Shown piece after piece: positions 1-64,000 of a stretch of 64,000 nt of DNA. The position numbers and the translations under genes are program-made. Below the pieces are notes generated by a model, which saw nothing but the letters and a program-made list of their open reading frames with translations, was not told the origin of the DNA and searched no databases. The DNA is from Candidatus Curtissbacteria bacterium RIFOXYA1_FULL_41_14 (GTDB lineage: Bacteria > Patescibacteriota > Microgenomatia > Curtissbacterales > GWA2-41-24). The DNA lies in assembly GCA_001775095.1 (NCBI GenBank), contig MFCA01000029.1, positions 55,975 to 119,974 of the forward strand, written 5' to 3'. Positions within the stretch are counted from its first letter, which is position 1; every line of letters starts with the position of its first letter.

Positions 1-64
1 TATTCACCATCTATAACCATTTTTCACCAAAACTTGCGCAAATGTCAAGTAGGCAAAACCAGTC

Positions 65-637
65 TTGTTATATAATCTTGATATGAACCTGACTGAAAGA
101 TGGGATCCAAGCCGAAATATTCCTCAAAACGATGTTGATCGTTTAGTTTTGCGGATTTTTGAAGGAAAACCAGTTGCCAGACTTGAATTGTTGCCTAGTT
201 TGAATCCGGCAATAAATAATCCATGGCAGTCTGTTGAAGATTGGGCAGCTAAGGTTCAGGAATTCTTAGGGGTAAGCAAAGAAAAGATTCAAGCAGTCAG
301 AAGAGTCGAGACTGAGAGAAGATACTGTGTAATGACCCACTATCCTAAATACTACATGATACTAATGCTTGGAGACGAACGTTTCTTGAACTGGATATGG
401 CTGGCCCATTGGGATGATGGACAGACAACCATTTCTTTTGATGGCCTAATTGCCGAAAGAGAAAAACCGAAGGGTTCGGAAGAAGAAGAGAGAGCTAAGA
501 CTGAACTTTTCAAAGAAGGCCTAGAAAAATTATCTGGTCAATATTCAGACTTTGATTGCCGCGCGAGATTAAACGCAGCTGTCGAAAGTGATAGGCAACG
601 CCAAAGATTATTTTTAGAGGGTAAGCTCGAAGATTAA
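65..637 (+). CDS. hypothetical protein (190 aa), no recognisable family
   Basis: Intact ORF in track. Possible extended -10 (TGTTATATAAT) immediately upstream, which overlaps the annotated ATG, so the true start may be the internal Met at 83. No motif recognised. Confidence 0.4.
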   Translation: MLYNLDMNLTERWDPSRNIPQNDVDRLVLRIFEGKPVARLELLPSLNPAINNPWQSVEDWAAKVQEFLGVSKEKIQAVRRVETERRYCVMTHYPKYYMILMLGDERFLNWIWLAHWDDGQTTISFDGLIAEREKPKGSEEEERAKTELFKEGLEKLSGQYSDFDCRARLNAAVESDRQRQRLFLEGKLED

Positions 638-704
638 AAGCGAGGCGATTACTAAAAAGGCAATTATAATTCCGATGGCTGTTAAAATCTGCTTTGACAT
701 TTCT

Positions 705-795
705 TCCTTTCTGTCATCCTGAACTTACCCGCCCTGAGCGAGGTCGAAGGGATTCAGGATCTATATAGATTCCGAAATGAATTCGGAATGACAAT
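705..795. repeat. GC-rich nested palindromic element (family B copy) between convergent genes
   Basis: Seen: tgtcatcctgaa...ttcaggat inverted repeat, ccctgagcgaggtcgaaggg core, then perfect palindrome attccgaa-atga-ttcggaat, bracketed by tgtcat/atgaca. The same cores recur at 13596-13650, 19859-19893, 22224-22304 and 35163-35249. Confidence 0.6.
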
Positions 796-883
796 TAGTC
801 GAAAAACCTTTGTATTCTTCGAACGAAGTGAGAAGTTTGATAGTTCTCGCTCCGCTCGAACAATAAGAGTTTTCAATAAGCCC

Positions 884-2500
884 TTAACTCTTTTTACTGG
901 CATAAGGGGTCCTTCTATATTCAGGATCATACTGGCTCATATCAAATGGATTATTATAGTCAAGACAACCGCTACAGTGAGAAGCGTGCATTTGATCAAC
1001 TGTCATTTCAAGTGAAGCAGCAAGCCCTTCCAGACTTAAATAATATAAGGAAGCAACTTTAAGATTTTTTTGAATTTCCTCTTGAGACATTATTCTATAT
1101 TGACCTTTTTTATTTTTGTCGACTGCCCCCAACTCATCACGAGAACCGATATTTACCCCTAAAAAGCACGGGTTGACAAAACGCGGAGCCAGGAATCGAC
1201 AATGGATTTCCCTGACACCGATTTCCAGTAAATGTTTAACCAAAATTTTGTAAGTATTAAGCCGGACACCGGTATCGTCAATTAAGTAAATTGATTTACC
1301 AATTATCGATGGAGATACGAAAAACTTCTTTTCGATTTGCCTTTCCCTAAGATAGGGGTCGTCCTCAATGAAAGTCCGCCTTGCCCAATCGTATCTTTCT
1401 TTGACAAGTCCACGAGTGTAGACCATTTTAAGATTGAATCTTGAAAGCTCCTGTTTAAGGGTCTCATAAAAAGTAAGGGCGCCTGGTCTAGCAGTATCCG
1501 GAACAGCCACAACATAGTCAATATTTTCAATATCATCCTTTTTGATGATCCCATCTGCAACTCTTACTGCTTCCTCTTTGGCAAGCTGTGCTCCTAAATT
1601 ATTTCTGTTTTCGCCAATTACGAAGCCATGCCACATGGAAGTTTCGTGGGAAAAATAAAGTTTTTCAAAAACACAAAAGGCGTGTTTTTTAACCGGGGTA
1701 TAGTTAGTTTGTGAAACTCCGTTTTTGTCAGCTATTAAAAGTTGCCCGGGCTCAATCCGCTGGCTATGGCGAATGTTAATTCTATCAAGGGCGCAAGTTT
1801 CAGAAGCAACAAAAACATGGCCGTTATCTTGTGTCCAAACCAGAGGCCTTACCCCCCAAGGATCACGAAGAGCCATTAACTTATCATCACCAGTTACCAT
1901 CACCAGCGAATAGGCACCTTTGACATCGGATAGAGCATTGGTAATTTTCTGCTTCCAAGTAGAACCGGGCGCGGTTACAATCAGCCATGTCAAAATTTCC
2001 GAATCTGAATCTGATTCTGTTTCGACTCCGAGTTTTTTGAGTTTATTAAAATGCCTTTTGATATCGACAACATTACCATTATGCCCAAGTGCCAATTCCC
2101 AACCTTTATATGAGGCATAAAAGGGCTGGGCGTCGCAATTTTGCCGGCTGGCGCCCTCTGTCGGGTAACGAAGATGGGCAATTGCAATTTCGCCACGGAG
2201 AGAGTGATCTTCGATTACATCAACTGAGGAAAATATTTCATTAAAAGCTCTGGCTTTTTTGTAGACTTTAAGTATTTTGCCTTGCGGTTTAACAGCCACT
2301 CCTCCCCCATTTTGACCTCTGTGCTGGAGTGCCTTACCCATCTCAATAACCGAATTGACGACATTTATGCCTCCTTGGGCATAACCGCCCGCAATTCCGC
2401 AATAATGATGGAGCTCTGTCGGAATATGTTTTGTCACAAAAAATAGCTTTTTAGGAGAATTCCTTGAATTCAGTATGAACTGCAGGCCGATTTTTTTCAA
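884..2500 (-). CDS. purF: amidophosphoribosyltransferase (glutamine PRPP amidotransferase), with N-terminal propeptide-like extension
   Basis: Ntn-amidotransferase motifs CGIAG...HRGQ...AHLRYPTEG, a PRTase region (IDYVVAVPDTARPGALTF; YLIDDTGVRLNT) and a C-terminal CFLGV/SLEGL/CSGCL block that resembles Bacillus-type PurF. About 35 residues precede the catalytic Cys. Confidence 0.8.
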   Translation of the reverse strand: MKKIGLQFILNSRNSPKKLFFVTKHIPTELHHYCGIAGGYAQGGINVVNSVIEMGKALQHRGQNGGGVAVKPQGKILKVYKKARAFNEIFSSVDVIEDHSLRGEIAIAHLRYPTEGASRQNCDAQPFYASYKGWELALGHNGNVVDIKRHFNKLKKLGVETESDSDSEILTWLIVTAPGSTWKQKITNALSDVKGAYSLVMVTGDDKLMALRDPWGVRPLVWTQDNGHVFVASETCALDRINIRHSQRIEPGQLLIADKNGVSQTNYTPVKKHAFCVFEKLYFSHETSMWHGFVIGENRNNLGAQLAKEEAVRVADGIIKKDDIENIDYVVAVPDTARPGALTFYETLKQELSRFNLKMVYTRGLVKERYDWARRTFIEDDPYLRERQIEKKFFVSPSIIGKSIYLIDDTGVRLNTYKILVKHLLEIGVREIHCRFLAPRFVNPCFLGVNIGSRDELGAVDKNKKGQYRIMSQEEIQKNLKVASLYYLSLEGLAASLEMTVDQMHASHCSGCLDYNNPFDMSQYDPEYRRTPYASKKS

Positions 2501-2520
2501 GTGGGAGTGATTTTAGGGGT

Positions 2521-3882
2521 TCAACCCGAATTTGCGGTCGGACCCCTATTTAGCCTGGAGTTGATTTGTGATGCCAAACTTGCAATTTTTACTCTTTCTT
2601 GTTTTGTCGTGTCACGATCACGGATAGTTACTGTATCATCCTCCAAAGTTTTAAAGTCGATGGTCACACAATACGGCGTGCCGATTTCGTCCTGAGAGTA
2701 ATAACGCTTTCCGATATTTCCCCGCTCATCCCAGGCAATGGGTAAAAGTTCACGGTTCACAGTTAACAGTTCACGGACCAAGCGGGCTTTTTTGACTAGT
2801 TCCGGTTTGTTGGCCAAAAGCGGGAAGACGGCAACCTTGACCGGTGCAAGTTTGGGATTAAGTTTTAGGACAACTCGGCCTTGTCCTGAGTTTGTCGAAG
2901 GATCTTTGTCTTCATTATATGCGTCAATTAAAAAGAAGAGTGCGGCGCGGTCTACACCTCCTGAGGTTTCAATAATCCATGGCAAATAATGCTTACCGGT
3001 TTCCTGATCGAAGTATTGCATATCTTGACCGGAAGATTTTTGATGTTGTGAAAGATCCCAGTCCCCCCGATTGTGAATTCCTTCGAACTCTTTCCAGCCA
3101 AAGGGTGAATCGTATTCAATATCCCAAGCATCCCGGGCATAATGGGCTCGTTCATTTTCTTCGTGCTGACGGAAACGGAGCTTGTTTTCAGTCATACCTA
3201 GCGTCCGGTACCAATTCATTCTTTCTTTTTTCCAATATTCATACCATTTTCTTGCCTGGCTTTCTTCTGGTTTGATATAAAACTGCAGTTCCATCTGTTC
3301 AAATTCTCTTGAGCGGAAAGTAAAGTTCCCCGGGTTAATTTCGTTGCGGAAAGCCTTACCTATTTGGGCAATCCCAAAAGGTATTTGCAGTCTTGTCGAG
3401 TCTAAAACATTTTTAAAGTTGACATGAACACCTTGAGTAATTTCGCCGCGAAGATAAACCTTTTGTTTAGCCTCCTCAACTACTCCTAATTTTGCCTCAA
3501 CCAAAAGATTGAATTTTCTGGACGGGGTCCATTGGGTCTTTTTGCCTTGGTGAGATTTTTCGTGACCTGCCAAATCTTCTTTTTGATCCGCCTTAAATCT
3601 TTGATGACAGATTTTACACTCCACCAAAGGATCGACAAAAGCCTTGACATGGCCGGACGCTTCCCAAACCTTTGGATTCATCAAGATTGCTGCATCAATC
3701 CCGACAACATCATTCCGTCCGTAAACAGTTGATTGCCAAAAAGCTTCCTTGATATTGTTTTTAAGTTCTACACCCAAAGGACCATAATCCCAAGTTCCCC
3801 CCAAGCCGCCATAAATTTCTGAGCCCGGAAAAATAAAGCCTCGGCGCTTACAAAGAGAAACGATCTTATCAAGAGTAGTCAT
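2521..3882 (-). CDS. glyQS: glycine--tRNA ligase, dimeric class II form
   Basis: N-terminus MTTLDKIVSLCKRRGFIFPGSEIYGGLGGTWDYGPLG is the classic GlyQS signature. Full-length, 453 aa. Confidence 0.9.
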   Translation of the reverse strand: MTTLDKIVSLCKRRGFIFPGSEIYGGLGGTWDYGPLGVELKNNIKEAFWQSTVYGRNDVVGIDAAILMNPKVWEASGHVKAFVDPLVECKICHQRFKADQKEDLAGHEKSHQGKKTQWTPSRKFNLLVEAKLGVVEEAKQKVYLRGEITQGVHVNFKNVLDSTRLQIPFGIAQIGKAFRNEINPGNFTFRSREFEQMELQFYIKPEESQARKWYEYWKKERMNWYRTLGMTENKLRFRQHEENERAHYARDAWDIEYDSPFGWKEFEGIHNRGDWDLSQHQKSSGQDMQYFDQETGKHYLPWIIETSGGVDRAALFFLIDAYNEDKDPSTNSGQGRVVLKLNPKLAPVKVAVFPLLANKPELVKKARLVRELLTVNRELLPIAWDERGNIGKRYYSQDEIGTPYCVTIDFKTLEDDTVTIRDRDTTKQERVKIASLASQINSRLNRGPTANSG

Positions 3883-4730
3883 TTTGAGGAAACAACGACA
3901 TATGTTGCGAAGGAGTCAGTCGTTGCAGAAATGGTCTTGGAAGCACTGTCGTAATTTGAATCAAGCTTTGCCCATTTGGAATCAGTATGATTGTAGCTAT
4001 AAAGTTGGGGGTTTTCGACATCTTGGGTAAGTTTGATGCTTAAAGGGGCACTTTTTGAAAAGACGGGCGCCACCGAAAAAGTACCATAAACAGGTAAAAC
4101 TACGCCTTTAATATCAAATTGGCCATTTGCCGGAACACCGACTGTGTCTGAAATAATCACAAAATAATTTTTGCCGAGAGTTGGAGAGGTCATTTGAAAA
4201 TTACCGGACTGATCTTTAAGCGTTGCTGAGCTTGCGACAATTTGCTCAAAACCCCAACCGGTTTCAGACTGATATTCTGTCTCTCCTTTGAACATATGTA
4301 TTGTCAGTTTGCCATCGGTTATCCCGGTATCCGGACTTCGAACACCTTTTGAAGCTGTACCCAGTAGAATCGATTTCTTATACTTTGGATCTTTGGTATT
4401 TACATCAATACCCGTTGCACCCCGCTGGATCTTTTCACCGGCGATATTAGGGTTGTCTGCCAAGTAAGTTAGCTCATACTCGATCTGGTCAAAATCAGTC
4501 ATATTCTCAATAGAGAGTAAAATTTCTGCGCCGTCAGAGGTTGGTGTCAAAGTCACATAGGGACGCTTTGCAACATCAATTTCATTTAGCTGTCTAACTT
4601 CCCCTGAAACCTCCTCGGGCTTAATTTGTCCAGGCCCTTTTTGAAAGATAAATAAGAAGTAAACAGCGACTAAAATACCTATAAAACCGATAGCAGCAAT
4701 GATGTAAGTGTTGCGTTTAGCCTGATCCAT
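3879..4730 (-). CDS. hypothetical membrane-anchored protein (one N-terminal TM, extracytoplasmic domain)
   Basis: N-terminal hydrophobic helix IIAAIGFIGILVAVYFLFIF followed by a 250-aa hydrophilic domain. 4-bp overlap with glyQS stop suggests co-transcription. Confidence 0.45.
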   Translation of the reverse strand: MDQAKRNTYIIAAIGFIGILVAVYFLFIFQKGPGQIKPEEVSGEVRQLNEIDVAKRPYVTLTPTSDGAEILLSIENMTDFDQIEYELTYLADNPNIAGEKIQRGATGIDVNTKDPKYKKSILLGTASKGVRSPDTGITDGKLTIHMFKGETEYQSETGWGFEQIVASSATLKDQSGNFQMTSPTLGKNYFVIISDTVGVPANGQFDIKGVVLPVYGTFSVAPVFSKSAPLSIKLTQDVENPQLYSYNHTDSKWAKLDSNYDSASKTISATTDSFATYVVVSSK

Positions 4731-4878
4731 CTCAATTTAAATTTCGAAATCCTAAATTCTAAATCCGAAACAAATCCAAATATTCAAAATTCTAAATTCA
4801 AAATACCTAATGTTCAAGAACTTGAATTTAGATATTGTTTAGAATTTCGTGCTTAGTATTTTGGACTTGCAAACAAAA
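4731..4878. repeat. AT-rich intergenic inverted-repeat element, family A copy 1
   Basis: cctaaattctaaatccgaaacaaatccaaat ... gaatttagatattgtttagaatttcg. The arms are mutually complementary. Related copies at 8069-8250, 14534-14701 and 17331-17422. Confidence 0.55.
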
Positions 4879-5502
4879 CTATAAAAACCGTGAGGTTTTG
4901 AGTTTTGTTTGAGTAAGGTTCTCAATTATGCTATCAAGAAATTGCAAAAGTTTCAAATATGACCTGTCTGTGAGTTTGATCTTTTCTTTAATCTTGCCAA
5001 AATCTGCATTTTCCAGGGTTTCAAAAAGATTTTTCGCATTTGAATTTTTGATGTTTTTCGCGGAAAAAAAACCAAGTGTTGATAAAAGTTTGATTTTAAA
5101 TGTAAGTGAGAGTAATCTAAAATCTTCGCCATCGGTAATTCTTTTAAGAAAGCCGACAAGTAGAATAAAAACAGAAAGATTTTTCTGTTTTTCCGCTGTT
5201 AAATTATCAACAAGCTCCAAAAGATGATAGATTTTATTGGCCTTTTGTTCGCTGAAATCGACTATTCCAAAAGAACGCTTTAGTTCAACTTCTGTCAATA
5301 AATCAAGATTCCTGCCCCGAGCAACAAAAATCCGACACCAATTGCCAAGTTCGAGATGACCAGCTTTTCTGGATCTTGGACGACGGACACCTTTGGCAAG
5401 TGCAACAATCTTACCATGATCGCGACTACAAATAGTTAAGATTCTATCCGCTTCTGCGAAATTACGACGCGCTAGAATCACGCCTTCGGTTTTAAAATAC
5501 AT
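4879..5502 (-). CDS. recO: DNA repair protein RecO
   Basis: N-terminal OB-fold signature MYFKTEGVILARRNFAEADRILTICSRDHGKIVALAKGVRR. Length 207 aa. Confidence 0.7.
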   Translation of the reverse strand: MYFKTEGVILARRNFAEADRILTICSRDHGKIVALAKGVRRPRSRKAGHLELGNWCRIFVARGRNLDLLTEVELKRSFGIVDFSEQKANKIYHLLELVDNLTAEKQKNLSVFILLVGFLKRITDGEDFRLLSLTFKIKLLSTLGFFSAKNIKNSNAKNLFETLENADFGKIKEKIKLTDRSYLKLLQFLDSIIENLTQTKLKTSRFL

Positions 5503-5568
5503 AACTTACTACCCCATCGATTCAGACTCGTTTGGGGAGGGTAGATAATACATGCAACAATTTGAATA

Positions 5569-7380
5569 TTAAAGCCTGAAAATGAGTTCCTTGTCGGTAT
5601 CGAGAGGGAAAGCTTTTTGTTTTTTACCAAAAGCCTCAATTTCGTAAGTATGGCCTTTTATACCACCTTGCTTTTGAATAAGAAGTTTATACTGATTGTC
5701 AACTTTTAGAGGGACTGTATATTCAATTTCGAATTTCAGCGAGCCCTCTGGCCTCAGCTCAAAAAACCCTTCAAAAACCGTTTTTGTAAGATCCTCGGTC
5801 TCGGTGAATTCCAATCCATCTGTTTTCGTAATCTTGGATCCCTTAGGAACATAAACTCTTATCCAATCTCTGTAAATCCCGGCCAGACACAAACCACCTT
5901 GACGTTCAAGTGAACAATTGTCCATTTTACGCGGGTACTTATATTCAATTGTTAGCTTTTTCTCTAAATTATTATCTTTACCTTTTTTAACAGTTTGTTT
6001 AACCTTTTCCTGAACGTAGAGATTCGATTTGGCACCGGCAAAATTGGTTTCGTTAATCAGGAAGTAATCACCATCATATTGATTGAGACGCCCGGCAAAA
6101 TTAATTTTCTCGGCGGCTTCTTGAAGATTTGCTCGTTTAAAATATAAAAGCAGATGTTTTTCACGAAGAGCTGTTATCGTCGTTCCCAAAAGATTCGGCC
6201 ACGAGGATTTGGGGGCATTAAATGCTTTATCCATCATTTGCTGCATTAAAACACCAATAATATCTTTGCGCGCGCCTTTCTCATAGGCCACTGGTTCGTC
6301 AGCAAATTTTTCCAGTTCATAAATAATCTGCGGACATGCACAAGCTTCAACTTCATCAGTTGTGAATTTGGCACCGTAGGCATCAATTGGTCCAAGTACT
6401 TTCATCATCGCCAAAACAAATTCGGTATCCAGTGCAACGATCCCGTCAATTTCTTTTTTAGCTTGGGTAGCATTGTATAGTTCCTCGAATTGTTGCATCG
6501 AGGCGTAATAGTCGGGAGAGAGGTTAGAATCCCGCAAATTTAAAGTACTAACATTCGGAAGATATTTAACAATTGGTTCGGGTGCAGGAATTTTCTTAAG
6601 AAGCGTATTATCCAACTCATAAATATCCTGTGAGCCCTCTGAGGCGATGAGGCCGTTGTTGACTCTAAAAATTGCATAGGCAGTAATAAATCCTCCGGTA
6701 GGCCGAAGTTCTTTGTCGTTCTGAAATAGGACCAGGTATTTTTTCTCGCTTGTAGCACCCATAATTTCGGGTAAAACTAAAAGCAAAGGTTTAGTATCGA
6801 CGATAAACGACTCCAGCTGATCAATAGTATTTCTGGCAGTTCTGATTTTAGTACCAGGTTTACCGGGTAAAATATCCGGATAACGCCAAGGTTGAATCTG
6901 ATCTATCCTGTTTCTGGCTTGACCTAGGCTTTTGCCTACTTCATCTATCTGAGGGGTAACTTTTGATAAAGTTTCAATAGCCTTAGCCAGTCTCTCCTGA
7001 GCAGTACCACCTAAAAATGTGCCTTCACCTTCCAAACCCAACACATCCGCATATGGTGTAATAGCCTCAGCCAGAGTACTTGCTCCTTCGAGTCCATAGA
7101 TTGCCCCATCAACACCTCTTTGGATATCGGCAACATACCAACCAAAAAGCGGGATAATCCTTAATGGGGAAAATACGAAGATAAATTTTTTTGTTGTTTT
7201 AAACTCTTTAGTAGCATCACGCAAATAGGCCTTTGTTGCATTCAAATCCTGTAATTTAAAAGCACCGACTGCTTTCTGAGTCGTCGCGATAGCCGTTCGA
7301 GCTGACAGAATTGTTAAAATCCCAAACAGACCAAAAACTGCAATAAAAACTATTAAAATAAGAATTATCCGCCTCTTCAT
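5569..7380 (-). CDS. DUF4012-like membrane-anchored protein of polysaccharide loci
   Basis: N-terminal TM, then LVLFQNDKELRPTGGFITAYA, which resembles the DUF4012 core motif. 603 aa. Assignment from memory of the family signature. Confidence 0.45.
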   Translation of the reverse strand: MKRRIILILIVFIAVFGLFGILTILSARTAIATTQKAVGAFKLQDLNATKAYLRDATKEFKTTKKFIFVFSPLRIIPLFGWYVADIQRGVDGAIYGLEGASTLAEAITPYADVLGLEGEGTFLGGTAQERLAKAIETLSKVTPQIDEVGKSLGQARNRIDQIQPWRYPDILPGKPGTKIRTARNTIDQLESFIVDTKPLLLVLPEIMGATSEKKYLVLFQNDKELRPTGGFITAYAIFRVNNGLIASEGSQDIYELDNTLLKKIPAPEPIVKYLPNVSTLNLRDSNLSPDYYASMQQFEELYNATQAKKEIDGIVALDTEFVLAMMKVLGPIDAYGAKFTTDEVEACACPQIIYELEKFADEPVAYEKGARKDIIGVLMQQMMDKAFNAPKSSWPNLLGTTITALREKHLLLYFKRANLQEAAEKINFAGRLNQYDGDYFLINETNFAGAKSNLYVQEKVKQTVKKGKDNNLEKKLTIEYKYPRKMDNCSLERQGGLCLAGIYRDWIRVYVPKGSKITKTDGLEFTETEDLTKTVFEGFFELRPEGSLKFEIEYTVPLKVDNQYKLLIQKQGGIKGHTYEIEAFGKKQKAFPLDTDKELIFRL

Positions 7381-7417
7381 AAATTTAAAATTGAAGATTT
7401 AAAATTGAAGATTTTCA

Positions 7418-8068
7418 TTATATTGCACCCTTTGTACTTATCATGGCAATTGGAGTCTTAATTACAATCCCAAGGTCATAGAGGATAGATTTTCTTTTAA
7501 TATAATCTGCATCCATCTCTACTCTCTTGTCGAAATTGATAGACGACCTACCTGAAACCTGCCAGGGCCCAGAAGCACCTGGTCTGGCTGTAAGAATTAT
7601 TTTAACGCATTTACGAGTTGTAGGGTAGACTTTTTGTTGATGAATAAGCTCATCTTGTTGATAAGCCCGGGGTCCAACAAGTGACATATCGCCAATTAAA
7701 ACATTTACTAACTGCGGTAATTCGTCAAGGGAAAATTTTCTCAAGATTTTACCAACTGATGTAATTCTGGGATCACGCTTCAATTTAAAACTGTTTTCTT
7801 GATACTGGCGCATTAGTTTTGGGTGGCTTTGCAGATATTTTTCTGCATGGACCCACGTCCCTTTGATTTTGTACATATGCATACTTCTAAACTTAAGCAT
7901 TTTAAATTGACTGCCGTCTTTACCAACGCGAAGCGGGTTATAAAATAGAGGACCAGGTGAGGTTGATTTAACCAGTAGTGCCACAAATATTATTATTGGA
8001 GAAAAAATAATAAGGCTTACAAGACTACCTATAATATCAATAGTACGTTTAGTGAAGTAGTAAAACAT
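7418..8068 (-). CDS. small monotopic phosphoglycosyl transferase (bacterial sugar transferase, PglC/WbaP C-terminal type), initiating enzyme
   Basis: Signature DELPQLVNVLIGDMSLVGPRA plus N-terminal re-entrant hydrophobic segment. 216 aa. Confidence 0.85.
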   Translation of the reverse strand: MFYYFTKRTIDIIGSLVSLIIFSPIIIFVALLVKSTSPGPLFYNPLRVGKDGSQFKMLKFRSMHMYKIKGTWVHAEKYLQSHPKLMRQYQENSFKLKRDPRITSVGKILRKFSLDELPQLVNVLIGDMSLVGPRAYQQDELIHQQKVYPTTRKCVKIILTARPGASGPWQVSGRSSINFDKRVEMDADYIKRKSILYDLGIVIKTPIAMISTKGAI

Positions 8069-8250
8069 ATCCTGAAAAATTCTAATTTCTAAATCCTAAA
8101 TCCTAAACAAATCTAAATGACCAAAATATAAAATTTAAAACAATTTAAAAAAAACAAATTTACTTTTTTGTTTTTTGAACATTTGAATTTTGATATTGTT
8201 TAGAGTTTAGAATTTAGCGTTTAGAATTTGATTAGCTATTAGGTCAATTT
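8069..8250. repeat. AT-rich intergenic inverted-repeat element, family A copy 2
   Basis: tctaaatcctaaatcctaaacaaatctaaatgaccaaaata...ttgaacatttgaattttgatattgtttagagtttagaatttag. Nearly identical to 14534-14701. Lies between a gene 3' end and the next gene start on the minus strand. Confidence 0.6.
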
Positions 8251-9351
8251 CTACAAATATTCTTCTTTCTCGGCGTCTTTGAGTTTTTCAATTATCTTCT
8301 TGACATCATGAGTTCTTCCCTTTGAGCAAACTAAGAGAGCATCCTCCGTATCGACAATGATTAGCCCTTCCAGTCCGATGGCTGCAATAACTTTCTGATT
8401 TTTGTTTGAGTAGACAAGACAGTCTTTAAGATCCAAATCAATTACCTCTCCCTGCAGTATATTGTCTTGAGGATGAGAAGCCATTTCGTCTTTTAGTTCA
8501 TTCCATGTTCCGACATCCCTCCAACCCAGATCTGCAGAGACGACTACTTGGTCTTGACCTGTCAGATGAGAATTGACCGCGAAGTCTATAGAAGTTTTAG
8601 GAATTTTTTCGTATTCTCTTTCCAAAACCGATTCCTGCTGGTCTCCCCCCCATGCTTTTTGAATTTTGGATAGAGGTACAAAGCCTTTTGGAAAGAACTT
8701 CTCAATTTGGGAAAGCATTTTTCCCGCTGGCCAAAGTGCATAGCCTACATGCCAGAGATATTCCCAGGATTCCACGAATTTTTTGGCTTGAGCAAAATCG
8801 GGTTTTTCAATTTGGGCAACAAATTCGAAAACTGCTATACCGTTAACTTTTTTTAGCATTTTGCCAACTTGTAAATAGCCCAAGGCGGTACTTGCAAAGG
8901 TCGGCCTTACACCGATTTCGACGAATTTACCAGTTTCTGCGACTGTTTGATTTGCCAGTAAAATTGCTTTGATAAATTCCGGACCGTTGCGTACTACATG
9001 ATCACACCAAATAGCCAAGACATTTGGATTATCAAACTTTTTATCCAAAACTGCGGCCGCTAAGCCGACAGCTGCACCAGTATCTCGCATTTGTGGTTCG
9101 ATAACGATGTTCTCAAGTGGAATCTGAGGAGCAAGTTTAACAATCCAACCAACACAATCACGGGTGGTTATGGGAAATATGTCACGGAAAGGGAACTCTT
9201 GTTTTAAAAGATTTACCATAATCTCAAAAGTGGACAAATTGTTGATAAGCGGCTGGAATTGTTTGGGAAGTGCCCTTCTGCTCATCGGCCACATACGAGT
9301 GCCGGATCCACCGCAAAAAAGAGCGATTTTTAAGTTTCTATGATTCTGCAT
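8251..9351 (-). CDS. mannose-1-phosphate guanylyltransferase-like sugar nucleotidyltransferase
   Basis: LFCGGSGTRMWPMSR nucleotidyltransferase P-loop. Length matches ManC without the isomerase domain. Confidence 0.7.
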   Translation of the reverse strand: MQNHRNLKIALFCGGSGTRMWPMSRRALPKQFQPLINNLSTFEIMVNLLKQEFPFRDIFPITTRDCVGWIVKLAPQIPLENIVIEPQMRDTGAAVGLAAAVLDKKFDNPNVLAIWCDHVVRNGPEFIKAILLANQTVAETGKFVEIGVRPTFASTALGYLQVGKMLKKVNGIAVFEFVAQIEKPDFAQAKKFVESWEYLWHVGYALWPAGKMLSQIEKFFPKGFVPLSKIQKAWGGDQQESVLEREYEKIPKTSIDFAVNSHLTGQDQVVVSADLGWRDVGTWNELKDEMASHPQDNILQGEVIDLDLKDCLVYSNKNQKVIAAIGLEGLIIVDTEDALLVCSKGRTHDVKKIIEKLKDAEKEEYL

Positions 9352-9430
9352 GTTATTAAAGTATCAAAGGTATCAAAGGTTATAGAACATTATGCGTATG
9401 ATACTTGTGGTACTTCTGATACTTGTGGTA
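9352..9430. repeat. tandem direct repeats (gtatcaaag x2; 18-mer gatacttgtggtacttct x2.5)
   Basis: Seen directly. The 18-mer array encodes the SQVSEVPQVSEVPQVS tail of the GT4 at 9390-10535 on the minus strand. Confidence 0.65.
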
Positions 9431-10535
9431 CTTCTGATACTTGTGATACATATCTCTCGAGTTCTTCTATAAAGTGCTTTTTCGAGAATCTCGTCGCGTT
9501 CTTCCTGCAAACTTGTATCTTCCATTTTACCCTACTTAATCTTCCAATTGCATCTTGGAGTGCTTGCGCCGATTGATTATCAAATAAAATTCCAGTTCTG
9601 CCATCTTCGACAGTCTCACTGACACCGCTTTGCCTATAAGCAATTACCGGAATACCACAGGCTTGTGCCTCTACTGCAGCAATACCAAAATCTTCTTCCT
9701 GGGTCACTATCAGGGCCTGGCAATTTTGATAAAGTTCGCGAAGCTGCTCTCTTGTTACTCTGCCAAGAAACTCAATATCTCCTGTCCTGTCATCTCGAAC
9801 CAATCTTTTAAGTCTCGATCTATCCGGTCCCTCCCCGACTATTTTTAGACTTTTTCCCATATTAGATATTGCCTTAATTGCTATATCAATCTTTTTCCAT
9901 TTCACGAGTCTGGTGACCACTAGGAAATAATTTTGACTTTTAAGTTCCCAGTTGTGAACTTTGGCAACCTGGAAAAAATTTAGGTCAACGAACGGATAAA
10001 TTACTTCGGACTCTCTTTCGTAAAATTTTTTAATTTTTTTGCTAATATTTGCCGAATTCGCGACAAACAAATCAGGTCGACAGGAGGATACTTTATCCCA
10101 TCTTTTGAGCCATATTAAGATTGGCTTAAAAATGAGTCTTAACATAATTGGTAAATAATCAGCCTGAGCTTTGCGCCCGTATAAAAATCTTGGAATACTG
10201 TTCATATAGCAAATATGCATCGTTCTGGGTTGAGTAATAATTGATTTGGCGAAGCGGGTAGTTGAGGAGATTACAAGATCGAATTCATTGAAATTAAAAC
10301 TCTCAAATGCCAATGGGTAAAGTGGTAAAAGAGCTTTATACAATTTGGCAGCAAAAGGAATTTTCTGCATCCAGGAGGGCCGGATTCTATCCCGGTTTAT
10401 TGTGGAAGGTAATTTCTTCCAATCAACGAAGGAGGTATAGATTGGAGCTTTGGGCCAAATGGAAGCGATGGTAGCAAACAGACTCTCCGCTCCTCCGGCT
10501 TGAACGAAGTCATCGTGTACAAGGGCTACTTTCAT
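9390..10535 (-). CDS. glycosyltransferase family 4 with repetitive C-terminal tail
   Basis: GT4 architecture with EDFGIAAVEAQACGIPVIA donor-binding motif. C-terminus ends in a repeat-encoded VSEVPQ tract. Confidence 0.8.
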   Translation of the reverse strand: MKVALVHDDFVQAGGAESLFATIASIWPKAPIYTSFVDWKKLPSTINRDRIRPSWMQKIPFAAKLYKALLPLYPLAFESFNFNEFDLVISSTTRFAKSIITQPRTMHICYMNSIPRFLYGRKAQADYLPIMLRLIFKPILIWLKRWDKVSSCRPDLFVANSANISKKIKKFYERESEVIYPFVDLNFFQVAKVHNWELKSQNYFLVVTRLVKWKKIDIAIKAISNMGKSLKIVGEGPDRSRLKRLVRDDRTGDIEFLGRVTREQLRELYQNCQALIVTQEEDFGIAAVEAQACGIPVIAYRQSGVSETVEDGRTGILFDNQSAQALQDAIGRLSRVKWKIQVCRKNATRFSKKHFIEELERYVSQVSEVPQVSEVPQVSYA

Positions 10536-10575
10536 GGGGTAATTATATCAACTGTTTTAGTGATACACTAAATAT

Positions 10576-10770
10576 ATGGTCCGGGGGGTTGTAAGTTTGT
10601 TATTGCTTTTGATTACAATTATCATATTAGCTTTAATTTTTATTTTGGCAAATCCTTTCTCCGCAAGTAAAAACGAGGCAACTAGCCCACAAAAAATTCA
10701 AGAAACTCAAGATGTAATTGATAATTATCAGCAAAAATCTCTAGAAAGACAAACGATAGAAGTCGAGTAG
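10576..10770 (+). CDS. possible small membrane protein (64 aa)
   Basis: Only plus-strand ORF in a 248-bp gap. Hydrophobic helix LLLLLITIIILALIFILA then a polar tail. Preceded by perfect hairpin tttagtg-atac-cactaaa. No homology evidence. Confidence 0.25.
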   Translation: MVRGVVSLLLLLITIIILALIFILANPFSASKNEATSPQKIQETQDVIDNYQQKSLERQTIEVE

Positions 10771-10783
10771 AAGACAAAGATTT

Positions 10784-11569
10784 TCATCGAATTCCAAAGA
10801 ACTTTTCTTTTAGTTCAGCAAGAGACAAGTTTCCAATAACTCTTTGTTCTCCAAATAATTCTATAGCCTTCAGTAATAATTCCCATTGCTCGTGAGGTTC
10901 CAGTTGTACTGCAAGGGTTCTTTGTTGCAAAATGGCGGTTTTTAAATCTCCATTATAACCAGTTATCGCACTTCCACAGGTATATCTATGTCCATCTGAG
11001 CTCGCAATTGCTGCGCCTATTGATCTATTTTGCCGATAATGTGAATAAAAAAATTGTGCTGCAATATTTGTGTCCTGAATCCTATCGTTCCTAAGAGATT
11101 GGTATTGAACTCCTGCATTACATACCTCGAAACCGTCGAAATAAACCCCTTCAGCCCTGCTCTTCATAATGTCTATAATTCTTTCATCTGTCAACGAACT
11201 GACTCTAAAGAATGGGTGGGGAGCAATAGTCAATCCTCCTTGTTCGTGGATAGCACAAAGGGTTTGTTCGAGTGTTATATTTCTTTCGATCGGCCCTTTA
11301 AGAAACAACCCGACTACATGTCCGTCTTTTGTTCTTACTTCTGTTCCGACGATAACTTGAATTTCTAATCCTTCTCTTTGTACATGTTCATGTGCTGCTA
11401 GCGCAGGTTTAGTAGTATGATGATCAGCTATTGCAATAGCTGAAAGTCCTATGCTTTGTGCAAATTCAACAGCTTGTTCAGGAGTCATCTTCCCGTCAGA
11501 ACCTGTTGTGTGGACATGAAGATCTGCAAAATGAGTTGTATCAATCGGTCTTCCGAGAACTTCTTTCAT
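10784..11569 (-). CDS. PHP-domain metal-dependent phosphoesterase
   Basis: DLHVHTTGSDG...IADHH...PHPF His-rich motifs of the PHP family. Confidence 0.7.
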   Translation of the reverse strand: MKEVLGRPIDTTHFADLHVHTTGSDGKMTPEQAVEFAQSIGLSAIAIADHHTTKPALAAHEHVQREGLEIQVIVGTEVRTKDGHVVGLFLKGPIERNITLEQTLCAIHEQGGLTIAPHPFFRVSSLTDERIIDIMKSRAEGVYFDGFEVCNAGVQYQSLRNDRIQDTNIAAQFFYSHYRQNRSIGAAIASSDGHRYTCGSAITGYNGDLKTAILQQRTLAVQLEPHEQWELLLKAIELFGEQRVIGNLSLAELKEKFFGIR

Positions 11570-11572
11570 GCG

Positions 11573-12361
11573 TTAAGAATGTGCCGCAACAAAAGCGATG
11601 GCAAGTGAATCATTTGGAACAACTAAAATTGACCAATCAGTCAGAGAAAGAGCTTTTGCTCTTTCCAATGCCTTTCCAACAAGATTAACGGAAAAACTAT
11701 TTCCTGATTCTGGTCTAATTTCAACATCTTTTCGACCTACTCCCTGCTTGAATCCAGTTTCAAGAACTTTTACAACTGCTTCTTTACTGGCCCATCTGAT
11801 CGCTAATTCTTGAGGATCCTCCTGGCTATCATCAACTTCTCTCTCAGAAAAAACAATAGCATAGAGTCGGTTTCTACTTTTTTCCATTAATTCTCTAAAT
11901 CGGTCATTTGATGTAACATCCACACCGATTTGCAGCGATCCTTGGAAATTTTCAGGTATCGCGGCTGCAAATCCAATTGCTATTCCCTCATCATGGCTGA
12001 TACTTAGTCTATACTGCGAAAACCCTTTATTCCGAATTATATCTTTAGATTCTTCTCCTATTTGCACAACAGGTTGTCCTGTTTCTGACGGATGGATGTT
12101 AATGTCGGTCCAGTTTAATCCAGTACCCACTGCCCTCATTAAAGCAACTTTAGCGGCAAACCTACCGGCGAGACGATTGAGTCTGTTTTTACAATATAAA
12201 AGCTCTTCCTCAGTAAGATACCGTGCAAGAGAATGATCGGGAAGATTAAGATACCCCACGCCATAAACCCACAAATTTACTCCCTCCCCCAATCTGAATT
12301 CATGGGATAAGCGTGTGTTTAAATACGCAGAAATTGGAGAGAATCTTGGTACTTCTCGCAT
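11573..12361 (-). CDS. 4'-phosphopantetheinyl transferase-like protein, tandem AcpS-like halves (first half degenerate)
   Basis: Half 1: RFAAKVALMRAVGTGL and LSISHDEGIAIGFAAA, resembling AcpS RFAVKEAAAKAFGTGI / VTLADERHYACATVI but lacking GxDxxE and the KEA Glu. Half 2: IGVDV...WASKEAVVKVLETG intact. Confidence 0.5.
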   Translation of the reverse strand: MREVPRFSPISAYLNTRLSHEFRLGEGVNLWVYGVGYLNLPDHSLARYLTEEELLYCKNRLNRLAGRFAAKVALMRAVGTGLNWTDINIHPSETGQPVVQIGEESKDIIRNKGFSQYRLSISHDEGIAIGFAAAIPENFQGSLQIGVDVTSNDRFRELMEKSRNRLYAIVFSEREVDDSQEDPQELAIRWASKEAVVKVLETGFKQGVGRKDVEIRPESGNSFSVNLVGKALERAKALSLTDWSILVVPNDSLAIAFVAAHS

Positions 12362-12394
12362 TGACGTATTTTACTATCTCTTTCAAGGAAGAGC

Positions 12395-13594
12395 CTAGAG
12401 GCTGTATTGTACATAAACCTTAAGTGTCTCTCTGGCCATCTTAAGCCAAGAGTATTTTTGCACTTGTTCCAAGCCCTTTACTACGAGGTCGGACCTCGTA
12501 GTTGTATCTGTGAGGACTTTTTGGATTTTTCTGGATATATCTTTTGGATCCTCTGGATCGAAATACAATGCGGCATCCCCGTAGATTTCTTTAAGTGTCG
12601 GAATGTTTGAACAAACTGCCGGAAGGCCCGCGGCCATGGAATTAAGACCGGGAATTCCAAACCCCTCCGAAAGTGATGGGAATACATAAGCTTGGGCAGA
12701 TCTTAAGACTTCTGATAATTCTTTTGGCGGAATATAGCCAGTCAGGACAACTCCCTCCTCTAATCCTAGATTCTTTATCCTTTCTTTTAGGCGTTGCCAG
12801 AAAATATCCCGAGGACAGACAAGGATTAAGTGCAGCTTGCGCTCACCCCAGGGGTGTTTTTCTATTCTGTGAACCGTTGACTGTGAACCGTGAACTAAAA
12901 TCTTGAAAGCTTGCAGTAACCGTTCAAGATTTTTGTGTGGATAAGCATTCCCTATATAAATGATAAAAGGCTGATTAATATTGTATTTCTCCAAAAACTT
13001 TGAACTTTGAACTTTGAACTTTGAACTTGTTCGGAAGTATTCCTCTTCTGCCGCTTCGTATGTTACGACGATTTTCGCAGGATCAATTCGAAAAGTCCTA
13101 ACAATCTCGTCCTTAACAAAATTCGAGGGGGTGAGGATTTTTTGAGAATCTTTGACAGCATGATTAATAACATGTCGATAAGCAAACCTTTTAATTTTAA
13201 AAATGTAAAGATTCCGAGTCGTTGCGGATTCTTGTCTAAATCGATGATGGATCAGGTCATGAATTGTTACTATGAATTTACCTCTGTAAAAAACAGGCAC
13301 GTTAAAATGAGTAAAGTGTAAAAGATCTAAATTCTGGTTTGAAAAAATTTTTGGTAATTTAATTTGCTCTTTGAGAGAATACCAGGGGATATCTGCTAAA
13401 ACCTTTTTGAAATTTTTGGATTTTAACCTTAGCCAATCCCAGTTAGACCGGCGCAGAAAAATAACATACTGATTATTGTCATCTAAAATTGCGAGATTTT
13501 CGATAAGTTTTTCAGTATATTTACCAAGACCTGTACCTTCCGGACCGACAAACCTCGCATCAATACCAATTCTCATATATCCCCCTCTTGTCAT
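12395..13594 (-). CDS. glycosyltransferase family 4 (probable true start MRIGIDAR at 13576), carries heptamer tract and gtgaac-repeat insert
   Basis: MRIGIDARF N-terminus and PSLSEGFGIPGLNSMAAG motif. Extra loop GSQSTVHRIEKHPWGERKLH relative to paralog 23002-24141. Confidence 0.8.
   Translation of the reverse strand: MTRGGYMRIGIDARFVGPEGTGLGKYTEKLIENLAILDDNNQYVIFLRRSNWDWLRLKSKNFKKVLADIPWYSLKEQIKLPKIFSNQNLDLLHFTHFNVPVFYRGKFIVTIHDLIHHRFRQESATTRNLYIFKIKRFAYRHVINHAVKDSQKILTPSNFVKDEIVRTFRIDPAKIVVTYEAAEEEYFRTSSKFKVQSSKFLEKYNINQPFIIYIGNAYPHKNLERLLQAFKILVHGSQSTVHRIEKHPWGERKLHLILVCPRDIFWQRLKERIKNLGLEEGVVLTGYIPPKELSEVLRSAQAYVFPSLSEGFGIPGLNSMAAGLPAVCSNIPTLKEIYGDAALYFDPEDPKDISRKIQKVLTDTTTRSDLVVKGLEQVQKYSWLKMARETLKVYVQYSL
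12998..13029. repeat. heptanucleotide tract (CTTTGAA)x4 plus partial unit inside GT4 coding sequence
   Basis: Seen: ctttgaactttgaactttgaactttgaacttg, encoding SSKFKVQSSKF on the minus strand. Unit length is not a multiple of 3. Confidence 0.75.
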
Positions 13595-13595
13595 C

Positions 13596-13650
13596 CTGAG
13601 GAAGCAAAGCGACCAAAGGATTTGATTTTATGGACGCAATAGCGGTCATG
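13596..13650. repeat. family B element copy (ttgtcatcctgagg ... aaggatttg) in intergenic spacer
   Basis: Shares GTCATCCTGAG core with 705-795 and 19859-19893. Confidence 0.45.
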
Positions 13651-14533
13651 CTGACATAATTCTGATTCTCAATAAAATCTTCAAAGAAATTAATACCAGC
13701 CAATTAATAAAAAATGGGTATTTTAAAAGATAATGTTTTTTATAAAAAATCTCCATTGCTCTGACTGATTCTGTAAGGGCCCGCTTTTTTGAATCTATAG
13801 ATGCTTTTGTCAGGTGCTGAGATGTTTGTTTCATTCCGGAGGCGGCCCCTTTGTAGTGGATAATTTTGGTTCTTGGAGTGTACATAATCTTGTATCCGGC
13901 GTCTTTAAATCGCCAACACCAATCAAGATCTTCGCCATAAAAGAAAAAATCCTCATCAAATAGGCCGACTTTTTTAACTATAGATTGTCGAACCATCATA
14001 AAAGCACCAACGCAGGAATCTATCTCGTGTTCAGTTGCAGGTGATAAATACCCAAAATAGTATTGATTGAATAACTTAGAATGGGGAAATAATTTCGCCA
14101 GTTTTGAAAAATGACAAAAAGCTCGCCATGGAGTCGGAAAATGCCGGCGACAATCGCGATCTATCTGGCCGTTAGGTAGTTCAACTCTACAGGTAGAGAC
14201 CGCAATTTTCGGGTCTTTTTCCATAAACTTAATCATTTCTGAAATAGTGTCAGGGGCCAGTTTTGTGTCCGGATTTAATATCAGCACATATTTTCCCTTT
14301 GCAAGCTTTAATGCCTGGTTATTGGCTTTGGAAAAACCTAGATTTTTTTTATTTGCTATTAGCTTAATCTGAGGATAATCTTTCTTGATCATCGCGGCCG
14401 TATTATCAGAAGAATTATTGTCGACGACGAATATCTCTGTCTGAAATTCTTTGGAAGAACCGATAACTGAATTTAGGCAAGATTTGAGAAGTTCTTTTGT
14501 ATTGAAAGAGACGATGATGATAGATAAATCCAT
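13646..14533 (-). CDS. glycosyltransferase family 2
   Basis: MDLSIIIVSFNT...VVDNNSSDNT...WCWRFKDAGYKIMYTP typical of GT2 (rhamnosyl/galactosyl-transferase type). Confidence 0.8.
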   Translation of the reverse strand: MDLSIIIVSFNTKELLKSCLNSVIGSSKEFQTEIFVVDNNSSDNTAAMIKKDYPQIKLIANKKNLGFSKANNQALKLAKGKYVLILNPDTKLAPDTISEMIKFMEKDPKIAVSTCRVELPNGQIDRDCRRHFPTPWRAFCHFSKLAKLFPHSKLFNQYYFGYLSPATEHEIDSCVGAFMMVRQSIVKKVGLFDEDFFFYGEDLDWCWRFKDAGYKIMYTPRTKIIHYKGAASGMKQTSQHLTKASIDSKKRALTESVRAMEIFYKKHYLLKYPFFINWLVLISLKILLRIRIMSA

Positions 14534-14701
14534 AATAAATTTCTAATTTCTAAATCCTAAATCCTAAATCCTAAACAAATTCAAATGACCAAAATACATA
14601 ATTCAAAACAAATCTTAATTTTTTGGTTTATTTGAACATTTGAATTTTGATATTGTTTAGAGTTTAGATATTAGAGTTTAGGATTTTTATTAGTTATTAG
14701 G
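14534..14701. repeat. AT-rich intergenic inverted-repeat element, family A copy 3
   Basis: Near-identical to 8069-8250 apart from the central ~25 bp, including the attaggtcaattt end that overlaps the upstream gene stop. Confidence 0.6.
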
Positions 14702-15892
14702 TCAATTTTTTCCTCCTACTTCCTGATATACTCGGTCGAGCTCTGATGATATCTTCTTCCAGTCATACTGACTTTTTACCAATTGATAGGCTCTGCTTGC
14801 TAATTCCTGCCCAAGTTTAGGGTTTTTTAAAACTTCTAAGGTCTTTGCTGCTAAGTCACTGGCAGTTTCGGCAACAAAAGCTTCTTTACCGTTTCTTATA
14901 TGGATTCCCTCAACCGCTAGCTTGGAACCTATAATTGGGGTATTAGTAGCCATTGCTTCTAGAATTTTATATTTCGTGCCACGCCCGTTGCGTATGGGCG
15001 CCAAAAGAACGTCAGCTTTTGCATAGGCAAGTCTGACATCTTCAACTTCCCCATCCACCTGGACGTCGGGGCCTGTAAATTTAAGAATATCTAAAGGGGG
15101 ATTCCTACCTACTATCCAAAGTTTGGCGGTCTTAATCTGACTTTTTATCTTTGGCCAAATCTCCTCTACCAAAAATTTGGTAGCATCACGATTTGGCAAC
15201 CATTTGAACTGTCCAACAAAAAGGACAGTTGGACTTTTCGGTTTTAGTTTCTCGGTTTTTGCAAAATAATCTATATCAACCCCGTTGGCAATTACATCTA
15301 CCTTCAGGGGACTGTGATTTTGGATAAAAAGACGGTCATCATCAGACATTGCGGCTAGTCTTTTGGCCTTCCTCCAATAATATCTTTCCCACCATTTAAT
15401 CTTGAAAACATCAGCGAGAAGAAAAGGTTTAATAAAAAACATCCATAACGGTAAGCCCTTTACAAAACTTTGGTATACGAGATATTCAATGACTTGTTCA
15501 ACTAAAAAAATGGGGATTTTGGTTTGGGGAATATTAGGCATTACGTAGAAAGTCTCAGCATGGATAAGATCGTAGTTTTCACTTTCTAATTCACGTTTGA
15601 TTTTACTTCTGACAGAAATATCAAAATAGATGCTTACTAAAAAAGGGAATGGAGTTATTCCGGCTAGTATTATATTTACGGGAGACCAAGCTTTTCTTCT
15701 TTTAAAAATAATTATCTTGCGACAAAAAGGCATGAGTTCATTCAAATATTTTCTCTCGGCATCTTCGCGAATGAATGAGGCTAAAGTGATTTGATGCTTT
15801 GGGGCCAGATTTTTAAGTAAATTATATGTACGAATTTGTCCGCCGGAAACTAAGGGATAAGGGAGATATGGTGTGATCATTAAAATTTTCAT
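14702..15892 (-). CDS. glycosyltransferase family 4
   Basis: MKILMITPYLPYPLVSGGQ N-terminus and C-terminal GT4 donor-binding region (KYKILEAMATNTPIIGS). Confidence 0.8.
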   Translation of the reverse strand: MKILMITPYLPYPLVSGGQIRTYNLLKNLAPKHQITLASFIREDAERKYLNELMPFCRKIIIFKRRKAWSPVNIILAGITPFPFLVSIYFDISVRSKIKRELESENYDLIHAETFYVMPNIPQTKIPIFLVEQVIEYLVYQSFVKGLPLWMFFIKPFLLADVFKIKWWERYYWRKAKRLAAMSDDDRLFIQNHSPLKVDVIANGVDIDYFAKTEKLKPKSPTVLFVGQFKWLPNRDATKFLVEEIWPKIKSQIKTAKLWIVGRNPPLDILKFTGPDVQVDGEVEDVRLAYAKADVLLAPIRNGRGTKYKILEAMATNTPIIGSKLAVEGIHIRNGKEAFVAETASDLAAKTLEVLKNPKLGQELASRAYQLVKSQYDWKKISSELDRVYQEVGGKN

Positions 15893-15893
15893 A

Positions 15894-17330
15894 CTACCTC
15901 CCTATACATTCTTTAAACATCTCGACAATGACATAATCTTGCGTTTGGTCAATAACCTTACAATGCTTGATAAGATTCTGAATACCGGCATCTGCAACAT
16001 CGACTGATACCAGATATTTAGTACCCTCATCTATAAATTTTTCAAGTGGCCTGTCGACGATGGGGTAGCCATGTCGATTTGTCTGATAAAGAAAAGCGGC
16101 ATCGCCGTTATAAGGTGCGATAACCGTGGCATCTTTTGGAAGAAGTTGATCAACAGCCTTGCCTGCTTTGACTATTTGCGGCTTGTTTATCCAATAAAAA
16201 CCGCGTACTTCAAAAGTGCCAAAAGCAAAGGTCAGAACAATTAAAATAATTGCGATGGGATAACTAATGATTCTGTTAAAAGACTGAGCCGGGAGGGCTA
16301 AAAGGTTTTTAGTGCCAACCGCCATAAAAATCGCAGCGATTGGAATAAACGGCACTTGATAGTAGTCGTGGCGAATATTACCGGATGCAAAAACCACGAA
16401 GTATATAGCTACAGAAGCCAGCCATGTAAGGTAAAATGATTTTTCCTGCAGCTGGGGTTTTTTTAAAATCCCTAAAACAAAGAGAGAGAAGCCAGGTACA
16501 GTCAAGATTAATTTTCCCATCCGCTCGGCGATCAACCAGCGAAAAAATGCGCCTTTAAAACGAATATTTCCCTCATTTAGAAGAAATCGCCAATTGGGAA
16601 TACCTTGGGGAAACTGAGTCATCCAAATACGCCATAAAACAAAAGGTAAAAGGGATAAAAGTGCAAATAGCCACAATTTGTAATTTCTGAAAAGCGAGAT
16701 TCCAAATTTATCATAGGCCAAATACAAGGCAGGCAAGAAGAAAAAAATGGCAATTGGCCAAGTGAGAATTGCTAAATTAGCAAAGACTATAGATAAAATG
16801 AACCAAATTAACTTTTGATTCTCGAGCCATTTTAAAAAAGTTAAATAAAGACCTAAAATCCCTAAAACCATCAGTGGTCCCGGCAAAACTGCTGAAGAAT
16901 AAAAAATGTTATATGGCAAGAAAGCGAAGAAAAATGCCGACAAGAGTGCAGTCTGAGTACCGGAAAAGTGTTTGACTAAAAAATATAGAAGAAGTGTCGA
17001 GATGAGAGAAATCACGACAGTAGTTAATCGTGCATAAGTCTCATTTACGCCAGTTATTGACCAAACGCCGGCCACAAGCGTGTTATAAGTAGGAAATTCA
17101 ACGAAACGATATCTTTGGGGATTATCAAGGCCGTTGGCTTGAGACGACATATCGTCATATCGAGGAATAAATGGATTAAAACCCTCCTTAATAAAATTTC
17201 GGGCAACCGCAGCAGTGTCTGCTTGTCTCCATGAATGCCAGTCTGCTATTGGCCGGTTAATTTTATAGAGGCGAATTACAAAGGCAAGAATCAGGATTAT
17301 TGAGAGGACAATAATTTCGACTTTTCTCAT
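15894..17330 (-). CDS. polytopic membrane glycosyltransferase, GT-C fold (ArnT/PMT_2-like)
   Basis: About 12 predicted TM helices. First-loop motif WHSWRQADTAAVARNF aligns with the DE-x-x-(Y/H)A loop of the paralogs at 24871, 34081 and 38077. Confidence 0.45.
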   Translation of the reverse strand: MRKVEIIVLSIILILAFVIRLYKINRPIADWHSWRQADTAAVARNFIKEGFNPFIPRYDDMSSQANGLDNPQRYRFVEFPTYNTLVAGVWSITGVNETYARLTTVVISLISTLLLYFLVKHFSGTQTALLSAFFFAFLPYNIFYSSAVLPGPLMVLGILGLYLTFLKWLENQKLIWFILSIVFANLAILTWPIAIFFFLPALYLAYDKFGISLFRNYKLWLFALLSLLPFVLWRIWMTQFPQGIPNWRFLLNEGNIRFKGAFFRWLIAERMGKLILTVPGFSLFVLGILKKPQLQEKSFYLTWLASVAIYFVVFASGNIRHDYYQVPFIPIAAIFMAVGTKNLLALPAQSFNRIISYPIAIILIVLTFAFGTFEVRGFYWINKPQIVKAGKAVDQLLPKDATVIAPYNGDAAFLYQTNRHGYPIVDRPLEKFIDEGTKYLVSVDVADAGIQNLIKHCKVIDQTQDYVIVEMFKECIGR

Positions 17331-17422
17331 TTGTTAAACTCCAAACTCTAAACCCTAAATTCCAAATAATATCAAAATTTCAAATTTGAAGGTTTAGAGT
17401 TTTTGAATTTAGGCATCTGAAT
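17331..17422. repeat. family A copy 4 (short form)
   Basis: aaactctaaaccctaaattccaaa ... ttgaaggtttagagtttttgaatttagg inverted repeat. Lacks the central segment of copies 2 and 3. Confidence 0.45.
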
Positions 17423-19087
17423 TTATTTGGAATTTGTGATTTGTGATTTGAGATTTACTTTTGTTGTGGTTGCTAATTTAACTGTAGCCAAAAGTATGGC
17501 CACCATGATCCAAAAAGTGTAAGCTACCTTGGAGGCTTCAAAAACATCGATATAAAGAGAGTTAACAAGAAGACCTAAGGTGGCAGCGATCAAAGCGGCG
17601 ACGAGAGTCGAGGCAAAAGGATCGTTAATTTTTTTAAAGTTAACAAGAGAATACCAGATAATAAAGGCGATTATTCCAAAAAAGGCCAAAAATCCTGAAA
17701 GACCGGTCTCCCCAAGGGCTCTTAAAAAATCATTGTCCGTTGACTCAGCCTCTGTAAAATCTTCGATATTTCTTTTGGTTAAAGTTGAATAACCGGAGCC
17801 AAAAATCGGATTGCGGGTAAATCCTTTAATTGCTTGGGGCCAAGTGTAATCGAGACGGATTCCGGTTGACAGGTCGTATTGAACCGCAGCTTGTGAGTAA
17901 ACTCGGGGTTTTGCAGCCAGTGTGGCCGGCAAACTTTCCCCTTCTCCATATTCAGGGACGTCCTCATAAACGTCGGCAGGTACTGCACCAGTAACCGGCG
18001 ATCCAGTGGTTGGTTTTTGAGTAGTGGGAGGTGTATCCGATTTTGAGCCGACATCTTTTCCGATATCAAGATAAGCCGCTTGGGCTCCACCTGGAGGTTC
18101 CTTTTTAAGAGGTTTCAGAGCAAATGAGGTTTTGAACGCGTCTAATTTCAGGACATGGGCAAAACGGTCTGAAAGATCGCCAAAAGAAATCATGACAACA
18201 AGAGAAAAAACAATCACAATTGACCAGCGAGAAACACTCCAAAGCCAACCTCTCTTAAGGATCAATAAGCTAAAAACAATTGTTATCGAAACTAGATAGG
18301 CCAAAAAAGATGTTCGTGAAACGGTTAGAATCAAAAGCCAAAAGCCGGCCAGGCTAACAATCAAAAAAAGTAGCTTATGAGTGATTTTCTTAAGAATGGT
18401 AATTAGGGGAATGAAAATCGTCAGAACAATCATTAAATAGGCTGCTAAATCATAGTGGCCACCGAAAGTTGACAGTACCCTAGCATGCTCAGTCAGATAG
18501 AGTTTTACACCTTTGGAAAACTCTCGATTCATCGTCGAAAATGCCGGCCAATAAAGGTACTTTTGGCCGAATCCGTAGATCGAAACTCCCAAAAGGACAA
18601 CGGCAGCAAGAAAGATATATTTTTTTATCTGAGCTAACGATTTTATGGATGAGAAAAATATAAAAAAGACCGAAAAATATTCCACTCTTCTTATGAAATG
18701 CAAATAGAGTTTTTCCATATGAAGTGCCTGAACAGGAACAGTTTTAGTCCAAAAAAGGGCGGAAAGTGTAGAGAGAAAACCAACAATAACATAGACACCA
18801 ATGGGAATAAACAAGGGGTTACCTCTAAGAGTTACTTTTTTTCGGATAAGCCAGATTACCCAAATACCGAATGCTAGTGCTACTAAAAGATCATCCGGCC
18901 TAAGTCTTACTAAATAGCCGGGGATAAGGTCCGCAATCGGAATTTTGGGGTAAAGTGGAATAAAAATAAGAAGAGCAAGAGATAAATATTCAAGGATGTG
19001 ATCATCGAGCCATGTTAAACCAGGCTTAAACCGCCTTAAAAGCTTCGACATACGATTTTGCAAGCTCCTTTCTTCCCAAGAGACCAA
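17423..19087 (-). CDS. O-antigen ligase / polymerase-like (Wzy_C domain) membrane protein with Pro/Thr-rich extracytoplasmic linker
   Basis: Multi-TM protein with GHYDLAAYLMIV...TVSRTSFLAYLVSITIVFSLLIL resembling the Wzy_C/WaaL core. PTTQKPTTGSPVTGAVP low-complexity loop. Confidence 0.5.
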   Translation of the reverse strand: MVSWEERSLQNRMSKLLRRFKPGLTWLDDHILEYLSLALLIFIPLYPKIPIADLIPGYLVRLRPDDLLVALAFGIWVIWLIRKKVTLRGNPLFIPIGVYVIVGFLSTLSALFWTKTVPVQALHMEKLYLHFIRRVEYFSVFFIFFSSIKSLAQIKKYIFLAAVVLLGVSIYGFGQKYLYWPAFSTMNREFSKGVKLYLTEHARVLSTFGGHYDLAAYLMIVLTIFIPLITILKKITHKLLFLIVSLAGFWLLILTVSRTSFLAYLVSITIVFSLLILKRGWLWSVSRWSIVIVFSLVVMISFGDLSDRFAHVLKLDAFKTSFALKPLKKEPPGGAQAAYLDIGKDVGSKSDTPPTTQKPTTGSPVTGAVPADVYEDVPEYGEGESLPATLAAKPRVYSQAAVQYDLSTGIRLDYTWPQAIKGFTRNPIFGSGYSTLTKRNIEDFTEAESTDNDFLRALGETGLSGFLAFFGIIAFIIWYSLVNFKKINDPFASTLVAALIAATLGLLVNSLYIDVFEASKVAYTFWIMVAILLATVKLATTTKVNLKSQITNSK

Positions 19088-19967
19088 AAACTATTATTCG
19101 TGCTAGTGCTCCTATTTTAAGTAAGAGACGGACAATTTGCAAAGAAAATTTGCCTTTGTATTTTTGGTAAAAATACAGGACAGCTTTGTATTCGCCAATA
19201 AATGCTGAGGTTGGAATTTTCCGACTTGACCCTCTGCCAATGTGAATGATTTTTGTTGTGGGTGTAAAGTAGATTTTATGTCCTGCATTTTTGATGCGCC
19301 AGCACCATTCAACTTCTTCCCCGTACATAAAAATCTTTTCATCTAAAGAATCTACTTTGGTAATAACATCTCTAGGGACTAAGATTGCCGCGCCTGTTAC
19401 CCAATCGACTTTCTGATCTTTTCTATAAAAACTGTCATGGTCGACATGATACGGTTTTAATAAAGTTCCGCCGGGAAGATCATCAATAAAACTCATCCAC
19501 CAGAAGACTTGGGGCAGATGAGGGAAGAATCCTACGGACTGTTGGATAGATCTGTCTTCATTTAATAATAACGGACCAATTGCTCCCAAGTCCCCTCTTA
19601 TGCTTCGAGCTTTGTCGAGAAGTTTCTCTAATGAGTTTTCAATTAAATAAGTATCTGAATTTAGAAGTAGAATATATTCCCCTTTCGCAATTTTAATTCC
19701 TTGATTATTGGCTTTAGTAAATCCCAAATTTGCTTTGTTGAGTATCAACTTCGCTTTCGGAAATTTCTCTTTCACCATTGTCTGACTGCCGTCTGTTGAT
19801 CCATTATCGGCAACAATAACCTCGAAACTGATGTTCTTTCCTCGCTTTTCGTCATCCCGAGCGTCAGCGAGGGATCTGTCATTATTCGTGTACCGATAGA
19901 TTGACTCAAGACAATCCTCGAGGAGCCTTTTTGTGTTCCAATTGACGATAATGACACTCAAGTCCAT
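19026..19967 (-). CDS. glycosyltransferase family 2 carrying an in-frame repeat-derived insert
   Basis: MDLSVIIVNWNT...FEVIVADNGSTDGS...WCWRIKNAGHKIYFTP. About 17 extra residues (NNDRSLADARDDEKRGK) relative to paralog 13646-14533 coincide with the repeat at 19859-19893. Confidence 0.8.
   Translation of the reverse strand: MDLSVIIVNWNTKRLLEDCLESIYRYTNNDRSLADARDDEKRGKNISFEVIVADNGSTDGSQTMVKEKFPKAKLILNKANLGFTKANNQGIKIAKGEYILLLNSDTYLIENSLEKLLDKARSIRGDLGAIGPLLLNEDRSIQQSVGFFPHLPQVFWWMSFIDDLPGGTLLKPYHVDHDSFYRKDQKVDWVTGAAILVPRDVITKVDSLDEKIFMYGEEVEWCWRIKNAGHKIYFTPTTKIIHIGRGSSRKIPTSAFIGEYKAVLYFYQKYKGKFSLQIVRLLLKIGALARIIVFGLLGRKELAKSYVEAFKAV
19859..19893. repeat. family B element inserted in-frame in a GT2 gene
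   Basis: cgtcatcccgagcgtcagcgagggatctgtcatt. Shares gtcatcc(c/t)gag and ggatct cores with 705-795. Confidence 0.55.
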
Positions 19968-20857
19968 ATTTTTCCTTTTGCTACCATAATATATCGATAA
20001 GAAGTTGCTAAAAAGACTCCCGTAATTATTAACAGTGCACCTAAAATCAGATTTAATTTAAGTTTTTCACCAAATAAAATAACCCCAAATATACTCGACA
20101 AAATCGTTTGCATATAGATATTAAGAGATGAAATAAAAGCCGATGTGTTCTTAATCAGAAATTGGTAACCTACAATAAATAGCAAAGCTATGATCGCTAA
20201 GCTCACTGCCATCAAATTTATTTTAAGATTAAAACTGTAGTTTAACTTCCCATTAGCTATTAAGGGTCCGAGGGCAAGAATGGAGATCATACATGCCACC
20301 ATAAAATTAGTGAGAGTAATTTCCCATGGATTAAATTTTCGAGTATTTTTTTTCGAGATGACAATATAAAGTGACCACGTAAGTACTGCAATACCTATTA
20401 AAAGATTGCCGAGTGGTCTGCCAAAAGATAAAATATCAGCCGTTTTGAATGAATTCCAAATTAATATGCTTACTCCAACCAAAGATAGGAGAAGACCAAC
20501 TATCTGGTTACCGGTTAATTTTTCTTTTAAGAAAAAATATCCGAGAATTGCCACTATTAAAGGGGTAAGCACATATAGGAGCATCCCCACTATTAAACTG
20601 GTGTATTGAATACCAATCGCATATAAAATTACATTGACTGAGAAAAGAATACCGGTACTGATCAAGAATTTATCAGAAATTAATTTCTTTATTAATTGTC
20701 TTTTAAATACAAACGGAGCAATTATCAAAAGACCGAGAAAGAAGCGAATTGCGACAATGGTTAATGGATCAAGATGAAATACTAATAACTTTACCAGAGT
20801 ACCAACGGTAGCTCCTATAAGGCTCGTTAAGAAAAATATGCCAAGATTTGAAAACAT
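19958..20857 (-). CDS. EamA/DMT-superfamily transporter
   Basis: Ten TM helices in two repeated halves, 299 aa. Typical drug/metabolite transporter architecture. Confidence 0.55.
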   Translation of the reverse strand: MFSNLGIFFLTSLIGATVGTLVKLLVFHLDPLTIVAIRFFLGLLIIAPFVFKRQLIKKLISDKFLISTGILFSVNVILYAIGIQYTSLIVGMLLYVLTPLIVAILGYFFLKEKLTGNQIVGLLLSLVGVSILIWNSFKTADILSFGRPLGNLLIGIAVLTWSLYIVISKKNTRKFNPWEITLTNFMVACMISILALGPLIANGKLNYSFNLKINLMAVSLAIIALLFIVGYQFLIKNTSAFISSLNIYMQTILSSIFGVILFGEKLKLNLILGALLIITGVFLATSYRYIMVAKGKIWT

Positions 20858-21453
20858 TATTGGAATAGCCTGGCGCGGCCGAGTTTGTAATGGGGGTCTT
20901 TGTTTTTTCGTTCTCCGATTACTTTGGCAGGAACGCCGCCGACAATTTCAAAAGGTTTAACCTCTGAGGTAACTACTGCACCGGCTGCTATCACTGAACC
21001 TTTGCCGATTTTTACCCCCGGCAAGATAGTCGCACGAGGACCAATAAAAACATAATCTTCTATTTCTACTTCCCCGTAGGTCGGATCAAAACCCTCAGAA
21101 TTGATATCGTGTTCCGAATTATAAATTAAAACTTGGGATGCTATATCTACATGGTTGCCAATTCGAAGCGGCGCTCGGCCATCTAAAAAACAGTGATCGC
21201 CTACAATTGTACCTTGGCCGATACGTACTCCATGAGGGTAAAAAAACCTAACACCCATATGTATAAATGAATGTTTCCCGATTTTGACGCCGGCTAGTCT
21301 TAGGAAAAAATTTCTAATTGAATGTAAGGGGATAAGCGCGCAAATCACTGCAAGAACCATTAGCTCGATATCCAAAAGAATATGGAAGACTCTTATAAGA
21401 ATTTTGGCAAGAACTTCCATTGCATTTAACTCCGTACCCATTCGGTCTTTCAT
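20857..21453 (-). CDS. hexapeptide-repeat (LbH) O-acetyltransferase, WcaF/WbbJ-like
   Basis: Left-handed beta-helix hexapeptide repeats (IGQGTIVGDHCFL..IGNHVDIAS..FIGPRATILPGVKIGKGSVIAAGAVV). Confidence 0.75.
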   Translation of the reverse strand: MKDRMGTELNAMEVLAKILIRVFHILLDIELMVLAVICALIPLHSIRNFFLRLAGVKIGKHSFIHMGVRFFYPHGVRIGQGTIVGDHCFLDGRAPLRIGNHVDIASQVLIYNSEHDINSEGFDPTYGEVEIEDYVFIGPRATILPGVKIGKGSVIAAGAVVTSEVKPFEIVGGVPAKVIGERKNKDPHYKLGRARLFQ

Positions 21454-21514
21454 ACCTACTAGACTATAATATCAGAATTTACTTTGCATATACTATATTC
21501 GAGCGGATCGCCTG

Positions 21515-21676
21515 ATAAACTTCCGAGGGCTAAAAGCCCTCGGTCCTGCCTGCCAGCAGGCAGGTATTGCCCTAAAAAGTTTACATGAGCGAGCAGAACA
21601 CTCGGAAGTATGTATTCGCTCCGCATTCATCCGTGGACTAAGAGTTCATGGTATTGAAGCGAGCGAATATAAAATC
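21515..21676 (-). promoter_or_regulatory. conserved hairpin-containing leader element upstream of acetyltransferase gene (copy 1)
   Basis: aaacttccgagggctaaaagccctcgg...attgccctaaaaagtttacatgagcgagcaga...gtatgtattc...gcgagcgaatata. A second copy at 38008-38110 upstream of the paralogous acetyltransferase has a compensatory change in the hairpin stem. Confidence 0.5.
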
Positions 21677-21690
21677 TGTCTTGATCCAAA

Positions 21691-22950
21691 TTATGAAGTT
21701 TTTTCCGAAGCAACTTTTTCGAGGACCTGTAGGGTAATTTTGGCGCATTTTTGCCAGGAAAAGTGCTTGATGTTGGAAAAACCATTTTTGACCAGGTCGG
21801 ATCTGATTTTTGGGTCAAGAGTCTTTTTAATACCGTCGGCTATTGACTGGATACTTTCAGGATTGATAAGTATGGCGCTACACCTAAGATCCACCCCTGG
21901 GGTGTTCTCAGGGTGACGTCCTGACTTCACCTCAGGGGTGAGCGAGTTGGCTCCTACTATTTCCGGCAGACTTGAGGTGTTGGAAACAACAACCGGCACT
22001 CCACAAGCTTGAGCCTCGATAACCGGAATACCAAAGCCTTCCCAAAGCGAAGGCAAGACGTAGGCTCGAGCTCCACTGATCAAAACTGGTAAGTCGGAAT
22101 CGGAAACGTAATCAGTAAAAATAACTTTGTTTTGTAGTCCCAAGGTCTTGACTTTTTTGAAAATTGAATCATAAAGCCAACCTTTCTTGCCGACAATCAC
22201 CAATAATAAGTTGTCGGTTATCGGTTTACGGTTCACGGTTTTTTTATTCCTGTGAACTGTGAACTGCCTGCCCTGAGCGAAGTCGAAGGGTGAACTGTGA
22301 ACTAGAATCTTGAAAGCTTCTAAAAGTCTTTCAAGATTCTTGCGCGGCTGGAGTGTACCGACAAAAATAATGTAATCGCTAGAAATTTTATATTTCTTTT
22401 TCATTCTATCAATAGAATATTTAGATTGCGGCTTGAAGCGATCTTTGTCATACCCCTCATAGGTGACAGTAATCTTCGAAGGAGCGACATTGTAATTTTT
22501 AACAATATCGTCTTTTGTAGTTTGCGAAACAGCAATGATATGGGTTGCTTTTTTGATGGAAGCTTTAGTACCAAAAGTCAGCTGAATAAGATCGCTTTTT
22601 TTAAAAAGTTCTGAATAATGTAGAAATGAAAGATCATGGATAGTTACTACTTGCGGCACTGGACAGATCCTTGGAAGGTAATGAGCAGTTGAGAAGTAAA
22701 CACTTGTTCTTTTGTTGACGATTAGGTGCAATGGTAAGGCGAGTTGAGTCCAGAACTTCCTAGGTCCGAGAACTTTGTACTGAAAGCTGGCAATAGGTTT
22801 TGGTAAATCAGGAAGTGGTTTGTCCTTAAGGTAAACAATAAACTGATGTCTTTTGTCTTTAACAAATTGCCAAAGTAGTTCAAAAGCGTATTGACCGGTA
22901 CCAACTCTGGTTCGTACATTTGCTTCATTTCCGTCTATTCCTATAAGCAT
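21691..22950 (-). CDS. glycosyltransferase family 4 carrying an in-frame repeat-derived insert
   Basis: MLIGIDGNEANV N-terminus and PSLWEGFGIPVIEAQACGVPVV motif. Extra loop SSPFDFAQGRQFTVHRNKKTVNRKPITDN is encoded by repeat 22224-22304. Confidence 0.8.
   Translation of the reverse strand: MLIGIDGNEANVRTRVGTGQYAFELLWQFVKDKRHQFIVYLKDKPLPDLPKPIASFQYKVLGPRKFWTQLALPLHLIVNKRTSVYFSTAHYLPRICPVPQVVTIHDLSFLHYSELFKKSDLIQLTFGTKASIKKATHIIAVSQTTKDDIVKNYNVAPSKITVTYEGYDKDRFKPQSKYSIDRMKKKYKISSDYIIFVGTLQPRKNLERLLEAFKILVHSSPFDFAQGRQFTVHRNKKTVNRKPITDNLLLVIVGKKGWLYDSIFKKVKTLGLQNKVIFTDYVSDSDLPVLISGARAYVLPSLWEGFGIPVIEAQACGVPVVVSNTSSLPEIVGANSLTPEVKSGRHPENTPGVDLRCSAILINPESIQSIADGIKKTLDPKIRSDLVKNGFSNIKHFSWQKCAKITLQVLEKVASEKTS
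22224..22304. repeat. composite element (gtgaact direct repeats flanking ccctgagcgaagtcgaaggg core) inserted in-frame in a GT4 gene
   Basis: ggttcacgg...ctgtgaactgtgaactg-cctgccctgagcgaagtcgaaggg-tgaactgtgaactag. Core is 20/21 identical to 731-750. A coreless version (gtgaaccgttgactgtgaaccgtgaact) sits at the homologous site of GT4 12395-13594. Confidence 0.55.
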
Positions 22951-22951
22951 A

Positions 22952-22986
22952 GTGATTAGTGATTAGTGATTAGTGATTAGTGATTA
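22952..22986. repeat. heptanucleotide tract (GTGATTA)x5 abutting the start codon of GT4 21691-22950
   Basis: Seen: gtgattagtgattagtgattagtgattagtgatta, one base after the minus-strand ATG (22948-22950). The whole 51-bp intergenic spacer is mostly this repeat. Confidence 0.8.
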
Positions 22987-23001
22987 GTCACTACACACTA
23001 T

Positions 23002-24141
23002 TCACTTTTCACTGCTTTTAACCACCTCCTCATAGACTTTTAAAGTTTCCTTAGCGGTCTTAATCCAGGTATATTGCCTTGCTCGATTTAGGCTAGCATT
23101 AACCATCTTCTGATAACTATCCAAGTTTAAATTTAAAACCATCTCGATTGCTCGCTTTATCTGGCTTTCGCTTCTTGGATCAACAAGAATTGCAGCATCC
23201 TTGGCAATTTCGGTCATGGAAGAATTATTGGAGGTAATTACCGGTGTACCACAAGCCATTGCTTCGAGAATTGGCAGACCAAATCCTTCATAAAGCGATG
23301 GATAAACAAAAACCCGGCACCCACTATAGAGTGCCGTAAGATCATCTCTCGGAATGAAACCTGTTGAAACAATTCGATCATTGTCCTTGAAACTAGGGTC
23401 TTGCCCCCATCCATGCTTCCCGGTTAAAACTAAACTTAAATTAGGATTTTCTTTCTGAATTTTTTCAAAGACATCGACTAATTTTTGAATATTTTTTCTC
23501 GGTTCCCAAGTTGCAACTGATAAAATGTAAGGCTTTTTAATTTTGTATTTTTCTAAAACTTCTTTTACTTTGTCATCATCCTGGGGTTTGAAAATCACAG
23601 AAGAAGCAAGATAGACGACGGTTACTTTTTCTTGGGGAATTTCTAAAAATTTCACAAGATCCTCTTTGGTCGTTTCGGAATCTGTAATAATCGCATCAAC
23701 TTCGGCTTTAACAATTTTAAGTCTTCGTTTCTGATTAGAAACTATTTTTGGGTGAGAAGAAGATGGAAAAAGATATGCAATCATGTCATGGACAGTGGTT
23801 ACTTTTTTTGTACGTTGCGACCTTACAGGGGGTTGCGTCCAATCGGATGAATGAAATACGTCAACTTCACCAAGAAATTTTTCTATGGGAAAGATATGCA
23901 ACTTATTCCAAAGAAATGCTAAAAGAAAGGGCGGATAATGGGTAATTTTGAACTCGACATTTTTGTATTGGGAAAGTTGTTTTTTGAAACCGGTCAATTT
24001 TTTATTGAGCCTCAGGGAAGATCCAAAAAGGATGTATTGATTTTTTCGATCAATTTTTAAGAGTGCTTCTACCAACTGCTTAGTATAATTTGAAACCCCG
24101 GTCCCGTAAACGATTTGAGAAATATCAATACCGATTTTCAT
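23002..24141 (-). CDS. glycosyltransferase family 4
   Basis: MKIGIDISQIVYGTG and PSLYEGFGLPILEAMACGTPVI motifs. No repeat insert. Confidence 0.85.
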   Translation of the reverse strand: MKIGIDISQIVYGTGVSNYTKQLVEALLKIDRKNQYILFGSSLRLNKKLTGFKKQLSQYKNVEFKITHYPPFLLAFLWNKLHIFPIEKFLGEVDVFHSSDWTQPPVRSQRTKKVTTVHDMIAYLFPSSSHPKIVSNQKRRLKIVKAEVDAIITDSETTKEDLVKFLEIPQEKVTVVYLASSVIFKPQDDDKVKEVLEKYKIKKPYILSVATWEPRKNIQKLVDVFEKIQKENPNLSLVLTGKHGWGQDPSFKDNDRIVSTGFIPRDDLTALYSGCRVFVYPSLYEGFGLPILEAMACGTPVITSNNSSMTEIAKDAAILVDPRSESQIKRAIEMVLNLNLDSYQKMVNASLNRARQYTWIKTAKETLKVYEEVVKSSEK

Positions 24142-24905
24142 GCATCGAATTCTATCACAAAAACCCTCCGATAGCAGTTTCCGAAATTAGCAAATTTGAG
24201 TATCGGAATAAGCAGAAGGTAACCTTTGAGATATAAATAGTAGAGAAGCTTGCTTCTGGTTATCCAGGTTCTCATTAAAATATTACGAATAGCCAGATTT
24301 AAGTTGCCAGTTGAAGTAATTTTTGCATTTTTGCCCAATTTCCTCAGTGATTTATCTAAGTAGACTAAAATCTCGTCAGAGGTTGGAAGTCCGTTTCTAA
24401 TATGCTCTTCTAGAAAATGATTTTCTCTGTCAAAAACTTTACGCCAATACTTTTGGAGTTGTTTATCCTGATTTTGGGCTAATTCGCCGGTTGGTACTGC
24501 AATAACAGCTATTTTTTTAGCAACTCTTAATATTTCATATATTGCTTTCTCGCGTATATCTCTTTCTAAGTGCTCGATCACATCAACCGAAATGACAACG
24601 TCATAAGAGTTCTTTCGAAAGGGCAAATCATCAGCTTGACCTTTGATCTCATTTAATAAGTTTGTCCGAGGTCCGGAAAAGTCGATGTCTACAGCATCGA
24701 TTTCTCTTTTAAGATACGGGGTAATTCCAAGTGAACCAGACCCAACTTCAAGAATCTGAGAATTTAGTAAATTCCACTTTTTAATGGCCGAGACCACTGG
24801 TAAGTAACGAAGAGCCGCCTCAGGATGTTGTCTATAGAAATATCTATTAAAAAATTTCCTGGCAAGATTTTTAGCGCTTAAATTCATAAAGAAAGCCAAC
24901 TCCAT
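24138..24905 (-). CDS. class I SAM-dependent methyltransferase
   Basis: Motif I ILEVGSGSLG and post-I acidic residue. DVVISVDVIEHL motif. Confidence 0.7.
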   Translation of the reverse strand: MELAFFMNLSAKNLARKFFNRYFYRQHPEAALRYLPVVSAIKKWNLLNSQILEVGSGSLGITPYLKREIDAVDIDFSGPRTNLLNEIKGQADDLPFRKNSYDVVISVDVIEHLERDIREKAIYEILRVAKKIAVIAVPTGELAQNQDKQLQKYWRKVFDRENHFLEEHIRNGLPTSDEILVYLDKSLRKLGKNAKITSTGNLNLAIRNILMRTWITRSKLLYYLYLKGYLLLIPILKFANFGNCYRRVFVIEFDA

Positions 24906-26304
24906 TAAAATTATCAGTCTTTATGTTATTAAATCCGAGTTTTGTTAGCTCTTCAAAAACCAGACCCCGCGGGTCAGTAATTTGCGATAGATATTGGAAC
25001 AGAAAAATTCTATTTTTATTGCGTGTGAGGTCATCTAGTTTGTTTCTAACTTCAGATTGGCTGGGATTGAAATTTTCAAGCGCTCCGACTGCCTGGGTTT
25101 TTCCGCGATTATAATAATCAAATGGCCCGAAAGTATATGGTGACTCAAAAAGAATTAAGGAATTTTCATCAGAAGTCTTTTCAACATAAGAGGTAGCCTC
25201 TCGCCAATTTTCTCTCTGAAACCTTGGCATTGACAAATAAAATGCACTGGAAGTTAAGTTAATAATTAAGGCGAAGGACAGTAGAATCCTTATTAAGGGT
25301 TTCCAGTTGATGGTATTTATTGCCATCGACCAAATTAAATAGTAGGCACCTAAAATAAATATAAATCTAAAATATGAAAATACTGGAATAAAATAGGCCA
25401 AAATAAAACCGATTAGGATTGGTCCAAAAAACCAAAACCACAAAAAGAATCGCAGGTAGGACATTCGCAGCAAGGATAACAGGAAGAGGAATATTACGAA
25501 CAATGCAGCAGGAGCAAATAATAAAGCATAGATTAAATTATTATCATATGAGATTCTGCCGATTGTAAATTTGACAAATGTAACTGCCAGATTTTGTAAA
25601 TTGGGGGAGCCGACTATCTGTGCCCATGCTGGAGAGGCGGTTTTTGCTGATAAGCCTACCTGTAGCTGTTTGGGTAAGATAATTAACCAAGGCACGATTA
25701 ATATTAATATTAGGATGAACGCCGGAATAAAAGATTTTAAAGTACTTGAGGCAACTTTTTTTCTTCCGATTAATAAATAAAAGAGATATACGGGTATTAA
25801 TAAATAAGGAAGATAGTCTGTGTAAAGCATTAATGTGGTTGATATAACAAAACCAAACCACACCCAGAGGCTATCCTTTTTAAGGATTGAAATAAAAAAA
25901 TAGACAGAAAGACTTACTAAAGCCGCAGCAAGCATATACATTCGTGCCTCTTGAGAATAGTAAATATGTAGAGGAGAGGTCGCCAATAAAGTTGCACCAA
26001 TTAAGGCTGTCTTATTTTCAAATAATTTTTTGCCAATAAGATAAGTTATGAAAACAGTTGCGACACCTAAAATTACTGATGGCAACCTTACAGAAATTTC
26101 GGATGATCCAAACAGCAGAATCCACTCTCTAAGGATAAGATGATAAAGCGGTGGGTGAAAATCACTTAAAGAGTAATCAAAAAAAAGTGATTTAAAATTC
26201 AGCGCTCTGGCAACGTTTACATTAATTCCTTCATCCAACCAGAGACTTTGATTAAGACTAATAAATCTAATTACCAAAGCAATTAAAAGAACAATAAAGA
26301 TCAT
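24871..26304 (-). CDS. GT-C membrane glycosyltransferase, ArnT/PMT_2-like (polyprenyl-phosphate-sugar dependent)
   Basis: First extracytoplasmic loop LWLDEGINVNVARAL (DE motif) and DFHPPLYHL. About 12 TM helices, 477 aa. Confidence 0.6.
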   Translation of the reverse strand: MIFIVLLIALVIRFISLNQSLWLDEGINVNVARALNFKSLFFDYSLSDFHPPLYHLILREWILLFGSSEISVRLPSVILGVATVFITYLIGKKLFENKTALIGATLLATSPLHIYYSQEARMYMLAAALVSLSVYFFISILKKDSLWVWFGFVISTTLMLYTDYLPYLLIPVYLFYLLIGRKKVASSTLKSFIPAFILILILIVPWLIILPKQLQVGLSAKTASPAWAQIVGSPNLQNLAVTFVKFTIGRISYDNNLIYALLFAPAALFVIFLFLLSLLRMSYLRFFLWFWFFGPILIGFILAYFIPVFSYFRFIFILGAYYLIWSMAINTINWKPLIRILLSFALIINLTSSAFYLSMPRFQRENWREATSYVEKTSDENSLILFESPYTFGPFDYYNRGKTQAVGALENFNPSQSEVRNKLDDLTRNKNRIFLFQYLSQITDPRGLVFEELTKLGFNNIKTDNFNGVGFLYEFKR

Positions 26305-26313
26305 TTTTATGCC

Positions 26314-27198
26314 TTATTTAAATTTTGGTTCTTGAAAAAAAGATCTAATTACGGAAACAAACACACCTAGATCGTAAATTATTTTGAAAACAACAAATGA
26401 CAATTGGCCCGTGACAGTTGACTTAAAAATTCCAATTAATATGGATACCAGTAAGTTATACAAAAATAGTGACCGAATTTTACGAAGTAGCGAACCACTA
26501 ATAAACTCATTTTTCCCAATCCAACGAGCTTGCTTGAAAACTTCCTTAAGAGATGTTGGGTTTGAGTGGAAATATACTGCACCAGGAGCCAAAGTCGATT
26601 TAATATTCAGTTTTCGAGAAAGACTCCAATCATCGGTATATTCACCAGTCGCATCGAAGCCTCCTACCTTATTAAATTCTTTTTTTAAAATTGCCCTGAA
26701 GACTGGTGCCTGATTCGGGTAATCTGGAGGTAACATTCGATCCTTGGGAACATTTCTGTTAATGTTCCAGCAAATTGACCAAATGTTATTATAATTAGCG
26801 ACCATTTCATTTTTTGAAAAAGTGCCGATCGTTCTGCTGTCTAGAATTGGATTAACTAAGTCTTTGATAAAATCCCTATCAAAGGTCATATCAGCATCCA
26901 CAAAAACGAGGATTTCGCCGTGGGCTTTCGATGCGCCAAGATTTCTAGCTGAGCCCGGACCTTTATGATTTTGCTCAAGCAATTGGAAATTGGAAATTGG
27001 AAATTCCCGACCTCGTCTCGACTTGGTCGAGGACGGGTTGAAATTTGAAATTATTCTGAGTGTCCTATCACTCGAGCCATCATCGACAAGAATAATTTCC
27101 ATTGGTTTATAACTCTGGCTTAAAAGTGATTGAAGACATCTTTTTATAACTTTCTCTTCGTTATAAACTGGGGTAACTATAGATATGAGATTATTCAT
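26314..27198 (-). CDS. glycosyltransferase family 2 carrying an in-frame repeat-derived insert
   Basis: ISIVTPVYNE...ILVDDGSSDRT...GPGSARNLG...FVDADM. Extra segment NFNPSSTKSRRGREFPISNFQ is encoded by repeat 26981-27054. Confidence 0.75.
   Translation of the reverse strand: MNNLISIVTPVYNEEKVIKRCLQSLLSQSYKPMEIILVDDGSSDRTLRIISNFNPSSTKSRRGREFPISNFQLLEQNHKGPGSARNLGASKAHGEILVFVDADMTFDRDFIKDLVNPILDSRTIGTFSKNEMVANYNNIWSICWNINRNVPKDRMLPPDYPNQAPVFRAILKKEFNKVGGFDATGEYTDDWSLSRKLNIKSTLAPGAVYFHSNPTSLKEVFKQARWIGKNEFISGSLLRKIRSLFLYNLLVSILIGIFKSTVTGQLSFVVFKIIYDLGVFVSVIRSFFQEPKFK
26981..27054. repeat. (AATTGGA)x3 heptamer tract plus GC-rich palindrome inside GT2 coding sequence
   Basis: aattggaaattggaaattggaaatt-cccgacctcgtctcgacttggtcgaggacggg-ttgaaatttgaaatt. 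The palindrome cccgacctcg/cgaggacggg has one mismatch. Confidence 0.6.
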
Positions 27199-27203
27199 AA
27201 GTA

Positions 27204-28271
27204 TTATGAAATTGATAACTTATTAATAAGAGCTTGGTATTTTTGAGCCACTTTATTCCAGCTAAATTTTAGAGCTTGGGTGTAAGGAATATTTTTATAA
27301 TTTGTTTTTGCAGCAAGTTCTAGATCCTTGGCATACTGCTCAACGTTACCGGGATCAGTAAGAATTCCAGCGGGACCGATTATTTCAGCCCTGGAATCAT
27401 CTGCAGTGGTCACTACAGGGAGATTGCAGGCCATAGCCTCAACATAAGAAATTCCAAATGCTTCTGTTTTTGAAGCGAGAGTAAAAACATTTCCCGACCT
27501 GTAATAAGCAGGAATTTGCTCATAGGGCACCACTAATCTTAAATATCTTTTGCCTAAGAGCCTTTTGCCAAGAGTATCAATCATCCCATGCAACTGACCA
27601 TCTCCTAATATTAAAAGGCTTAAGTTTTTTGTCTTAGCAATAGCTTTAATGGTTAAATCCACTCTTTTATAGGGAACAAGGGCCGAAGCACAAACTGCTA
27701 TTGGCTTCGCTAGAGGCAAAGTCTTCGATTTAACCTTTGGATTGAAACGTGCCAGGTCAACTCCATTAGGAATTGTAACTATCTCGACCTCCGGAGCTAA
27801 CCGTTTTGCCCAGTCAGCCTCTGCCTTAGTTAAAGCTACAAAGACGTCAGGTCTAAAAAAAAGATTGGCGGCATCATCCGAGCCTATGCCCGCATGGCCA
27901 GAGGTTAAAATTTTTGCTCCTGTGATTTTCGTAACTATCCTAAAAACTAGTGTCTGCCATCCGCCGTTTAGGGGAATAATTAAATCGTATTTCCCTCTAT
28001 AGATCTTGAGTAAGGCTCTTAAGCTAAAAATCAATATTTTGACGGAACTCCAATCTAAATAAAATTTACTAAGTACGCCGCAAGTTGACTTTGGGGTACT
28101 GACGAACGATTTAATTTCTTCAACCCTATATTTTTGTGGTTTTGTATGGCCGGCCGCAAAAACCGTCACCTTATGTTTAACAGATAGACGTTTGCTAATT
28201 TCAAAAGCAAACGTTTCCACTCCCCTGTCGACTATCCCGGAATAGAAACTTAAAATAGCAATTTTATACAT
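27204..28271 (-). CDS. glycosyltransferase family 4 (start re-assigned to MYKIAILSF; track ORF extends to 28367 through the duplicated region)
   Basis: Canonical GT4 N-terminus MYKIAILSFYSG and SKTEAFGISYVEAMACNLPVV. The 31-aa upstream extension in the track is translation of repeat DNA. Confidence 0.8.
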   Translation of the reverse strand: MYKIAILSFYSGIVDRGVETFAFEISKRLSVKHKVTVFAAGHTKPQKYRVEEIKSFVSTPKSTCGVLSKFYLDWSSVKILIFSLRALLKIYRGKYDLIIPLNGGWQTLVFRIVTKITGAKILTSGHAGIGSDDAANLFFRPDVFVALTKAEADWAKRLAPEVEIVTIPNGVDLARFNPKVKSKTLPLAKPIAVCASALVPYKRVDLTIKAIAKTKNLSLLILGDGQLHGMIDTLGKRLLGKRYLRLVVPYEQIPAYYRSGNVFTLASKTEAFGISYVEAMACNLPVVTTADDSRAEIIGPAGILTDPGNVEQYAKDLELAAKTNYKNIPYTQALKFSWNKVAQKYQALINKLSIS

Positions 28272-28535
28272 ATTGGTAAAGTTTCTGCGGTCCTCGTTCC
28301 TCGATATCAGCCTTCGCCTTCGGCGAATCTGATATATCAGAGGAGTAATATTGAAACAAAGTTTCAAATTGATCTGCTGATATAAACTCGGAACTGCGGG
28401 CCTAAGAAACTTAAAATAGCAATTTTATACATATTGGTAAAGTTTCTGCGGTCCTCGTTCCTCGATATCAGAGGAGCAATATTGAAACAAAGTTTCAAAT
28501 TGATCTGCTGATATAAACTCGGAACTGCGGGCCTA
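28245..28535. repeat. tandem duplication (units ~160 bp and ~131 bp) covering promoter region and first 9 codons of GT4 27204-28271
   Basis: gaaacttaaaatagcaattttatacatattggtaaagtttctgcggtcctcgttcctcgatatcag[30-bp extra in copy 1]aggag(t/c)aatattgaaacaaagtttcaaattgatctgctgatataaactcggaactgcgggcctaa occurs twice head-to-tail. Copy 2 carries a 22-codon pseudo-ORF starting MYKIAILSF. Confidence 0.85.
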
Positions 28536-28566
28536 AGAAACTAAGAATTGCGATCTTGGTTATTTT

Positions 28567-30534
28567 CTAAGAACGATTTTTTACTTTTGATGATCTACGT
28601 TTGTGAATATACCATAAAAAAAGCATAAATATGATGGTAAGGCTGATGGTTTTACCTGTGTTAAAAGTCTCAGGTTGATACTTTAACTCTAAGGTCTTTG
28701 TATTTGGCAGAACATTCACTCTCCTAAAAACAGGTTCTTTCCTTTCCGCAGGGAATTTTTGATGATCCTGAAAGGCAAACCAGCCGGGATAAAAGTTTTC
28801 AGCAAAAATCAGGATTCGAGATTCTGGCCGTTCACTGAACTGGACCTGAATTGAATTTGGTGAATATTTCTCAATAATTACCTCATCGGCTAAATTATTA
28901 AAATAGGCCCGCGGCTTATATTTTTGATTCTGATAAAGATAAATTTTTTCGAATTGGTTGATAAATATCAGGTCGCTATCTGTTATCGGATAGGTTGAGG
29001 CCACATATTTAACATTAGCAAGACTTAAGAGATTAATATTTGGTTGAGGCAAATCATCCTTCTGCCAAACCTGGTATGGAGGAAAAATCACGGCAAATTT
29101 AGAATATTCATAGCCGCCTGCTGCCTGTAAGAAATCAATAAAATTAGCATCCTGAATAGGTGTTTCTCCATGTAAAACTTGAATTTTGTATTTAGATATT
29201 AATTGCGGATTAAAACAATAAGTTGTGCAGTAAACCCGATAAAAACCTTTATCTTCGGCAAGGAACTGGTATAGGGGCTCATTTGTAAAAATTAAATTCG
29301 GAATAGAGTTGATTTTCCTGTATCCGATAAAAAAAGATTCTGCTAAGAAAATAAGCAGTATCAGGTAAATTATTGATTTTCTCTTAAATTTCTCAAGAGC
29401 AAATGCGCTTAAAAGAGCAACAATTAAAGCTACAATAAACCATAATCTTGTTGTGACTCGTGAGTATTTCAAAAAGGGCACAAAATTATAGAAAAATTCA
29501 AAAAGAGGTGTTGAAAGCCCGGCAATAAAAAGTAATGCAGCAAAGCCTCCAAACAACAAAACAATTTTTTTAAGTCTAGACAGCTTAAAAAAGCCAATAA
29601 TTGAGAAAAGGCTTGGAATAAGGCCTAGATAGAGAAATGACTCATGATCAAGACTATTAAAATTCAAGTAAGGAAATATTAGGCTAGTTACTAATCTTTT
29701 AAGATTCCAAGCTGGTATTGCCACATCTTCAATGGTTAAACGTGATCTTGTCGAGAACGGTGCAAACTCTGCTTGTGGCAAAATAAATATGGCTGAAAAA
29801 CCCAAAAAAATAACAATTGTAAAAAAAATATTAATAACCTGTTTTTTGATAGCAACAATCTCCAGGCTTTTTGTTATCCATGCGGACACTAAAACTCGGT
29901 AGGCCCAATAAGTAGCTAAAAAAATAAGTGCATAATAAAAAATTGTCGGATAGGTCATCAGCATAAAAGTCAGAGATACTGCCCCGATTATTATCCAAGT
30001 TAGGGGTGCAACCCCTAATAGGGGCCTGACTCTTTTTGGCACAAAAATTGTTCTGATTGATAAAAGGGTCAACGGAAAGTAAGAAAAGGCAGCAATCATA
30101 GTAATATGGCCGGCTGAAAGGTGAAAAATCATTTTCGTCGAGAAAGCGTAAAAAAGAGCGGCAGCAAAAGACGAAAGCGGTAATAATTTAAAAGAGCGAG
30201 AAAGTAAATATATAAAAACTCCAGCTAGTAGAAAATGGATAAAAAGATAAATTATAGAGGCAAATTTAATCGGAAAAATCAAAAAAAGGAGGTTTGCGGG
30301 ATAGAACAATGATGAAAGTGGATTGCCGATAAAAGTCTCCCCCATCATCTGATCCGGACGCCATAAAGGAATTTGTTTGTAATAAAAAATTGAATCTCTT
30401 AAAAAGCTAAAAAGGGGAATATAAGTTCTTCCGAGATCATTATCCTTTAAAGCTAATAAATCAGGCTTTATTAAAAACGGAAGAAAGAAGACCAAACAGA
30501 TCACAAAAAATAAAATGAGGTAATTATTTTTCAT
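28567..30534 (-). CDS. YfhO-family-like polytopic membrane glycosyltransferase (GT-C)
   Basis: N-terminal loop IPLWRPDQMMGETFIGNPLSSLFYPANLLF, many TM helices, C-terminal extracytoplasmic domain with FYPGWFAFQD motif. 655 aa. Confidence 0.45.
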   Translation of the reverse strand: MKNNYLILFFVICLVFFLPFLIKPDLLALKDNDLGRTYIPLFSFLRDSIFYYKQIPLWRPDQMMGETFIGNPLSSLFYPANLLFLIFPIKFASIIYLFIHFLLAGVFIYLLSRSFKLLPLSSFAAALFYAFSTKMIFHLSAGHITMIAAFSYFPLTLLSIRTIFVPKRVRPLLGVAPLTWIIIGAVSLTFMLMTYPTIFYYALIFLATYWAYRVLVSAWITKSLEIVAIKKQVINIFFTIVIFLGFSAIFILPQAEFAPFSTRSRLTIEDVAIPAWNLKRLVTSLIFPYLNFNSLDHESFLYLGLIPSLFSIIGFFKLSRLKKIVLLFGGFAALLFIAGLSTPLFEFFYNFVPFLKYSRVTTRLWFIVALIVALLSAFALEKFKRKSIIYLILLIFLAESFFIGYRKINSIPNLIFTNEPLYQFLAEDKGFYRVYCTTYCFNPQLISKYKIQVLHGETPIQDANFIDFLQAAGGYEYSKFAVIFPPYQVWQKDDLPQPNINLLSLANVKYVASTYPITDSDLIFINQFEKIYLYQNQKYKPRAYFNNLADEVIIEKYSPNSIQVQFSERPESRILIFAENFYPGWFAFQDHQKFPAERKEPVFRRVNVLPNTKTLELKYQPETFNTGKTISLTIIFMLFLWYIHKRRSSKVKNRS

Positions 30535-31910
30535 TTTCTAACCTTAAACCATAAAGTATCAGAAATTTGGACTAGATTTTTATAATTCGCATCAAGGTAG
30601 TCGGCAATTTCCCTGGGTCTATATACTCCAAGTTCATATCTCGGTCCTACATCATAAGGCTTAAAAATTATAAATTTTGAATTTTGCTTTTCAATTCCAT
30701 CAATGACTTTCTTCTGAAGATCAGGGATTTCTAAATACCAAGGGAATTCATCTGCCCAAGGCTTGGGTGGTAATCTACCTGACAGTGCCAATATTTGGTC
30801 TGGGCCGTTTTGAATATAGATGGAATCACCAGGATTTGTATTTTTACTTAAAGTTAGGGCTGCTCCTGCAATATCTTTCTCAAAAAATCTTACTTCTTGT
30901 GTCCAATTATTTTTAAGATAGCGGATAGTAAATACAATTAGAAAAATTAAGCTGAGTGTAAAAATTGACCGGATAGCCAGCTTTGTTTTTTTTAGACTCT
31001 TCAGGTTGTCTGGAAAAGTTAAAGACAAAACAGTAAGTGAAGGAATTAAATGAAAATAGTCAAATCTTGGATATGCAAAAAGGACTAAAACAAAACCCGT
31101 TAGAACAATTAAAGTTGTCTTAAACCTGTTATTAAAAAGTATAGGAGTAAATAAAAAAAATAAAGCTAAAATTGTCAAAATCTGATGAACTGTCGGAAGA
31201 AGTAAGTACCACGGCATTCTTGATGCTTTAAAAAATGGAAAGATAAATATCCAGTAGAGAAAATCGTCTGTGAGTCCTTGTTGCCTAAAGAATATAATTA
31301 GGGTTAGAAACATACAAATAAATGGGGCAAAAATATAAGGATTTTTTATAAAAATATCTTTGGTCTTTTTACCGAATTTATAAATCAAAATTGCTAAAAA
31401 CCATAAAGATAACCAAATTACTTGTTGTTTCGTAAAAATGGCAATCGTTAAAGAAAAGACTGAAAAAAATAGTGATTTTCTGGACTTGGGATTATTCATA
31501 AATTTATAAAAAAAATAAACAGATAAAAGAACGAGGGGTGTCTGCACAAGATCAAACCAAAGCCCATTGACCCCAAAAGGGATGGATAAAATAATAAAAA
31601 ATATAAGTGAAAAATAAGCTGTAGATTTAGTAAAAATCTTTTGTGCAAGTAAGAAAGTTAAAAGATCGGTAATGATTATTAAAAACCAAGTTAAAATTTG
31701 GTAAGGAAGTGGTTGATAACCAAAGATTTTAGCAAAAATTGCCAGAGAGTAACTCAAAAAGGGCGGGTAGGGATTAATTATATCCCTATATAGCATAAAT
31801 CCATTGTTGACTAGATATGGATAAACAACCATTTCCGGCCAAAGAGTAAAGCGGGTGTTTATAAGAAGTACAAAATGTATCAAAAGTAACAAAGGTACAA
31901 GAAGCAACAT
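30531..31910 (-). CDS. polytopic membrane protein, possible GT-C (GT87/DUF2029-like NPYPP motif)
   Basis: About 12 TM helices. Loop LYRDIINPYPPFLSY resembles the PimE-like motif. Weak assignment. Confidence 0.3.
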   Translation of the reverse strand: MLLLVPLLLLIHFVLLINTRFTLWPEMVVYPYLVNNGFMLYRDIINPYPPFLSYSLAIFAKIFGYQPLPYQILTWFLIIITDLLTFLLAQKIFTKSTAYFSLIFFIILSIPFGVNGLWFDLVQTPLVLLSVYFFYKFMNNPKSRKSLFFSVFSLTIAIFTKQQVIWLSLWFLAILIYKFGKKTKDIFIKNPYIFAPFICMFLTLIIFFRQQGLTDDFLYWIFIFPFFKASRMPWYLLLPTVHQILTILALFFLFTPILFNNRFKTTLIVLTGFVLVLFAYPRFDYFHLIPSLTVLSLTFPDNLKSLKKTKLAIRSIFTLSLIFLIVFTIRYLKNNWTQEVRFFEKDIAGAALTLSKNTNPGDSIYIQNGPDQILALSGRLPPKPWADEFPWYLEIPDLQKKVIDGIEKQNSKFIIFKPYDVGPRYELGVYRPREIADYLDANYKNLVQISDTLWFKVRK

Positions 31911-32031
31911 AAATTTACAATTTGAAATTTTTACTTTTTTATTGAAATCTAAAATTTAAATTTTGATAAGAAAATATTTTAATAAAATATTTTGAAACAT
32001 TCAAAATTGAATGAAAATTTAAAATTGAAAA

Positions 32032-32778
32032 TTAAAAATTATCTCGCTTGTATTTTCCTTTCAAATCATTCCATCTAATTTTAATTAGGCCAAAAAAAGA
32101 TCTTGCTACATCTTTTCCAAGAGAAACCTTAGTGCCTCTAACATCACTCCAAGTTACCGGAGCTTGAGCAACTCTGATATTTAGTTTTTTGCATATGAAC
32201 AGAATTTCCGCATCAAAAGCCCAATCGTAAATCGTAATTTTGTTAAATATTTTTTGAGCGACATTTTTTTCAAAAGTCTTAAAGCCGCAAGTTGCGTCTT
32301 TAATTTTCCAGTCAATCAATAATCTAACAAGCAGTGTAAAACCTCTCCCGAGAATCTCACGCAAAAAATGTTGATGGATAAGAATTTTAGCTCCCTCAAT
32401 TCGCCTTGAACCGATAGCAACTTGGTACCCTCTTTCAAAATGTTTAAAGAAACCCTCAATAGTATTTATGGGAACCGAATGATCCAAATCAGTAAATAAA
32501 ATGTATTTGCCTTTGGCGTTTATTATTCCTTGAACTATCGCATAGCCTTTCCCGTGATTTTTATTGTAACTAATGACTTGAATGCTTGATTTGTCTTTTG
32601 CACATGCTCGTATCAGCTTCAAGGTGTTATCTTTTGACCCATCATTAACAAAAATAAGTTCCCATGGATATTTTTGTTTTGAAAGATAAGAAAAATAGTG
32701 ATCAAATCCTTTCTGAAAACGTTTTTCCTCGTTATAACAAGGAACTACTACAGATAATTTAATTGACGTTTTTGGCAT
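32032..32778 (-). CDS. GT2 polyprenyl-phosphate sugar synthase (DPM1/GtrB/ArnC-like)
   Basis: LSVVVPCYNEE...FVNDGSKDNT...TDLDHS. Short C-terminus with amphipathic tail, 248 aa. Confidence 0.7.
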   Translation of the reverse strand: MPKTSIKLSVVVPCYNEEKRFQKGFDHYFSYLSKQKYPWELIFVNDGSKDNTLKLIRACAKDKSSIQVISYNKNHGKGYAIVQGIINAKGKYILFTDLDHSVPINTIEGFFKHFERGYQVAIGSRRIEGAKILIHQHFLREILGRGFTLLVRLLIDWKIKDATCGFKTFEKNVAQKIFNKITIYDWAFDAEILFICKKLNIRVAQAPVTWSDVRGTKVSLGKDVARSFFGLIKIRWNDLKGKYKRDNF

Positions 32779-34048
32779 TTAACTTGAAAAGAACATAAAA
32801 AAGCATTAGAGAAAAAGCCAAGAATTCACTTATTGTGAAAGCATAGGCAGCACCAATTGCTTCAAAACTCGGCACTGCAAGAAAGAGCAGAATTACAAAG
32901 AACCAATAGCGCGAAAACGTGATTGCAAATGATATTTGTGATTTTCCGAAATAGTAAAGGATTATTGAGGAAGGAATGGTTGATAAGAAAAAGAAAATAA
33001 AGCCAATTGCTAAAATTTTGAGAACTTGAATGGAGCCGCTAAACTCTTTGCCGAAAATCAAAATAACTAAGGGATCGGCAATAAGAATTAAAAATAGGAG
33101 TCCCAAACTAAATAGTAATACTAGACCGCTTGTTTTCTTGGCAAAATTAATTACTTTTTCTTTATTATCAAAAGAAGCAAAACGTGATGCTAAGACGCTT
33201 GTAAAGTTGCCTCCAAATTCATAAACAACCGTTAATATCTTTAAGGGAGCAGCATAAAGGCCAGTTTGAATAGGTCCGGCTAGCTTCAGAAGAAAGTAAT
33301 TATCAAATGGGATTGAGGCTAGTGTTAATGAAAAAGCAACCCAAATATTGAATTTAAAGAAATCACTGGCAAGGCTTTTGTCGATTTTTTCAATATTAAA
33401 TGGTAAAAAGTATTTGCCAATTATGGTGGAGATAATGGTTACGGCAAAGTAAATAACTGTCAAAAAATACAATCCAATTGTAAAAAAATATGAACCGATT
33501 AAAAGGAGAACAATTCTTGCAACATTATTGGCGATAGAAGGAATTGACGCTTTAAGAAATTCCTGCCTCGCCTGAAGCCCGGCAACAAATAAATTAGTCA
33601 GATGAAAAAAAACTGTTGCTCCAAAGGCAATTCTTAAAAAGAGAGTAATTTCTGGGTGTCCTAAAATAGCAGAAAGGATTGGCGCTATGAAAAAGCCGAT
33701 TACCGCTATTATCAGACCGAAAAATAAATACGACTTGAGGGCAATTGAAAGAATTGCATTTTGCTGGTTTGAACTCCTGTGGGCAAATTTTAGTATTCCG
33801 GTTTCGACACCTAGGCTTGACAACCGAACCGCTACTACTCCTGTCGCAACAACTGTTGAAAATATACCAAAATCTGAAGGCCCAAGAATTCGCGGTGCAA
33901 GAATAAAAAATAATCCACCGACAATTACGTTGACAAGAGTTCCGGCAAAAACTATTGAAGTATCTTTACCTGTATCGGTTAAAAGAAGATCTTTAAAAGA
34001 TTGAATCATTCGGTCAAAGTATAAGCAAAGCTTGCGGTCCTCGTCCAC
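32759..34048 (-). CDS. Wzx-type polysaccharide flippase (MOP superfamily); ATG start probably at 34009
   Basis: 12-TM Polysacc_synt-like architecture. Track uses a GTG start inside repeat element 34033-34071; internal ATG (MIQSFKDLLL) is more plausible. Confidence 0.55.
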   Translation of the reverse strand: MDEDRKLCLYFDRMIQSFKDLLLTDTGKDTSIVFAGTLVNVIVGGLFFILAPRILGPSDFGIFSTVVATGVVAVRLSSLGVETGILKFAHRSSNQQNAILSIALKSYLFFGLIIAVIGFFIAPILSAILGHPEITLFLRIAFGATVFFHLTNLFVAGLQARQEFLKASIPSIANNVARIVLLLIGSYFFTIGLYFLTVIYFAVTIISTIIGKYFLPFNIEKIDKSLASDFFKFNIWVAFSLTLASIPFDNYFLLKLAGPIQTGLYAAPLKILTVVYEFGGNFTSVLASRFASFDNKEKVINFAKKTSGLVLLFSLGLLFLILIADPLVILIFGKEFSGSIQVLKILAIGFIFFFLSTIPSSIILYYFGKSQISFAITFSRYWFFVILLFLAVPSFEAIGAAYAFTISEFLAFSLMLFYVLFKLNAKNVN

Positions 34049-34071
34049 TTCACAGTGGACTGCGGGCCTAA
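34033..34071. repeat. family C element (tgcggtcctcg ... ctgcgggcctaa) minimal copy
   Basis: Same terminal motifs as the boundaries of each unit in the 28245-28535 duplication. Inner part is a short palindrome ccacttcacagtgg. Confidence 0.45.
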
Positions 34072-34080
34072 CAATTTTTC

Positions 34081-35727
34081 TTACTGATCAAACCAACCTG
34101 TACTGTTATTCATTACAACAACTTCAATATTGCCAAAAGGTGCATTTTTCACCTCATGATATTTTAAAACAGCATATCGTTTGTAAAAATCTTCAGTCTC
34201 CGGCGTAAAGTCATGAATGACGAAGGAAACTACAGTTGGAGGATGTTTTTGGGCAACAGGAGTTGTTCCATAAAGGTAAGCGAAATTTGGGTCGACATAG
34301 CTCTTAACCGGTTCTTGGCCAAAAACGGCAAACAAATACCGATATCCTGAGTACCTCCAACAAGTTGAAAGTGAATCCAGAGAAAATGGTTTATCCCCTA
34401 CTTGCTGCATAGTAAATTCGATCGCCTGCCTTTTATAAGTCAGGCCCATGCTGTTTTTAGCATTTAAGAGTTTATTGAGATTAAAGACTATAAAAAGACC
34501 AAGTACTAAAAGCCACAATTTTTTGGGGAGTAAACTTACGATGTTGGCAAAAATCAGAAGAAAAAGTGCGAATAAACCTGCTATGTAATGCTCAAAAATA
34601 TCAGCTCTAAAAATAGTTCCATACAGCTGGATACCAACAAGATATAGAATCACAAGTATAGCAATAAGCCGCCAACCTACATTTTCTTGATTTTTCCCGA
34701 GAGCCCAGACGACAAAACCAATGATAGAAATCGATGAGAGAAATACTAGAATAGGAGGAATTACTTGATATTTTTCTTTGACAAACGCCTGGCAATATGA
34801 ATATTGCTTAGCTATTTGATTGTCATCGAATGTATAAATAAGACGAGTAAAGGCTCGAGGGAAAAGTGAAGAATTATTAATGAATTTTTGCATTTCAAAT
34901 CCGGGGTCGTTCCTCCCCTGCTTCCAGAACCCGACAACTGGTTTTGTATTGGCAAAGTTGTGCCTAAGGTCAAATAGGATAAGAGGCAGAAATGAGAAAG
35001 TAATTAGTCCAAGCGCAAAAAAAGTACTCTTTTTAATCGGCAGCTTGTAGATTATCCAAGCCAAAATTGCAAGCACAAGAAAAACTAAGTTAGATGGATC
35101 AGCATGAATACTAAGAGCAATGGTTAGACCTAAGAAGTAAATGTATTTATCATTTAGATTTTTCGTCCTGAGATTGCTTCGCGGAGTATATCCCGAGATT
35201 CTTCGAGAGGCTCGCAATGACATCGAAGGGCTCAGAATGACAGCGTGAGAGTGGATAATTTTGTAAAGACAAAAGACAACTATCAGCGAAACTAGCGGAC
35301 CCCAATAAAGCGCCCACAGATGTCGATCATAAACATTGGCAAGATATGAAAATGCCCAGAAAATAGCAGCTGTCAGAGCAATCTTTTTGGAACTAAATAC
35401 TTTGCCAACTACAAATATCATAAAAGTAGTGGCCATAGCTATGATAGCTGAAGCGTAACCCCAGGCAATTGGATTAAGTTTTCCCAAAAATAAAATGGCC
35501 GAATAAAACCAATAAAAATATGGCCCAAGGTGAAAATTAAAAGGCGTTACCCCGCCTATCAGCGGAATATGTTTCCAGAGAATTAATCGCCTTCCAACAA
35601 ATGCAGGAATTGATTCGTCATAAGTGAAATAAAAAAGTTCTTCAAGCTTTATTACCCTAAGAATAAATGTAATAACAATAAGTAGAATAACCGGCCAAAA
35701 TTTGGCGATTTTGCTCATTTTTTGCAA
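34081..35727 (-). CDS. GT-C membrane glycosyltransferase, ArnT/PMT_2-like, carrying an in-frame repeat-derived insert
   Basis: Loop FYFTYDESIPAFVGRRL (DE motif), about 13 TM helices. Segment HSHAVILSPSMSLRASRRISGYTPRSNLRT is encoded by repeat 35163-35249. Confidence 0.55.
   Translation of the reverse strand: MQKMSKIAKFWPVILLIVITFILRVIKLEELFYFTYDESIPAFVGRRLILWKHIPLIGGVTPFNFHLGPYFYWFYSAILFLGKLNPIAWGYASAIIAMATTFMIFVVGKVFSSKKIALTAAIFWAFSYLANVYDRHLWALYWGPLVSLIVVFCLYKIIHSHAVILSPSMSLRASRRISGYTPRSNLRTKNLNDKYIYFLGLTIALSIHADPSNLVFLVLAILAWIIYKLPIKKSTFFALGLITFSFLPLILFDLRHNFANTKPVVGFWKQGRNDPGFEMQKFINNSSLFPRAFTRLIYTFDDNQIAKQYSYCQAFVKEKYQVIPPILVFLSSISIIGFVVWALGKNQENVGWRLIAILVILYLVGIQLYGTIFRADIFEHYIAGLFALFLLIFANIVSLLPKKLWLLVLGLFIVFNLNKLLNAKNSMGLTYKRQAIEFTMQQVGDKPFSLDSLSTCWRYSGYRYLFAVFGQEPVKSYVDPNFAYLYGTTPVAQKHPPTVVSFVIHDFTPETEDFYKRYAVLKYHEVKNAPFGNIEVVVMNNSTGWFDQ
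35163..35249. repeat. family B element inserted in-frame in GT-C gene
   Basis: Minus-sense ctgtcattctgagcccttcgatgtcattgcgagcctctcgaagaatctcgggat...ctcaggacga. Contains GTCATTCTGAG and CCTTCGA cores shared with other family B copies. Confidence 0.55.
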
Positions 35728-35740
35728 ATATTCGCTTTGC

Positions 35741-36304
35741 TCATTTTTTGCAAATAAACAAAGTTGTTGAACCTGGGAAAAATCGGCAAGGTCGAATAAT
35801 TTTCACCTTGAATCTTAACAATGACAGTAAATTTCTTAATTTCTTAGCGTTCCAATAACAAATTCTGTCATTTGGATAAAGAACGAAATCCCAAAATCTT
35901 GAAAGTTTACTTCTAACAAATTCACCCGTATCTATTTCTTTTATCGTCAATGTCCCACCCTTTTTAAGATTTTTGGCGATATTTTTCAGAATTTTTTTCT
36001 GATCTGGGAAATTAATGTGGTGCAGAACATCGGAAAGAATAACCGCGTCGAAATTTTTGACAGAATAAGTTCTGATATCACTTTTGACGAATTGCAAATT
36101 CTTTTGCAAGGGTTTGGGAAGCCTTTTTTTATCAAGATCAACTCCAATTACAGTCCTTCCTTTGGTTTTGGATAGATAGGCGGCTACAACTCCTTCGCCG
36201 CACCCAAGATCCACAACCCTTGCGCCTTTAGGCACATTTTCATCAATTTCATCAAGCGGGAGAATTATTGATCTGAAAAAATTGTAAAAAAAAGGTGTTT
36301 TCAT
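35741..36304 (-). CDS. class I SAM-dependent methyltransferase
   Basis: VVDLGCGEGVVAAYL motif I, DAVILSDVLHHI, KKGGTLTIKE. Confidence 0.8.
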   Translation of the reverse strand: MKTPFFYNFFRSIILPLDEIDENVPKGARVVDLGCGEGVVAAYLSKTKGRTVIGVDLDKKRLPKPLQKNLQFVKSDIRTYSVKNFDAVILSDVLHHINFPDQKKILKNIAKNLKKGGTLTIKEIDTGEFVRSKLSRFWDFVLYPNDRICYWNAKKLRNLLSLLRFKVKIIRPCRFFPGSTTLFICKK

Positions 36305-37452
36305 TGTTCTGTCACCTTGCCGACTTTAAAAAAATCGTGAATGAAACCTGAGGCAAAATAAACAACAGTAATGACAACGGGGAAAAAGAAACGATAGCTT
36401 AAAACCGGGTAAATGAAAATCGCAAGATATGAAGCGACTGCCGAACATATCATTAAGATATCCAAAATGGAGGGTTTAAGACGGATTAATAACTTTACTA
36501 CTTTGAAAAGCGCAAAAAGGCATAAGACAAACCACCAATGACGAGAGACTAGTTCTCTGACAAAAACTAAATGAGAATCTATCACCGCTTGGGCAATATA
36601 ATTTATTACCTGCAGATTCGAATATGAATTACTATACAGACCGTAAGAGTTCATTGTGTAAATAAGAGTATCCAGGACGTTTTTTTGATTCGTTGCGTAT
36701 GAGACTAAGATGTACAAGATCGTTAAAAGGAAAGAAACAACAGTTGCCCGGAAAAATTTTTTTTTGAAATTTCCTATCTTAAAAACTCTGACAAATAAGG
36801 ATGCCAATACCAGCAGAGGCAGCATTAAGATGCTCTGTTCCCTGTTCAAAAAGGAAATTACCAAAAAGAAGGAAAAGAGATATAGCCATTTTGGATTCAT
36901 ATCCTTGGCGAATTTATAGATAAAAAAAAGCTGCAAAAGCCAAAATGCGGCTCCCATAGTATCTGTTAAAAAGTATGTAGACCAGTCCAAAAACGGGTAG
37001 AAGGAAATAAAAAGGCTCGCTGTAAAAGCCGCAAAGAATCTATTTAAACCTTGACTGAAAAAATAAAATGCCAGAAGCACAACCCCAAGATAACTTATAA
37101 AAACTGGAAGTAGAAAAGCCTGGTATTCATTATGCAAAATTTTGTTAAAAAGGTAAGCCAAAAACGGATAAAGAGGCCTTTTTTTGAAAAAGTCGTAGAC
37201 TTGGGAGTAGACGGCTTTGTTTTGAAAAATATTTCTCGAGATTTGTCCACTGTTGGCAAAGTCAACTTGATTTAGGACTAACTCCCTTGATTCTTGGAAC
37301 GAATTTCCCTGGAATTGGTAAAAGATATGTTTATAAAAGTAACTGTCTGAAAGATACGGAGATTTATGTCTCAAAATCAAAATAAACTGTATTGTTGAGA
37401 ATAGTAAAAGGAAAACTAATATTAGAAAATCCTTTTTATTTGGAATATGCAT
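36301..37452 (-). CDS. polytopic membrane protein, possible GT-C
   Basis: At least 10 TM helices. Loop with RPLYPFLAYL. No firm family. Confidence 0.3.
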   Translation of the reverse strand: MHIPNKKDFLILVFLLLFSTIQFILILRHKSPYLSDSYFYKHIFYQFQGNSFQESRELVLNQVDFANSGQISRNIFQNKAVYSQVYDFFKKRPLYPFLAYLFNKILHNEYQAFLLPVFISYLGVVLLAFYFFSQGLNRFFAAFTASLFISFYPFLDWSTYFLTDTMGAAFWLLQLFFIYKFAKDMNPKWLYLFSFFLVISFLNREQSILMLPLLVLASLFVRVFKIGNFKKKFFRATVVSFLLTILYILVSYATNQKNVLDTLIYTMNSYGLYSNSYSNLQVINYIAQAVIDSHLVFVRELVSRHWWFVLCLFALFKVVKLLIRLKPSILDILMICSAVASYLAIFIYPVLSYRFFFPVVITVVYFASGFIHDFFKVGKVTEQ

Positions 37453-37455
37453 CTA

Positions 37456-37992
37456 TTAAAGTTTGCGGATTACTTTGGCAGGTACTCCCGCAACAAGCGT
37501 TTTTGAGGGAACATTTTTTGTTACCACGCTGCCAGCTGCAACAAAAGACATTTCTCCGATTATGACTCCCGGCAAAATGGTACTTGCGGCGCCGACAGCG
37601 CTACCGCTTTTGACGATTACAGCACGTGAACTTTTTGGAAACTTTGTCTGCAATGGGTGGTTTTTATAACCTACATTGAGATGAGTCAGGATCGTAACAT
37701 TTTGGGCTATAGTCACTTGATCTTCCAGGATTACTTGGTCATAAAGATCGATCAAAGTTTTATCCCCGATAAAACATTCTTCGCCAACTTCTAATCCCCC
37801 AGGCCCCCTGTGATGCCAATTAAAAAAATTAACATTCATTAAGATTGAGTGGTTACCAATTTTTGCACCTAAAAGAACTAAGAATATTTTTCTTAAAGGC
37901 GGCAGGAGACAAAGGCAATAAATTGTTTGCAAAAAACTAAAAAATATAAACTTTAAAGTTTTTTTAAAACCAATTTCGTCAACTATTCTCAT
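37456..37992 (-). CDS. hexapeptide-repeat O-acetyltransferase, paralog of 20857-21453
   Basis: LbH repeats (ILTHLNVG...VIVKSGSAVGAASTILPGVIIGEMSFVAAGSVVTKNV). C-terminus aligns with the paralog (GGVPAKVIGERK / AGVPAKVIRKL). Confidence 0.7.
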   Translation of the reverse strand: MRIVDEIGFKKTLKFIFFSFLQTIYCLCLLPPLRKIFLVLLGAKIGNHSILMNVNFFNWHHRGPGGLEVGEECFIGDKTLIDLYDQVILEDQVTIAQNVTILTHLNVGYKNHPLQTKFPKSSRAVIVKSGSAVGAASTILPGVIIGEMSFVAAGSVVTKNVPSKTLVAGVPAKVIRKL

Positions 37993-38007
37993 TTATCGTT
38001 TCTAATT

Positions 38008-38110
38008 ATAAACTTCCGAGGACTGAAAGTCCTCGGTATTGCTCTTTAAGTTTACATGAGCGAGCAGAGTATGTATTCACTTTTGCAATCTTGCTCTGCG
38101 AGCGAATATA
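38008..38110 (-). promoter_or_regulatory. conserved hairpin-containing leader element upstream of acetyltransferase gene (copy 2)
   Basis: ataaacttccgaggactgaaagtcctcggtattgctctttaagtttacatgagcgagcagagtatgtattc...gcgagcgaatata. Stem ggact/agtcc versus gggct/agccc in copy 1. 3' part overlaps the last codons of gene 38077-39666. Confidence 0.5.
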
Positions 38111-39666
38111 TGTTTTGCAAAAGAAAAAAGGAAAATTACTTGTAAGAAAATGGCAACAAATAAAGGGAACAGAATCAAATAACCTTTCAAGATCTGAGGC
38201 TTGTATTGACTTATCTGTTTAACAAAAGTAGAAACGTTGGTTGTTTCATAATAAGAAGCGGAAACATAACTAAGCGATACGTTATTAAATATGACCATCA
38301 AAAACACGATAAAAAAAAGTAGATATTTGGCAAATTTCTTAAATATCAACTGTGATACCTGCCAAAATCCGATTGTTAAAATTGTAAAATGGGGAATAAT
38401 CATCGGGAAGAAATAACGTCCCTGAATTCCAAAAGAATACCCATGCTCCAAATCAAAGAAATAATCCCATATAAGGAAAATTAGAAAATAGACTATTGAT
38501 GCATAAAGCATAAAAAATAGACCCAGGTCCAGTTCTTCAACTTTTCTTCTCTTAATAATTTGAAGTAGTTTAATGATAATCCCGGCAAATGCGATAAGAA
38601 TTAATCTGTTAATAATTTGGTAGTTGATATGAGGTACCGTTAGCGAAAGCCATTTGTATACGCCGAAGTACCACGGTAAAACTTCATCGTAAGTATGACG
38701 AGCAGTCCAGAGGGCAAATTGTAAAAAACGATTATCCAATAATTTGCTTAGTTCAACCTTGCCAATTTCAAAAAACGAAAAATTTCTTATAGGTTCTAAA
38801 TATTTTATGAAAAAACTTGCGATAAAGGTAATCACGATAAAGATTAGCAGGAGGGTCAAACTTTTTTTAAGAAATTTTAGATTTTTAAATATTTGGTAAA
38901 GAATCGGAAAGAGTACTATTGGTATGGAAATTAAAAATTGTTGCCTGGTTAAAAAACCTAAGATTATTACAATTGTTAAAAAAAATATCACAAAAAAATT
39001 TAGCCCTTTTGTTAAAATCTTTATACTTAAAAAAATAACCAGTGAGAAAAGCAAATTAGTCAGCGGGTCCGGTAAAACGCCGGTTGAAGCAAAAACAAAC
39101 ATCGGCGTAAATGCAACCAGACTCGCAAGCACTAATGGCAATGTTTTATTTTTGACAAAAATTATCTGGCCGATTTTATAACTTACAATTATCATAGTTA
39201 TGAAGAAAATTAATGACATCAGTCTTACTGCGTAGACCCTACTAAAAAGACTAGCGTTTTCAAATACTCTGTAAAATACAGAACCTAAAAAGGGGTAAAG
39301 CGGCGGGTTAAGAGTTGCTTCGTTTTTGACCAACTGGGTTCTGGCGGATCTTGGAAGATTATTGATTAAATTCTCTTGATAACCATAATAATTATCGGTG
39401 TAATCAAGCTTAAATTCTGGATGATAGGTAAATTTGTTATTACCTAACCCATCTCTTTCCGTACCCAAAATTTTTTCCGATAATGTAATTTCTAAGGACG
39501 TGTTGAGTTTATCAACTGGCCTTTGCCCTAGTTCTGCAACGTCTTGAATTTGTGCAAAATGGGCTTGTTCATCAGGATATTGCCAGAGAGGTGTCAAGAC
39601 TATCCATAAAACTGCATTCAAAAATGCAGAAACAAGAAGTATCCTGATTAATTGACTGGTATTCAT
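38077..39666 (-). CDS. GT-C membrane glycosyltransferase, ArnT-like (PDExxHF loop)
   Basis: First loop WQYPDEQAHFAQIQDVAELGQRPV parallels the ArnT DExRYA motif. About 13 TM helices, 529 aa. Confidence 0.5.
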   Translation of the reverse strand: MNTSQLIRILLVSAFLNAVLWIVLTPLWQYPDEQAHFAQIQDVAELGQRPVDKLNTSLEITLSEKILGTERDGLGNNKFTYHPEFKLDYTDNYYGYQENLINNLPRSARTQLVKNEATLNPPLYPFLGSVFYRVFENASLFSRVYAVRLMSLIFFITMIIVSYKIGQIIFVKNKTLPLVLASLVAFTPMFVFASTGVLPDPLTNLLFSLVIFLSIKILTKGLNFFVIFFLTIVIILGFLTRQQFLISIPIVLFPILYQIFKNLKFLKKSLTLLLIFIVITFIASFFIKYLEPIRNFSFFEIGKVELSKLLDNRFLQFALWTARHTYDEVLPWYFGVYKWLSLTVPHINYQIINRLILIAFAGIIIKLLQIIKRRKVEELDLGLFFMLYASIVYFLIFLIWDYFFDLEHGYSFGIQGRYFFPMIIPHFTILTIGFWQVSQLIFKKFAKYLLFFIVFLMVIFNNVSLSYVSASYYETTNVSTFVKQISQYKPQILKGYLILFPLFVAIFLQVIFLFSFAKHIFARRARLQK

Positions 39667-39675
39667 CCAGGGTTT

Positions 39676-40362
39676 TTAGTCTGTGAATTTATATTTAAGC
39701 AGAAAGTAAATAGCAACAAAACCGTCCCACCATTTGATTTTCTTTTCGGAAATTGGCCTAGGATTGTAGCTTATGGGAACCTCAATTATTTTCACTTTAC
39801 GTTTTGCTATTTTGGCAGTTACTTCCGGGCAGAATTCAAAGCCTCTCGATTCAAGTTTTATCGCTTTGATTAATTTTGCCCTGAAAAGTTTATAACCCGT
39901 CGGCTCATCGGTAATGTGCGTTTTGTACAAAAGGTTGGTAATTTTGGTAACCAATCGTCCGCCCAGATTAAACGTCCAATGAGAAACTGGGTTTTTGACA
40001 AGTTCCCTTGAGCCATATACTACTTGAACATCTTTGTTTCTGAAAGGTGAAAGCAGGTTGTTGTAGTCTTTGGGATCATATTCAAAATCAGCATCCTGAA
40101 TAATCACAATATCGCCAGTCACGTGTTTCAAGGCCTTTCTTATGGACGCACCTTTGCCTAAATTTCTGGGGTTCGTGATAATTTTGTGGTTTTTAAGTTT
40201 TCTAAGATAGCTTGCTGTCTGATCAGTTGACCCGTCGTTTACAATAATGATCTCTTTTTGGTAGGGAATTTTAACTTTGCCGATTCGGCCCAATAATCCG
40301 TCTAATGAGTAAAATTCATTAAAGCTTGGAATAATTATTGAAACTTTTACTTTTTTTGGCAT
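39676..40362 (-). CDS. GT2 polyprenyl-phosphate sugar synthase (DPM1/GtrB-like)
   Basis: VSIIIPSFNE...IVNDGSTDQT...IQDADFEYDP. 228 aa. Confidence 0.75.
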   Translation of the reverse strand: MPKKVKVSIIIPSFNEFYSLDGLLGRIGKVKIPYQKEIIIVNDGSTDQTASYLRKLKNHKIITNPRNLGKGASIRKALKHVTGDIVIIQDADFEYDPKDYNNLLSPFRNKDVQVVYGSRELVKNPVSHWTFNLGGRLVTKITNLLYKTHITDEPTGYKLFRAKLIKAIKLESRGFEFCPEVTAKIAKRKVKIIEVPISYNPRPISEKKIKWWDGFVAIYFLLKYKFTD

Positions 40363-41036
40363 ACTGCAAAGATAGATAGTCCAACTGGAGGCTCTATTCT
40401 TTTTTCCAGGATAGTAATAAGGCCCATTATTTTATCGAAGATTCCAATTTGTCCAGCAGAGACCATTTTTCTTTTAAAGATTTTTCCGGCCACAAACCAG
40501 CCTAACAATCCGAACATATTCAGGTATTTAATTGATATTATTGTAAAGTGATTATTCTCAAGCAGATTCTTAAGTGAGTCTTTTGAGTATCTTCGGAAGT
40601 GATTGATTTCTTTATCCATCTCTCCATATGCCCACTGATGGGCCGGCACTAGAATTATCAGTTTCCCTCTGTGGCTTAACAAATTGTACAAATTCAAAAG
40701 AGCTTTGTCATCATTTTTTATATGTTCCAAAACGTTAAAACACATTATTGTTTTAAATTTTTTCTTATTAAAAAAATATATGGCTTGTTCAATATCTCCG
40801 TACCCGGCTTTTTCTTTTGGAAGGATTTTTTGAAGGTTTGTGGCTAATTCCAGGTCTTGGTCAATTGCGTAAACCAAATAGTCTTTAAGAAGCAACTCCA
40901 CAAATGCACCATTGCCGGCTCCCGCGTCAAGAATCGGGCTTTTGAGGTGATTTTTAACTTGAGTGACAAGCCATTGATTATATCTCTTGGCGGTCGTTTT
41001 CATAATATCAAGGGATTTTTTGCCTCTATATTCCAT
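40347..41036 (-). CDS. class I SAM-dependent methyltransferase
   Basis: ILDAGAGNGAF motif I, FKTIMCFNVLEHI, HRGKLIILVP. Confidence 0.75.
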   Translation of the reverse strand: MEYRGKKSLDIMKTTAKRYNQWLVTQVKNHLKSPILDAGAGNGAFVELLLKDYLVYAIDQDLELATNLQKILPKEKAGYGDIEQAIYFFNKKKFKTIMCFNVLEHIKNDDKALLNLYNLLSHRGKLIILVPAHQWAYGEMDKEINHFRRYSKDSLKNLLENNHFTIISIKYLNMFGLLGWFVAGKIFKRKMVSAGQIGIFDKIMGLITILEKRIEPPVGLSIFAVCQKK

Positions 41037-42600
41037 TTAATTTCCTGACTGTGATTGCGCCGTTAATATCTATCTCTTTAGTTAATTTATAGCTGTCGAA
41101 GTTTTTGAGCCAGGAATCTTTGGTGTAAAATTCATTTTGCTCGCTGTTTTCGAGAATTAAGTAAATTGTCGAGGCGATTTTGCCGTTTGAATATAATTCT
41201 TTATTCCTGACATATCGAGGTTGATTAGGTAAATAAGCAAAATCCACAGGTAAGCCTTTTTTAAATCTTACTCCCTGCCACCAAAATAAATATTGATAGG
41301 AAAAATCGTAAATAGGCGGTGTATAAACATAGACAGAAAACGGTTTTCCTTGACTATCGTCGTAAATATACTCTATCGCCGCTAACTGATTGGAAAGTTG
41401 CGCCGGGTCGTTCTTCGCATTGGCAGTTCTTTCATCTTTAGCATAAGGAAAAATATTTAAACCCAGGAATAAAACCACGAAAACAACAGCCGCAGCTTTA
41501 TTTCTGATCCCGACAAGTGCATATACGATTAAAAAGGCCACAAAAATAAAAGTTCCGTACAAATACCAAGTTTTTATTTCTACGGTAATAAAGACCGAGA
41601 AAACTATAAAAATAATCAGCAGAGAAACAACATTTATTTTTAGTAAAATATGCAAATTTTTATCCCTATCAGTCTTGATAAAATGATAAAGTCCAAATCC
41701 GATTAACAAAAGTATCAGCAATGCAATAATATTGGATTGAGGAGAAACACTTTCCTTGAAAAGTTCAAAAAAGATACCGGCTCTATCTAAGATCCTTGGA
41801 AGGAACGGCAATTGCCCGGACAAAGATGGATTGTTCCCCGCAAAATATGCAAGCAAAGACCGCGTTTGAATAAAGTTATTGCGAAGTTCAAACAGAATTT
41901 GAGGGGTAAAGGGCAAGACATAAGCAAAAAAAGATATTGCGGCAATCTTAAATAATTTCCTTGTGCGGTAGAGTTTAAAGTAAAAAAAGATAAAGATGGG
42001 AATAAAAGTAAAAACAACAGCGGACGGAGGTTCTGTATGGTAAATCAGGCTCACTGACAAAAAAGATGCTGAAATAAACAAAGGATTTTTTGTGACAGCC
42101 AGGAATAAAAAATATATCATACAAAGAGTCAAAATAGGGGTAATATTAGCCGGGAAGGCAAAAAGAGAAAGATTGATCATTTGAGAACTAAAAAGAATAA
42201 TAATTGAGAAGATAAGGGCGTAAAACCGCGACAAATATTTATGAAACCAACAGTATGCTAAAAAACCTGTCAGTGAGAGTGAGAGTGAAACGGTAATAAC
42301 TGCAGACAGCGGATGGCCATTCGATAAGAAAAGGGGTATTGATAAAAAATAGTACCATAAAGGCCCAAAGTAGACACCCCAAATACTTGCAGCGGGACCA
42401 ATTAAAGTGGGTTCTTTATAGAAGACTATGTCTTTGGCCCAAAGCAAATCACGGCCCATGTCGTAGGCGAATGGTACCGAATCTCTAATGACTATAAGCA
42501 ATCTAAGTAAAAATGCAAGACCAGCAAGTAAGATGATCAATTCGCTCAATTCTAACAAATTCTTCCGCAAAACTGGTATATTTGGAAAGTTATGAAGCAA
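41026..42600 (-). CDS. polytopic membrane protein, GT-C-like (TTG start in track, start uncertain)
   Basis: About 13 TM helices. Loop FAYDMGRDLLWAKDIV. Genomic position next to GT2 and methyltransferase is like other GT-C sets here. Confidence 0.35.
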   Translation of the reverse strand: MLHNFPNIPVLRKNLLELSELIILLAGLAFLLRLLIVIRDSVPFAYDMGRDLLWAKDIVFYKEPTLIGPAASIWGVYFGPLWYYFLSIPLFLSNGHPLSAVITVSLSLSLTGFLAYCWFHKYLSRFYALIFSIIILFSSQMINLSLFAFPANITPILTLCMIYFLFLAVTKNPLFISASFLSVSLIYHTEPPSAVVFTFIPIFIFFYFKLYRTRKLFKIAAISFFAYVLPFTPQILFELRNNFIQTRSLLAYFAGNNPSLSGQLPFLPRILDRAGIFFELFKESVSPQSNIIALLILLLIGFGLYHFIKTDRDKNLHILLKINVVSLLIIFIVFSVFITVEIKTWYLYGTFIFVAFLIVYALVGIRNKAAAVVFVVLFLGLNIFPYAKDERTANAKNDPAQLSNQLAAIEYIYDDSQGKPFSVYVYTPPIYDFSYQYLFWWQGVRFKKGLPVDFAYLPNQPRYVRNKELYSNGKIASTIYLILENSEQNEFYTKDSWLKNFDSYKLTKEIDINGAITVRKLNGI

Positions 42601-43905
42601 AGATCCTGGAGGTTTGATATCTTTTTATTTTTCCTGTTGTTTTTCGCAAGCTTAATAATATTTAGAGATTCTTTATCTACTTTTTTTGTTCAGGACGATT
42701 TTATTTTAATCAACCAGTTCTCTCAAAATAGTCTTTTGCAGGATATCAAAAATGTTTTCGGCCTCCCGCAAGTTACCCATTGGCGTCCAATTCACAATTT
42801 ATTTTTTTTAATAGCCGGTAATATTTTTGACAAAAATTATGTCGGATATCATCTTCTGACTTTTCTTTTTCAAATCGGATCAGGCTTTTTAATCTATAAA
42901 GTTGTCCGAATGTTAACTAGAGATCATAAAAGCGGATTGATCGCTGGACTTATCTATACAATCCACCCTGCTCATTTTATCTCTCTTTTTTGGATTTCCG
43001 GTTCAGCAACGGTTATTGGATTTTTCTTTTTAGTTACTTCGTTCTATTGTTATTTTGTTGATAGAAAAATCGCATCTTTAATATTATATGTAATCTCTTT
43101 ACTTGCTTCTGAAGCAATGGTAGTCGGTCTGGCAATATTTACATCTTATGAATTTTTATTCAAAAAAGAAAAAACTGATAAGTTTTTATTAACAATAACT
43201 GGAATTATGTCGGTAATTTTTCTGATAATAAGGTTTGTCTTTTTTACCCCGAAAGTGACTATTGATGTTTATCAACTTGAGTTATCCGCTAAAGTTCTTA
43301 ACGCTATAAAATATTATCTTTTAAGGACAGCCGGATTTGCAGAAGCATCTGGAGATAAAATCGTCTCTCTCATACTTTTTGGCTGGCTGACTTTGATTAT
43401 TTTATTGCTATTCAAAAGTTTGAACAAAAAACAAAATATTAACCTGTTGATATTTTCAATCGTCACGATTATTGCGGGATTTTCCCCATTTATTCTAATT
43501 CCTTCCCATCTTTCTCCACACTACATGAATGTTTCGATATTTGGTTTTGCAATAATAATCGGGCTAGCACTAAAGCAGTTAAGGCCGGTGACGTCTTTTG
43601 TATTTTTGTTAATATTTTTAGGGATTTCTATCTACAATATCAATTTGACGAAAAGTAATAACTGGGTTTTCAAAAGGGCTGACTTAGCAAAGGCTTACGT
43701 CGAACAAATTGAGAAAGAAAATTCCCTTCCGGAAAGTAAACTCGTTTTTGCAGACAATAAAATGTCAACTTCACAAGAGGCTTATATCGCACTGGGAACT
43801 GGCGAGGCAATAAAATTTTGGTTTAAAGATAAAAATTACAGGATGTGTTTTACGTTTTTTGAAAACTGTGATTTTAGCCAAAATAAAATTTTTATTTTAG
43901 ACTAG
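42592..43905 (+). CDS. polytopic membrane protein, GT-C-like (QDD motif)
   Basis: Loop FFVQDDFILINQ...HWRPIHNLFF, then about 10 TM helices. One of only two plus-strand genes inside the minus-strand block. Confidence 0.35.
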   Translation: MKQRSWRFDIFLFFLLFFASLIIFRDSLSTFFVQDDFILINQFSQNSLLQDIKNVFGLPQVTHWRPIHNLFFLIAGNIFDKNYVGYHLLTFLFQIGSGFLIYKVVRMLTRDHKSGLIAGLIYTIHPAHFISLFWISGSATVIGFFFLVTSFYCYFVDRKIASLILYVISLLASEAMVVGLAIFTSYEFLFKKEKTDKFLLTITGIMSVIFLIIRFVFFTPKVTIDVYQLELSAKVLNAIKYYLLRTAGFAEASGDKIVSLILFGWLTLIILLLFKSLNKKQNINLLIFSIVTIIAGFSPFILIPSHLSPHYMNVSIFGFAIIIGLALKQLRPVTSFVFLLIFLGISIYNINLTKSNNWVFKRADLAKAYVEQIEKENSLPESKLVFADNKMSTSQEAYIALGTGEAIKFWFKDKNYRMCFTFFENCDFSQNKIFILD

Positions 43906-45296
43906 TTTTTCTTTCTTCGCTTCACGAGATTCACTCTCATTCCCTGCATGAATAACCACCATAAATAAAGAATCGATAATGTTAAAATCGAAATAATCGC
44001 TCCTTTTTGAAACTCTCTTTTAAAGATTAATTCTGGTGAGCCGTCAGTCTTTGACATATTTAATTTAAGAGGTGTGGTGAGTTGTTTTTCGGAAAGGTTC
44101 TCTAAACCCTCAAGGACTATCTGGGAATTTTCCCAAATGAAATATTTATTAAACACTAAGATTTGCTGAATGATAACAGAGGTGATTATTGCTGTGAATA
44201 AAATAACTTTAAAATAGTTATTGAGTCTTTTTGTTATTAACTCATATCCGAAAGCGGCAAGAGATGCTGCAGCAAAAGTACTTACAAGTGCAAATCTGGC
44301 GGGTGCGCGAAAGGGAAAGTCTGGAATATGAGCAACTATCCAATAGGGCTTAAAGTATCCTCCAAAACTTATCAGCAAAAAAATGGCCCAAATTATATAT
44401 AAAGCTCCGACAGTTTTTATATTTCTGTTTTTGAAAATAATTACAATTGGCAATAGGGCTAATAAAAATGGAGCTGTCCAGATTGTAATATTTAGTTCCC
44501 AAAAGCCTCCACCAATTTGAGTAAAACCTAAATCGTCACCTGGTCGAGAAACACCAAAGACACCCGGCAGTAGATAAGTAATAAGATGAGACTCCGGAAG
44601 TGAATAAGAGAAATGAATCGCAATACCCCAGTCTTGACGCTGAGAAATTGTAAAGAGTCGTGCGGTAGGTAAAAGCTGAATAGCGCTTAGGCCAAGTCCT
44701 AAAATTGTAAAAAAAATGACCATTAAAATTTTTTTGGTTACTTGAAAAAAGTTTTGTTTTTTAAGAATTGACAAAATGAAGACGTATGATAAATAGCCGG
44801 CAATACTTGTTAGGGCAATTTGAACGTGACCAGCTGTAATTTGAAGATATATTAAAAATGGTAACAGAAAAAGTGAATTGGTATTTTTAGACGATTTCTG
44901 GATGATCAAGAACCCCCAAGGCATGAGTGATGCCGTAAAAATGATTGAGGGCTGAAAATATCTGCTCACTATAAAACCTGAAAGAATAAAAATAAGCCCT
45001 CCCAACAGACTTCCTAGTTTGCTGCAGTTGTTCTCTTGCAGGAAAAAGTAAGTGCCGGCGATGGCGATAATCGCGTAGGACAAATAAAGTAAATTCACAG
45101 AGACTGAAAAAGGAAAGATAAATAAAATCAACGAGTTTATAGGAGAAAGAATACCCGTTTCCCCTTCAGCAAGAAGTGGGTATCCATTTTGGTAAAGCAA
45201 GGGAACCCAATGAGGAATTTGCAGATTTTTTAAGTAACCGGAAATGAGATAATACCAGGGTAAGTATTGAGTTATAAGGTCGGAAGTGTAAAACAT
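43902..45296 (-). CDS. polytopic membrane protein, YfhO-like
   Basis: N-terminal loop PHWVPLLYQNGYPLLAEGETGILSPINSL resembles 28567-30534. About 12 TM helices. Confidence 0.35.
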   Translation of the reverse strand: MFYTSDLITQYLPWYYLISGYLKNLQIPHWVPLLYQNGYPLLAEGETGILSPINSLILFIFPFSVSVNLLYLSYAIIAIAGTYFFLQENNCSKLGSLLGGLIFILSGFIVSRYFQPSIIFTASLMPWGFLIIQKSSKNTNSLFLLPFLIYLQITAGHVQIALTSIAGYLSYVFILSILKKQNFFQVTKKILMVIFFTILGLGLSAIQLLPTARLFTISQRQDWGIAIHFSYSLPESHLITYLLPGVFGVSRPGDDLGFTQIGGGFWELNITIWTAPFLLALLPIVIIFKNRNIKTVGALYIIWAIFLLISFGGYFKPYWIVAHIPDFPFRAPARFALVSTFAAASLAAFGYELITKRLNNYFKVILFTAIITSVIIQQILVFNKYFIWENSQIVLEGLENLSEKQLTTPLKLNMSKTDGSPELIFKREFQKGAIISILTLSILYLWWLFMQGMRVNLVKRRKKN

Positions 45297-45306
45297 TCGT
45301 TTATAG

Positions 45307-46869
45307 TTATTGAAAAATTCTCTTCCTAAAAGCTACCAATATTAGCGAGACAAGAGTGGAAGTTAAAGTGGAAAAATTTGCGATTTTTCTAACTGGTGAT
45401 TCTTCAAAGAAAACATCTACAGATCTTTTGCCGGGTGCAAGGTTGAAACTGATTAATCCGTCTTCCTGATAAAAACTGTGTTTTTTACCATCGACCTTTA
45501 CGTTCCATCCCGGGAAATATAATTTCCTTACGATTAAATTGTCGTCTTGATTTAATTTCGCATCGAAGGAAATTCGATAAGGATTACTTTTTACATTCAT
45601 AATCTCTACTTGATTTGAATGATCAATTAGAGGTCTTTGGCTGTATGTTTTATTATTAGTCCAAATAGTGTCAAATTCGTTTTGAGTAGTGAGGGTTGGT
45701 GTTGGAATGCTGTGGACTACTTGATTTGGCTTGATGAAGTAATGGCGAGAGGTGTAAATTGCCAAGGCGATTATAAAAATAGCAAGTAATTTTTTATGTT
45801 TCACTTTATTTATTAGGTGAACGCTTAAGAATGCTGATGAGATGAGCGCAATTGAAAGAAATCTCCACGGGTAAAGCACGTAGTCAAGAGGTTTAATGTT
45901 TTCCCAAAGCAGTCTTGATGACGGATGGATTAAAAAGATCGAGACTAAAAAAACAGAAATAAGCAGAGTTGTGTCAGTATTTCTCTTTTTAATCCATAAT
46001 GCCAAGCTAAATACAAAAATTATTGAGGACGTTATCCCAATTTGAAAGGGTGTACCAATATTCACTCCTTCCCCGGGTATTCTTAAGATCTGGAATATGT
46101 TCAAGAAATGACCTTTATAAAGTTCCAGCAAGTTCTGGTCAAATTTTAAGAAATTTTTTTCAAATACTGCCGGCATCCACTGAAAAGAAGACATTAAGAT
46201 TCCCAAGAGCACTGAGAGGATTATTATTTTAATTGTTTTTATTCCTGGCTTCATAATAAATACAAAGTATAGAAAGTAAAATGGTATAAAGATAAAAAAG
46301 ATTACCGGGTGAGAAGTTACAAGTCCGAACGTCGCAATTGCCAATAAAAAAAATCCAATACCTTTATTCTTAATAATTAGGTGAAGGGAAAATAAGAACA
46401 TAACAGAAAATAATACGGCTGTTGATTCTCCAAGTGATGCTCTGGAATAAAGATTAGCGAATCTATAAGGAAGATAGCTGAAAACTAAGGCTCCTGTTAA
46501 ACTTGCAATGTTTGATGAGATATTTTTGAACAGGAAAAAAGCGAAAATACCGCTTAACAAAAAAGTAACCGATAAAACTGATTTAAAAGCTAAAGTCGAA
46601 TTATTACTTATTTGCATAAAAATTTCTGCAAGATAATACGGTAGCTGATAATTGACAACAAACAAGGGGTAGCCAATACCGTTTAAAATCGTTGGGGCGA
46701 GTCTGGGAGGAACTTGGCCAAGATCAATACTTTGATGAAACTGGTCAATTCTCGCTATATGATATAGTCCATCATGGCTTGGAAAGATTGGGCTAGCAAG
46801 TAAAAGATATTGCGATGGGAGAAGGAGAATTAAAAATATTATTAAATATTTGAATGTTTTTAGGTCCAT
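45307..46869 (-). CDS. polytopic membrane glycosyltransferase-like protein with YfhO-like C-terminal domain
   Basis: Loop SHDGLYHIARIDQF...GIGYPLFVVNYQLPYYL. C-terminal extracytoplasmic region with YFPGWNVKVDGK motif. Confidence 0.4.
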   Translation of the reverse strand: MDLKTFKYLIIFLILLLPSQYLLLASPIFPSHDGLYHIARIDQFHQSIDLGQVPPRLAPTILNGIGYPLFVVNYQLPYYLAEIFMQISNNSTLAFKSVLSVTFLLSGIFAFFLFKNISSNIASLTGALVFSYLPYRFANLYSRASLGESTAVLFSVMFLFSLHLIIKNKGIGFFLLAIATFGLVTSHPVIFFIFIPFYFLYFVFIMKPGIKTIKIIILSVLLGILMSSFQWMPAVFEKNFLKFDQNLLELYKGHFLNIFQILRIPGEGVNIGTPFQIGITSSIIFVFSLALWIKKRNTDTTLLISVFLVSIFLIHPSSRLLWENIKPLDYVLYPWRFLSIALISSAFLSVHLINKVKHKKLLAIFIIALAIYTSRHYFIKPNQVVHSIPTPTLTTQNEFDTIWTNNKTYSQRPLIDHSNQVEIMNVKSNPYRISFDAKLNQDDNLIVRKLYFPGWNVKVDGKKHSFYQEDGLISFNLAPGKRSVDVFFEESPVRKIANFSTLTSTLVSLILVAFRKRIFQ

Positions 46870-48314
46870 TGTTATTTGCTAGAATGATAAAAGATAAAAT
46901 GACGACTTACAAGAACAAAACAGATTCCCATGTTCTTGAGGCCGTGATTCTTTCTCCATTGCTTAAGATTTACCACGTAAAACCTGGAATAAATTATTTA
47001 TTAACAGCGATTTTTTTACTTATGGGTATTTTAAACCCCGTAAATAACAACTCAGTTGATCTGTCTATAGGCTTTTTTACCTTTGGATTCGCATCCTTTC
47101 TTATTCTAGATTTTAAATTCAAACCTTGGTCTGTAATTCTATTTTCGGTAAGTGGATCAATGATTTTTTGGCTAATAAAAGATTTCAATTATTTAACTTT
47201 TTTGTCCTCAACTTGCGGAATTCTAGCCGCTTTTTTAATTAATAGATTTAGATTGGTCAATTTTGCAATCTGGGTTTTGATTATTTCCTTTTTATTGGCC
47301 TCTTGGTTTACCAGTAAAAACTTAAGAACTATTCTGGACAGCGATTTATCTGGATATGCTTACAACAATGATCCAGGAACTTTTTTAAAAACTTATTTTT
47401 TGATTGAGCGGAATGTAAATTATTATGATGCCTACCAACAAGCTTTTCTTGGAAGATTTGGCTCAAGTATCATACCTTCAGATATTTGGGGATGGCGATT
47501 GCCAACGAGTTTCATGTTGTGGAAGTTTTTACCAGGCTCCTCAGCTCTCTCGATTTATTATCTTTATTTAATGCTGGCTGCGAGTGTTCTTTACGTCTCT
47601 TTCAAAATCGGGAGTCACTACTTGGGATCCATCTCTGGTTTACTTTCTAGTTATCTTATATTTCCTTATTTGCATTATGGAGCAAGAGACATAATGTTTT
47701 TAATCACCGAGTGGTGGTCTATCTCATTCTTTATCTTAGGAATATATTTTTTGATTTATAGAAAACTTTTTCTTGCCATACTTTTATTTTCATTAACCTT
47801 AATGACAAGAGAAATTTATATATTACCACTAGGTCTGATGTTTATTTACGCATTCTTACTTAAAAGAAGAATTGTTCCAGTATTTGCAATACCAATAGCT
47901 GCCTTTTCATTGTTATTTTTCTATCACATTTCGCGAGTAAATCTATATATTGATGCTTGGCAAACATTATTTACACCAAGAACCGTAACTGATGGATTAT
48001 TTTTTATACAGCAAACTTTGGCTTTTGCATCGGGGGAATATTTGTTTTACTATTTCAGACCATTCTCTATTTTTCTTTTATTTGCGATTGTTAGCTCTTT
48101 AATTCTGACTAGGATGAGGGGTTTTAGAGAAAACGGAGTAATCTGGATTCTTGCGTATTTACCCTTCCCTGTCTCTTATTTAAGATTTGGTACATTACCC
48201 TTCAACGATTATTGGGGAATTATGTATGTTCCGCTCGTAATCATCTTGACACCCGTTTCTTTGATGTTTTTTGAGAATCGGCGATTAGGAAAAGATTCTA
48301 CCCAGGGTGATTAA
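46854..48314 (+). CDS. polytopic membrane protein, unknown family
   Basis: About 12 TM helices, plus strand. Start uncertain. Confidence 0.3.
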   Translation: MFLGPLLFARMIKDKMTTYKNKTDSHVLEAVILSPLLKIYHVKPGINYLLTAIFLLMGILNPVNNNSVDLSIGFFTFGFASFLILDFKFKPWSVILFSVSGSMIFWLIKDFNYLTFLSSTCGILAAFLINRFRLVNFAIWVLIISFLLASWFTSKNLRTILDSDLSGYAYNNDPGTFLKTYFLIERNVNYYDAYQQAFLGRFGSSIIPSDIWGWRLPTSFMLWKFLPGSSALSIYYLYLMLAASVLYVSFKIGSHYLGSISGLLSSYLIFPYLHYGARDIMFLITEWWSISFFILGIYFLIYRKLFLAILLFSLTLMTREIYILPLGLMFIYAFLLKRRIVPVFAIPIAAFSLLFFYHISRVNLYIDAWQTLFTPRTVTDGLFFIQQTLAFASGEYLFYYFRPFSIFLLFAIVSSLILTRMRGFRENGVIWILAYLPFPVSYLRFGTLPFNDYWGIMYVPLVIILTPVSLMFFENRRLGKDSTQGD

Positions 48315-48986
48315 CTCAATTCCATTGACATATTTCGAATTTTTACTAAGTCGAAAAGGAAAATGGTTAGAGATTTTGTTCGCATAATCATCATTTGACA
48401 GCGCATATTTAAGCTCGGCTATAACAATGTTCCTGGAAGGTTCGCTCTTTTGGAAAAATGGGCTCAAGTGGGATAATAAACAATAATACTCAACTTCGGA
48501 ATCCTGAGTGATTCTGAAATTTGAATCTGCAGATACAAAATAACGACGCTTGTATCTATTGATAAGAACTGGAGACAAGACCGACAGCCCGGCTTTGACT
48601 TCTATGGGTATATTGGATCTTGCGAAAAGATCTTGCAGGTTTTCCTTTTTGAAGATTCTTTCGATATTAAACGATTTAAGTGGAAATGATAATTTTTTAT
48701 TGGCAAAACTTTTTTTAATTTTAATTTCCAGCATCGGTTTTTTTATAAGTCCTGTTAATTCCCCGTACCAACGTATTCTTATTTTGATTCGGTTATTATT
48801 GCCAAGTACAGCATCGTTATAATTATTTAGGTTTAAGGTGTCCAGATATAAACTGTTTACGTGGCGAGAAACAAAAGATTCTGAAAACATAGCAGGATGA
48901 AGTGTTATTATTGTCTCAACCTGCTTTTGAGTAAGATTATTTGCAAGAAATTTTCTTTCGTATCTATACTTAGAATCAAAATTCAT
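48285..48986 (-). CDS. VTC-domain (CYTH-like, polyphosphate-polymerase-domain) protein
   Basis: N-terminus YRYERKFL and size (~233 aa) typical of bacterial VTC-domain proteins. Lies in a cassette with DUF4956 and CotH genes. Confidence 0.5.
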   Translation of the reverse strand: MNFDSKYRYERKFLANNLTQKQVETIITLHPAMFSESFVSRHVNSLYLDTLNLNNYNDAVLGNNNRIKIRIRWYGELTGLIKKPMLEIKIKKSFANKKLSFPLKSFNIERIFKKENLQDLFARSNIPIEVKAGLSVLSPVLINRYKRRYFVSADSNFRITQDSEVEYYCLLSHLSPFFQKSEPSRNIVIAELKYALSNDDYANKISNHFPFRLSKNSKYVNGIELITLGRIFS

Positions 48987-49007
48987 TTCACATATCTGGC
49001 TTGTTAG

Positions 49008-50114
49008 TTATTTTCTTCTTGCTACAAAAGCAAAAACAAACACTGCCAAAAATAAGCCTGTCAAAAATCCGTACCAGTAACTATTATCTTTAAGTGCGGA
49101 ACTAATTACTGTTTTTGCTTGTAAAATATAGTTTCTATTATTTAACTCTTCAATATTTTTAAGATTATAAAACTCCAGATCTCTTAAATTATTTTTTTCA
49201 TTTAATGGGATTAGTTTGAAAGATACGTTGCCATTTTCTACATTTACCAGAATATAATTTTCGTCTTTAATTTCGCCCATTCCGGAGGAAATAAGGTTTA
49301 TGTTATCCAATTTTTCATAAAATGCTGGAATAGAATCAGGACGACCTCCCGTATCACCGGCTATGACATAAATATTCTTTGAATGATATTGTTGAAGTAG
49401 GGGAAAAATCTCTTCCCAGAAATTAGAATTTTCAAGTTCAGACCAGCCATACCTTGACCTGTTATTGGCAAATACTTGCCTATACTTTGGATTTTTGTTC
49501 CATAGAAGCTCATGAAAAAGGATGAATATGTTTTTTGGATTTTCACCGCTTTCTAGATTTTGCTTCAAAAAGTCCAGCTGATCTTGGTCAATCTTTAACT
49601 TATCTTTTTGGCTGTCGAGAATTATAAACCTCTCTGAACCGATATCGAATTTATAAAAAGTGGCGCCGAATTTTTGGTGCAAAAAATTGCTGCCGTAGTC
49701 TGAATTGTCGTGGTTGCCCAATGCAAAGTAAGCTAAAAGACCCAGCTTGTCGGTTTCTTCCTGCGCTTTTTGCCAGGCTTTTTCACTTGCAGGGGCTCTG
49801 AGAGCATCTCCTGTAAAAATCACAAATGCGATTTCCTTTTTTCCCAAAACATTAGATAGGTTATTCAAAAATTTTGGATATATGCCTAGGTTATTTCCGC
49901 TGTGAGATCCGTAAGCGTGGCCGGCAACGATAAAGGAGTATTTTTGGGGATCTACGGAAGGATTTGGAGACATTTGGGCAAGCGTTTGTCCTTGACATGT
50001 TACAAGGACAGTAAGAAGAGCGACGGAAAATATAAGAAGTAGCCTACTCAGTTTCATCGGGATATAATTTGATAAACACATTTTTCCCCTCCGCAGGTAT
50101 TTCTTTATAGTCAA
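49008..50114 (-). CDS. calcineurin-like metallophosphoesterase, secreted/membrane-anchored (true start probably MKLSRLL near 50054)
   Basis: FIVAGHAYGSH, FTGDA, ALGNHD phosphoesterase motifs. Signal peptide and C-terminal TM helix. Confidence 0.7.
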   Translation of the reverse strand: MTIKKYLRRGKMCLSNYIPMKLSRLLLIFSVALLTVLVTCQGQTLAQMSPNPSVDPQKYSFIVAGHAYGSHSGNNLGIYPKFLNNLSNVLGKKEIAFVIFTGDALRAPASEKAWQKAQEETDKLGLLAYFALGNHDNSDYGSNFLHQKFGATFYKFDIGSERFIILDSQKDKLKIDQDQLDFLKQNLESGENPKNIFILFHELLWNKNPKYRQVFANNRSRYGWSELENSNFWEEIFPLLQQYHSKNIYVIAGDTGGRPDSIPAFYEKLDNINLISSGMGEIKDENYILVNVENGNVSFKLIPLNEKNNLRDLEFYNLKNIEELNNRNYILQAKTVISSALKDNSYWYGFLTGLFLAVFVFAFVARRK

Positions 50115-52626
50115 CGTTTAGCGTAGAACCCTCCTCGACCAGATAAGGTGTAGAGGCGAAATTGTCCTTGAGGCCGGTCACGACCATGTGGGCCGTGCCG
50201 AACTGGAGTTTCTTCTGATAAACCGTAAGTCCCCAATCGGCACTTTTGATATTAATTCCCTTTACGTTAACGGTCGAGTTGTCCTTGGCGGCTATTCCTA
50301 TATAGGCTTTATTAATTTCGATTTCTTCACCTTGTACTCGGCTATTTTCCCCAACGCTAATGCCTTTGTCGCCGGCGTTTCTGATCTTTACCGCATTCAC
50401 GTTAACGTTACCTTCGGAAAAATCCATCGCATCGCCCGCGGTATTGGTGAATATGCTTTGGGAAATGGTGCCGCTTGCAAAATCCGTGTCGATTGCATCC
50501 GATGACGTATCGGTAAAGGCGGACCCGACAATTTCAAAATCGGACCTTATGATATTTAACGTGTCCTCGGAATTGTTACTTTTAAACAAACATTGATTTA
50601 TATAGACGGGAGACTGATAAAAAGTAACTGCACCCGTCAGTTCCCATCCGTTTTCCTTCGGATTTGTGAGATTTTCGAATACGACGTTTTCAAGATGCGA
50701 TTCGTTTTGCGCGTTTATCACTACTATCCCCTGCCCACTTTGATTCCCTGAACGGATAAAAATAGGTGACTGCTCCGACCCCTTAAACTGAAGGGGCGAG
50801 TAAGAGATGATTTTTGCTCCATTTGTTAAATTGACTGTTGTTTCTTCCGATAGTTCAAAAGTGTAGCCGCTGGGGATAATCAGGTTGCGGTCCAAATTCC
50901 AGGTTCCCCTTCTTGCGATAATTGTTTTTGAAGGATTATCGACAAATAAATTATCAAACTCTGCTACATTCGGGCCTTGAGACATCACGCGGTTTTGAAA
51001 AACCTCAGGAAAGAATGAGTAGGACGCCACGTCTGCTTCCTTTGGCGATTGAATACCTAAAATTTTGTAGTAAATCTTAGGGATAGTAATTTCTTCCTGT
51101 CTGGTACCCGTATTACCTCTTATAAAATCAAAAGTCTGATACTGGACTGTATTGTCGGGATTTCTCTCAGATAAGATAATTTTTTGTGTACCTTTGTAAG
51201 TACCGCCTTTGTATGAGACTTCCTCGACTTCTATCGGAAAAGGATAGAGACTACCGATGTCAATTTTCAGACCGTTTGTGTTTTCTTCCCTGAAATAGGC
51301 GTGAAGTGCTTTGGGCGGATTGAGAGAATCCTGGATATATTTCTGGTTTGTAAACAAACTGGCCTCCCTGAACTCGGATGCGGGAAACTCGCTATAGATG
51401 ATGTTTAAATTTTTCCCAAGATCGCTTTTCAAATCACCCAGCATTTTGTCGAAATAGTCGTCGCTCGCGTAAGAATTCAGATATTGAACATATCTTCTTA
51501 AAAATTCCGGGTCTTTAAAAAATAGCGATGTAAACCTTTTTTCGCGGTCGAAACCTTCGTTTACCCACCAGTTGCCTACGCGGGCGCTTTCATCCGAGAA
51601 CCTGTTAATCTCGGCAGAATATACTTCAAGTTTGTCTGTTATCGGATTGTAGTAGAATTTGACGTCGTTTGGATCAAATTCCAAAGAGGCAAACAAGGCC
51701 CTCAGTGCGAAAAATTTGCTAATGCTGTCAATGTCAAATGCCTGACTGACGCTTACCTTGCCGGCACGGAAGTCTTCCAAAAGTTTAATGGCCAAAACCG
51801 AGATCGGTTCGACGGCCTCAAAATTACTTGGTATAACCTCACTTTGCATTTCCTTGAATCCCCCGGTCATTCCCGTTGAGAAAATTTCTTGTCTCGTGTT
51901 TCCTCTTGCCCACTCTTCCAAAACCAGACTCTTGTCAAAACCGATTAAAGCCCCTTCCCTTCTTTTGTTATTTTCTACAAGAGCTTTGCTAAAATCTTCC
52001 TCTAAAACATAAATACCGTGATTCCTTCCGTTGATGGCCACTTTGACGAATTCAACTCTCGGGAATAGGAAGCCCTCCTTTTCCAATGCTTTGGCATAAA
52101 GCCATTCGTAAATATAATTTCTGGTTTTGGGGTGCATTATGGAAAAATCAGTCATACCCAAAATACTTTTTTGATTGGAGATTCTCATTTTTAAAGACCA
52201 TTTTTTATCGTCGTCCCAATGGTCAAATCCAGCTCCTTTGAGTCTTAATTTAATGTCATAGCTTTGTCCGTTGTAAGTAAGTTTTGCCGGCAAAAATTCG
52301 GTGTTTTGCTCAAGCAAGACACCGGCATTTACCGCTCTTTGTCTCTGGTCGGAAATCTTCTGATAATTGGTCCAATTAATGTCGATAGACAGTTCTTTTG
52401 GTTTTGCAAAAATGATGCCAGCAAGGTGCCTTTGTTGTTCAAGGGTAAATGTTTTAAGTTCGCTTAAATAGGGTCTTATTGGATCTGGCTTGATCAGAAT
52501 AACTAAAAAAAGAGACATCAGGGCAAGTATTAACGTAAAACCAATAATTTTAGCTTTTTTTTTCTTAAATAAACCAGTTTGTAAGAGGAAGAAATTCTCT
52601 TTCTTTGTTTCGGTTTTTATAAGCAT
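50044..52626 (-). CDS. CotH-family atypical kinase-like protein fused to C-terminal parallel beta-helix domain, N-terminal membrane anchor
   Basis: KKKKAKIIGFTLILALMSLFLVILI anchor. CotH-like region YDIKLRLKGAGFDHWDDDKKWSLKMR. C-terminal NxxGD/beta-helix-like repeats. 860 aa. Confidence 0.65.
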   Translation of the reverse strand: MLIKTETKKENFFLLQTGLFKKKKAKIIGFTLILALMSLFLVILIKPDPIRPYLSELKTFTLEQQRHLAGIIFAKPKELSIDINWTNYQKISDQRQRAVNAGVLLEQNTEFLPAKLTYNGQSYDIKLRLKGAGFDHWDDDKKWSLKMRISNQKSILGMTDFSIMHPKTRNYIYEWLYAKALEKEGFLFPRVEFVKVAINGRNHGIYVLEEDFSKALVENNKRREGALIGFDKSLVLEEWARGNTRQEIFSTGMTGGFKEMQSEVIPSNFEAVEPISVLAIKLLEDFRAGKVSVSQAFDIDSISKFFALRALFASLEFDPNDVKFYYNPITDKLEVYSAEINRFSDESARVGNWWVNEGFDREKRFTSLFFKDPEFLRRYVQYLNSYASDDYFDKMLGDLKSDLGKNLNIIYSEFPASEFREASLFTNQKYIQDSLNPPKALHAYFREENTNGLKIDIGSLYPFPIEVEEVSYKGGTYKGTQKIILSERNPDNTVQYQTFDFIRGNTGTRQEEITIPKIYYKILGIQSPKEADVASYSFFPEVFQNRVMSQGPNVAEFDNLFVDNPSKTIIARRGTWNLDRNLIIPSGYTFELSEETTVNLTNGAKIISYSPLQFKGSEQSPIFIRSGNQSGQGIVVINAQNESHLENVVFENLTNPKENGWELTGAVTFYQSPVYINQCLFKSNNSEDTLNIIRSDFEIVGSAFTDTSSDAIDTDFASGTISQSIFTNTAGDAMDFSEGNVNVNAVKIRNAGDKGISVGENSRVQGEEIEINKAYIGIAAKDNSTVNVKGINIKSADWGLTVYQKKLQFGTAHMVVTGLKDNFASTPYLVEEGSTLNVDYKEIPAEGKNVFIKLYPDETE

Positions 52627-53310
52627 TTAGAAAATACCTTTATTGTCCAGGAAGGAAATGCTGATATTTTTATCTAATTGACGCAGAGAAGATTTTGCTT
52701 TTTCAAGCTGGCCCAAGTTTTCTATCTCCAGGTTAAAAACAGCTTTCAATCCATCCGTACTTTCATCAAACCTTCTTAGATCAACTTTTGAGCTGGACTG
52801 TTTCAAAACAGCGATAATTTTTGACAGGTCGATTTTTTCCGATTTATTAGTCGATATCACCAGGTTAAGATTTTGGTTCTCAGAAGACTCGCGCTTAAAA
52901 TTTAGAATTAGTATCACCACGGTGATAAGCACAAACGCAACTAGTGTAATTTTTAACTGGTCTGCCCCCAAACCTAGGCCTATGCCAATTGTAAGGAATA
53001 AATAGGCTAATTCCTCCGGTTCTTTAATAGCAGCCCTGAACCTGACTATTGAAAGAGCACCTACCAAGCCTAGCGAGAGGGCAAGTGATGATTTTACCAC
53101 CGTAATAATTAGCGTTGTAGTCACCGCTAAAAGAACAAAATTTCTGGCAAATGTTTGTCTATTGGAAAGCGATTTCCCGTATTTTGTGTAAATAAGGCTC
53201 AAAATATAACCGAGAATTGCCGCTAGAATTAAATTAACTAAAAAGTTCAAAATTGGAATTTGAATATTCTGATTTGACAGGAAGTTTTGGATTAAAGTTT
53301 GCTGGTCCAT
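52627..53310 (-). CDS. DUF4956-family membrane protein
   Basis: Four TM helices with LGLVGALSIVRFRAAIKEPEELAYLFLTIGIGLGLGA signature of DUF4956. 227 aa. Confidence 0.6.
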   Translation of the reverse strand: MDQQTLIQNFLSNQNIQIPILNFLVNLILAAILGYILSLIYTKYGKSLSNRQTFARNFVLLAVTTTLIITVVKSSLALSLGLVGALSIVRFRAAIKEPEELAYLFLTIGIGLGLGADQLKITLVAFVLITVVILILNFKRESSENQNLNLVISTNKSEKIDLSKIIAVLKQSSSKVDLRRFDESTDGLKAVFNLEIENLGQLEKAKSSLRQLDKNISISFLDNKGIF

Positions 53311-53413
53311 ACAATTGATTTACAATTTAGATTTATACAGAAAATCCGGCAGCTTGTCAAAAAGAACATCTTCCTGGTTTTTAATTTATGTAAAAGATTG
53401 AGAAATTACTGGC

Positions 53414-54166
53414 TTGTATCATAAAATAGACCTGATGAATAAGCCAGATATTTCGATAATTCTTCCCTGCTACAATGAGGGGTATTCCCTTGAGGAAAAT
53501 GCTGAAAAAATCGTTAGGGAGCTTAAAAAATTAAAAAGATCTTGGGAGTTAATTTTTGTTGAAGATAAAAGTACCGACCAAACTAAGGCGAACGTGGAAA
53601 AATTAGTCAAGAAGACAAGAAATTCTTCCGCAATCTTCCATAGCAAGAATCGGGGACGCGGAAAGTCGGCCGCAGATGGAATTTTGAAGGCAAAGGGCAA
53701 GATTTGTGGTTTTTTGGATGTTGATCTGGAAGTTGCTCCGCATTATATTCCTCTTTTTATCCACGAAATTGAAAATGGTGCTGATATGGTTATTGGTAGA
53801 AGATTTTATGAGGGAGGATTTAGGTCACTTGCTAGATATTTAGCATCAAAAACTTACGCACTAGTAGTCAAAATTTTTCTCAAAATTCCCATTGAAGACA
53901 CTGAAGCTGGATATAAATTTTTTACCAGATCTAAAATATTGCCGATTTTATCAAAAGTCCAAGACAAACATTGGTTCTGGGATACGGAAATCTGTGCTAG
54001 GGCTTTCTGGGTAGGACTGGAAATCAGCGAAATTCCGGTTCTATTTATAAGAAAACATGAGAAAAGATCGACAGTTAAATTAATTCCAGATACTTGGGAC
54101 TATTTAATAAAGGTACTCAAATTTCGATCGCAAGTACCTAAACTACACTCGCAACAATTAGACTAA
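53414..54166 (+). CDS. GT2 polyprenyl-phosphate sugar synthase-like (probable start MNKPDISIIL at 53438)
   Basis: ISIILPCYNE...FVEDKSTDQT...FLDVDLE. Confidence 0.7.
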   Translation: MYHKIDLMNKPDISIILPCYNEGYSLEENAEKIVRELKKLKRSWELIFVEDKSTDQTKANVEKLVKKTRNSSAIFHSKNRGRGKSAADGILKAKGKICGFLDVDLEVAPHYIPLFIHEIENGADMVIGRRFYEGGFRSLARYLASKTYALVVKIFLKIPIEDTEAGYKFFTRSKILPILSKVQDKHWFWDTEICARAFWVGLEISEIPVLFIRKHEKRSTVKLIPDTWDYLIKVLKFRSQVPKLHSQQLD

Positions 54167-54169
54167 TAC

Positions 54170-55297
54170 ATGATGAATCAATTTACGATTCCACTTCATA
54201 AACCATTTTGGGGTAAAGAAGAAGAAAAAGCCGCAATCCTGGCGATGAGGAGTGGGATCGGGATTGGTGGTTTATCATACAGCGACCTGCTGACAGAAGC
54301 TTTGTCCGACAAACTTTCTGTCAGGTATGTTCTTCCAACCGCATCAGGAACAGCGGCCTTGGAACTTGCTTGCGCTTGTTTGCTGAGACGTGGCCACGAA
54401 GTAATTTTACCCAGTTTTACTTTTTCATCTTGTGCAAATGCAATAATGCTTTCGGGGGCAAAACCGATATTTTGTGATATTGATATCAATACCTACAACA
54501 TTGACCCTACTGAAACTGAAAAACATATAACTTCAAAAACAAGGGCCATTATGGTTATTCATTATGCTGGTCTTGCCTGTGATATGGAGAAAATGACTGC
54601 AATGGCTAAAAAACATAACCTCTTAATAATTGAGGACGCTGCTCACGCACTTGGTTCAAAATTTAAAGGACAATTTTTAGGTACCATTGGCGATATTGGC
54701 TGTTTTTCTTTTCATGGAACAAAAAATGCGGCAAGTGGAGAAGGTGGTGTTTTTGTGACTAACAATAAAGAGGTGTATAAACTTGCTGAAATTATTCGCG
54801 AAAAGGGCACGGACAGATCCTCTTTTATGCGCGGGGAAAGAAAAAAATATTCCTGGGTTAAGGTCGGCAGAAGTTTAGTCCTTTCGGATATTCTGTCAGC
54901 TATTGCTCTTGAGCAAGTTAAAAAACTTGAAAAAATCACTCACCTTAGAAAACGCAACGCCAAATATCTTCTAAAAAAACTTGAGAGATTGTCTTCCAAA
55001 ATTATTTTACCTAAGGAAATCGAATATTGTGATACCTGTTGGCATATATTTGCAATTAGAGTCCCGAAGCTTTCCCGTGATAAAGTAATTGAAGGGCTGA
55101 GATCTTATGGCATTGAAGCCTCATTTCACTATTTACCATTACACACGAGTGTGATGGGTAAAAAATTGGGATATAAAGCCCGAGATTTACCTGTGACTGA
55201 AGAAGTTGCAACCACTTTGATTCGTTTACCGATGTACCCACAGCTTAAAAAATCTGAACTGGACTACATGGTTGCATCTCTTGAAAAAATTCTATAA
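54170..55297 (+). CDS. DegT/DnrJ/EryC1/StrS-family PLP-dependent sugar aminotransferase
   Basis: TASGTAALELA...EDAAHALGS...FSFHGTKN (Schiff-base Lys region). Confidence 0.85.
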   Translation: MMNQFTIPLHKPFWGKEEEKAAILAMRSGIGIGGLSYSDLLTEALSDKLSVRYVLPTASGTAALELACACLLRRGHEVILPSFTFSSCANAIMLSGAKPIFCDIDINTYNIDPTETEKHITSKTRAIMVIHYAGLACDMEKMTAMAKKHNLLIIEDAAHALGSKFKGQFLGTIGDIGCFSFHGTKNAASGEGGVFVTNNKEVYKLAEIIREKGTDRSSFMRGERKKYSWVKVGRSLVLSDILSAIALEQVKKLEKITHLRKRNAKYLLKKLERLSSKIILPKEIEYCDTCWHIFAIRVPKLSRDKVIEGLRSYGIEASFHYLPLHTSVMGKKLGYKARDLPVTEEVATTLIRLPMYPQLKKSELDYMVASLEKIL

Positions 55298-55423
55298 GCG
55301 ATACTAATATGCGAATTTATACTAATTATACGAACGGAATCAATTCCAATGTACAAATTGTACGAATAGCACGAATTATTTTTATTAGTATGATTAGTAT
55401 TCATTAGTATATTTGCATCGTAT
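55298..55423 (+). promoter_or_regulatory. intergenic region with repeated ATTAGTAT and TACGAA words (candidate operator/promoter)
   Basis: tattagtatgattagtattcattagtatatttg (3 copies of attagtat at 9-10 bp spacing) and tacgaa x3 upstream. Confidence 0.35.
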
Positions 55424-56383
55424 ATGAAAATCATTCTTGTAACAGGCGGAGCAGGTTTCATCGGGTCTCACCTTTGCGAGCGATTAGTCGCGCGTGGTGA
55501 CACTGTCATCTGCCTTGATAATCTTTTGACCGGCTCACAGAAAAATATCGCTCATCTTATGAGTAAGAGAAACTTCTTTTTCTTTAACCATGATGTTACA
55601 AAACCATTTGTAAGCCGCAAATTTGCCAAGATTGATGAAATTTATCACCTAGCCTCCCCCGCTGATCCAAATGTAAATTCACCATTTTCATATATGGCTC
55701 ATCCTTTCGAAACAATGAAAGTTAATACCATCGGCACTTGGAATATGTGTGAGATAGCGTATAAATTTAAGGCAAAATTATCTTTTGCTTCAACCTCAGA
55801 AATCTATGGAGATCCTGAAGTTTCTCCTCAAAGCGAGAATTATCGAGGCAATGTTTCAACCATTGGGCCGAGATCTGTTTATGATGAGTCCAAGAGATTT
55901 GGTGAAACGATTGTTGCCGCATTTGTCAGCAAAAAGGATTTGGAGGGGCGGATTACCAGAATTTTTAATACCTATGGACCGAGAATGAATGTTAATGAGG
56001 GGAGGGCTGTTGTTAATTTTATAAAACAAGCTTTAACACAAAAACCAATCACTATCTTTGGTGACGGCAAACAGACAAGATCTTTCTGTTATATTGATGA
56101 CCAAGTCGAGGGGCAAATTTTAGCGATGGAAAAAGGTAAGCCTGGAGAAGTTTTTAATATCGGAAACGACGATGAGAGAACGATTCTGGAATTTGCCAAA
56201 ATCATCAAACAAATGACAAGAAGTCAGAGTAAAATAACTTTTTCTCAACGACTTCCCGAAGATGATCCCCATCAACGCAGGCCAGACATCAACAAGGCCA
56301 AAAAGGTATTGCAGTGGAAACCAAAAACTTCACTTGAGGAAGGGCTCTTCAAAACAATTAATTATTTTAAGGAAATTTTGTGA
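55424..56383 (+). CDS. UDP-glucuronate decarboxylase (UDP-xylose synthase-like)
   Basis: MKIILVTGGAGFIGSHL...IYHLASPA...TMKVNTIGTWNM closely parallels UXS1/ArnA-C family. Confidence 0.75.
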   Translation: MKIILVTGGAGFIGSHLCERLVARGDTVICLDNLLTGSQKNIAHLMSKRNFFFFNHDVTKPFVSRKFAKIDEIYHLASPADPNVNSPFSYMAHPFETMKVNTIGTWNMCEIAYKFKAKLSFASTSEIYGDPEVSPQSENYRGNVSTIGPRSVYDESKRFGETIVAAFVSKKDLEGRITRIFNTYGPRMNVNEGRAVVNFIKQALTQKPITIFGDGKQTRSFCYIDDQVEGQILAMEKGKPGEVFNIGNDDERTILEFAKIIKQMTRSQSKITFSQRLPEDDPHQRRPDINKAKKVLQWKPKTSLEEGLFKTINYFKEIL

Positions 56384-56387
56384 AACT

Positions 56388-57035
56388 ATGGTTTCCTCGA
56401 AAAGATTCCATGAAATTCTAAATCAGGTCCCTGCCGATTATTATGACCAGGGTGTAAAGACTAATCTTTTTCAAAAATATTGGCACCAGAAAAAATGGCG
56501 AACTCTTAAAAAATTCTTGAAGGAATCAGCAAAAGGATCTTTTCTGGACATTGGCTGTGCTGACGGCACAACTACTTTTCAAATCTATAAAAACTTTCCC
56601 AATCTTAAGATCACAGGACTTGATTATTATCGAAAAGCAATAGAATTTGCTCGCAGGACCAAACCCCAAATAAAATTTGTTATTGCCGATGTTCACAAAT
56701 TACCTTTTCCAAATAGAAGTTTTGATATTGTCAGCGCAATCGAAACACTCGAACATGTTCAAAATCCCCATGAAGCACTTGCCGAAATTAAAAGAGTTTT
56801 AAAACCTGGTGGTTTCTTAATAATAGTCCAGGATACCAACAGTCTTCTATTTCGGTCTATCTGGTGGTTATGGACTCGTTGGAAGGGCTCCGTATGGAAG
56901 AATAGTCATATAAACTGTATGGAATCAAAGAAGTTATTCAGAGTTCTCAGAAAGTCTGGATTCAAAATTGAACATTTCGAATACACTAATTTAAAAATGG
57001 AAGTATTTATAAAAGCTCAAAAACATAAATATTGA
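56388..57035 (+). CDS. class I SAM-dependent methyltransferase (start re-assigned; track ORF 56262 has spurious N-extension)
   Basis: FLDIGCADGTTT motif I, FDIVSAIETLEHV, KPGGFLII. Confidence 0.75.
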   Translation: MVSSKRFHEILNQVPADYYDQGVKTNLFQKYWHQKKWRTLKKFLKESAKGSFLDIGCADGTTTFQIYKNFPNLKITGLDYYRKAIEFARRTKPQIKFVIADVHKLPFPNRSFDIVSAIETLEHVQNPHEALAEIKRVLKPGGFLIIVQDTNSLLFRSIWWLWTRWKGSVWKNSHINCMESKKLFRVLRKSGFKIEHFEYTNLKMEVFIKAQKHKY

Positions 57036-57038
57036 GAA

Positions 57039-57983
57039 ATGAAAAAAATACTTGTTACCGGTTGTGCTGGGTTCATAGGTTCCCACCTAGTAGACAGATT
57101 GTTGGCTAATAACCATAAGGTGATTGGTGTTGATAATTTTAATGATTATTATGACCCAAAGATTAAAAAAAAGAATTTAGAATCAGCACTAAGATTAAAG
57201 TCTTTCAAATTATATCGAGGGGATATTTTAGATTTTTCCCTCTTAACCAAAATTTTTAAATCTGAACGACTAGAAAAAGTCATTCACTTGGCAGCAAGAG
57301 CTGGAGTAAGACCGTCAATCGAAAGTCCCCTACTTTACGGAAAAGTAAATGTTGGCGGGACAGTTAATCTTTTGAAAATGTCAGTAGATTTTAAAGTTAA
57401 TCAATTTATTTTCTGCTCCTCATCGTCAGTCTACGGAGAGTCAAAACGATTGCCATTTACCGAAGATGATCCATGCGAAAATATTATTTCACCATACGGT
57501 TCTTCTAAAAGAGCGGCTGAATTTTGGGTGGAAAGTTTTTTTCATTCATACGGCTTGAAATCTGTTATTTTAAGGTTTTTTACAGTTTACGGACCAAGAG
57601 GTCGCCCGGACATGGCACCGGCCCTCTTTGCTAAGGCAATCCTCTCTGGCAAAACAATTAACCAATTCGGGGATGGATTCAGCAGCCGGGACTATACATA
57701 TATTGATGACATTATTGACGGGATTGTTAGAGCTTGTTATAAAAACTTTGATTTTGAAATTATAAATCTTGGGAATAACCATCCCGTCAAGCTCTCTGTT
57801 TTTGTTAAAACTCTTGAGAAAATAATCGGTAAAAAGGCGAAGATTAACAAATTACCAACACAACACGGAGATGTTGAAAAAACCTGGGCAAATATTGTAA
57901 AAGCTAAAAAGCTTTTGGATTGGGCTCCAAAAACAAAAATTGACGAAGGCCTAGAACATTATCTTGAATGGCTAAAAAAATGA
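57039..57983 (+). CDS. UDP-glucuronate 4-epimerase (Cap1J/LpsL family)
   Basis: RFFTVYGPRGRPDMA and CSSSSVYG motifs match UDP-GlcA 4-epimerases. Confidence 0.8.
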   Translation: MKKILVTGCAGFIGSHLVDRLLANNHKVIGVDNFNDYYDPKIKKKNLESALRLKSFKLYRGDILDFSLLTKIFKSERLEKVIHLAARAGVRPSIESPLLYGKVNVGGTVNLLKMSVDFKVNQFIFCSSSSVYGESKRLPFTEDDPCENIISPYGSSKRAAEFWVESFFHSYGLKSVILRFFTVYGPRGRPDMAPALFAKAILSGKTINQFGDGFSSRDYTYIDDIIDGIVRACYKNFDFEIINLGNNHPVKLSVFVKTLEKIIGKKAKINKLPTQHGDVEKTWANIVKAKKLLDWAPKTKIDEGLEHYLEWLKK

Positions 57984-58801
57984 AGACAAAAAAGAAAGTT
58001 TCTGTCTCTGCCTTTTTCCCATGTTACAACGACGCTGGCACAATTGCTTCAATGGTTGAATTAGCAACTTTAACTCTTAAGAAAGTCGCAAATGATTTTG
58101 AAGTAATCGTTATCGATGACGGATCAAGTGACAATTCACGGGAAATTTTAAAGGAACTTTCGCAATCAAATCCTTATTTAAAACTAGTCTTCCACGAAAA
58201 GAATAAAGGTTATGGCGGAGCACTTCGCAGCGGCTTTAAAACAGCATCTAAAGATCTTATTTTTTACACGGATGGCGATGCCCAATATGATATTAGTGAA
58301 CTTCTCAATCTTTTGACTAAATTATCAGATAATGTTGATATAGTCCAAGGCTATAAGATAAAAAGGAGCGACCCGTGGTATCGAATAATCATTGGCGATC
58401 TTTACAATTTTGGAGTAAAATTGGCCTTTGCTATTAAAATAAGAGATGTTGATTGTGATTTTCGGCTGATTAGAAGAAGCGTTTTTGATAAGGTAAGGCT
58501 TGAACATAACAGCGGGGTAATAACTGTGGAGATGGTTAAGAAATTTCAGGATGCAGGATTTAAATTTGCTCAAGTACCGGTTAGTCATTATTTTAGAAGT
58601 TACGGAAAGTCGCAATTTTTTAATTTTAAACGGGTTGCCCATGTTGCAATCGAACTCTTGATTCTTTGGAGAGAATTAGTTTTGGCTAAATGGTTAAGAA
58701 TAAATACTTCAAAAATGACATCCTCTCCCACCACGAAGGAGTGGGGTTTTATCGGCCGAGTTCGGATGACGTTTTTTCATCTGTTTCATCCCCGAGAATG
58801 A
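57968..58801 (+). CDS. GT2 polyprenyl-phosphate sugar synthase-like (possible start at 57980, ATGA overlap)
   Basis: VSVSAFFPCYND...IVIDDGSSDNS...YTDGDAQYD. Confidence 0.75.
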   Translation: MAKKMKTKKKVSVSAFFPCYNDAGTIASMVELATLTLKKVANDFEVIVIDDGSSDNSREILKELSQSNPYLKLVFHEKNKGYGGALRSGFKTASKDLIFYTDGDAQYDISELLNLLTKLSDNVDIVQGYKIKRSDPWYRIIIGDLYNFGVKLAFAIKIRDVDCDFRLIRRSVFDKVRLEHNSGVITVEMVKKFQDAGFKFAQVPVSHYFRSYGKSQFFNFKRVAHVAIELLILWRELVLAKWLRINTSKMTSSPTTKEWGFIGRVRMTFFHLFHPRE

Positions 58802-59793
58802 AGGCTCAAAGTTTTCACAGATTCAAAAATAAAAACGTCTTAATCACCGGCGGACTTGGTTTCATCGGTTCAAATTTAACAATTAGACTTGTAGAACTTG
58901 GTGCCAATGTTACAATTCTTGATACTCTAATCCCCGAATTTGGCGGGAATAAATTTAATATTCTCCCTGTAAAACATAAAGTAAAGGTGAAGATTGGCGA
59001 TATGAGAAATCCTGCGACTATCAAACGGGTAGTAATAGATAAAGACATTATTTTTAACCTTGCCGGAACTCTTTCTCATATCGATAGCATGAAAGATCCT
59101 TTTGTCGATCTTGATATTAATTGCCGCGCGCAACTTTGTCTTTTGGAAGCTTGTCGAAAATATAATAATAAAGTAAAGATAGTTTTTGCCGGCACCCGCA
59201 ATCAATATGGCAAGGCCATTTATTTGCCGGTTGATGAAAAACATATTCAAGAACCAACTGATATTAATGGCATCAATTCAATCGCAGCGGAAAAATATCA
59301 TCTTTTATATAACCGTATTTATGGAATCAAGGCAGTTTCAGTAAGAATGACCAACACCTACGGCCCAAGACATCAAATGGAACATTCAAAACAAGGTGTA
59401 TTAAATTGGTTTATTAGACTTTTGATGGATGGTAAAACAGTCCAACTTTACGGGGACGGCTCACAAATAAGGGATATCAATTATGTAGACGACGTAGTTA
59501 ATGCTCTTTTACTTTGCGCTAAATCCCAAAAAGCAAATGGTGAGATTTATAACCTGGGAGGCAAACCAATAACTTTAAAAGAATTCGTCGAAAAGACCAT
59601 TGAAATTTTAGGTATGGGAGAATACAAAATCATAAAATTTCCAGAGGAGAGAAAGTCGATCGAAATTGGAAATTACGTAGCTGATATCAAAAAAATCAAA
59701 GAAGAGTTAGGATGGCAGCCAAGAATAACACTTGAAGAAGGAATTAGAAAGACTATTGATTATTATAAGAAATACAAAAAATATTACTGGTAA
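58798..59793 (+). CDS. NAD-dependent epimerase/dehydratase (extended SDR); start re-assigned to MKAQSF (ATGA overlap with upstream stop)
   Basis: VLITGGLGFIGSNL Rossmann motif. YxxxK region NTYGPRH. Confidence 0.7.
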   Translation: MKAQSFHRFKNKNVLITGGLGFIGSNLTIRLVELGANVTILDTLIPEFGGNKFNILPVKHKVKVKIGDMRNPATIKRVVIDKDIIFNLAGTLSHIDSMKDPFVDLDINCRAQLCLLEACRKYNNKVKIVFAGTRNQYGKAIYLPVDEKHIQEPTDINGINSIAAEKYHLLYNRIYGIKAVSVRMTNTYGPRHQMEHSKQGVLNWFIRLLMDGKTVQLYGDGSQIRDINYVDDVVNALLLCAKSQKANGEIYNLGGKPITLKEFVEKTIEILGMGEYKIIKFPEERKSIEIGNYVADIKKIKEELGWQPRITLEEGIRKTIDYYKKYKKYYW

Positions 59794-60887
59794 TGATTCC
59801 GCTTGTAGATCTAACGATTGATAAAAAATTACGCGACAAAATTACTAAAGAAATAACGCAAGTTGTCGATTCAAAAAAATATATTCTTGGCGCGAAACTT
59901 GAATCATTCGAAAAAAAGTTTGCCAAGTTTATTGGAGTAAAATATGCAATCGGAGTTGGAAACGGAACTGATGCACTCCGACTTTCACTCAGGGCACTTG
60001 GTATCGGTCGAGGCGATAAGGTACTAACCGTTTCTTTAACTTCTCCTTTTACAGCCATTGCGGTTGTTGAAGAAGGGGCTATTCCGGTTTTTTGCGATAT
60101 TGATGAGGCAACCTGGACGATTGATGTTGCGGATGCCAGAAAAAGGATTGATAGAAAAACAAGGGCCATTATTCCGGTACATTTATTCGGTAATCCATGC
60201 GATATGTCCCCGATTCTCAAATTCGCCAAAGAAAATCATTTAAAAGTAATTGAGGATGCTTGTCAGGCTCATGGGGCAAAATATCAGGGAAAAATGGTTG
60301 GATCTCTCGGTGCCGCTGCCGCCTTTAGTTTTTATCCGACTAAAAATCTTGGGGCTTTCGGAGACGCTGGAATAGTAACGACAAATAATTCCAAGCTTGC
60401 TAAAATGATTAAATGCTTGAGACACGGGGGTCAAACCAAACGATTTTGGCACTCATATATTGGTATAAATAGTCGGCTTGACGAAATACAAGCGGCAATT
60501 TTAGGGCAAAAACTCAAAGTTCTTGAAGTCGAAAATAAAAAAAGGGTAAAAATAGCTAAAAAATACAAAAGTAATCTTAGCCGTTTACCAATTGTTTTCC
60601 AAAAAAAATATGGGAGGGCTGAGCCCGTGTTTCATCTACTTGCAGCTAGAATCAGACTAAGGAATAAACTTATCAAGTTTCTTAAAAAAAACAATATTGC
60701 AGCAGACATCTATTACCCTCATGCCATAACTGAACAACCGGCATTTAGAAAATTTGTGTCTGACGAACTACCAGTTACCGAAATGCTTACAAAAGAGCTG
60801 ACAGCTCTACCTATTTATCCTAGATTAAGTTATCAAAATCTGGATTTTATAATTCGAAAGATTAAAGACTTTTTTAACGTTAAATGA
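59793..60887 (+). CDS. DegT/DnrJ/EryC1/StrS-family PLP-dependent sugar aminotransferase (second copy)
   Basis: GVGNGTDALRLSL...EDACQAHGA...FSFYPTKN. Confidence 0.85.
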   Translation: MIPLVDLTIDKKLRDKITKEITQVVDSKKYILGAKLESFEKKFAKFIGVKYAIGVGNGTDALRLSLRALGIGRGDKVLTVSLTSPFTAIAVVEEGAIPVFCDIDEATWTIDVADARKRIDRKTRAIIPVHLFGNPCDMSPILKFAKENHLKVIEDACQAHGAKYQGKMVGSLGAAAAFSFYPTKNLGAFGDAGIVTTNNSKLAKMIKCLRHGGQTKRFWHSYIGINSRLDEIQAAILGQKLKVLEVENKKRVKIAKKYKSNLSRLPIVFQKKYGRAEPVFHLLAARIRLRNKLIKFLKKNNIAADIYYPHAITEQPAFRKFVSDELPVTEMLTKELTALPIYPRLSYQNLDFIIRKIKDFFNVK

Positions 60888-61666
60888 TCAATTGCTTTAA
60901 AGAACTCTATAAATTTAGGGAACTTTTAATTGCTTTAACAAAAAGAGAAATAAAGGTACGTTACAAACAAACGACTTTAGGTGCGGCTTGGGCAATCTTA
61001 CAGCCTTTCTCTCTGATGCTAATTTTTTCGTTGGTGTTTGGAGTATTTTTAGGGCTGGAATCGCAAGAACTCCCCTATCCGATTTTTTACTATTCTGCGC
61101 TATTAACCTGGTTATTTTTCTCCACAAGCATTTCTTTTGGCTCGCAGGCTGTAATTAACAATAGCAACTTGGTTAGTAAAATTTACTTCCCAAGAGAAGT
61201 TCTGCCTTTCGCTTCCGTGGGCGCAGCGATTTTGGATTTTGCTGTAGCAGGCCTTATTTTCATATTGATGATGCTTTTTTATAAATTACCTTTCTCACCT
61301 AACTTAATTTTTATACTGCCTATTTGCGCGATCTTAATATTTTTTACTTTAAGTGTAGTTCTTTTTACTTCAGCGCTTGTTGTTATTTGGAGGGATTTAA
61401 AATTCGTTGTGCCCTTAATAATTCAAATATGGATGTTTGCCTCCCCTATCATTTATCCCGTCAGCAAAGTTCCCCAAAACTTAAGATTCCTTTACATGTT
61501 AAACCCAATGGCGGTCATAATCGAAAACTTCAGAAGAGTAACGCTTTTTGCAAAACCTCCAGTTTTATCGGAGATTTTAATTGCTTTTTTCGTATCAATT
61601 ATACTTTTTTTTATAAGTTACAAGTTCTTTAAGATTAAGGAGAGGTCATTTGCGGATATTATTTAA
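60884..61666 (+). CDS. wzm: ABC-2 type polysaccharide export permease
   Basis: LIALTKREIKVRYKQTTLGAAWAILQPF signature of Wzm/TagG/KpsM permeases. 6 TM helices. Confidence 0.85.
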   Translation: MINCFKELYKFRELLIALTKREIKVRYKQTTLGAAWAILQPFSLMLIFSLVFGVFLGLESQELPYPIFYYSALLTWLFFSTSISFGSQAVINNSNLVSKIYFPREVLPFASVGAAILDFAVAGLIFILMMLFYKLPFSPNLIFILPICAILIFFTLSVVLFTSALVVIWRDLKFVVPLIIQIWMFASPIIYPVSKVPQNLRFLYMLNPMAVIIENFRRVTLFAKPPVLSEILIAFFVSIILFFISYKFFKIKERSFADII

Positions 61667-61672
61667 AACACA

Positions 61673-62431
61673 ATGGATAGCTCACTGATCGAATTTAATA
61701 ACGTCTACAAATCCTACTCGATAAGCAGACTCAAATACAAAAGGTTTGCGGAAGATATAGGGCAAATTTTTCAAAGGGTGCTGACCAGAAAAAAAAGGAC
61801 TATTCAAAAAGAAAAATTTGTAGCGTTAAAGAACGTCAATTTTAAAGTCAAACAAGGCGAAAGTCTTGGCATAATCGGCAAAAATGGGGCAGGTAAAACG
61901 ACTATTTTGAAACTGATTTCCAGAGTTACCTATCCGGACTCCGGTGAAATAAAAGCGGACGGTAAAATCGGCGCATTCATCGAGCTTGGAGCCGGCCTTC
62001 ACCCGGAACTCTCGGGTCGGGAAAATATATATCTCTACGGTTCAATTTTAGGAATGAGAAAAAAAGAAATAGATGAGAAATTCGATGATATCGTCAAATT
62101 CTCCGAGCTCAGAAAGTTTTTAGATACTCCTATTAAACGTTACTCTTCCGGGATGTATGCCAGGCTTGGATTTTCAGTCGTGGCCTTTATGGATCCCGAT
62201 ATTCTCGTGATAGATGAAGTCCTGGCAGTGGGTGATAAAAGTTTTCAGGAAAGATGCCTTAGCAAGATGAATAAATTTGTGAAGGGAAACAAAACGATAA
62301 TCTTTGTCTCACATAATCTGGAAGCAGTAAAGAGTATTTGTGATCGGGGAATTCTTTTGGATCACGGAAAAATTATTAAAGATGGTAGAGTTTCTGAAGT
62401 TATAAATACCTACCTTGCTAATTATTCTTAA
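61673..62431 (+). CDS. wzt: ABC transporter ATP-binding protein for polysaccharide export (short form without C-terminal carbohydrate-binding domain)
   Basis: Walker A GKNGAGKTT, signature YSSGMYARLGF, Walker B ILVIDE. Confidence 0.85.
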   Translation: MDSSLIEFNNVYKSYSISRLKYKRFAEDIGQIFQRVLTRKKRTIQKEKFVALKNVNFKVKQGESLGIIGKNGAGKTTILKLISRVTYPDSGEIKADGKIGAFIELGAGLHPELSGRENIYLYGSILGMRKKEIDEKFDDIVKFSELRKFLDTPIKRYSSGMYARLGFSVVAFMDPDILVIDEVLAVGDKSFQERCLSKMNKFVKGNKTIIFVSHNLEAVKSICDRGILLDHGKIIKDGRVSEVINTYLANYS

Positions 62432-62463
62432 AAAAGAATAGAATAAAAATCGTTTTTGACCAA

Positions 62464-63459
62464 ATGAATTTAAAAGATCGAATATTATTGTTAACAGGCG
62501 GGACAGGATCGTTCGGACAAGCTTTTATTAAAAATCTTCTTAGCCAAAAAGATTTCAATGGCGTTATTAGGGTTTTTTCTAGAGATGAATTTAAGCAACA
62601 TGAAATCGAGGAAAGATATCAGAATGACAGAAGATTACGGTTTTTTATAGGCGATGTTAGAGATATCAATCGTCTAAAAAGAGCAATGGATGGTGTTGAT
62701 TATGTTATTCATGCAGCCGCTTTAAAACAAATACCAATTCTTGAGTACAATCCATTTGAAGCGGTTAAAACAAATATCCTAGGAACACAAAATGTCATTG
62801 ATTGTGCGATTGATTTTGGGATTAAAAAGTCACTTTTAATTTCCTCCGACAAAGCATGCGTACCTGTCAACTTATACGGTGCAACAAAAATGGTAGCTGA
62901 AAAAATATTTGTTCAGGGTAATTCTTATGTCGGAGGCCGTAAGGTCAAGCTATCAGTAGTTCGTTACGGAAATGTGGTGGCCTCGCGGGGAAGTATTGTG
63001 CCAAAATTTTTAGAGCAGGCAAAAAATAACGAGTTAACAATCACTGATGATAGAATGACTAGATTCTGGATCACACTGGACCAGGGAGTAAAATTTGTTC
63101 TTAAAGCTTTAGAAAAAATGGAGGGAGGAGAAATTTTTGTTCCTAAATTACCAAGTATTAAAATTATAGATTTAGCTAAAACAATTGCCCCAAATGCGAA
63201 AATCAAAATTGTTGGGATTAGGCCTGGTGAAAAATTTCATGAGGTGTTAATTGGTGAAGATGAAGCCAGGCATACTCGAGATGTCGGATCTTACTTTGTG
63301 GTTGAGCCGGAATTTAATTGGTGGGGAGCACAAGTTAAGAACAGGAGAGGCACGAGATTGAAAGCCGGGTTTTCTTACAAGAGTAATAACAATAGTCAAT
63401 GGTTGACAAGCTCTTATATTAACAAGCTCCTTAGACAATTAACTGAAAATAATGTCTAA
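62464..63459 (+). CDS. pseB: UDP-N-acetylglucosamine 4,6-dehydratase (inverting), PseB/FlaA1 family
   Basis: LLTGGTGSFG...VFSRDEFKQ...RFFIGDVRD...HAAALKQIPILEYNP...SSDKA closely parallel Helicobacter/Campylobacter PseB. Confidence 0.8.
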   Translation: MNLKDRILLLTGGTGSFGQAFIKNLLSQKDFNGVIRVFSRDEFKQHEIEERYQNDRRLRFFIGDVRDINRLKRAMDGVDYVIHAAALKQIPILEYNPFEAVKTNILGTQNVIDCAIDFGIKKSLLISSDKACVPVNLYGATKMVAEKIFVQGNSYVGGRKVKLSVVRYGNVVASRGSIVPKFLEQAKNNELTITDDRMTRFWITLDQGVKFVLKALEKMEGGEIFVPKLPSIKIIDLAKTIAPNAKIKIVGIRPGEKFHEVLIGEDEARHTRDVGSYFVVEPEFNWWGAQVKNRRGTRLKAGFSYKSNNNSQWLTSSYINKLLRQLTENNV

Positions 63460-64000
63460 AATTATTCCCTACGGTCATCAATCAATTGACGAAAGTGATA
63501 TCCAAGTCGTTATTAAAGTTTTAAAAGCAGATAGAATTACTCAGGGACCGGAAATTGATAAATTCGAAAATGCTTTAGCGAAATTTGTTGGCGCAAAATA
63601 TGCAGTTGCCACCTCAAGCGGAACTGCGGCACTCCATGCCGCTTGTATTGCCTGTGGAATTACACAGGGTGATGAGGTAATTGTGCCGACGTTATCGTTC
63701 ATCGCATCTGCAAATTGCGTTTTATACTGTGGAGGCAAACCGGTTCTAGTTGACATCTACCCTGATACTTTGACAATTAATGTTGAAGAAGTTGAACGAA
63801 AAATTACTAAAAAAACAAAAGCTATTATTGCTGTTGATTTTGCCGGTCATCCGGCTCACTGGGATAAATTAAAAAAACTGGCAAGTAAATACAGATTGAC
63901 ATTAATTGACGATGCGTCTCATGCTATAGGGAGTAAGTACAAAAATAAGCCTATCGGGTCAATAGCCGACTTGACCACATTTTCCTTCCATCCTGTTAAA
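63452..64000 (+). CDS. pseC: PseC-like UDP-4-keto-6-deoxy-sugar aminotransferase (partial, runs off window; not in ORF track)
   Basis: Own translation: MSKIIPYGHQSIDESDIQVVIKVLKADRITQGPEIDKFENALAKFVGAKYAVATSSGTAALHAA... DegT-type fold. ATG overlaps pseB stop by 8 bp. Confidence 0.7.
   Translation, partial: MSKIIPYGHQSIDESDIQVVIKVLKADRITQGPEIDKFENALAKFVGAKYAVATSSGTAALHAACIACGITQGDEVIVPTLSFIASANCVLYCGGKPVLVDIYPDTLTINVEEVERKITKKTKAIIAVDFAGHPAHWDKLKKLASKYRLTLIDDASHAIGSKYKNKPIGSIADLTTFSFHPVK

Follow-up and report, generated by a model that had tools for sequence, protein, structure and literature searches.

In prokaryotes, the making of polyphosphate is credited to PPK enzymes; polymerases of the VTC type are regarded as eukaryotic. 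In yeast, cytosolic synthesis of polyphosphate by the VTC complex (Vtc4 with Vtc1/2/3/5) is coupled to translocation, after which the chain meets the metallophosphatase Ppn2, an endopolyphosphatase of the vacuole lumen. The closest bacterial assembly described to date is the accessory cassette of Gram-positive pel operons, which unites cotH, a 'polyphosphate polymerase' and DUF4956 (10.1101/768473) with DUF4832 and is represented in S. intermedius by SIR_1594/1593/1592. Its CotH protein is secreted, its VTC protein is cytoplasmic, and its DUF4956 protein combines several transmembrane (TM) helices with a cytoplasmic C-terminal domain, described in S. intermedius as ACT-like (PMC12345266). When the S. 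intermedius genes were deleted one by one, loss of DUF4956 or CotH shifted the level of surface polysaccharide and cell aggregation; the deletions raised or lowered Pel, none abolishing it, and deletion of the VTC gene gave no aggregation phenotype (PMC12345266). The authors suggested that polyphosphate may stay cytoplasmic. The searchable literature reports no prokaryotic VTC-domain protein that makes polyphosphate, and a preliminary description of the present locus was correct in stating that the association has no experimentally assigned function.

Here we analyse a related cassette from a Candidatus Curtissbacteria (CPR) bacterium, located in a 64,000-nucleotide stretch of DNA (the window). 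It is a variant of the published, uncharacterized CotH/VTC/DUF4956 association; the preliminary description went too far in putting it forward as the strongest candidate for an undescribed system, since the association had been reported for Gram-positive Pel loci (10.1101/768473; PMC12345266). The Pel cassette and the window share three families within one operon beside polysaccharide genes. Unlike the Pel cassette, the window has no contiguous pelDEA(DA)FG (Whitfield et al. 2020), and its fourth gene encodes an exported metallophosphoesterase (MPE) rather than a DUF4832 glycoside hydrolase. Its CotH protein is of a longer form, about 870 aa, that has both a TM anchor and a beta-helix; that of the Pel cassette has approximately 570 aa and an FN3 domain. 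In addition, the catalytic Asp position is Glu or His in the window protein and its relatives. We propose, with a probability of roughly 0.45, that the cassette is a prokaryotic counterpart to the VTC machinery of yeast, in which polyphosphate would be made inside the cell and delivered outside, where CotH and the MPE would use or trim it.

A four-gene cassette in a non-Pel glycan locus

The cassette consists of four tightly packed minus-strand genes (48285-53310) within a glycan locus of about 58 kb, of the GT-C/GT2/GT4/Wzy/ABC-2 type according to Pfam matches. The window has 57 ORFs of 120 aa or more; no Pel-specific family is among the Pfam matches obtained for 53 of them, and there is no PPK or PPX gene. 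The DUF4956 and CotH genes abut (0 nt), the CotH and MPE genes overlap, and 21 nt separate the MPE gene from that of VTC. All four ORFs lie where they had been described, and the peptides quoted from them (SIVRFRAAIKEPEE, YDIKLRLKG...HWDDDKKWSLKMR, GDA...GNHD and YRYERKFL) are present. The domain calls made at that time were likewise right, as each protein exceeds its Pfam gathering cut-off in the HMM searches then proposed. In the 103-nt divergent intergenic region, a promoter candidate precedes the DUF4956 ATG by 21 nt; it is absent from the consensus-scan list, and the region shows no excess of promoter-like sites over shuffled sequence. The features, all on the minus strand, are as follows.

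53332..53360 (-): sigma-70-like promoter candidate (TTGACA, 17-nt spacer, TATAAA), read from the sequence
52627..53310 (-): DUF4956 membrane protein, 227 aa, first operon gene (PF16316)
52897..53259 (-): DUF4956 transmembrane region, residues 18-138 (hydropathy, K/R counts in loops)
53008..53097 (-): DUF4956 core VKSSLALSLGLVGALSIVRFRAAIKEPEEL, residues 72-101 (alignments)
52630..52896 (-): DUF4956 C-terminal soluble domain, residues 139-227, predicted cytoplasmic (topology)
50044..52626 (-): CotH-fold protein, 860 aa, membrane-anchored, with beta-sandwich and right-handed beta-helix (PF08757)
52492..52626 (-): CotH basic cytoplasmic tail and single N-terminal TM anchor, residues 1-45 (hydropathy; AlphaFold helix 23-45)
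51322..52398 (-): CotH kinase-fold domain, residues ~77-435, predicted extracytoplasmic (profile, Foldseek, hhalign)
51610..51681 (-): CotH catalytic-loop region, residues 316-339 (hhalign against B. cereus CotH)
51022..51306 (-): CotH beta-sandwich linker domain, residues 441-535 (DSSP on the AlphaFold model)
50092..50949 (-): CotH right-handed parallel beta-helix, residues ~560-845 (AlphaFold, Foldseek)
49008..50057 (-): divergent MPE, predicted to be exported and C-terminally anchored (PF00149)
49014..49079 (-): MPE C-terminal TM anchor with RRK tail (hydropathy)
48285..48986 (-): stand-alone VTC (triphosphate tunnel) protein, 233 aa, last operon gene, predicted cytoplasmic (PF09359)

The predicted topology agrees with that proposed at the outset, placing VTC in the cytoplasm, DUF4956 in the membrane, and CotH and the MPE on the extracytoplasmic side.

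The VTC and DUF4956 proteins

The VTC protein, which has more than 1,100 homologues and neither a TM segment nor an SPX domain, matches PF09359 with E=2.6e-26 (93.1 bits against a cut-off of 23; profile positions 2-233 of 235). Its AlphaFold model (pLDDT 89) has the closed beta-tunnel fold, and the top 13 PDB matches that Foldseek returns for it are all Vtc4, Vtc2 or Vtc3 (E~1e-11), and other tunnel enzymes rank lower, the hydrolytic ygiF and CyaB scoring E~1e-7 to 1e-6. Invariant K12, R70/R72, Y145/R147 and R158 align with Vtc4 K200, R264/R266, Y359/R361 and R373, and R8 of the first strand with R196. Wherever alignment is possible, the tunnel residues of Vtc4, which the preliminary description had singled out for inspection, are conserved. 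The C-terminal half is unaligned by profile; there, invariant E191 and the pair S217-K218, the latter at the start of the C-terminal helix, lie where counterparts of the metal-binding E426 and of K458, the catalytic residue on the Vtc4 plug helix, would be expected. Hydrolytic tunnel enzymes bear an acidic patch, and basic residues at its positions have served as a criterion (PMC4641920). Of its four positions, three were placed in the window protein: R8 and K193 are basic, the last strand reading E191-x-K193 rather than the hydrolase E-x-E (K193 being placed without residue-level alignment); E10 is acidic and absent from Vtc4. The protein thus shares with the yeast complex the Pfam family, the closest fold and the aligned key residues, and may by analogy be a polyphosphate polymerase acting on ATP. 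It differs in that its catalytic domain is separate and soluble, lacks SPX and retains E10.

The DUF4956 protein matches PF16316 with E=7.8e-17 (62 bits against a cut-off of 30.6) and belongs to a family of 5,539 representative clusters at E<=1e-3. It had been described as a DUF4956-type protein with four TM helices; the family assignment stands, but about five helices are more likely, with the N-terminus predicted outside and the basic loops and C-terminal domain inside. Its core is near-invariant in 15-16 aligned bacterial and archaeal sequences and includes a basic loop, RFRxxIKEPEE, predicted to be cytoplasmic. In some relatives the N-terminus is extended by a signal peptide and a fused lectin-like domain. 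MgtC/SapB proteins are similarly laid out, with several TM helices in the N-terminal part and a small domain in the cytoplasm after them, and sub-threshold MgtC matches were obtained for 9 of 15 DUF4956 members; all fall far below the family cut-offs, however (15.8 bits against 31.4 for PF02308 and the window protein), and the core motif is specific to DUF4956. DUF4956 gives no match to solved VTC subunits and is unrelated to the Vtc1-type channel domain, and its likeness to MgtC is weak. The proposed membrane partner here is DUF4956 (MgtC-like), not the Vtc1-type 3-TM domain of yeast. We propose DUF4956 as the membrane partner of the VTC enzyme or, more speculatively, its conduit.

The same two proteins invite a regulatory explanation, which we consider unlikely. 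The VTC protein would then be a small-triphosphate hydrolase or cyclase and DUF4956 an MgtC-like regulator whose ligand-binding cytoplasmic domain tunes phosphate/ATP homeostasis or envelope synthesis, while CotH, as a surface protein kinase, would regulate exopolymer production. E10 belongs to the canonical ExExK motif, most of the tunnel enzymes characterized so far hydrolyse their substrates, and a plant homologue whose centre is Vtc4-like is no polymerase. The weak MgtC similarity points the same way, as do the S. intermedius deletions, which shift Pel without abolishing it and are silent for VTC (PMC12345266). Against this explanation, the VTC structure is closest to Vtc4, two acidic-patch positions are basic and the MgtC matches are sub-threshold, and obligate exported partners and outward fusions ill fit a purely cytoplasmic signal.

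The CotH-fold protein and the metallophosphoesterase

The CotH-fold protein matches PF08757 (E=2.3e-7; 31.1 bits against a cut-off of 23.8) and, by profile, 5jd9 (E=1.6e-8), and its AlphaFold model (pLDDT 84.3) resembles B. cereus CotH 5jda (Foldseek E=2.8e-13, TM 0.66). It has 217 full-length homologues of about 870 aa. Hydropathy bears out the Lys-rich tip and single TM helix reported earlier: 8 Lys occur among the first 26 residues, the MxIK start is conserved, and the anchor is predicted to be oriented N-in. The C-terminal beta-helix, also reported earlier, is recovered in the model, in Foldseek matches to tailspikes, pectate lyases and NosD, and as PF13229/PF12708 in homologues; it bears an invariant acidic cluster (D688, D710, D713, D715, D735, D782). 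No Pfam family was found for the beta-sandwich linker. Bacillus CotH, a spore-coat kinase (PDB 5JD9/5JDA), has the same atypical kinase fold, but its solved chains (358-359 residues) lack both TM anchor and beta-helix, and it uses ATP on coat proteins, whereas the window protein is predicted to be anchored outside the membrane.

The active site departs from that of Bacillus CotH, in which D228Q is inactivating. By hhalign, E316 pairs with D228, D321 with N233, and E339 with D251, the metal-binding Asp in B. subtilis, so that relative to the Bacillus enzyme D228 becomes Glu, N233 Asp and D251 Glu. Among 39 relatives the three columns read H35/N2/E1/S1, N29/D8 and D31/E8, the last acidic throughout. 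The catalytic Asp that the preliminary description had proposed to look for is thus missing in its canonical form, being Glu here and His in 35 of the 39 relatives.

The MPE ORF spans 49008-50114 (368 aa from a TTG at 50114), although translation probably starts at M20 (MKLSRLLL..., 50057); gene callers give 321-357 aa. The match to PF00149 is marginal (E=1.9e-4; 22.4 bits against a cut-off of 21.5), most of the 37 homologues are pre-annotated with that family, and some carry T9SS sorting domains. The signal peptide and C-terminal TM segment recognized earlier are supported by hydropathy. Canonical MPE metal sites comprise the motifs DxH, GDxxDR, GNHD/E, H and GHxH. The window protein, with the order AGH / GD / GNHD / HE / GDxG, keeps GD(103), GNHD(133-136) and H201; motif I is A64-G-H66, its Ala invariant and the first Asp absent, and motif V is G253-D254-x-G in place of GHxH. 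Among solved structures GpdQ, a phosphodiesterase, comes nearest by profile, through motifs II-III only. Like Ppn2, the window protein belongs to the metallophosphoesterase superfamily and is predicted to lie across the membrane from the VTC catalytic domain; its motifs I and V are non-canonical. Given the non-canonical CotH Asp and the missing MPE motifs, altered or absent chemistry is possible in both surface enzymes. Elsewhere, cassette MPEs carry Sec signals, a Tat signal (locus L029), a C-terminal anchor (L008) or a T9SS domain, and at L079 CotH and MPE domains are fused in one ORF.

Conservation of the cassette and its possible function

The VTC gene adjoins that of DUF4956 in all 32 DUF4956-anchored metagenome loci with enough flank to be counted; CotH is present in 22 of these and the MPE in 4. 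Among 17 VTC-anchored genome loci, DUF4956 occurs in 15 and CotH in 13. The phyla represented include Poribacteria, Bacteroidota, TA06, Deltaproteobacteria, Alphaproteobacteria, Pacearchaeota and Woesearchaeota. The order DUF4956-CotH-VTC, with CotH between the two core genes, recurs across many phyla, DPANN archaea included; a four-gene MPE-DUF4956-CotH-VTC cassette exists at L025, and the culturable Agaribacillus aureus BMA12 (L010) has the full triad. Synteny conserved in about 100 unrelated loci excludes chance grouping, and the homologues are strongly co-localized, not merely dispersed as would have spoken against the preliminary description. These non-Pel loci contradict the published statement that the triad is absent outside Pel loci (PMC12345266). 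The link to surrounding glycan genes suggested for the window does not hold as a general rule: a rough, low-sensitivity screen found at least two nearby glycan genes in 5 of 31 long cassette loci, and the neighbours of an Anaerolineaceae copy are unrelated genes. The patchy distribution across domains suggests horizontal transfer, and the cassette is best explained as a self-contained, horizontally mobile, membrane-spanning prokaryotic module with VTC and DUF4956 as its obligate core.

Starting from what the sequences and models show of gene order, of the identity, fold and fusion of the domains, of residue conservation and of synteny, we infer polymerase activity, export, surface substrates for CotH and the MPE, and possible glycan decoration. 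As in the yeast complex, the VTC protein would build inorganic polyphosphate from ATP, and DUF4956 would bring the chain, or phosphoryl groups from it, to the outer side of the membrane. There the membrane-anchored CotH-fold phosphotransferase may grip a surface polymer through its beta-helix, with exported polyphosphate as donor for the (poly)phosphorylation of surface glycan or protein, and the exported MPE would trim or recycle the chain, as Ppn2 does in the yeast vacuole lumen. The arrangement would resemble yeast in coupling the enzyme to a membrane protein, with a metallophosphatase on the far side of the membrane (topology predicted for the window). Support comes from the domain identities, the VTC model nearest to Vtc4, the tunnel residues, DUF4956/VTC synteny, the recurring outward partners, the L079 fusion, the lectin-like DUF4956 domains, L025, the S. 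intermedius DUF4956 and CotH deletions, and the yeast precedent of coupled synthesis and translocation followed by Ppn2. The proposal is weakened by the retained E10, a DUF4956 unrelated to the Vtc1-type domain, the roughly 30% of DUF4956 and VTC cores without CotH, the non-conserved CotH Asp, the missing MPE motifs, the silent S. intermedius VTC deletion, the unaligned C-terminal half of VTC (E426/K458 equivalents), and a searchable literature devoid of prokaryotic VTC polyphosphate synthesis. Its most specific form, in which VTC and DUF4956 thread polyphosphate out, CotH phosphorylates or polyphosphorylates surface glycans or proteins from polyphosphate instead of ATP, and the MPE controls chain length, is doubtful; the CotH His (Glu here) might then act through a phospho-enzyme intermediate.

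Nine of the 32 cores have neither CotH nor an MPE within the available sequence, and glycan loci that lack VTC and DUF4956 also contain MPE homologues (L024, L027). Together with the absence of PPK and PPX from the window and the S. intermedius authors' suggestion of cytoplasmic polyphosphate, these observations would suit a membrane-tethered intracellular synthase, in which VTC and DUF4956 lay down a cytoplasmic polyphosphate reserve that needs no PPK and would benefit a reduced genome. The two surface enzymes, CotH and the MPE, would then act independently, for instance in the phosphate chemistry of a glycan or teichoic-like polymer fed by a different donor, and share only their regulation with the core. 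We regard this as rather improbable, because the three CotH-less cores examined (L034, L039, L082) have an exported lectin-like domain at the DUF4956 N-terminus, which argues for an outward-facing core, because CotH sits amid the core genes in a tight order across phyla, and because in yeast cytosolic polyphosphate made by a VTC-type enzyme is toxic. That the cassette serves in anti-phage defence or another kind of conflict, or that its genes are neighbours by accident and share no function, is very improbable despite the patchy distribution, as none of the four proteins matches a PADLOC model or contains a nuclease, NTPase or toxin domain, and the synteny is far too conserved for chance.

Relative to published work, the cassette is not restricted to Pel, its obligate core is DUF4956 with VTC, an outward-facing partner recurs (CotH with beta-helix, exported phosphoesterases or a lectin-like DUF4956 domain), and the active site of the long CotH clade departs from the canonical one. 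The VTC and DUF4956 pair occurs in minimal-genome CPR bacteria and DPANN archaea, and if our proposal is true, so widespread a prokaryotic pair would revise the PPK-only picture. Were polyphosphate indeed the donor at the surface, bacteria and archaea would have in this cassette their first polyphosphate polymerase of the VTC type and their first route of polyphosphate export. Such a module would provide a mechanism for bringing high-energy phosphate to the cell surface, and so solve the phosphoryl-donor problem of kinases outside the prokaryotic cell.

Gene content and glycan setting of the cassette

The preliminary description placed four open reading frames (ORFs) on the minus strand between 48285 and 53310, and all four are found at exactly those coordinates, each carrying its proposed domain at a score above the curated Pfam cut-off.

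52627-53310, minus strand, DUF4956 gene (227 aa)
50044-52626, minus strand, CotH-like gene (860 aa)
49008-50114, minus strand, metallophosphoesterase (MPE) ORF
48285-48986, minus strand, VTC gene (233 aa)
21 nt upstream of the DUF4956 ATG, candidate promoter TTGACA-17-TATAAA, read from the sequence

The VTC and DUF4956 proteins clear their cut-offs comfortably, CotH by a moderate margin (31.1 versus 23.8 bits) and Metallophos barely (22.4 versus 21.5 bits). Packing is operon-like: the DUF4956 stop adjoins the CotH start, the MPE ORF overlaps the 3' end of CotH, and 21 nt separate MPE from VTC. Translation of the MPE most likely begins at Met20 of the ORF (MKLSRLLLIFSVALL..., position 50057), a start that gives a clean signal peptide; the identical contig is present in many metagenomes, and gene callers there assign the protein 321-357 aa. 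Because a consensus scan of the region for promoters and terminators returned sites no commoner than in shuffles, the TTGACA-17-TATAAA element is retained solely as a candidate. An Rfam scan of the whole window detected no RNA family, and an NCBIfam scan yielded MgtC and cAMP-phosphodiesterase matches, both sub-threshold, and nothing else.

Pfam matches on either side of the cassette are glycan genes, so that its proposed embedding in a glycan locus is correct. This super-locus of ~58 kb (about 5.5-64 kb, 5500-64000) fills nearly the entire window in a small-genome CPR host. Besides an initiating sugar transferase (Bac_transf) and numerous enzymes of the GT2 and GT4 families, it encodes polytopic proteins of GT-C type, eight or more in number (PMT_2 x4, YfhO x2, PTPS_related and DUF2142). 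A Wzy-like protein (Wzy_C), a flippase and an ABC-2 exporter are also encoded, as are two DegT aminotransferases and several methyltransferases and epimerases/dehydratases. No Pel-specific, PPK or PPX family occurs among the Pfam matches for 53 of the 57 window ORFs of at least 120 aa. No Pfam family matched four large ORFs of 437-548 aa (34081-35727, 41026-42600, 42592-43905 and 46854-48314); those read are hydrophobic and membrane-protein-like, and the last converges on the VTC gene, overlapping its 3' end by 30 nt. A PHP-domain protein (10784-11569), which may be a CpsB-like phosphatase and hence another phospho-regulatory element, and a 4'-phosphopantetheinyl transferase (11573-12361) also lie within the locus. 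Over the stretch 30001-32000, which takes in one PMT_2 gene and the last part of a YfhO gene, the GC content falls to 31%, and both GC skew and AT skew are strongly positive. Finally, a methyltransferase ORF (56262-57035) overlaps the preceding epimerase ORF (55424-56383) by 122 nt, and its true start is probably an internal Met (MVSSKRF...).

Predicted membrane sides and active sites

Sequence analysis assigns each part of the cassette to one side of the membrane, in an architecture parallel to the yeast VTC machine. The yeast tunnel polymerase is cytosolic and works together with a membrane channel to which it is coupled (PMC4641920), and the metallophosphatase Ppn2 lies on the opposite side of the membrane; the cassette likewise combines a tunnel enzyme inside, a membrane partner and a metallophosphoesterase on the far side. 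Because of these defined sides and this parallel, we tentatively favour, at a probability of roughly 0.45, a system in which polyphosphate synthesis would be coupled to its delivery to the cell surface, where the CotH/beta-helix protein and the MPE would consume or edit the delivered polymer.

The DUF4956 family comprises 5,539 clusters (E<=1e-3), and its VKSSLALSLGLVGALSIVRFRxAIKEPEEL core hardly changes between members as distant as Bacteroidota and DPANN archaea. Five transmembrane (TM) helices with the N-terminus outside are predicted from hydropathy and the positive-inside rule, which place two basic loops (including RFRxxIKEPEE) and a C-terminal domain of ~90 residues inside. Independent support for this topology comes from relatives in CotH-less DUF4956-VTC loci, in which an exported PF06439 domain (3-keto-disaccharide hydrolase, lectin/glucanase-like) is N-terminal to DUF4956 in the same ORF (L034 5094-6530, L039 6200-7666 and L082 3279-4670, loci from other genomes or metagenomes); the one read in translation, L034, has a signal peptide, the PF06439 domain and then a Pro/Glu/Gly-rich linker. 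Extensions of this kind occur in ~12% of the top DUF4956 representatives. A profile search of the PDB gave no meaningful structure match and detected no relationship to the Vtc1 channel domain; similarity to MgtC stays sub-threshold.

Stand-alone VTC relatives of ~230 aa number more than 1,100 across many phyla, the closest non-identical one at ~51% identity. In a 25-sequence alignment, invariant basic and acidic residues alternate on predicted strands (R8/E10/K12; R66/K68/R70/R72; E87/K89/K91; Y145/R147/Y149; R158/T160/D162; E191/K193). The family profile matched yeast Vtc2, Vtc4 and Vtc3 in the PDB, pairing K12 with Vtc4 K200, R70/R72 with R264/R266, Y145/R147 with Y359/R361 and R158 with R373. 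For the C-terminal half the profile gave no Vtc4 alignment; E191 and K218 are candidate equivalents of Vtc4 E426/K458. The 13 top PDB matches of the AlphaFold model (pLDDT 89) in Foldseek are all VTC subunits, with hydrolytic and cyclase tunnel enzymes at least four orders of magnitude below them. According to Martinez et al. 2015 (PMC4641920), an acidic patch of four Glu marks the hydrolytic tunnel enzymes, and in Vtc4 basic residues that guide the growing chain take its place. Three of these four positions were placed in the window protein: R8 is basic, E10 is acidic, and K193 is apparently basic as judged from the E-x-K strand pattern alone. Since two positions appear basic and E10 acidic, the protein seems mostly, not wholly, Vtc4-like. 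One of the two main rival readings, which we consider rather unlikely, is a regulatory module in which a tunnel hydrolase would pair with a partner resembling MgtC; E10 and the weak MgtC similarity favour it, and the basic patch positions and the structural ranking speak against it.

Full-length CotH relatives (~870 aa; 217 found, including Methanosarcina and Nanoarchaeota proteins) share a common architecture, often with PF13229/PF12708 beta-helix matches; the window protein's beta-helix alone matched no Pfam family, though homologues carry PF13229. Its AlphaFold model (pLDDT 84) runs from an N-terminal TM helix through a kinase-like domain (B. cereus CotH, Foldseek E=2.8e-13, TM 0.66) and a beta-sandwich to a long, right-handed beta-helix similar to those of tailspikes, pectate lyases, polygalacturonases, fucoidan lyase and NosD. 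The basic N-terminal cytoplasmic tail (window 52492-52626) is a feature of the family: its MxIK start is conserved in most of 39 homologues, and all but three of the 39 have 4-11 Lys/Arg in their first 30 residues; the tail may be a docking site for cytoplasmic components or polyphosphate. Catalytic residues were taken from PMC7821199 and mapped by profile-profile alignment to B. cereus CotH with column counts in the 39 relatives. The catalytic Asp, which the preliminary description proposed to inspect, is replaced: at the position of D228, where the change D228Q abolishes the activity of B. subtilis CotH (PMC7821199), the window protein has Glu316, and 35 of 39 relatives have His. The N233 and D251 positions are Asp321 (column N29/D8) and Glu339 (column D31/E8). 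As aligned, the active site is thus non-canonical, and canonical CotH kinase status is not demonstrable. The CotH-fold domain is nevertheless probably an enzyme, because R128, K130, E184, N199 and E210, together with an acidic cluster in the beta-helix, are invariant.

In the 37 MPE relatives found, a signal peptide is combined either with a TM anchor at the C-terminus or with PKD domains and sorting domains for type-IX secretion, features that predict an extracytoplasmic family. Conserved motifs are AGH, GD, GNHD, HE and GDxG. Canonical metallophosphoesterases have a first Asp in motif I and a GHxH motif; here motif I has an invariant Ala instead and GDxG replaces GHxH, so the protein is a divergent member of the superfamily. 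Searched against the PDB, phmmer gave no match and the family profile a weak GpdQ match covering motifs II-III only.

Distribution of the cassette

Co-localisation of the homologues holds in two surveys. In the first, anchored on an 8-sequence VTC alignment with one genome per species (17 loci), DUF4956 lies beside VTC in 15 loci and a long CotH occurs in 13, most commonly in the order DUF4956-CotH-VTC, in hosts that include Poribacteria, Bacteroidota, TA06, Deltaproteobacteria, Alphaproteobacteria, Pacearchaeota and Woesearchaeota. An independent DUF4956-anchored metagenome survey gave 80 loci; of these, 32 have a downstream flank of 4 kb or more, and VTC is present in all 32, CotH in 22 and MPE in four. 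DUF4956 and VTC are therefore the obligate core, CotH is a frequent partner and MPE an occasional one. In the other main rival reading, which we regard as unlikely, the core would be a polyphosphate synthase tethered to the membrane and working inside the cell, with surface neighbours that act on their own; cores lacking both CotH and MPE fit it, and the position of CotH between the two core genes across phyla speaks against it.

The MPE recurs in a four-gene MPE-DUF4956-CotH-VTC cassette (L025), in a Cloacimonadota genome (CotH-MPE-VTC-MPE) and beside CotH at further loci. At L079 one ORF (2517-5186, metagenome contig Ga0208980_10000156) fuses a CotH kinase-fold domain to this same divergent MPE domain, the beta-sandwich and beta-helix being encoded by the next ORF. 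Copies in glycan loci accompany a short CotH without VTC (L024) or neither (L027), and other cassettes encode exported Metallophos proteins with a Tat signal (L029) or a signal peptide and C-terminal anchor (L008). L056, L066 and L094 read MPE-CotH-VTC-DUF4956-CotH, the core flanked by two CotH paralogues. On a Cloacimonadales chromosome (OY762964.1; L020 10055-10568) the VTC gene is in two fragments, with neither DUF4956 nor CotH detected nearby, and is probably a decaying copy.

Surroundings vary: the cassette lies within a GT2/GT4 cluster in KSB1, adjoins SecDF and a flippase in a pacearchaeote, and has unrelated neighbours on an Anaerolineaceae chromosome. Of 31 long loci put through a rough, low-sensitivity screen, only five showed two or more glycan genes nearby; this result and the Anaerolineaceae setting led us to reject an invariable glycan link. 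The cassette or its long CotH reaches archaea (L005, Pacearchaeota; L017, Woesearchaeota; P0174, Nanoarchaeota; P0183, Methanosarcina sp. Mfa9), and the 35-46% identity of these proteins to the CPR proteins implies transfer between domains of life. That the cassette serves defence is very improbable and disfavoured, since none of its proteins matched a PADLOC defence model.

Relation to published cassettes

The association itself has been published. Genes for CotH, a 'polyphosphate polymerase', DUF4956 and DUF4832 are accessory genes contiguous with Gram-positive pel operons (Whitfield et al., 10.1101/768473), and an older table of a C. perfringens pathogenicity locus (NELoc-2) lists VTC-domain, membrane (mis-annotated 'tubulin/FtsZ') and CotH genes beside a chitin-synthase-like gene. 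A 2025 study of S. intermedius deleted each gene of the triad; without the DUF4956 or the CotH gene, Pel levels changed and aggregation in sputum medium fell by half, and the VTC deletion gave no aggregation phenotype (PMC12345266). According to its authors, no instance of the triad came to light beyond Pel loci (PMC12345266), a restriction that our survey contradicts. Literature matches for the bacterial VTC/CotH/DUF4956 proteins comprise Pel papers, C. perfringens NELoc-2 and expression tables only, and the searchable literature reports no biochemical function. The preliminary description was right to see a real, conserved system, and its interpretation is supported in part; its suggestion of an undescribed system does not stand. 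Unlike the published Pel cassette, the window version combines a long, beta-helix-bearing CotH, whose active site is of the Glu/His kind, with an extra phosphoesterase that is exported; its glycan context is non-Pel and its host is a CPR bacterium. It is a new variant of the published cassette.
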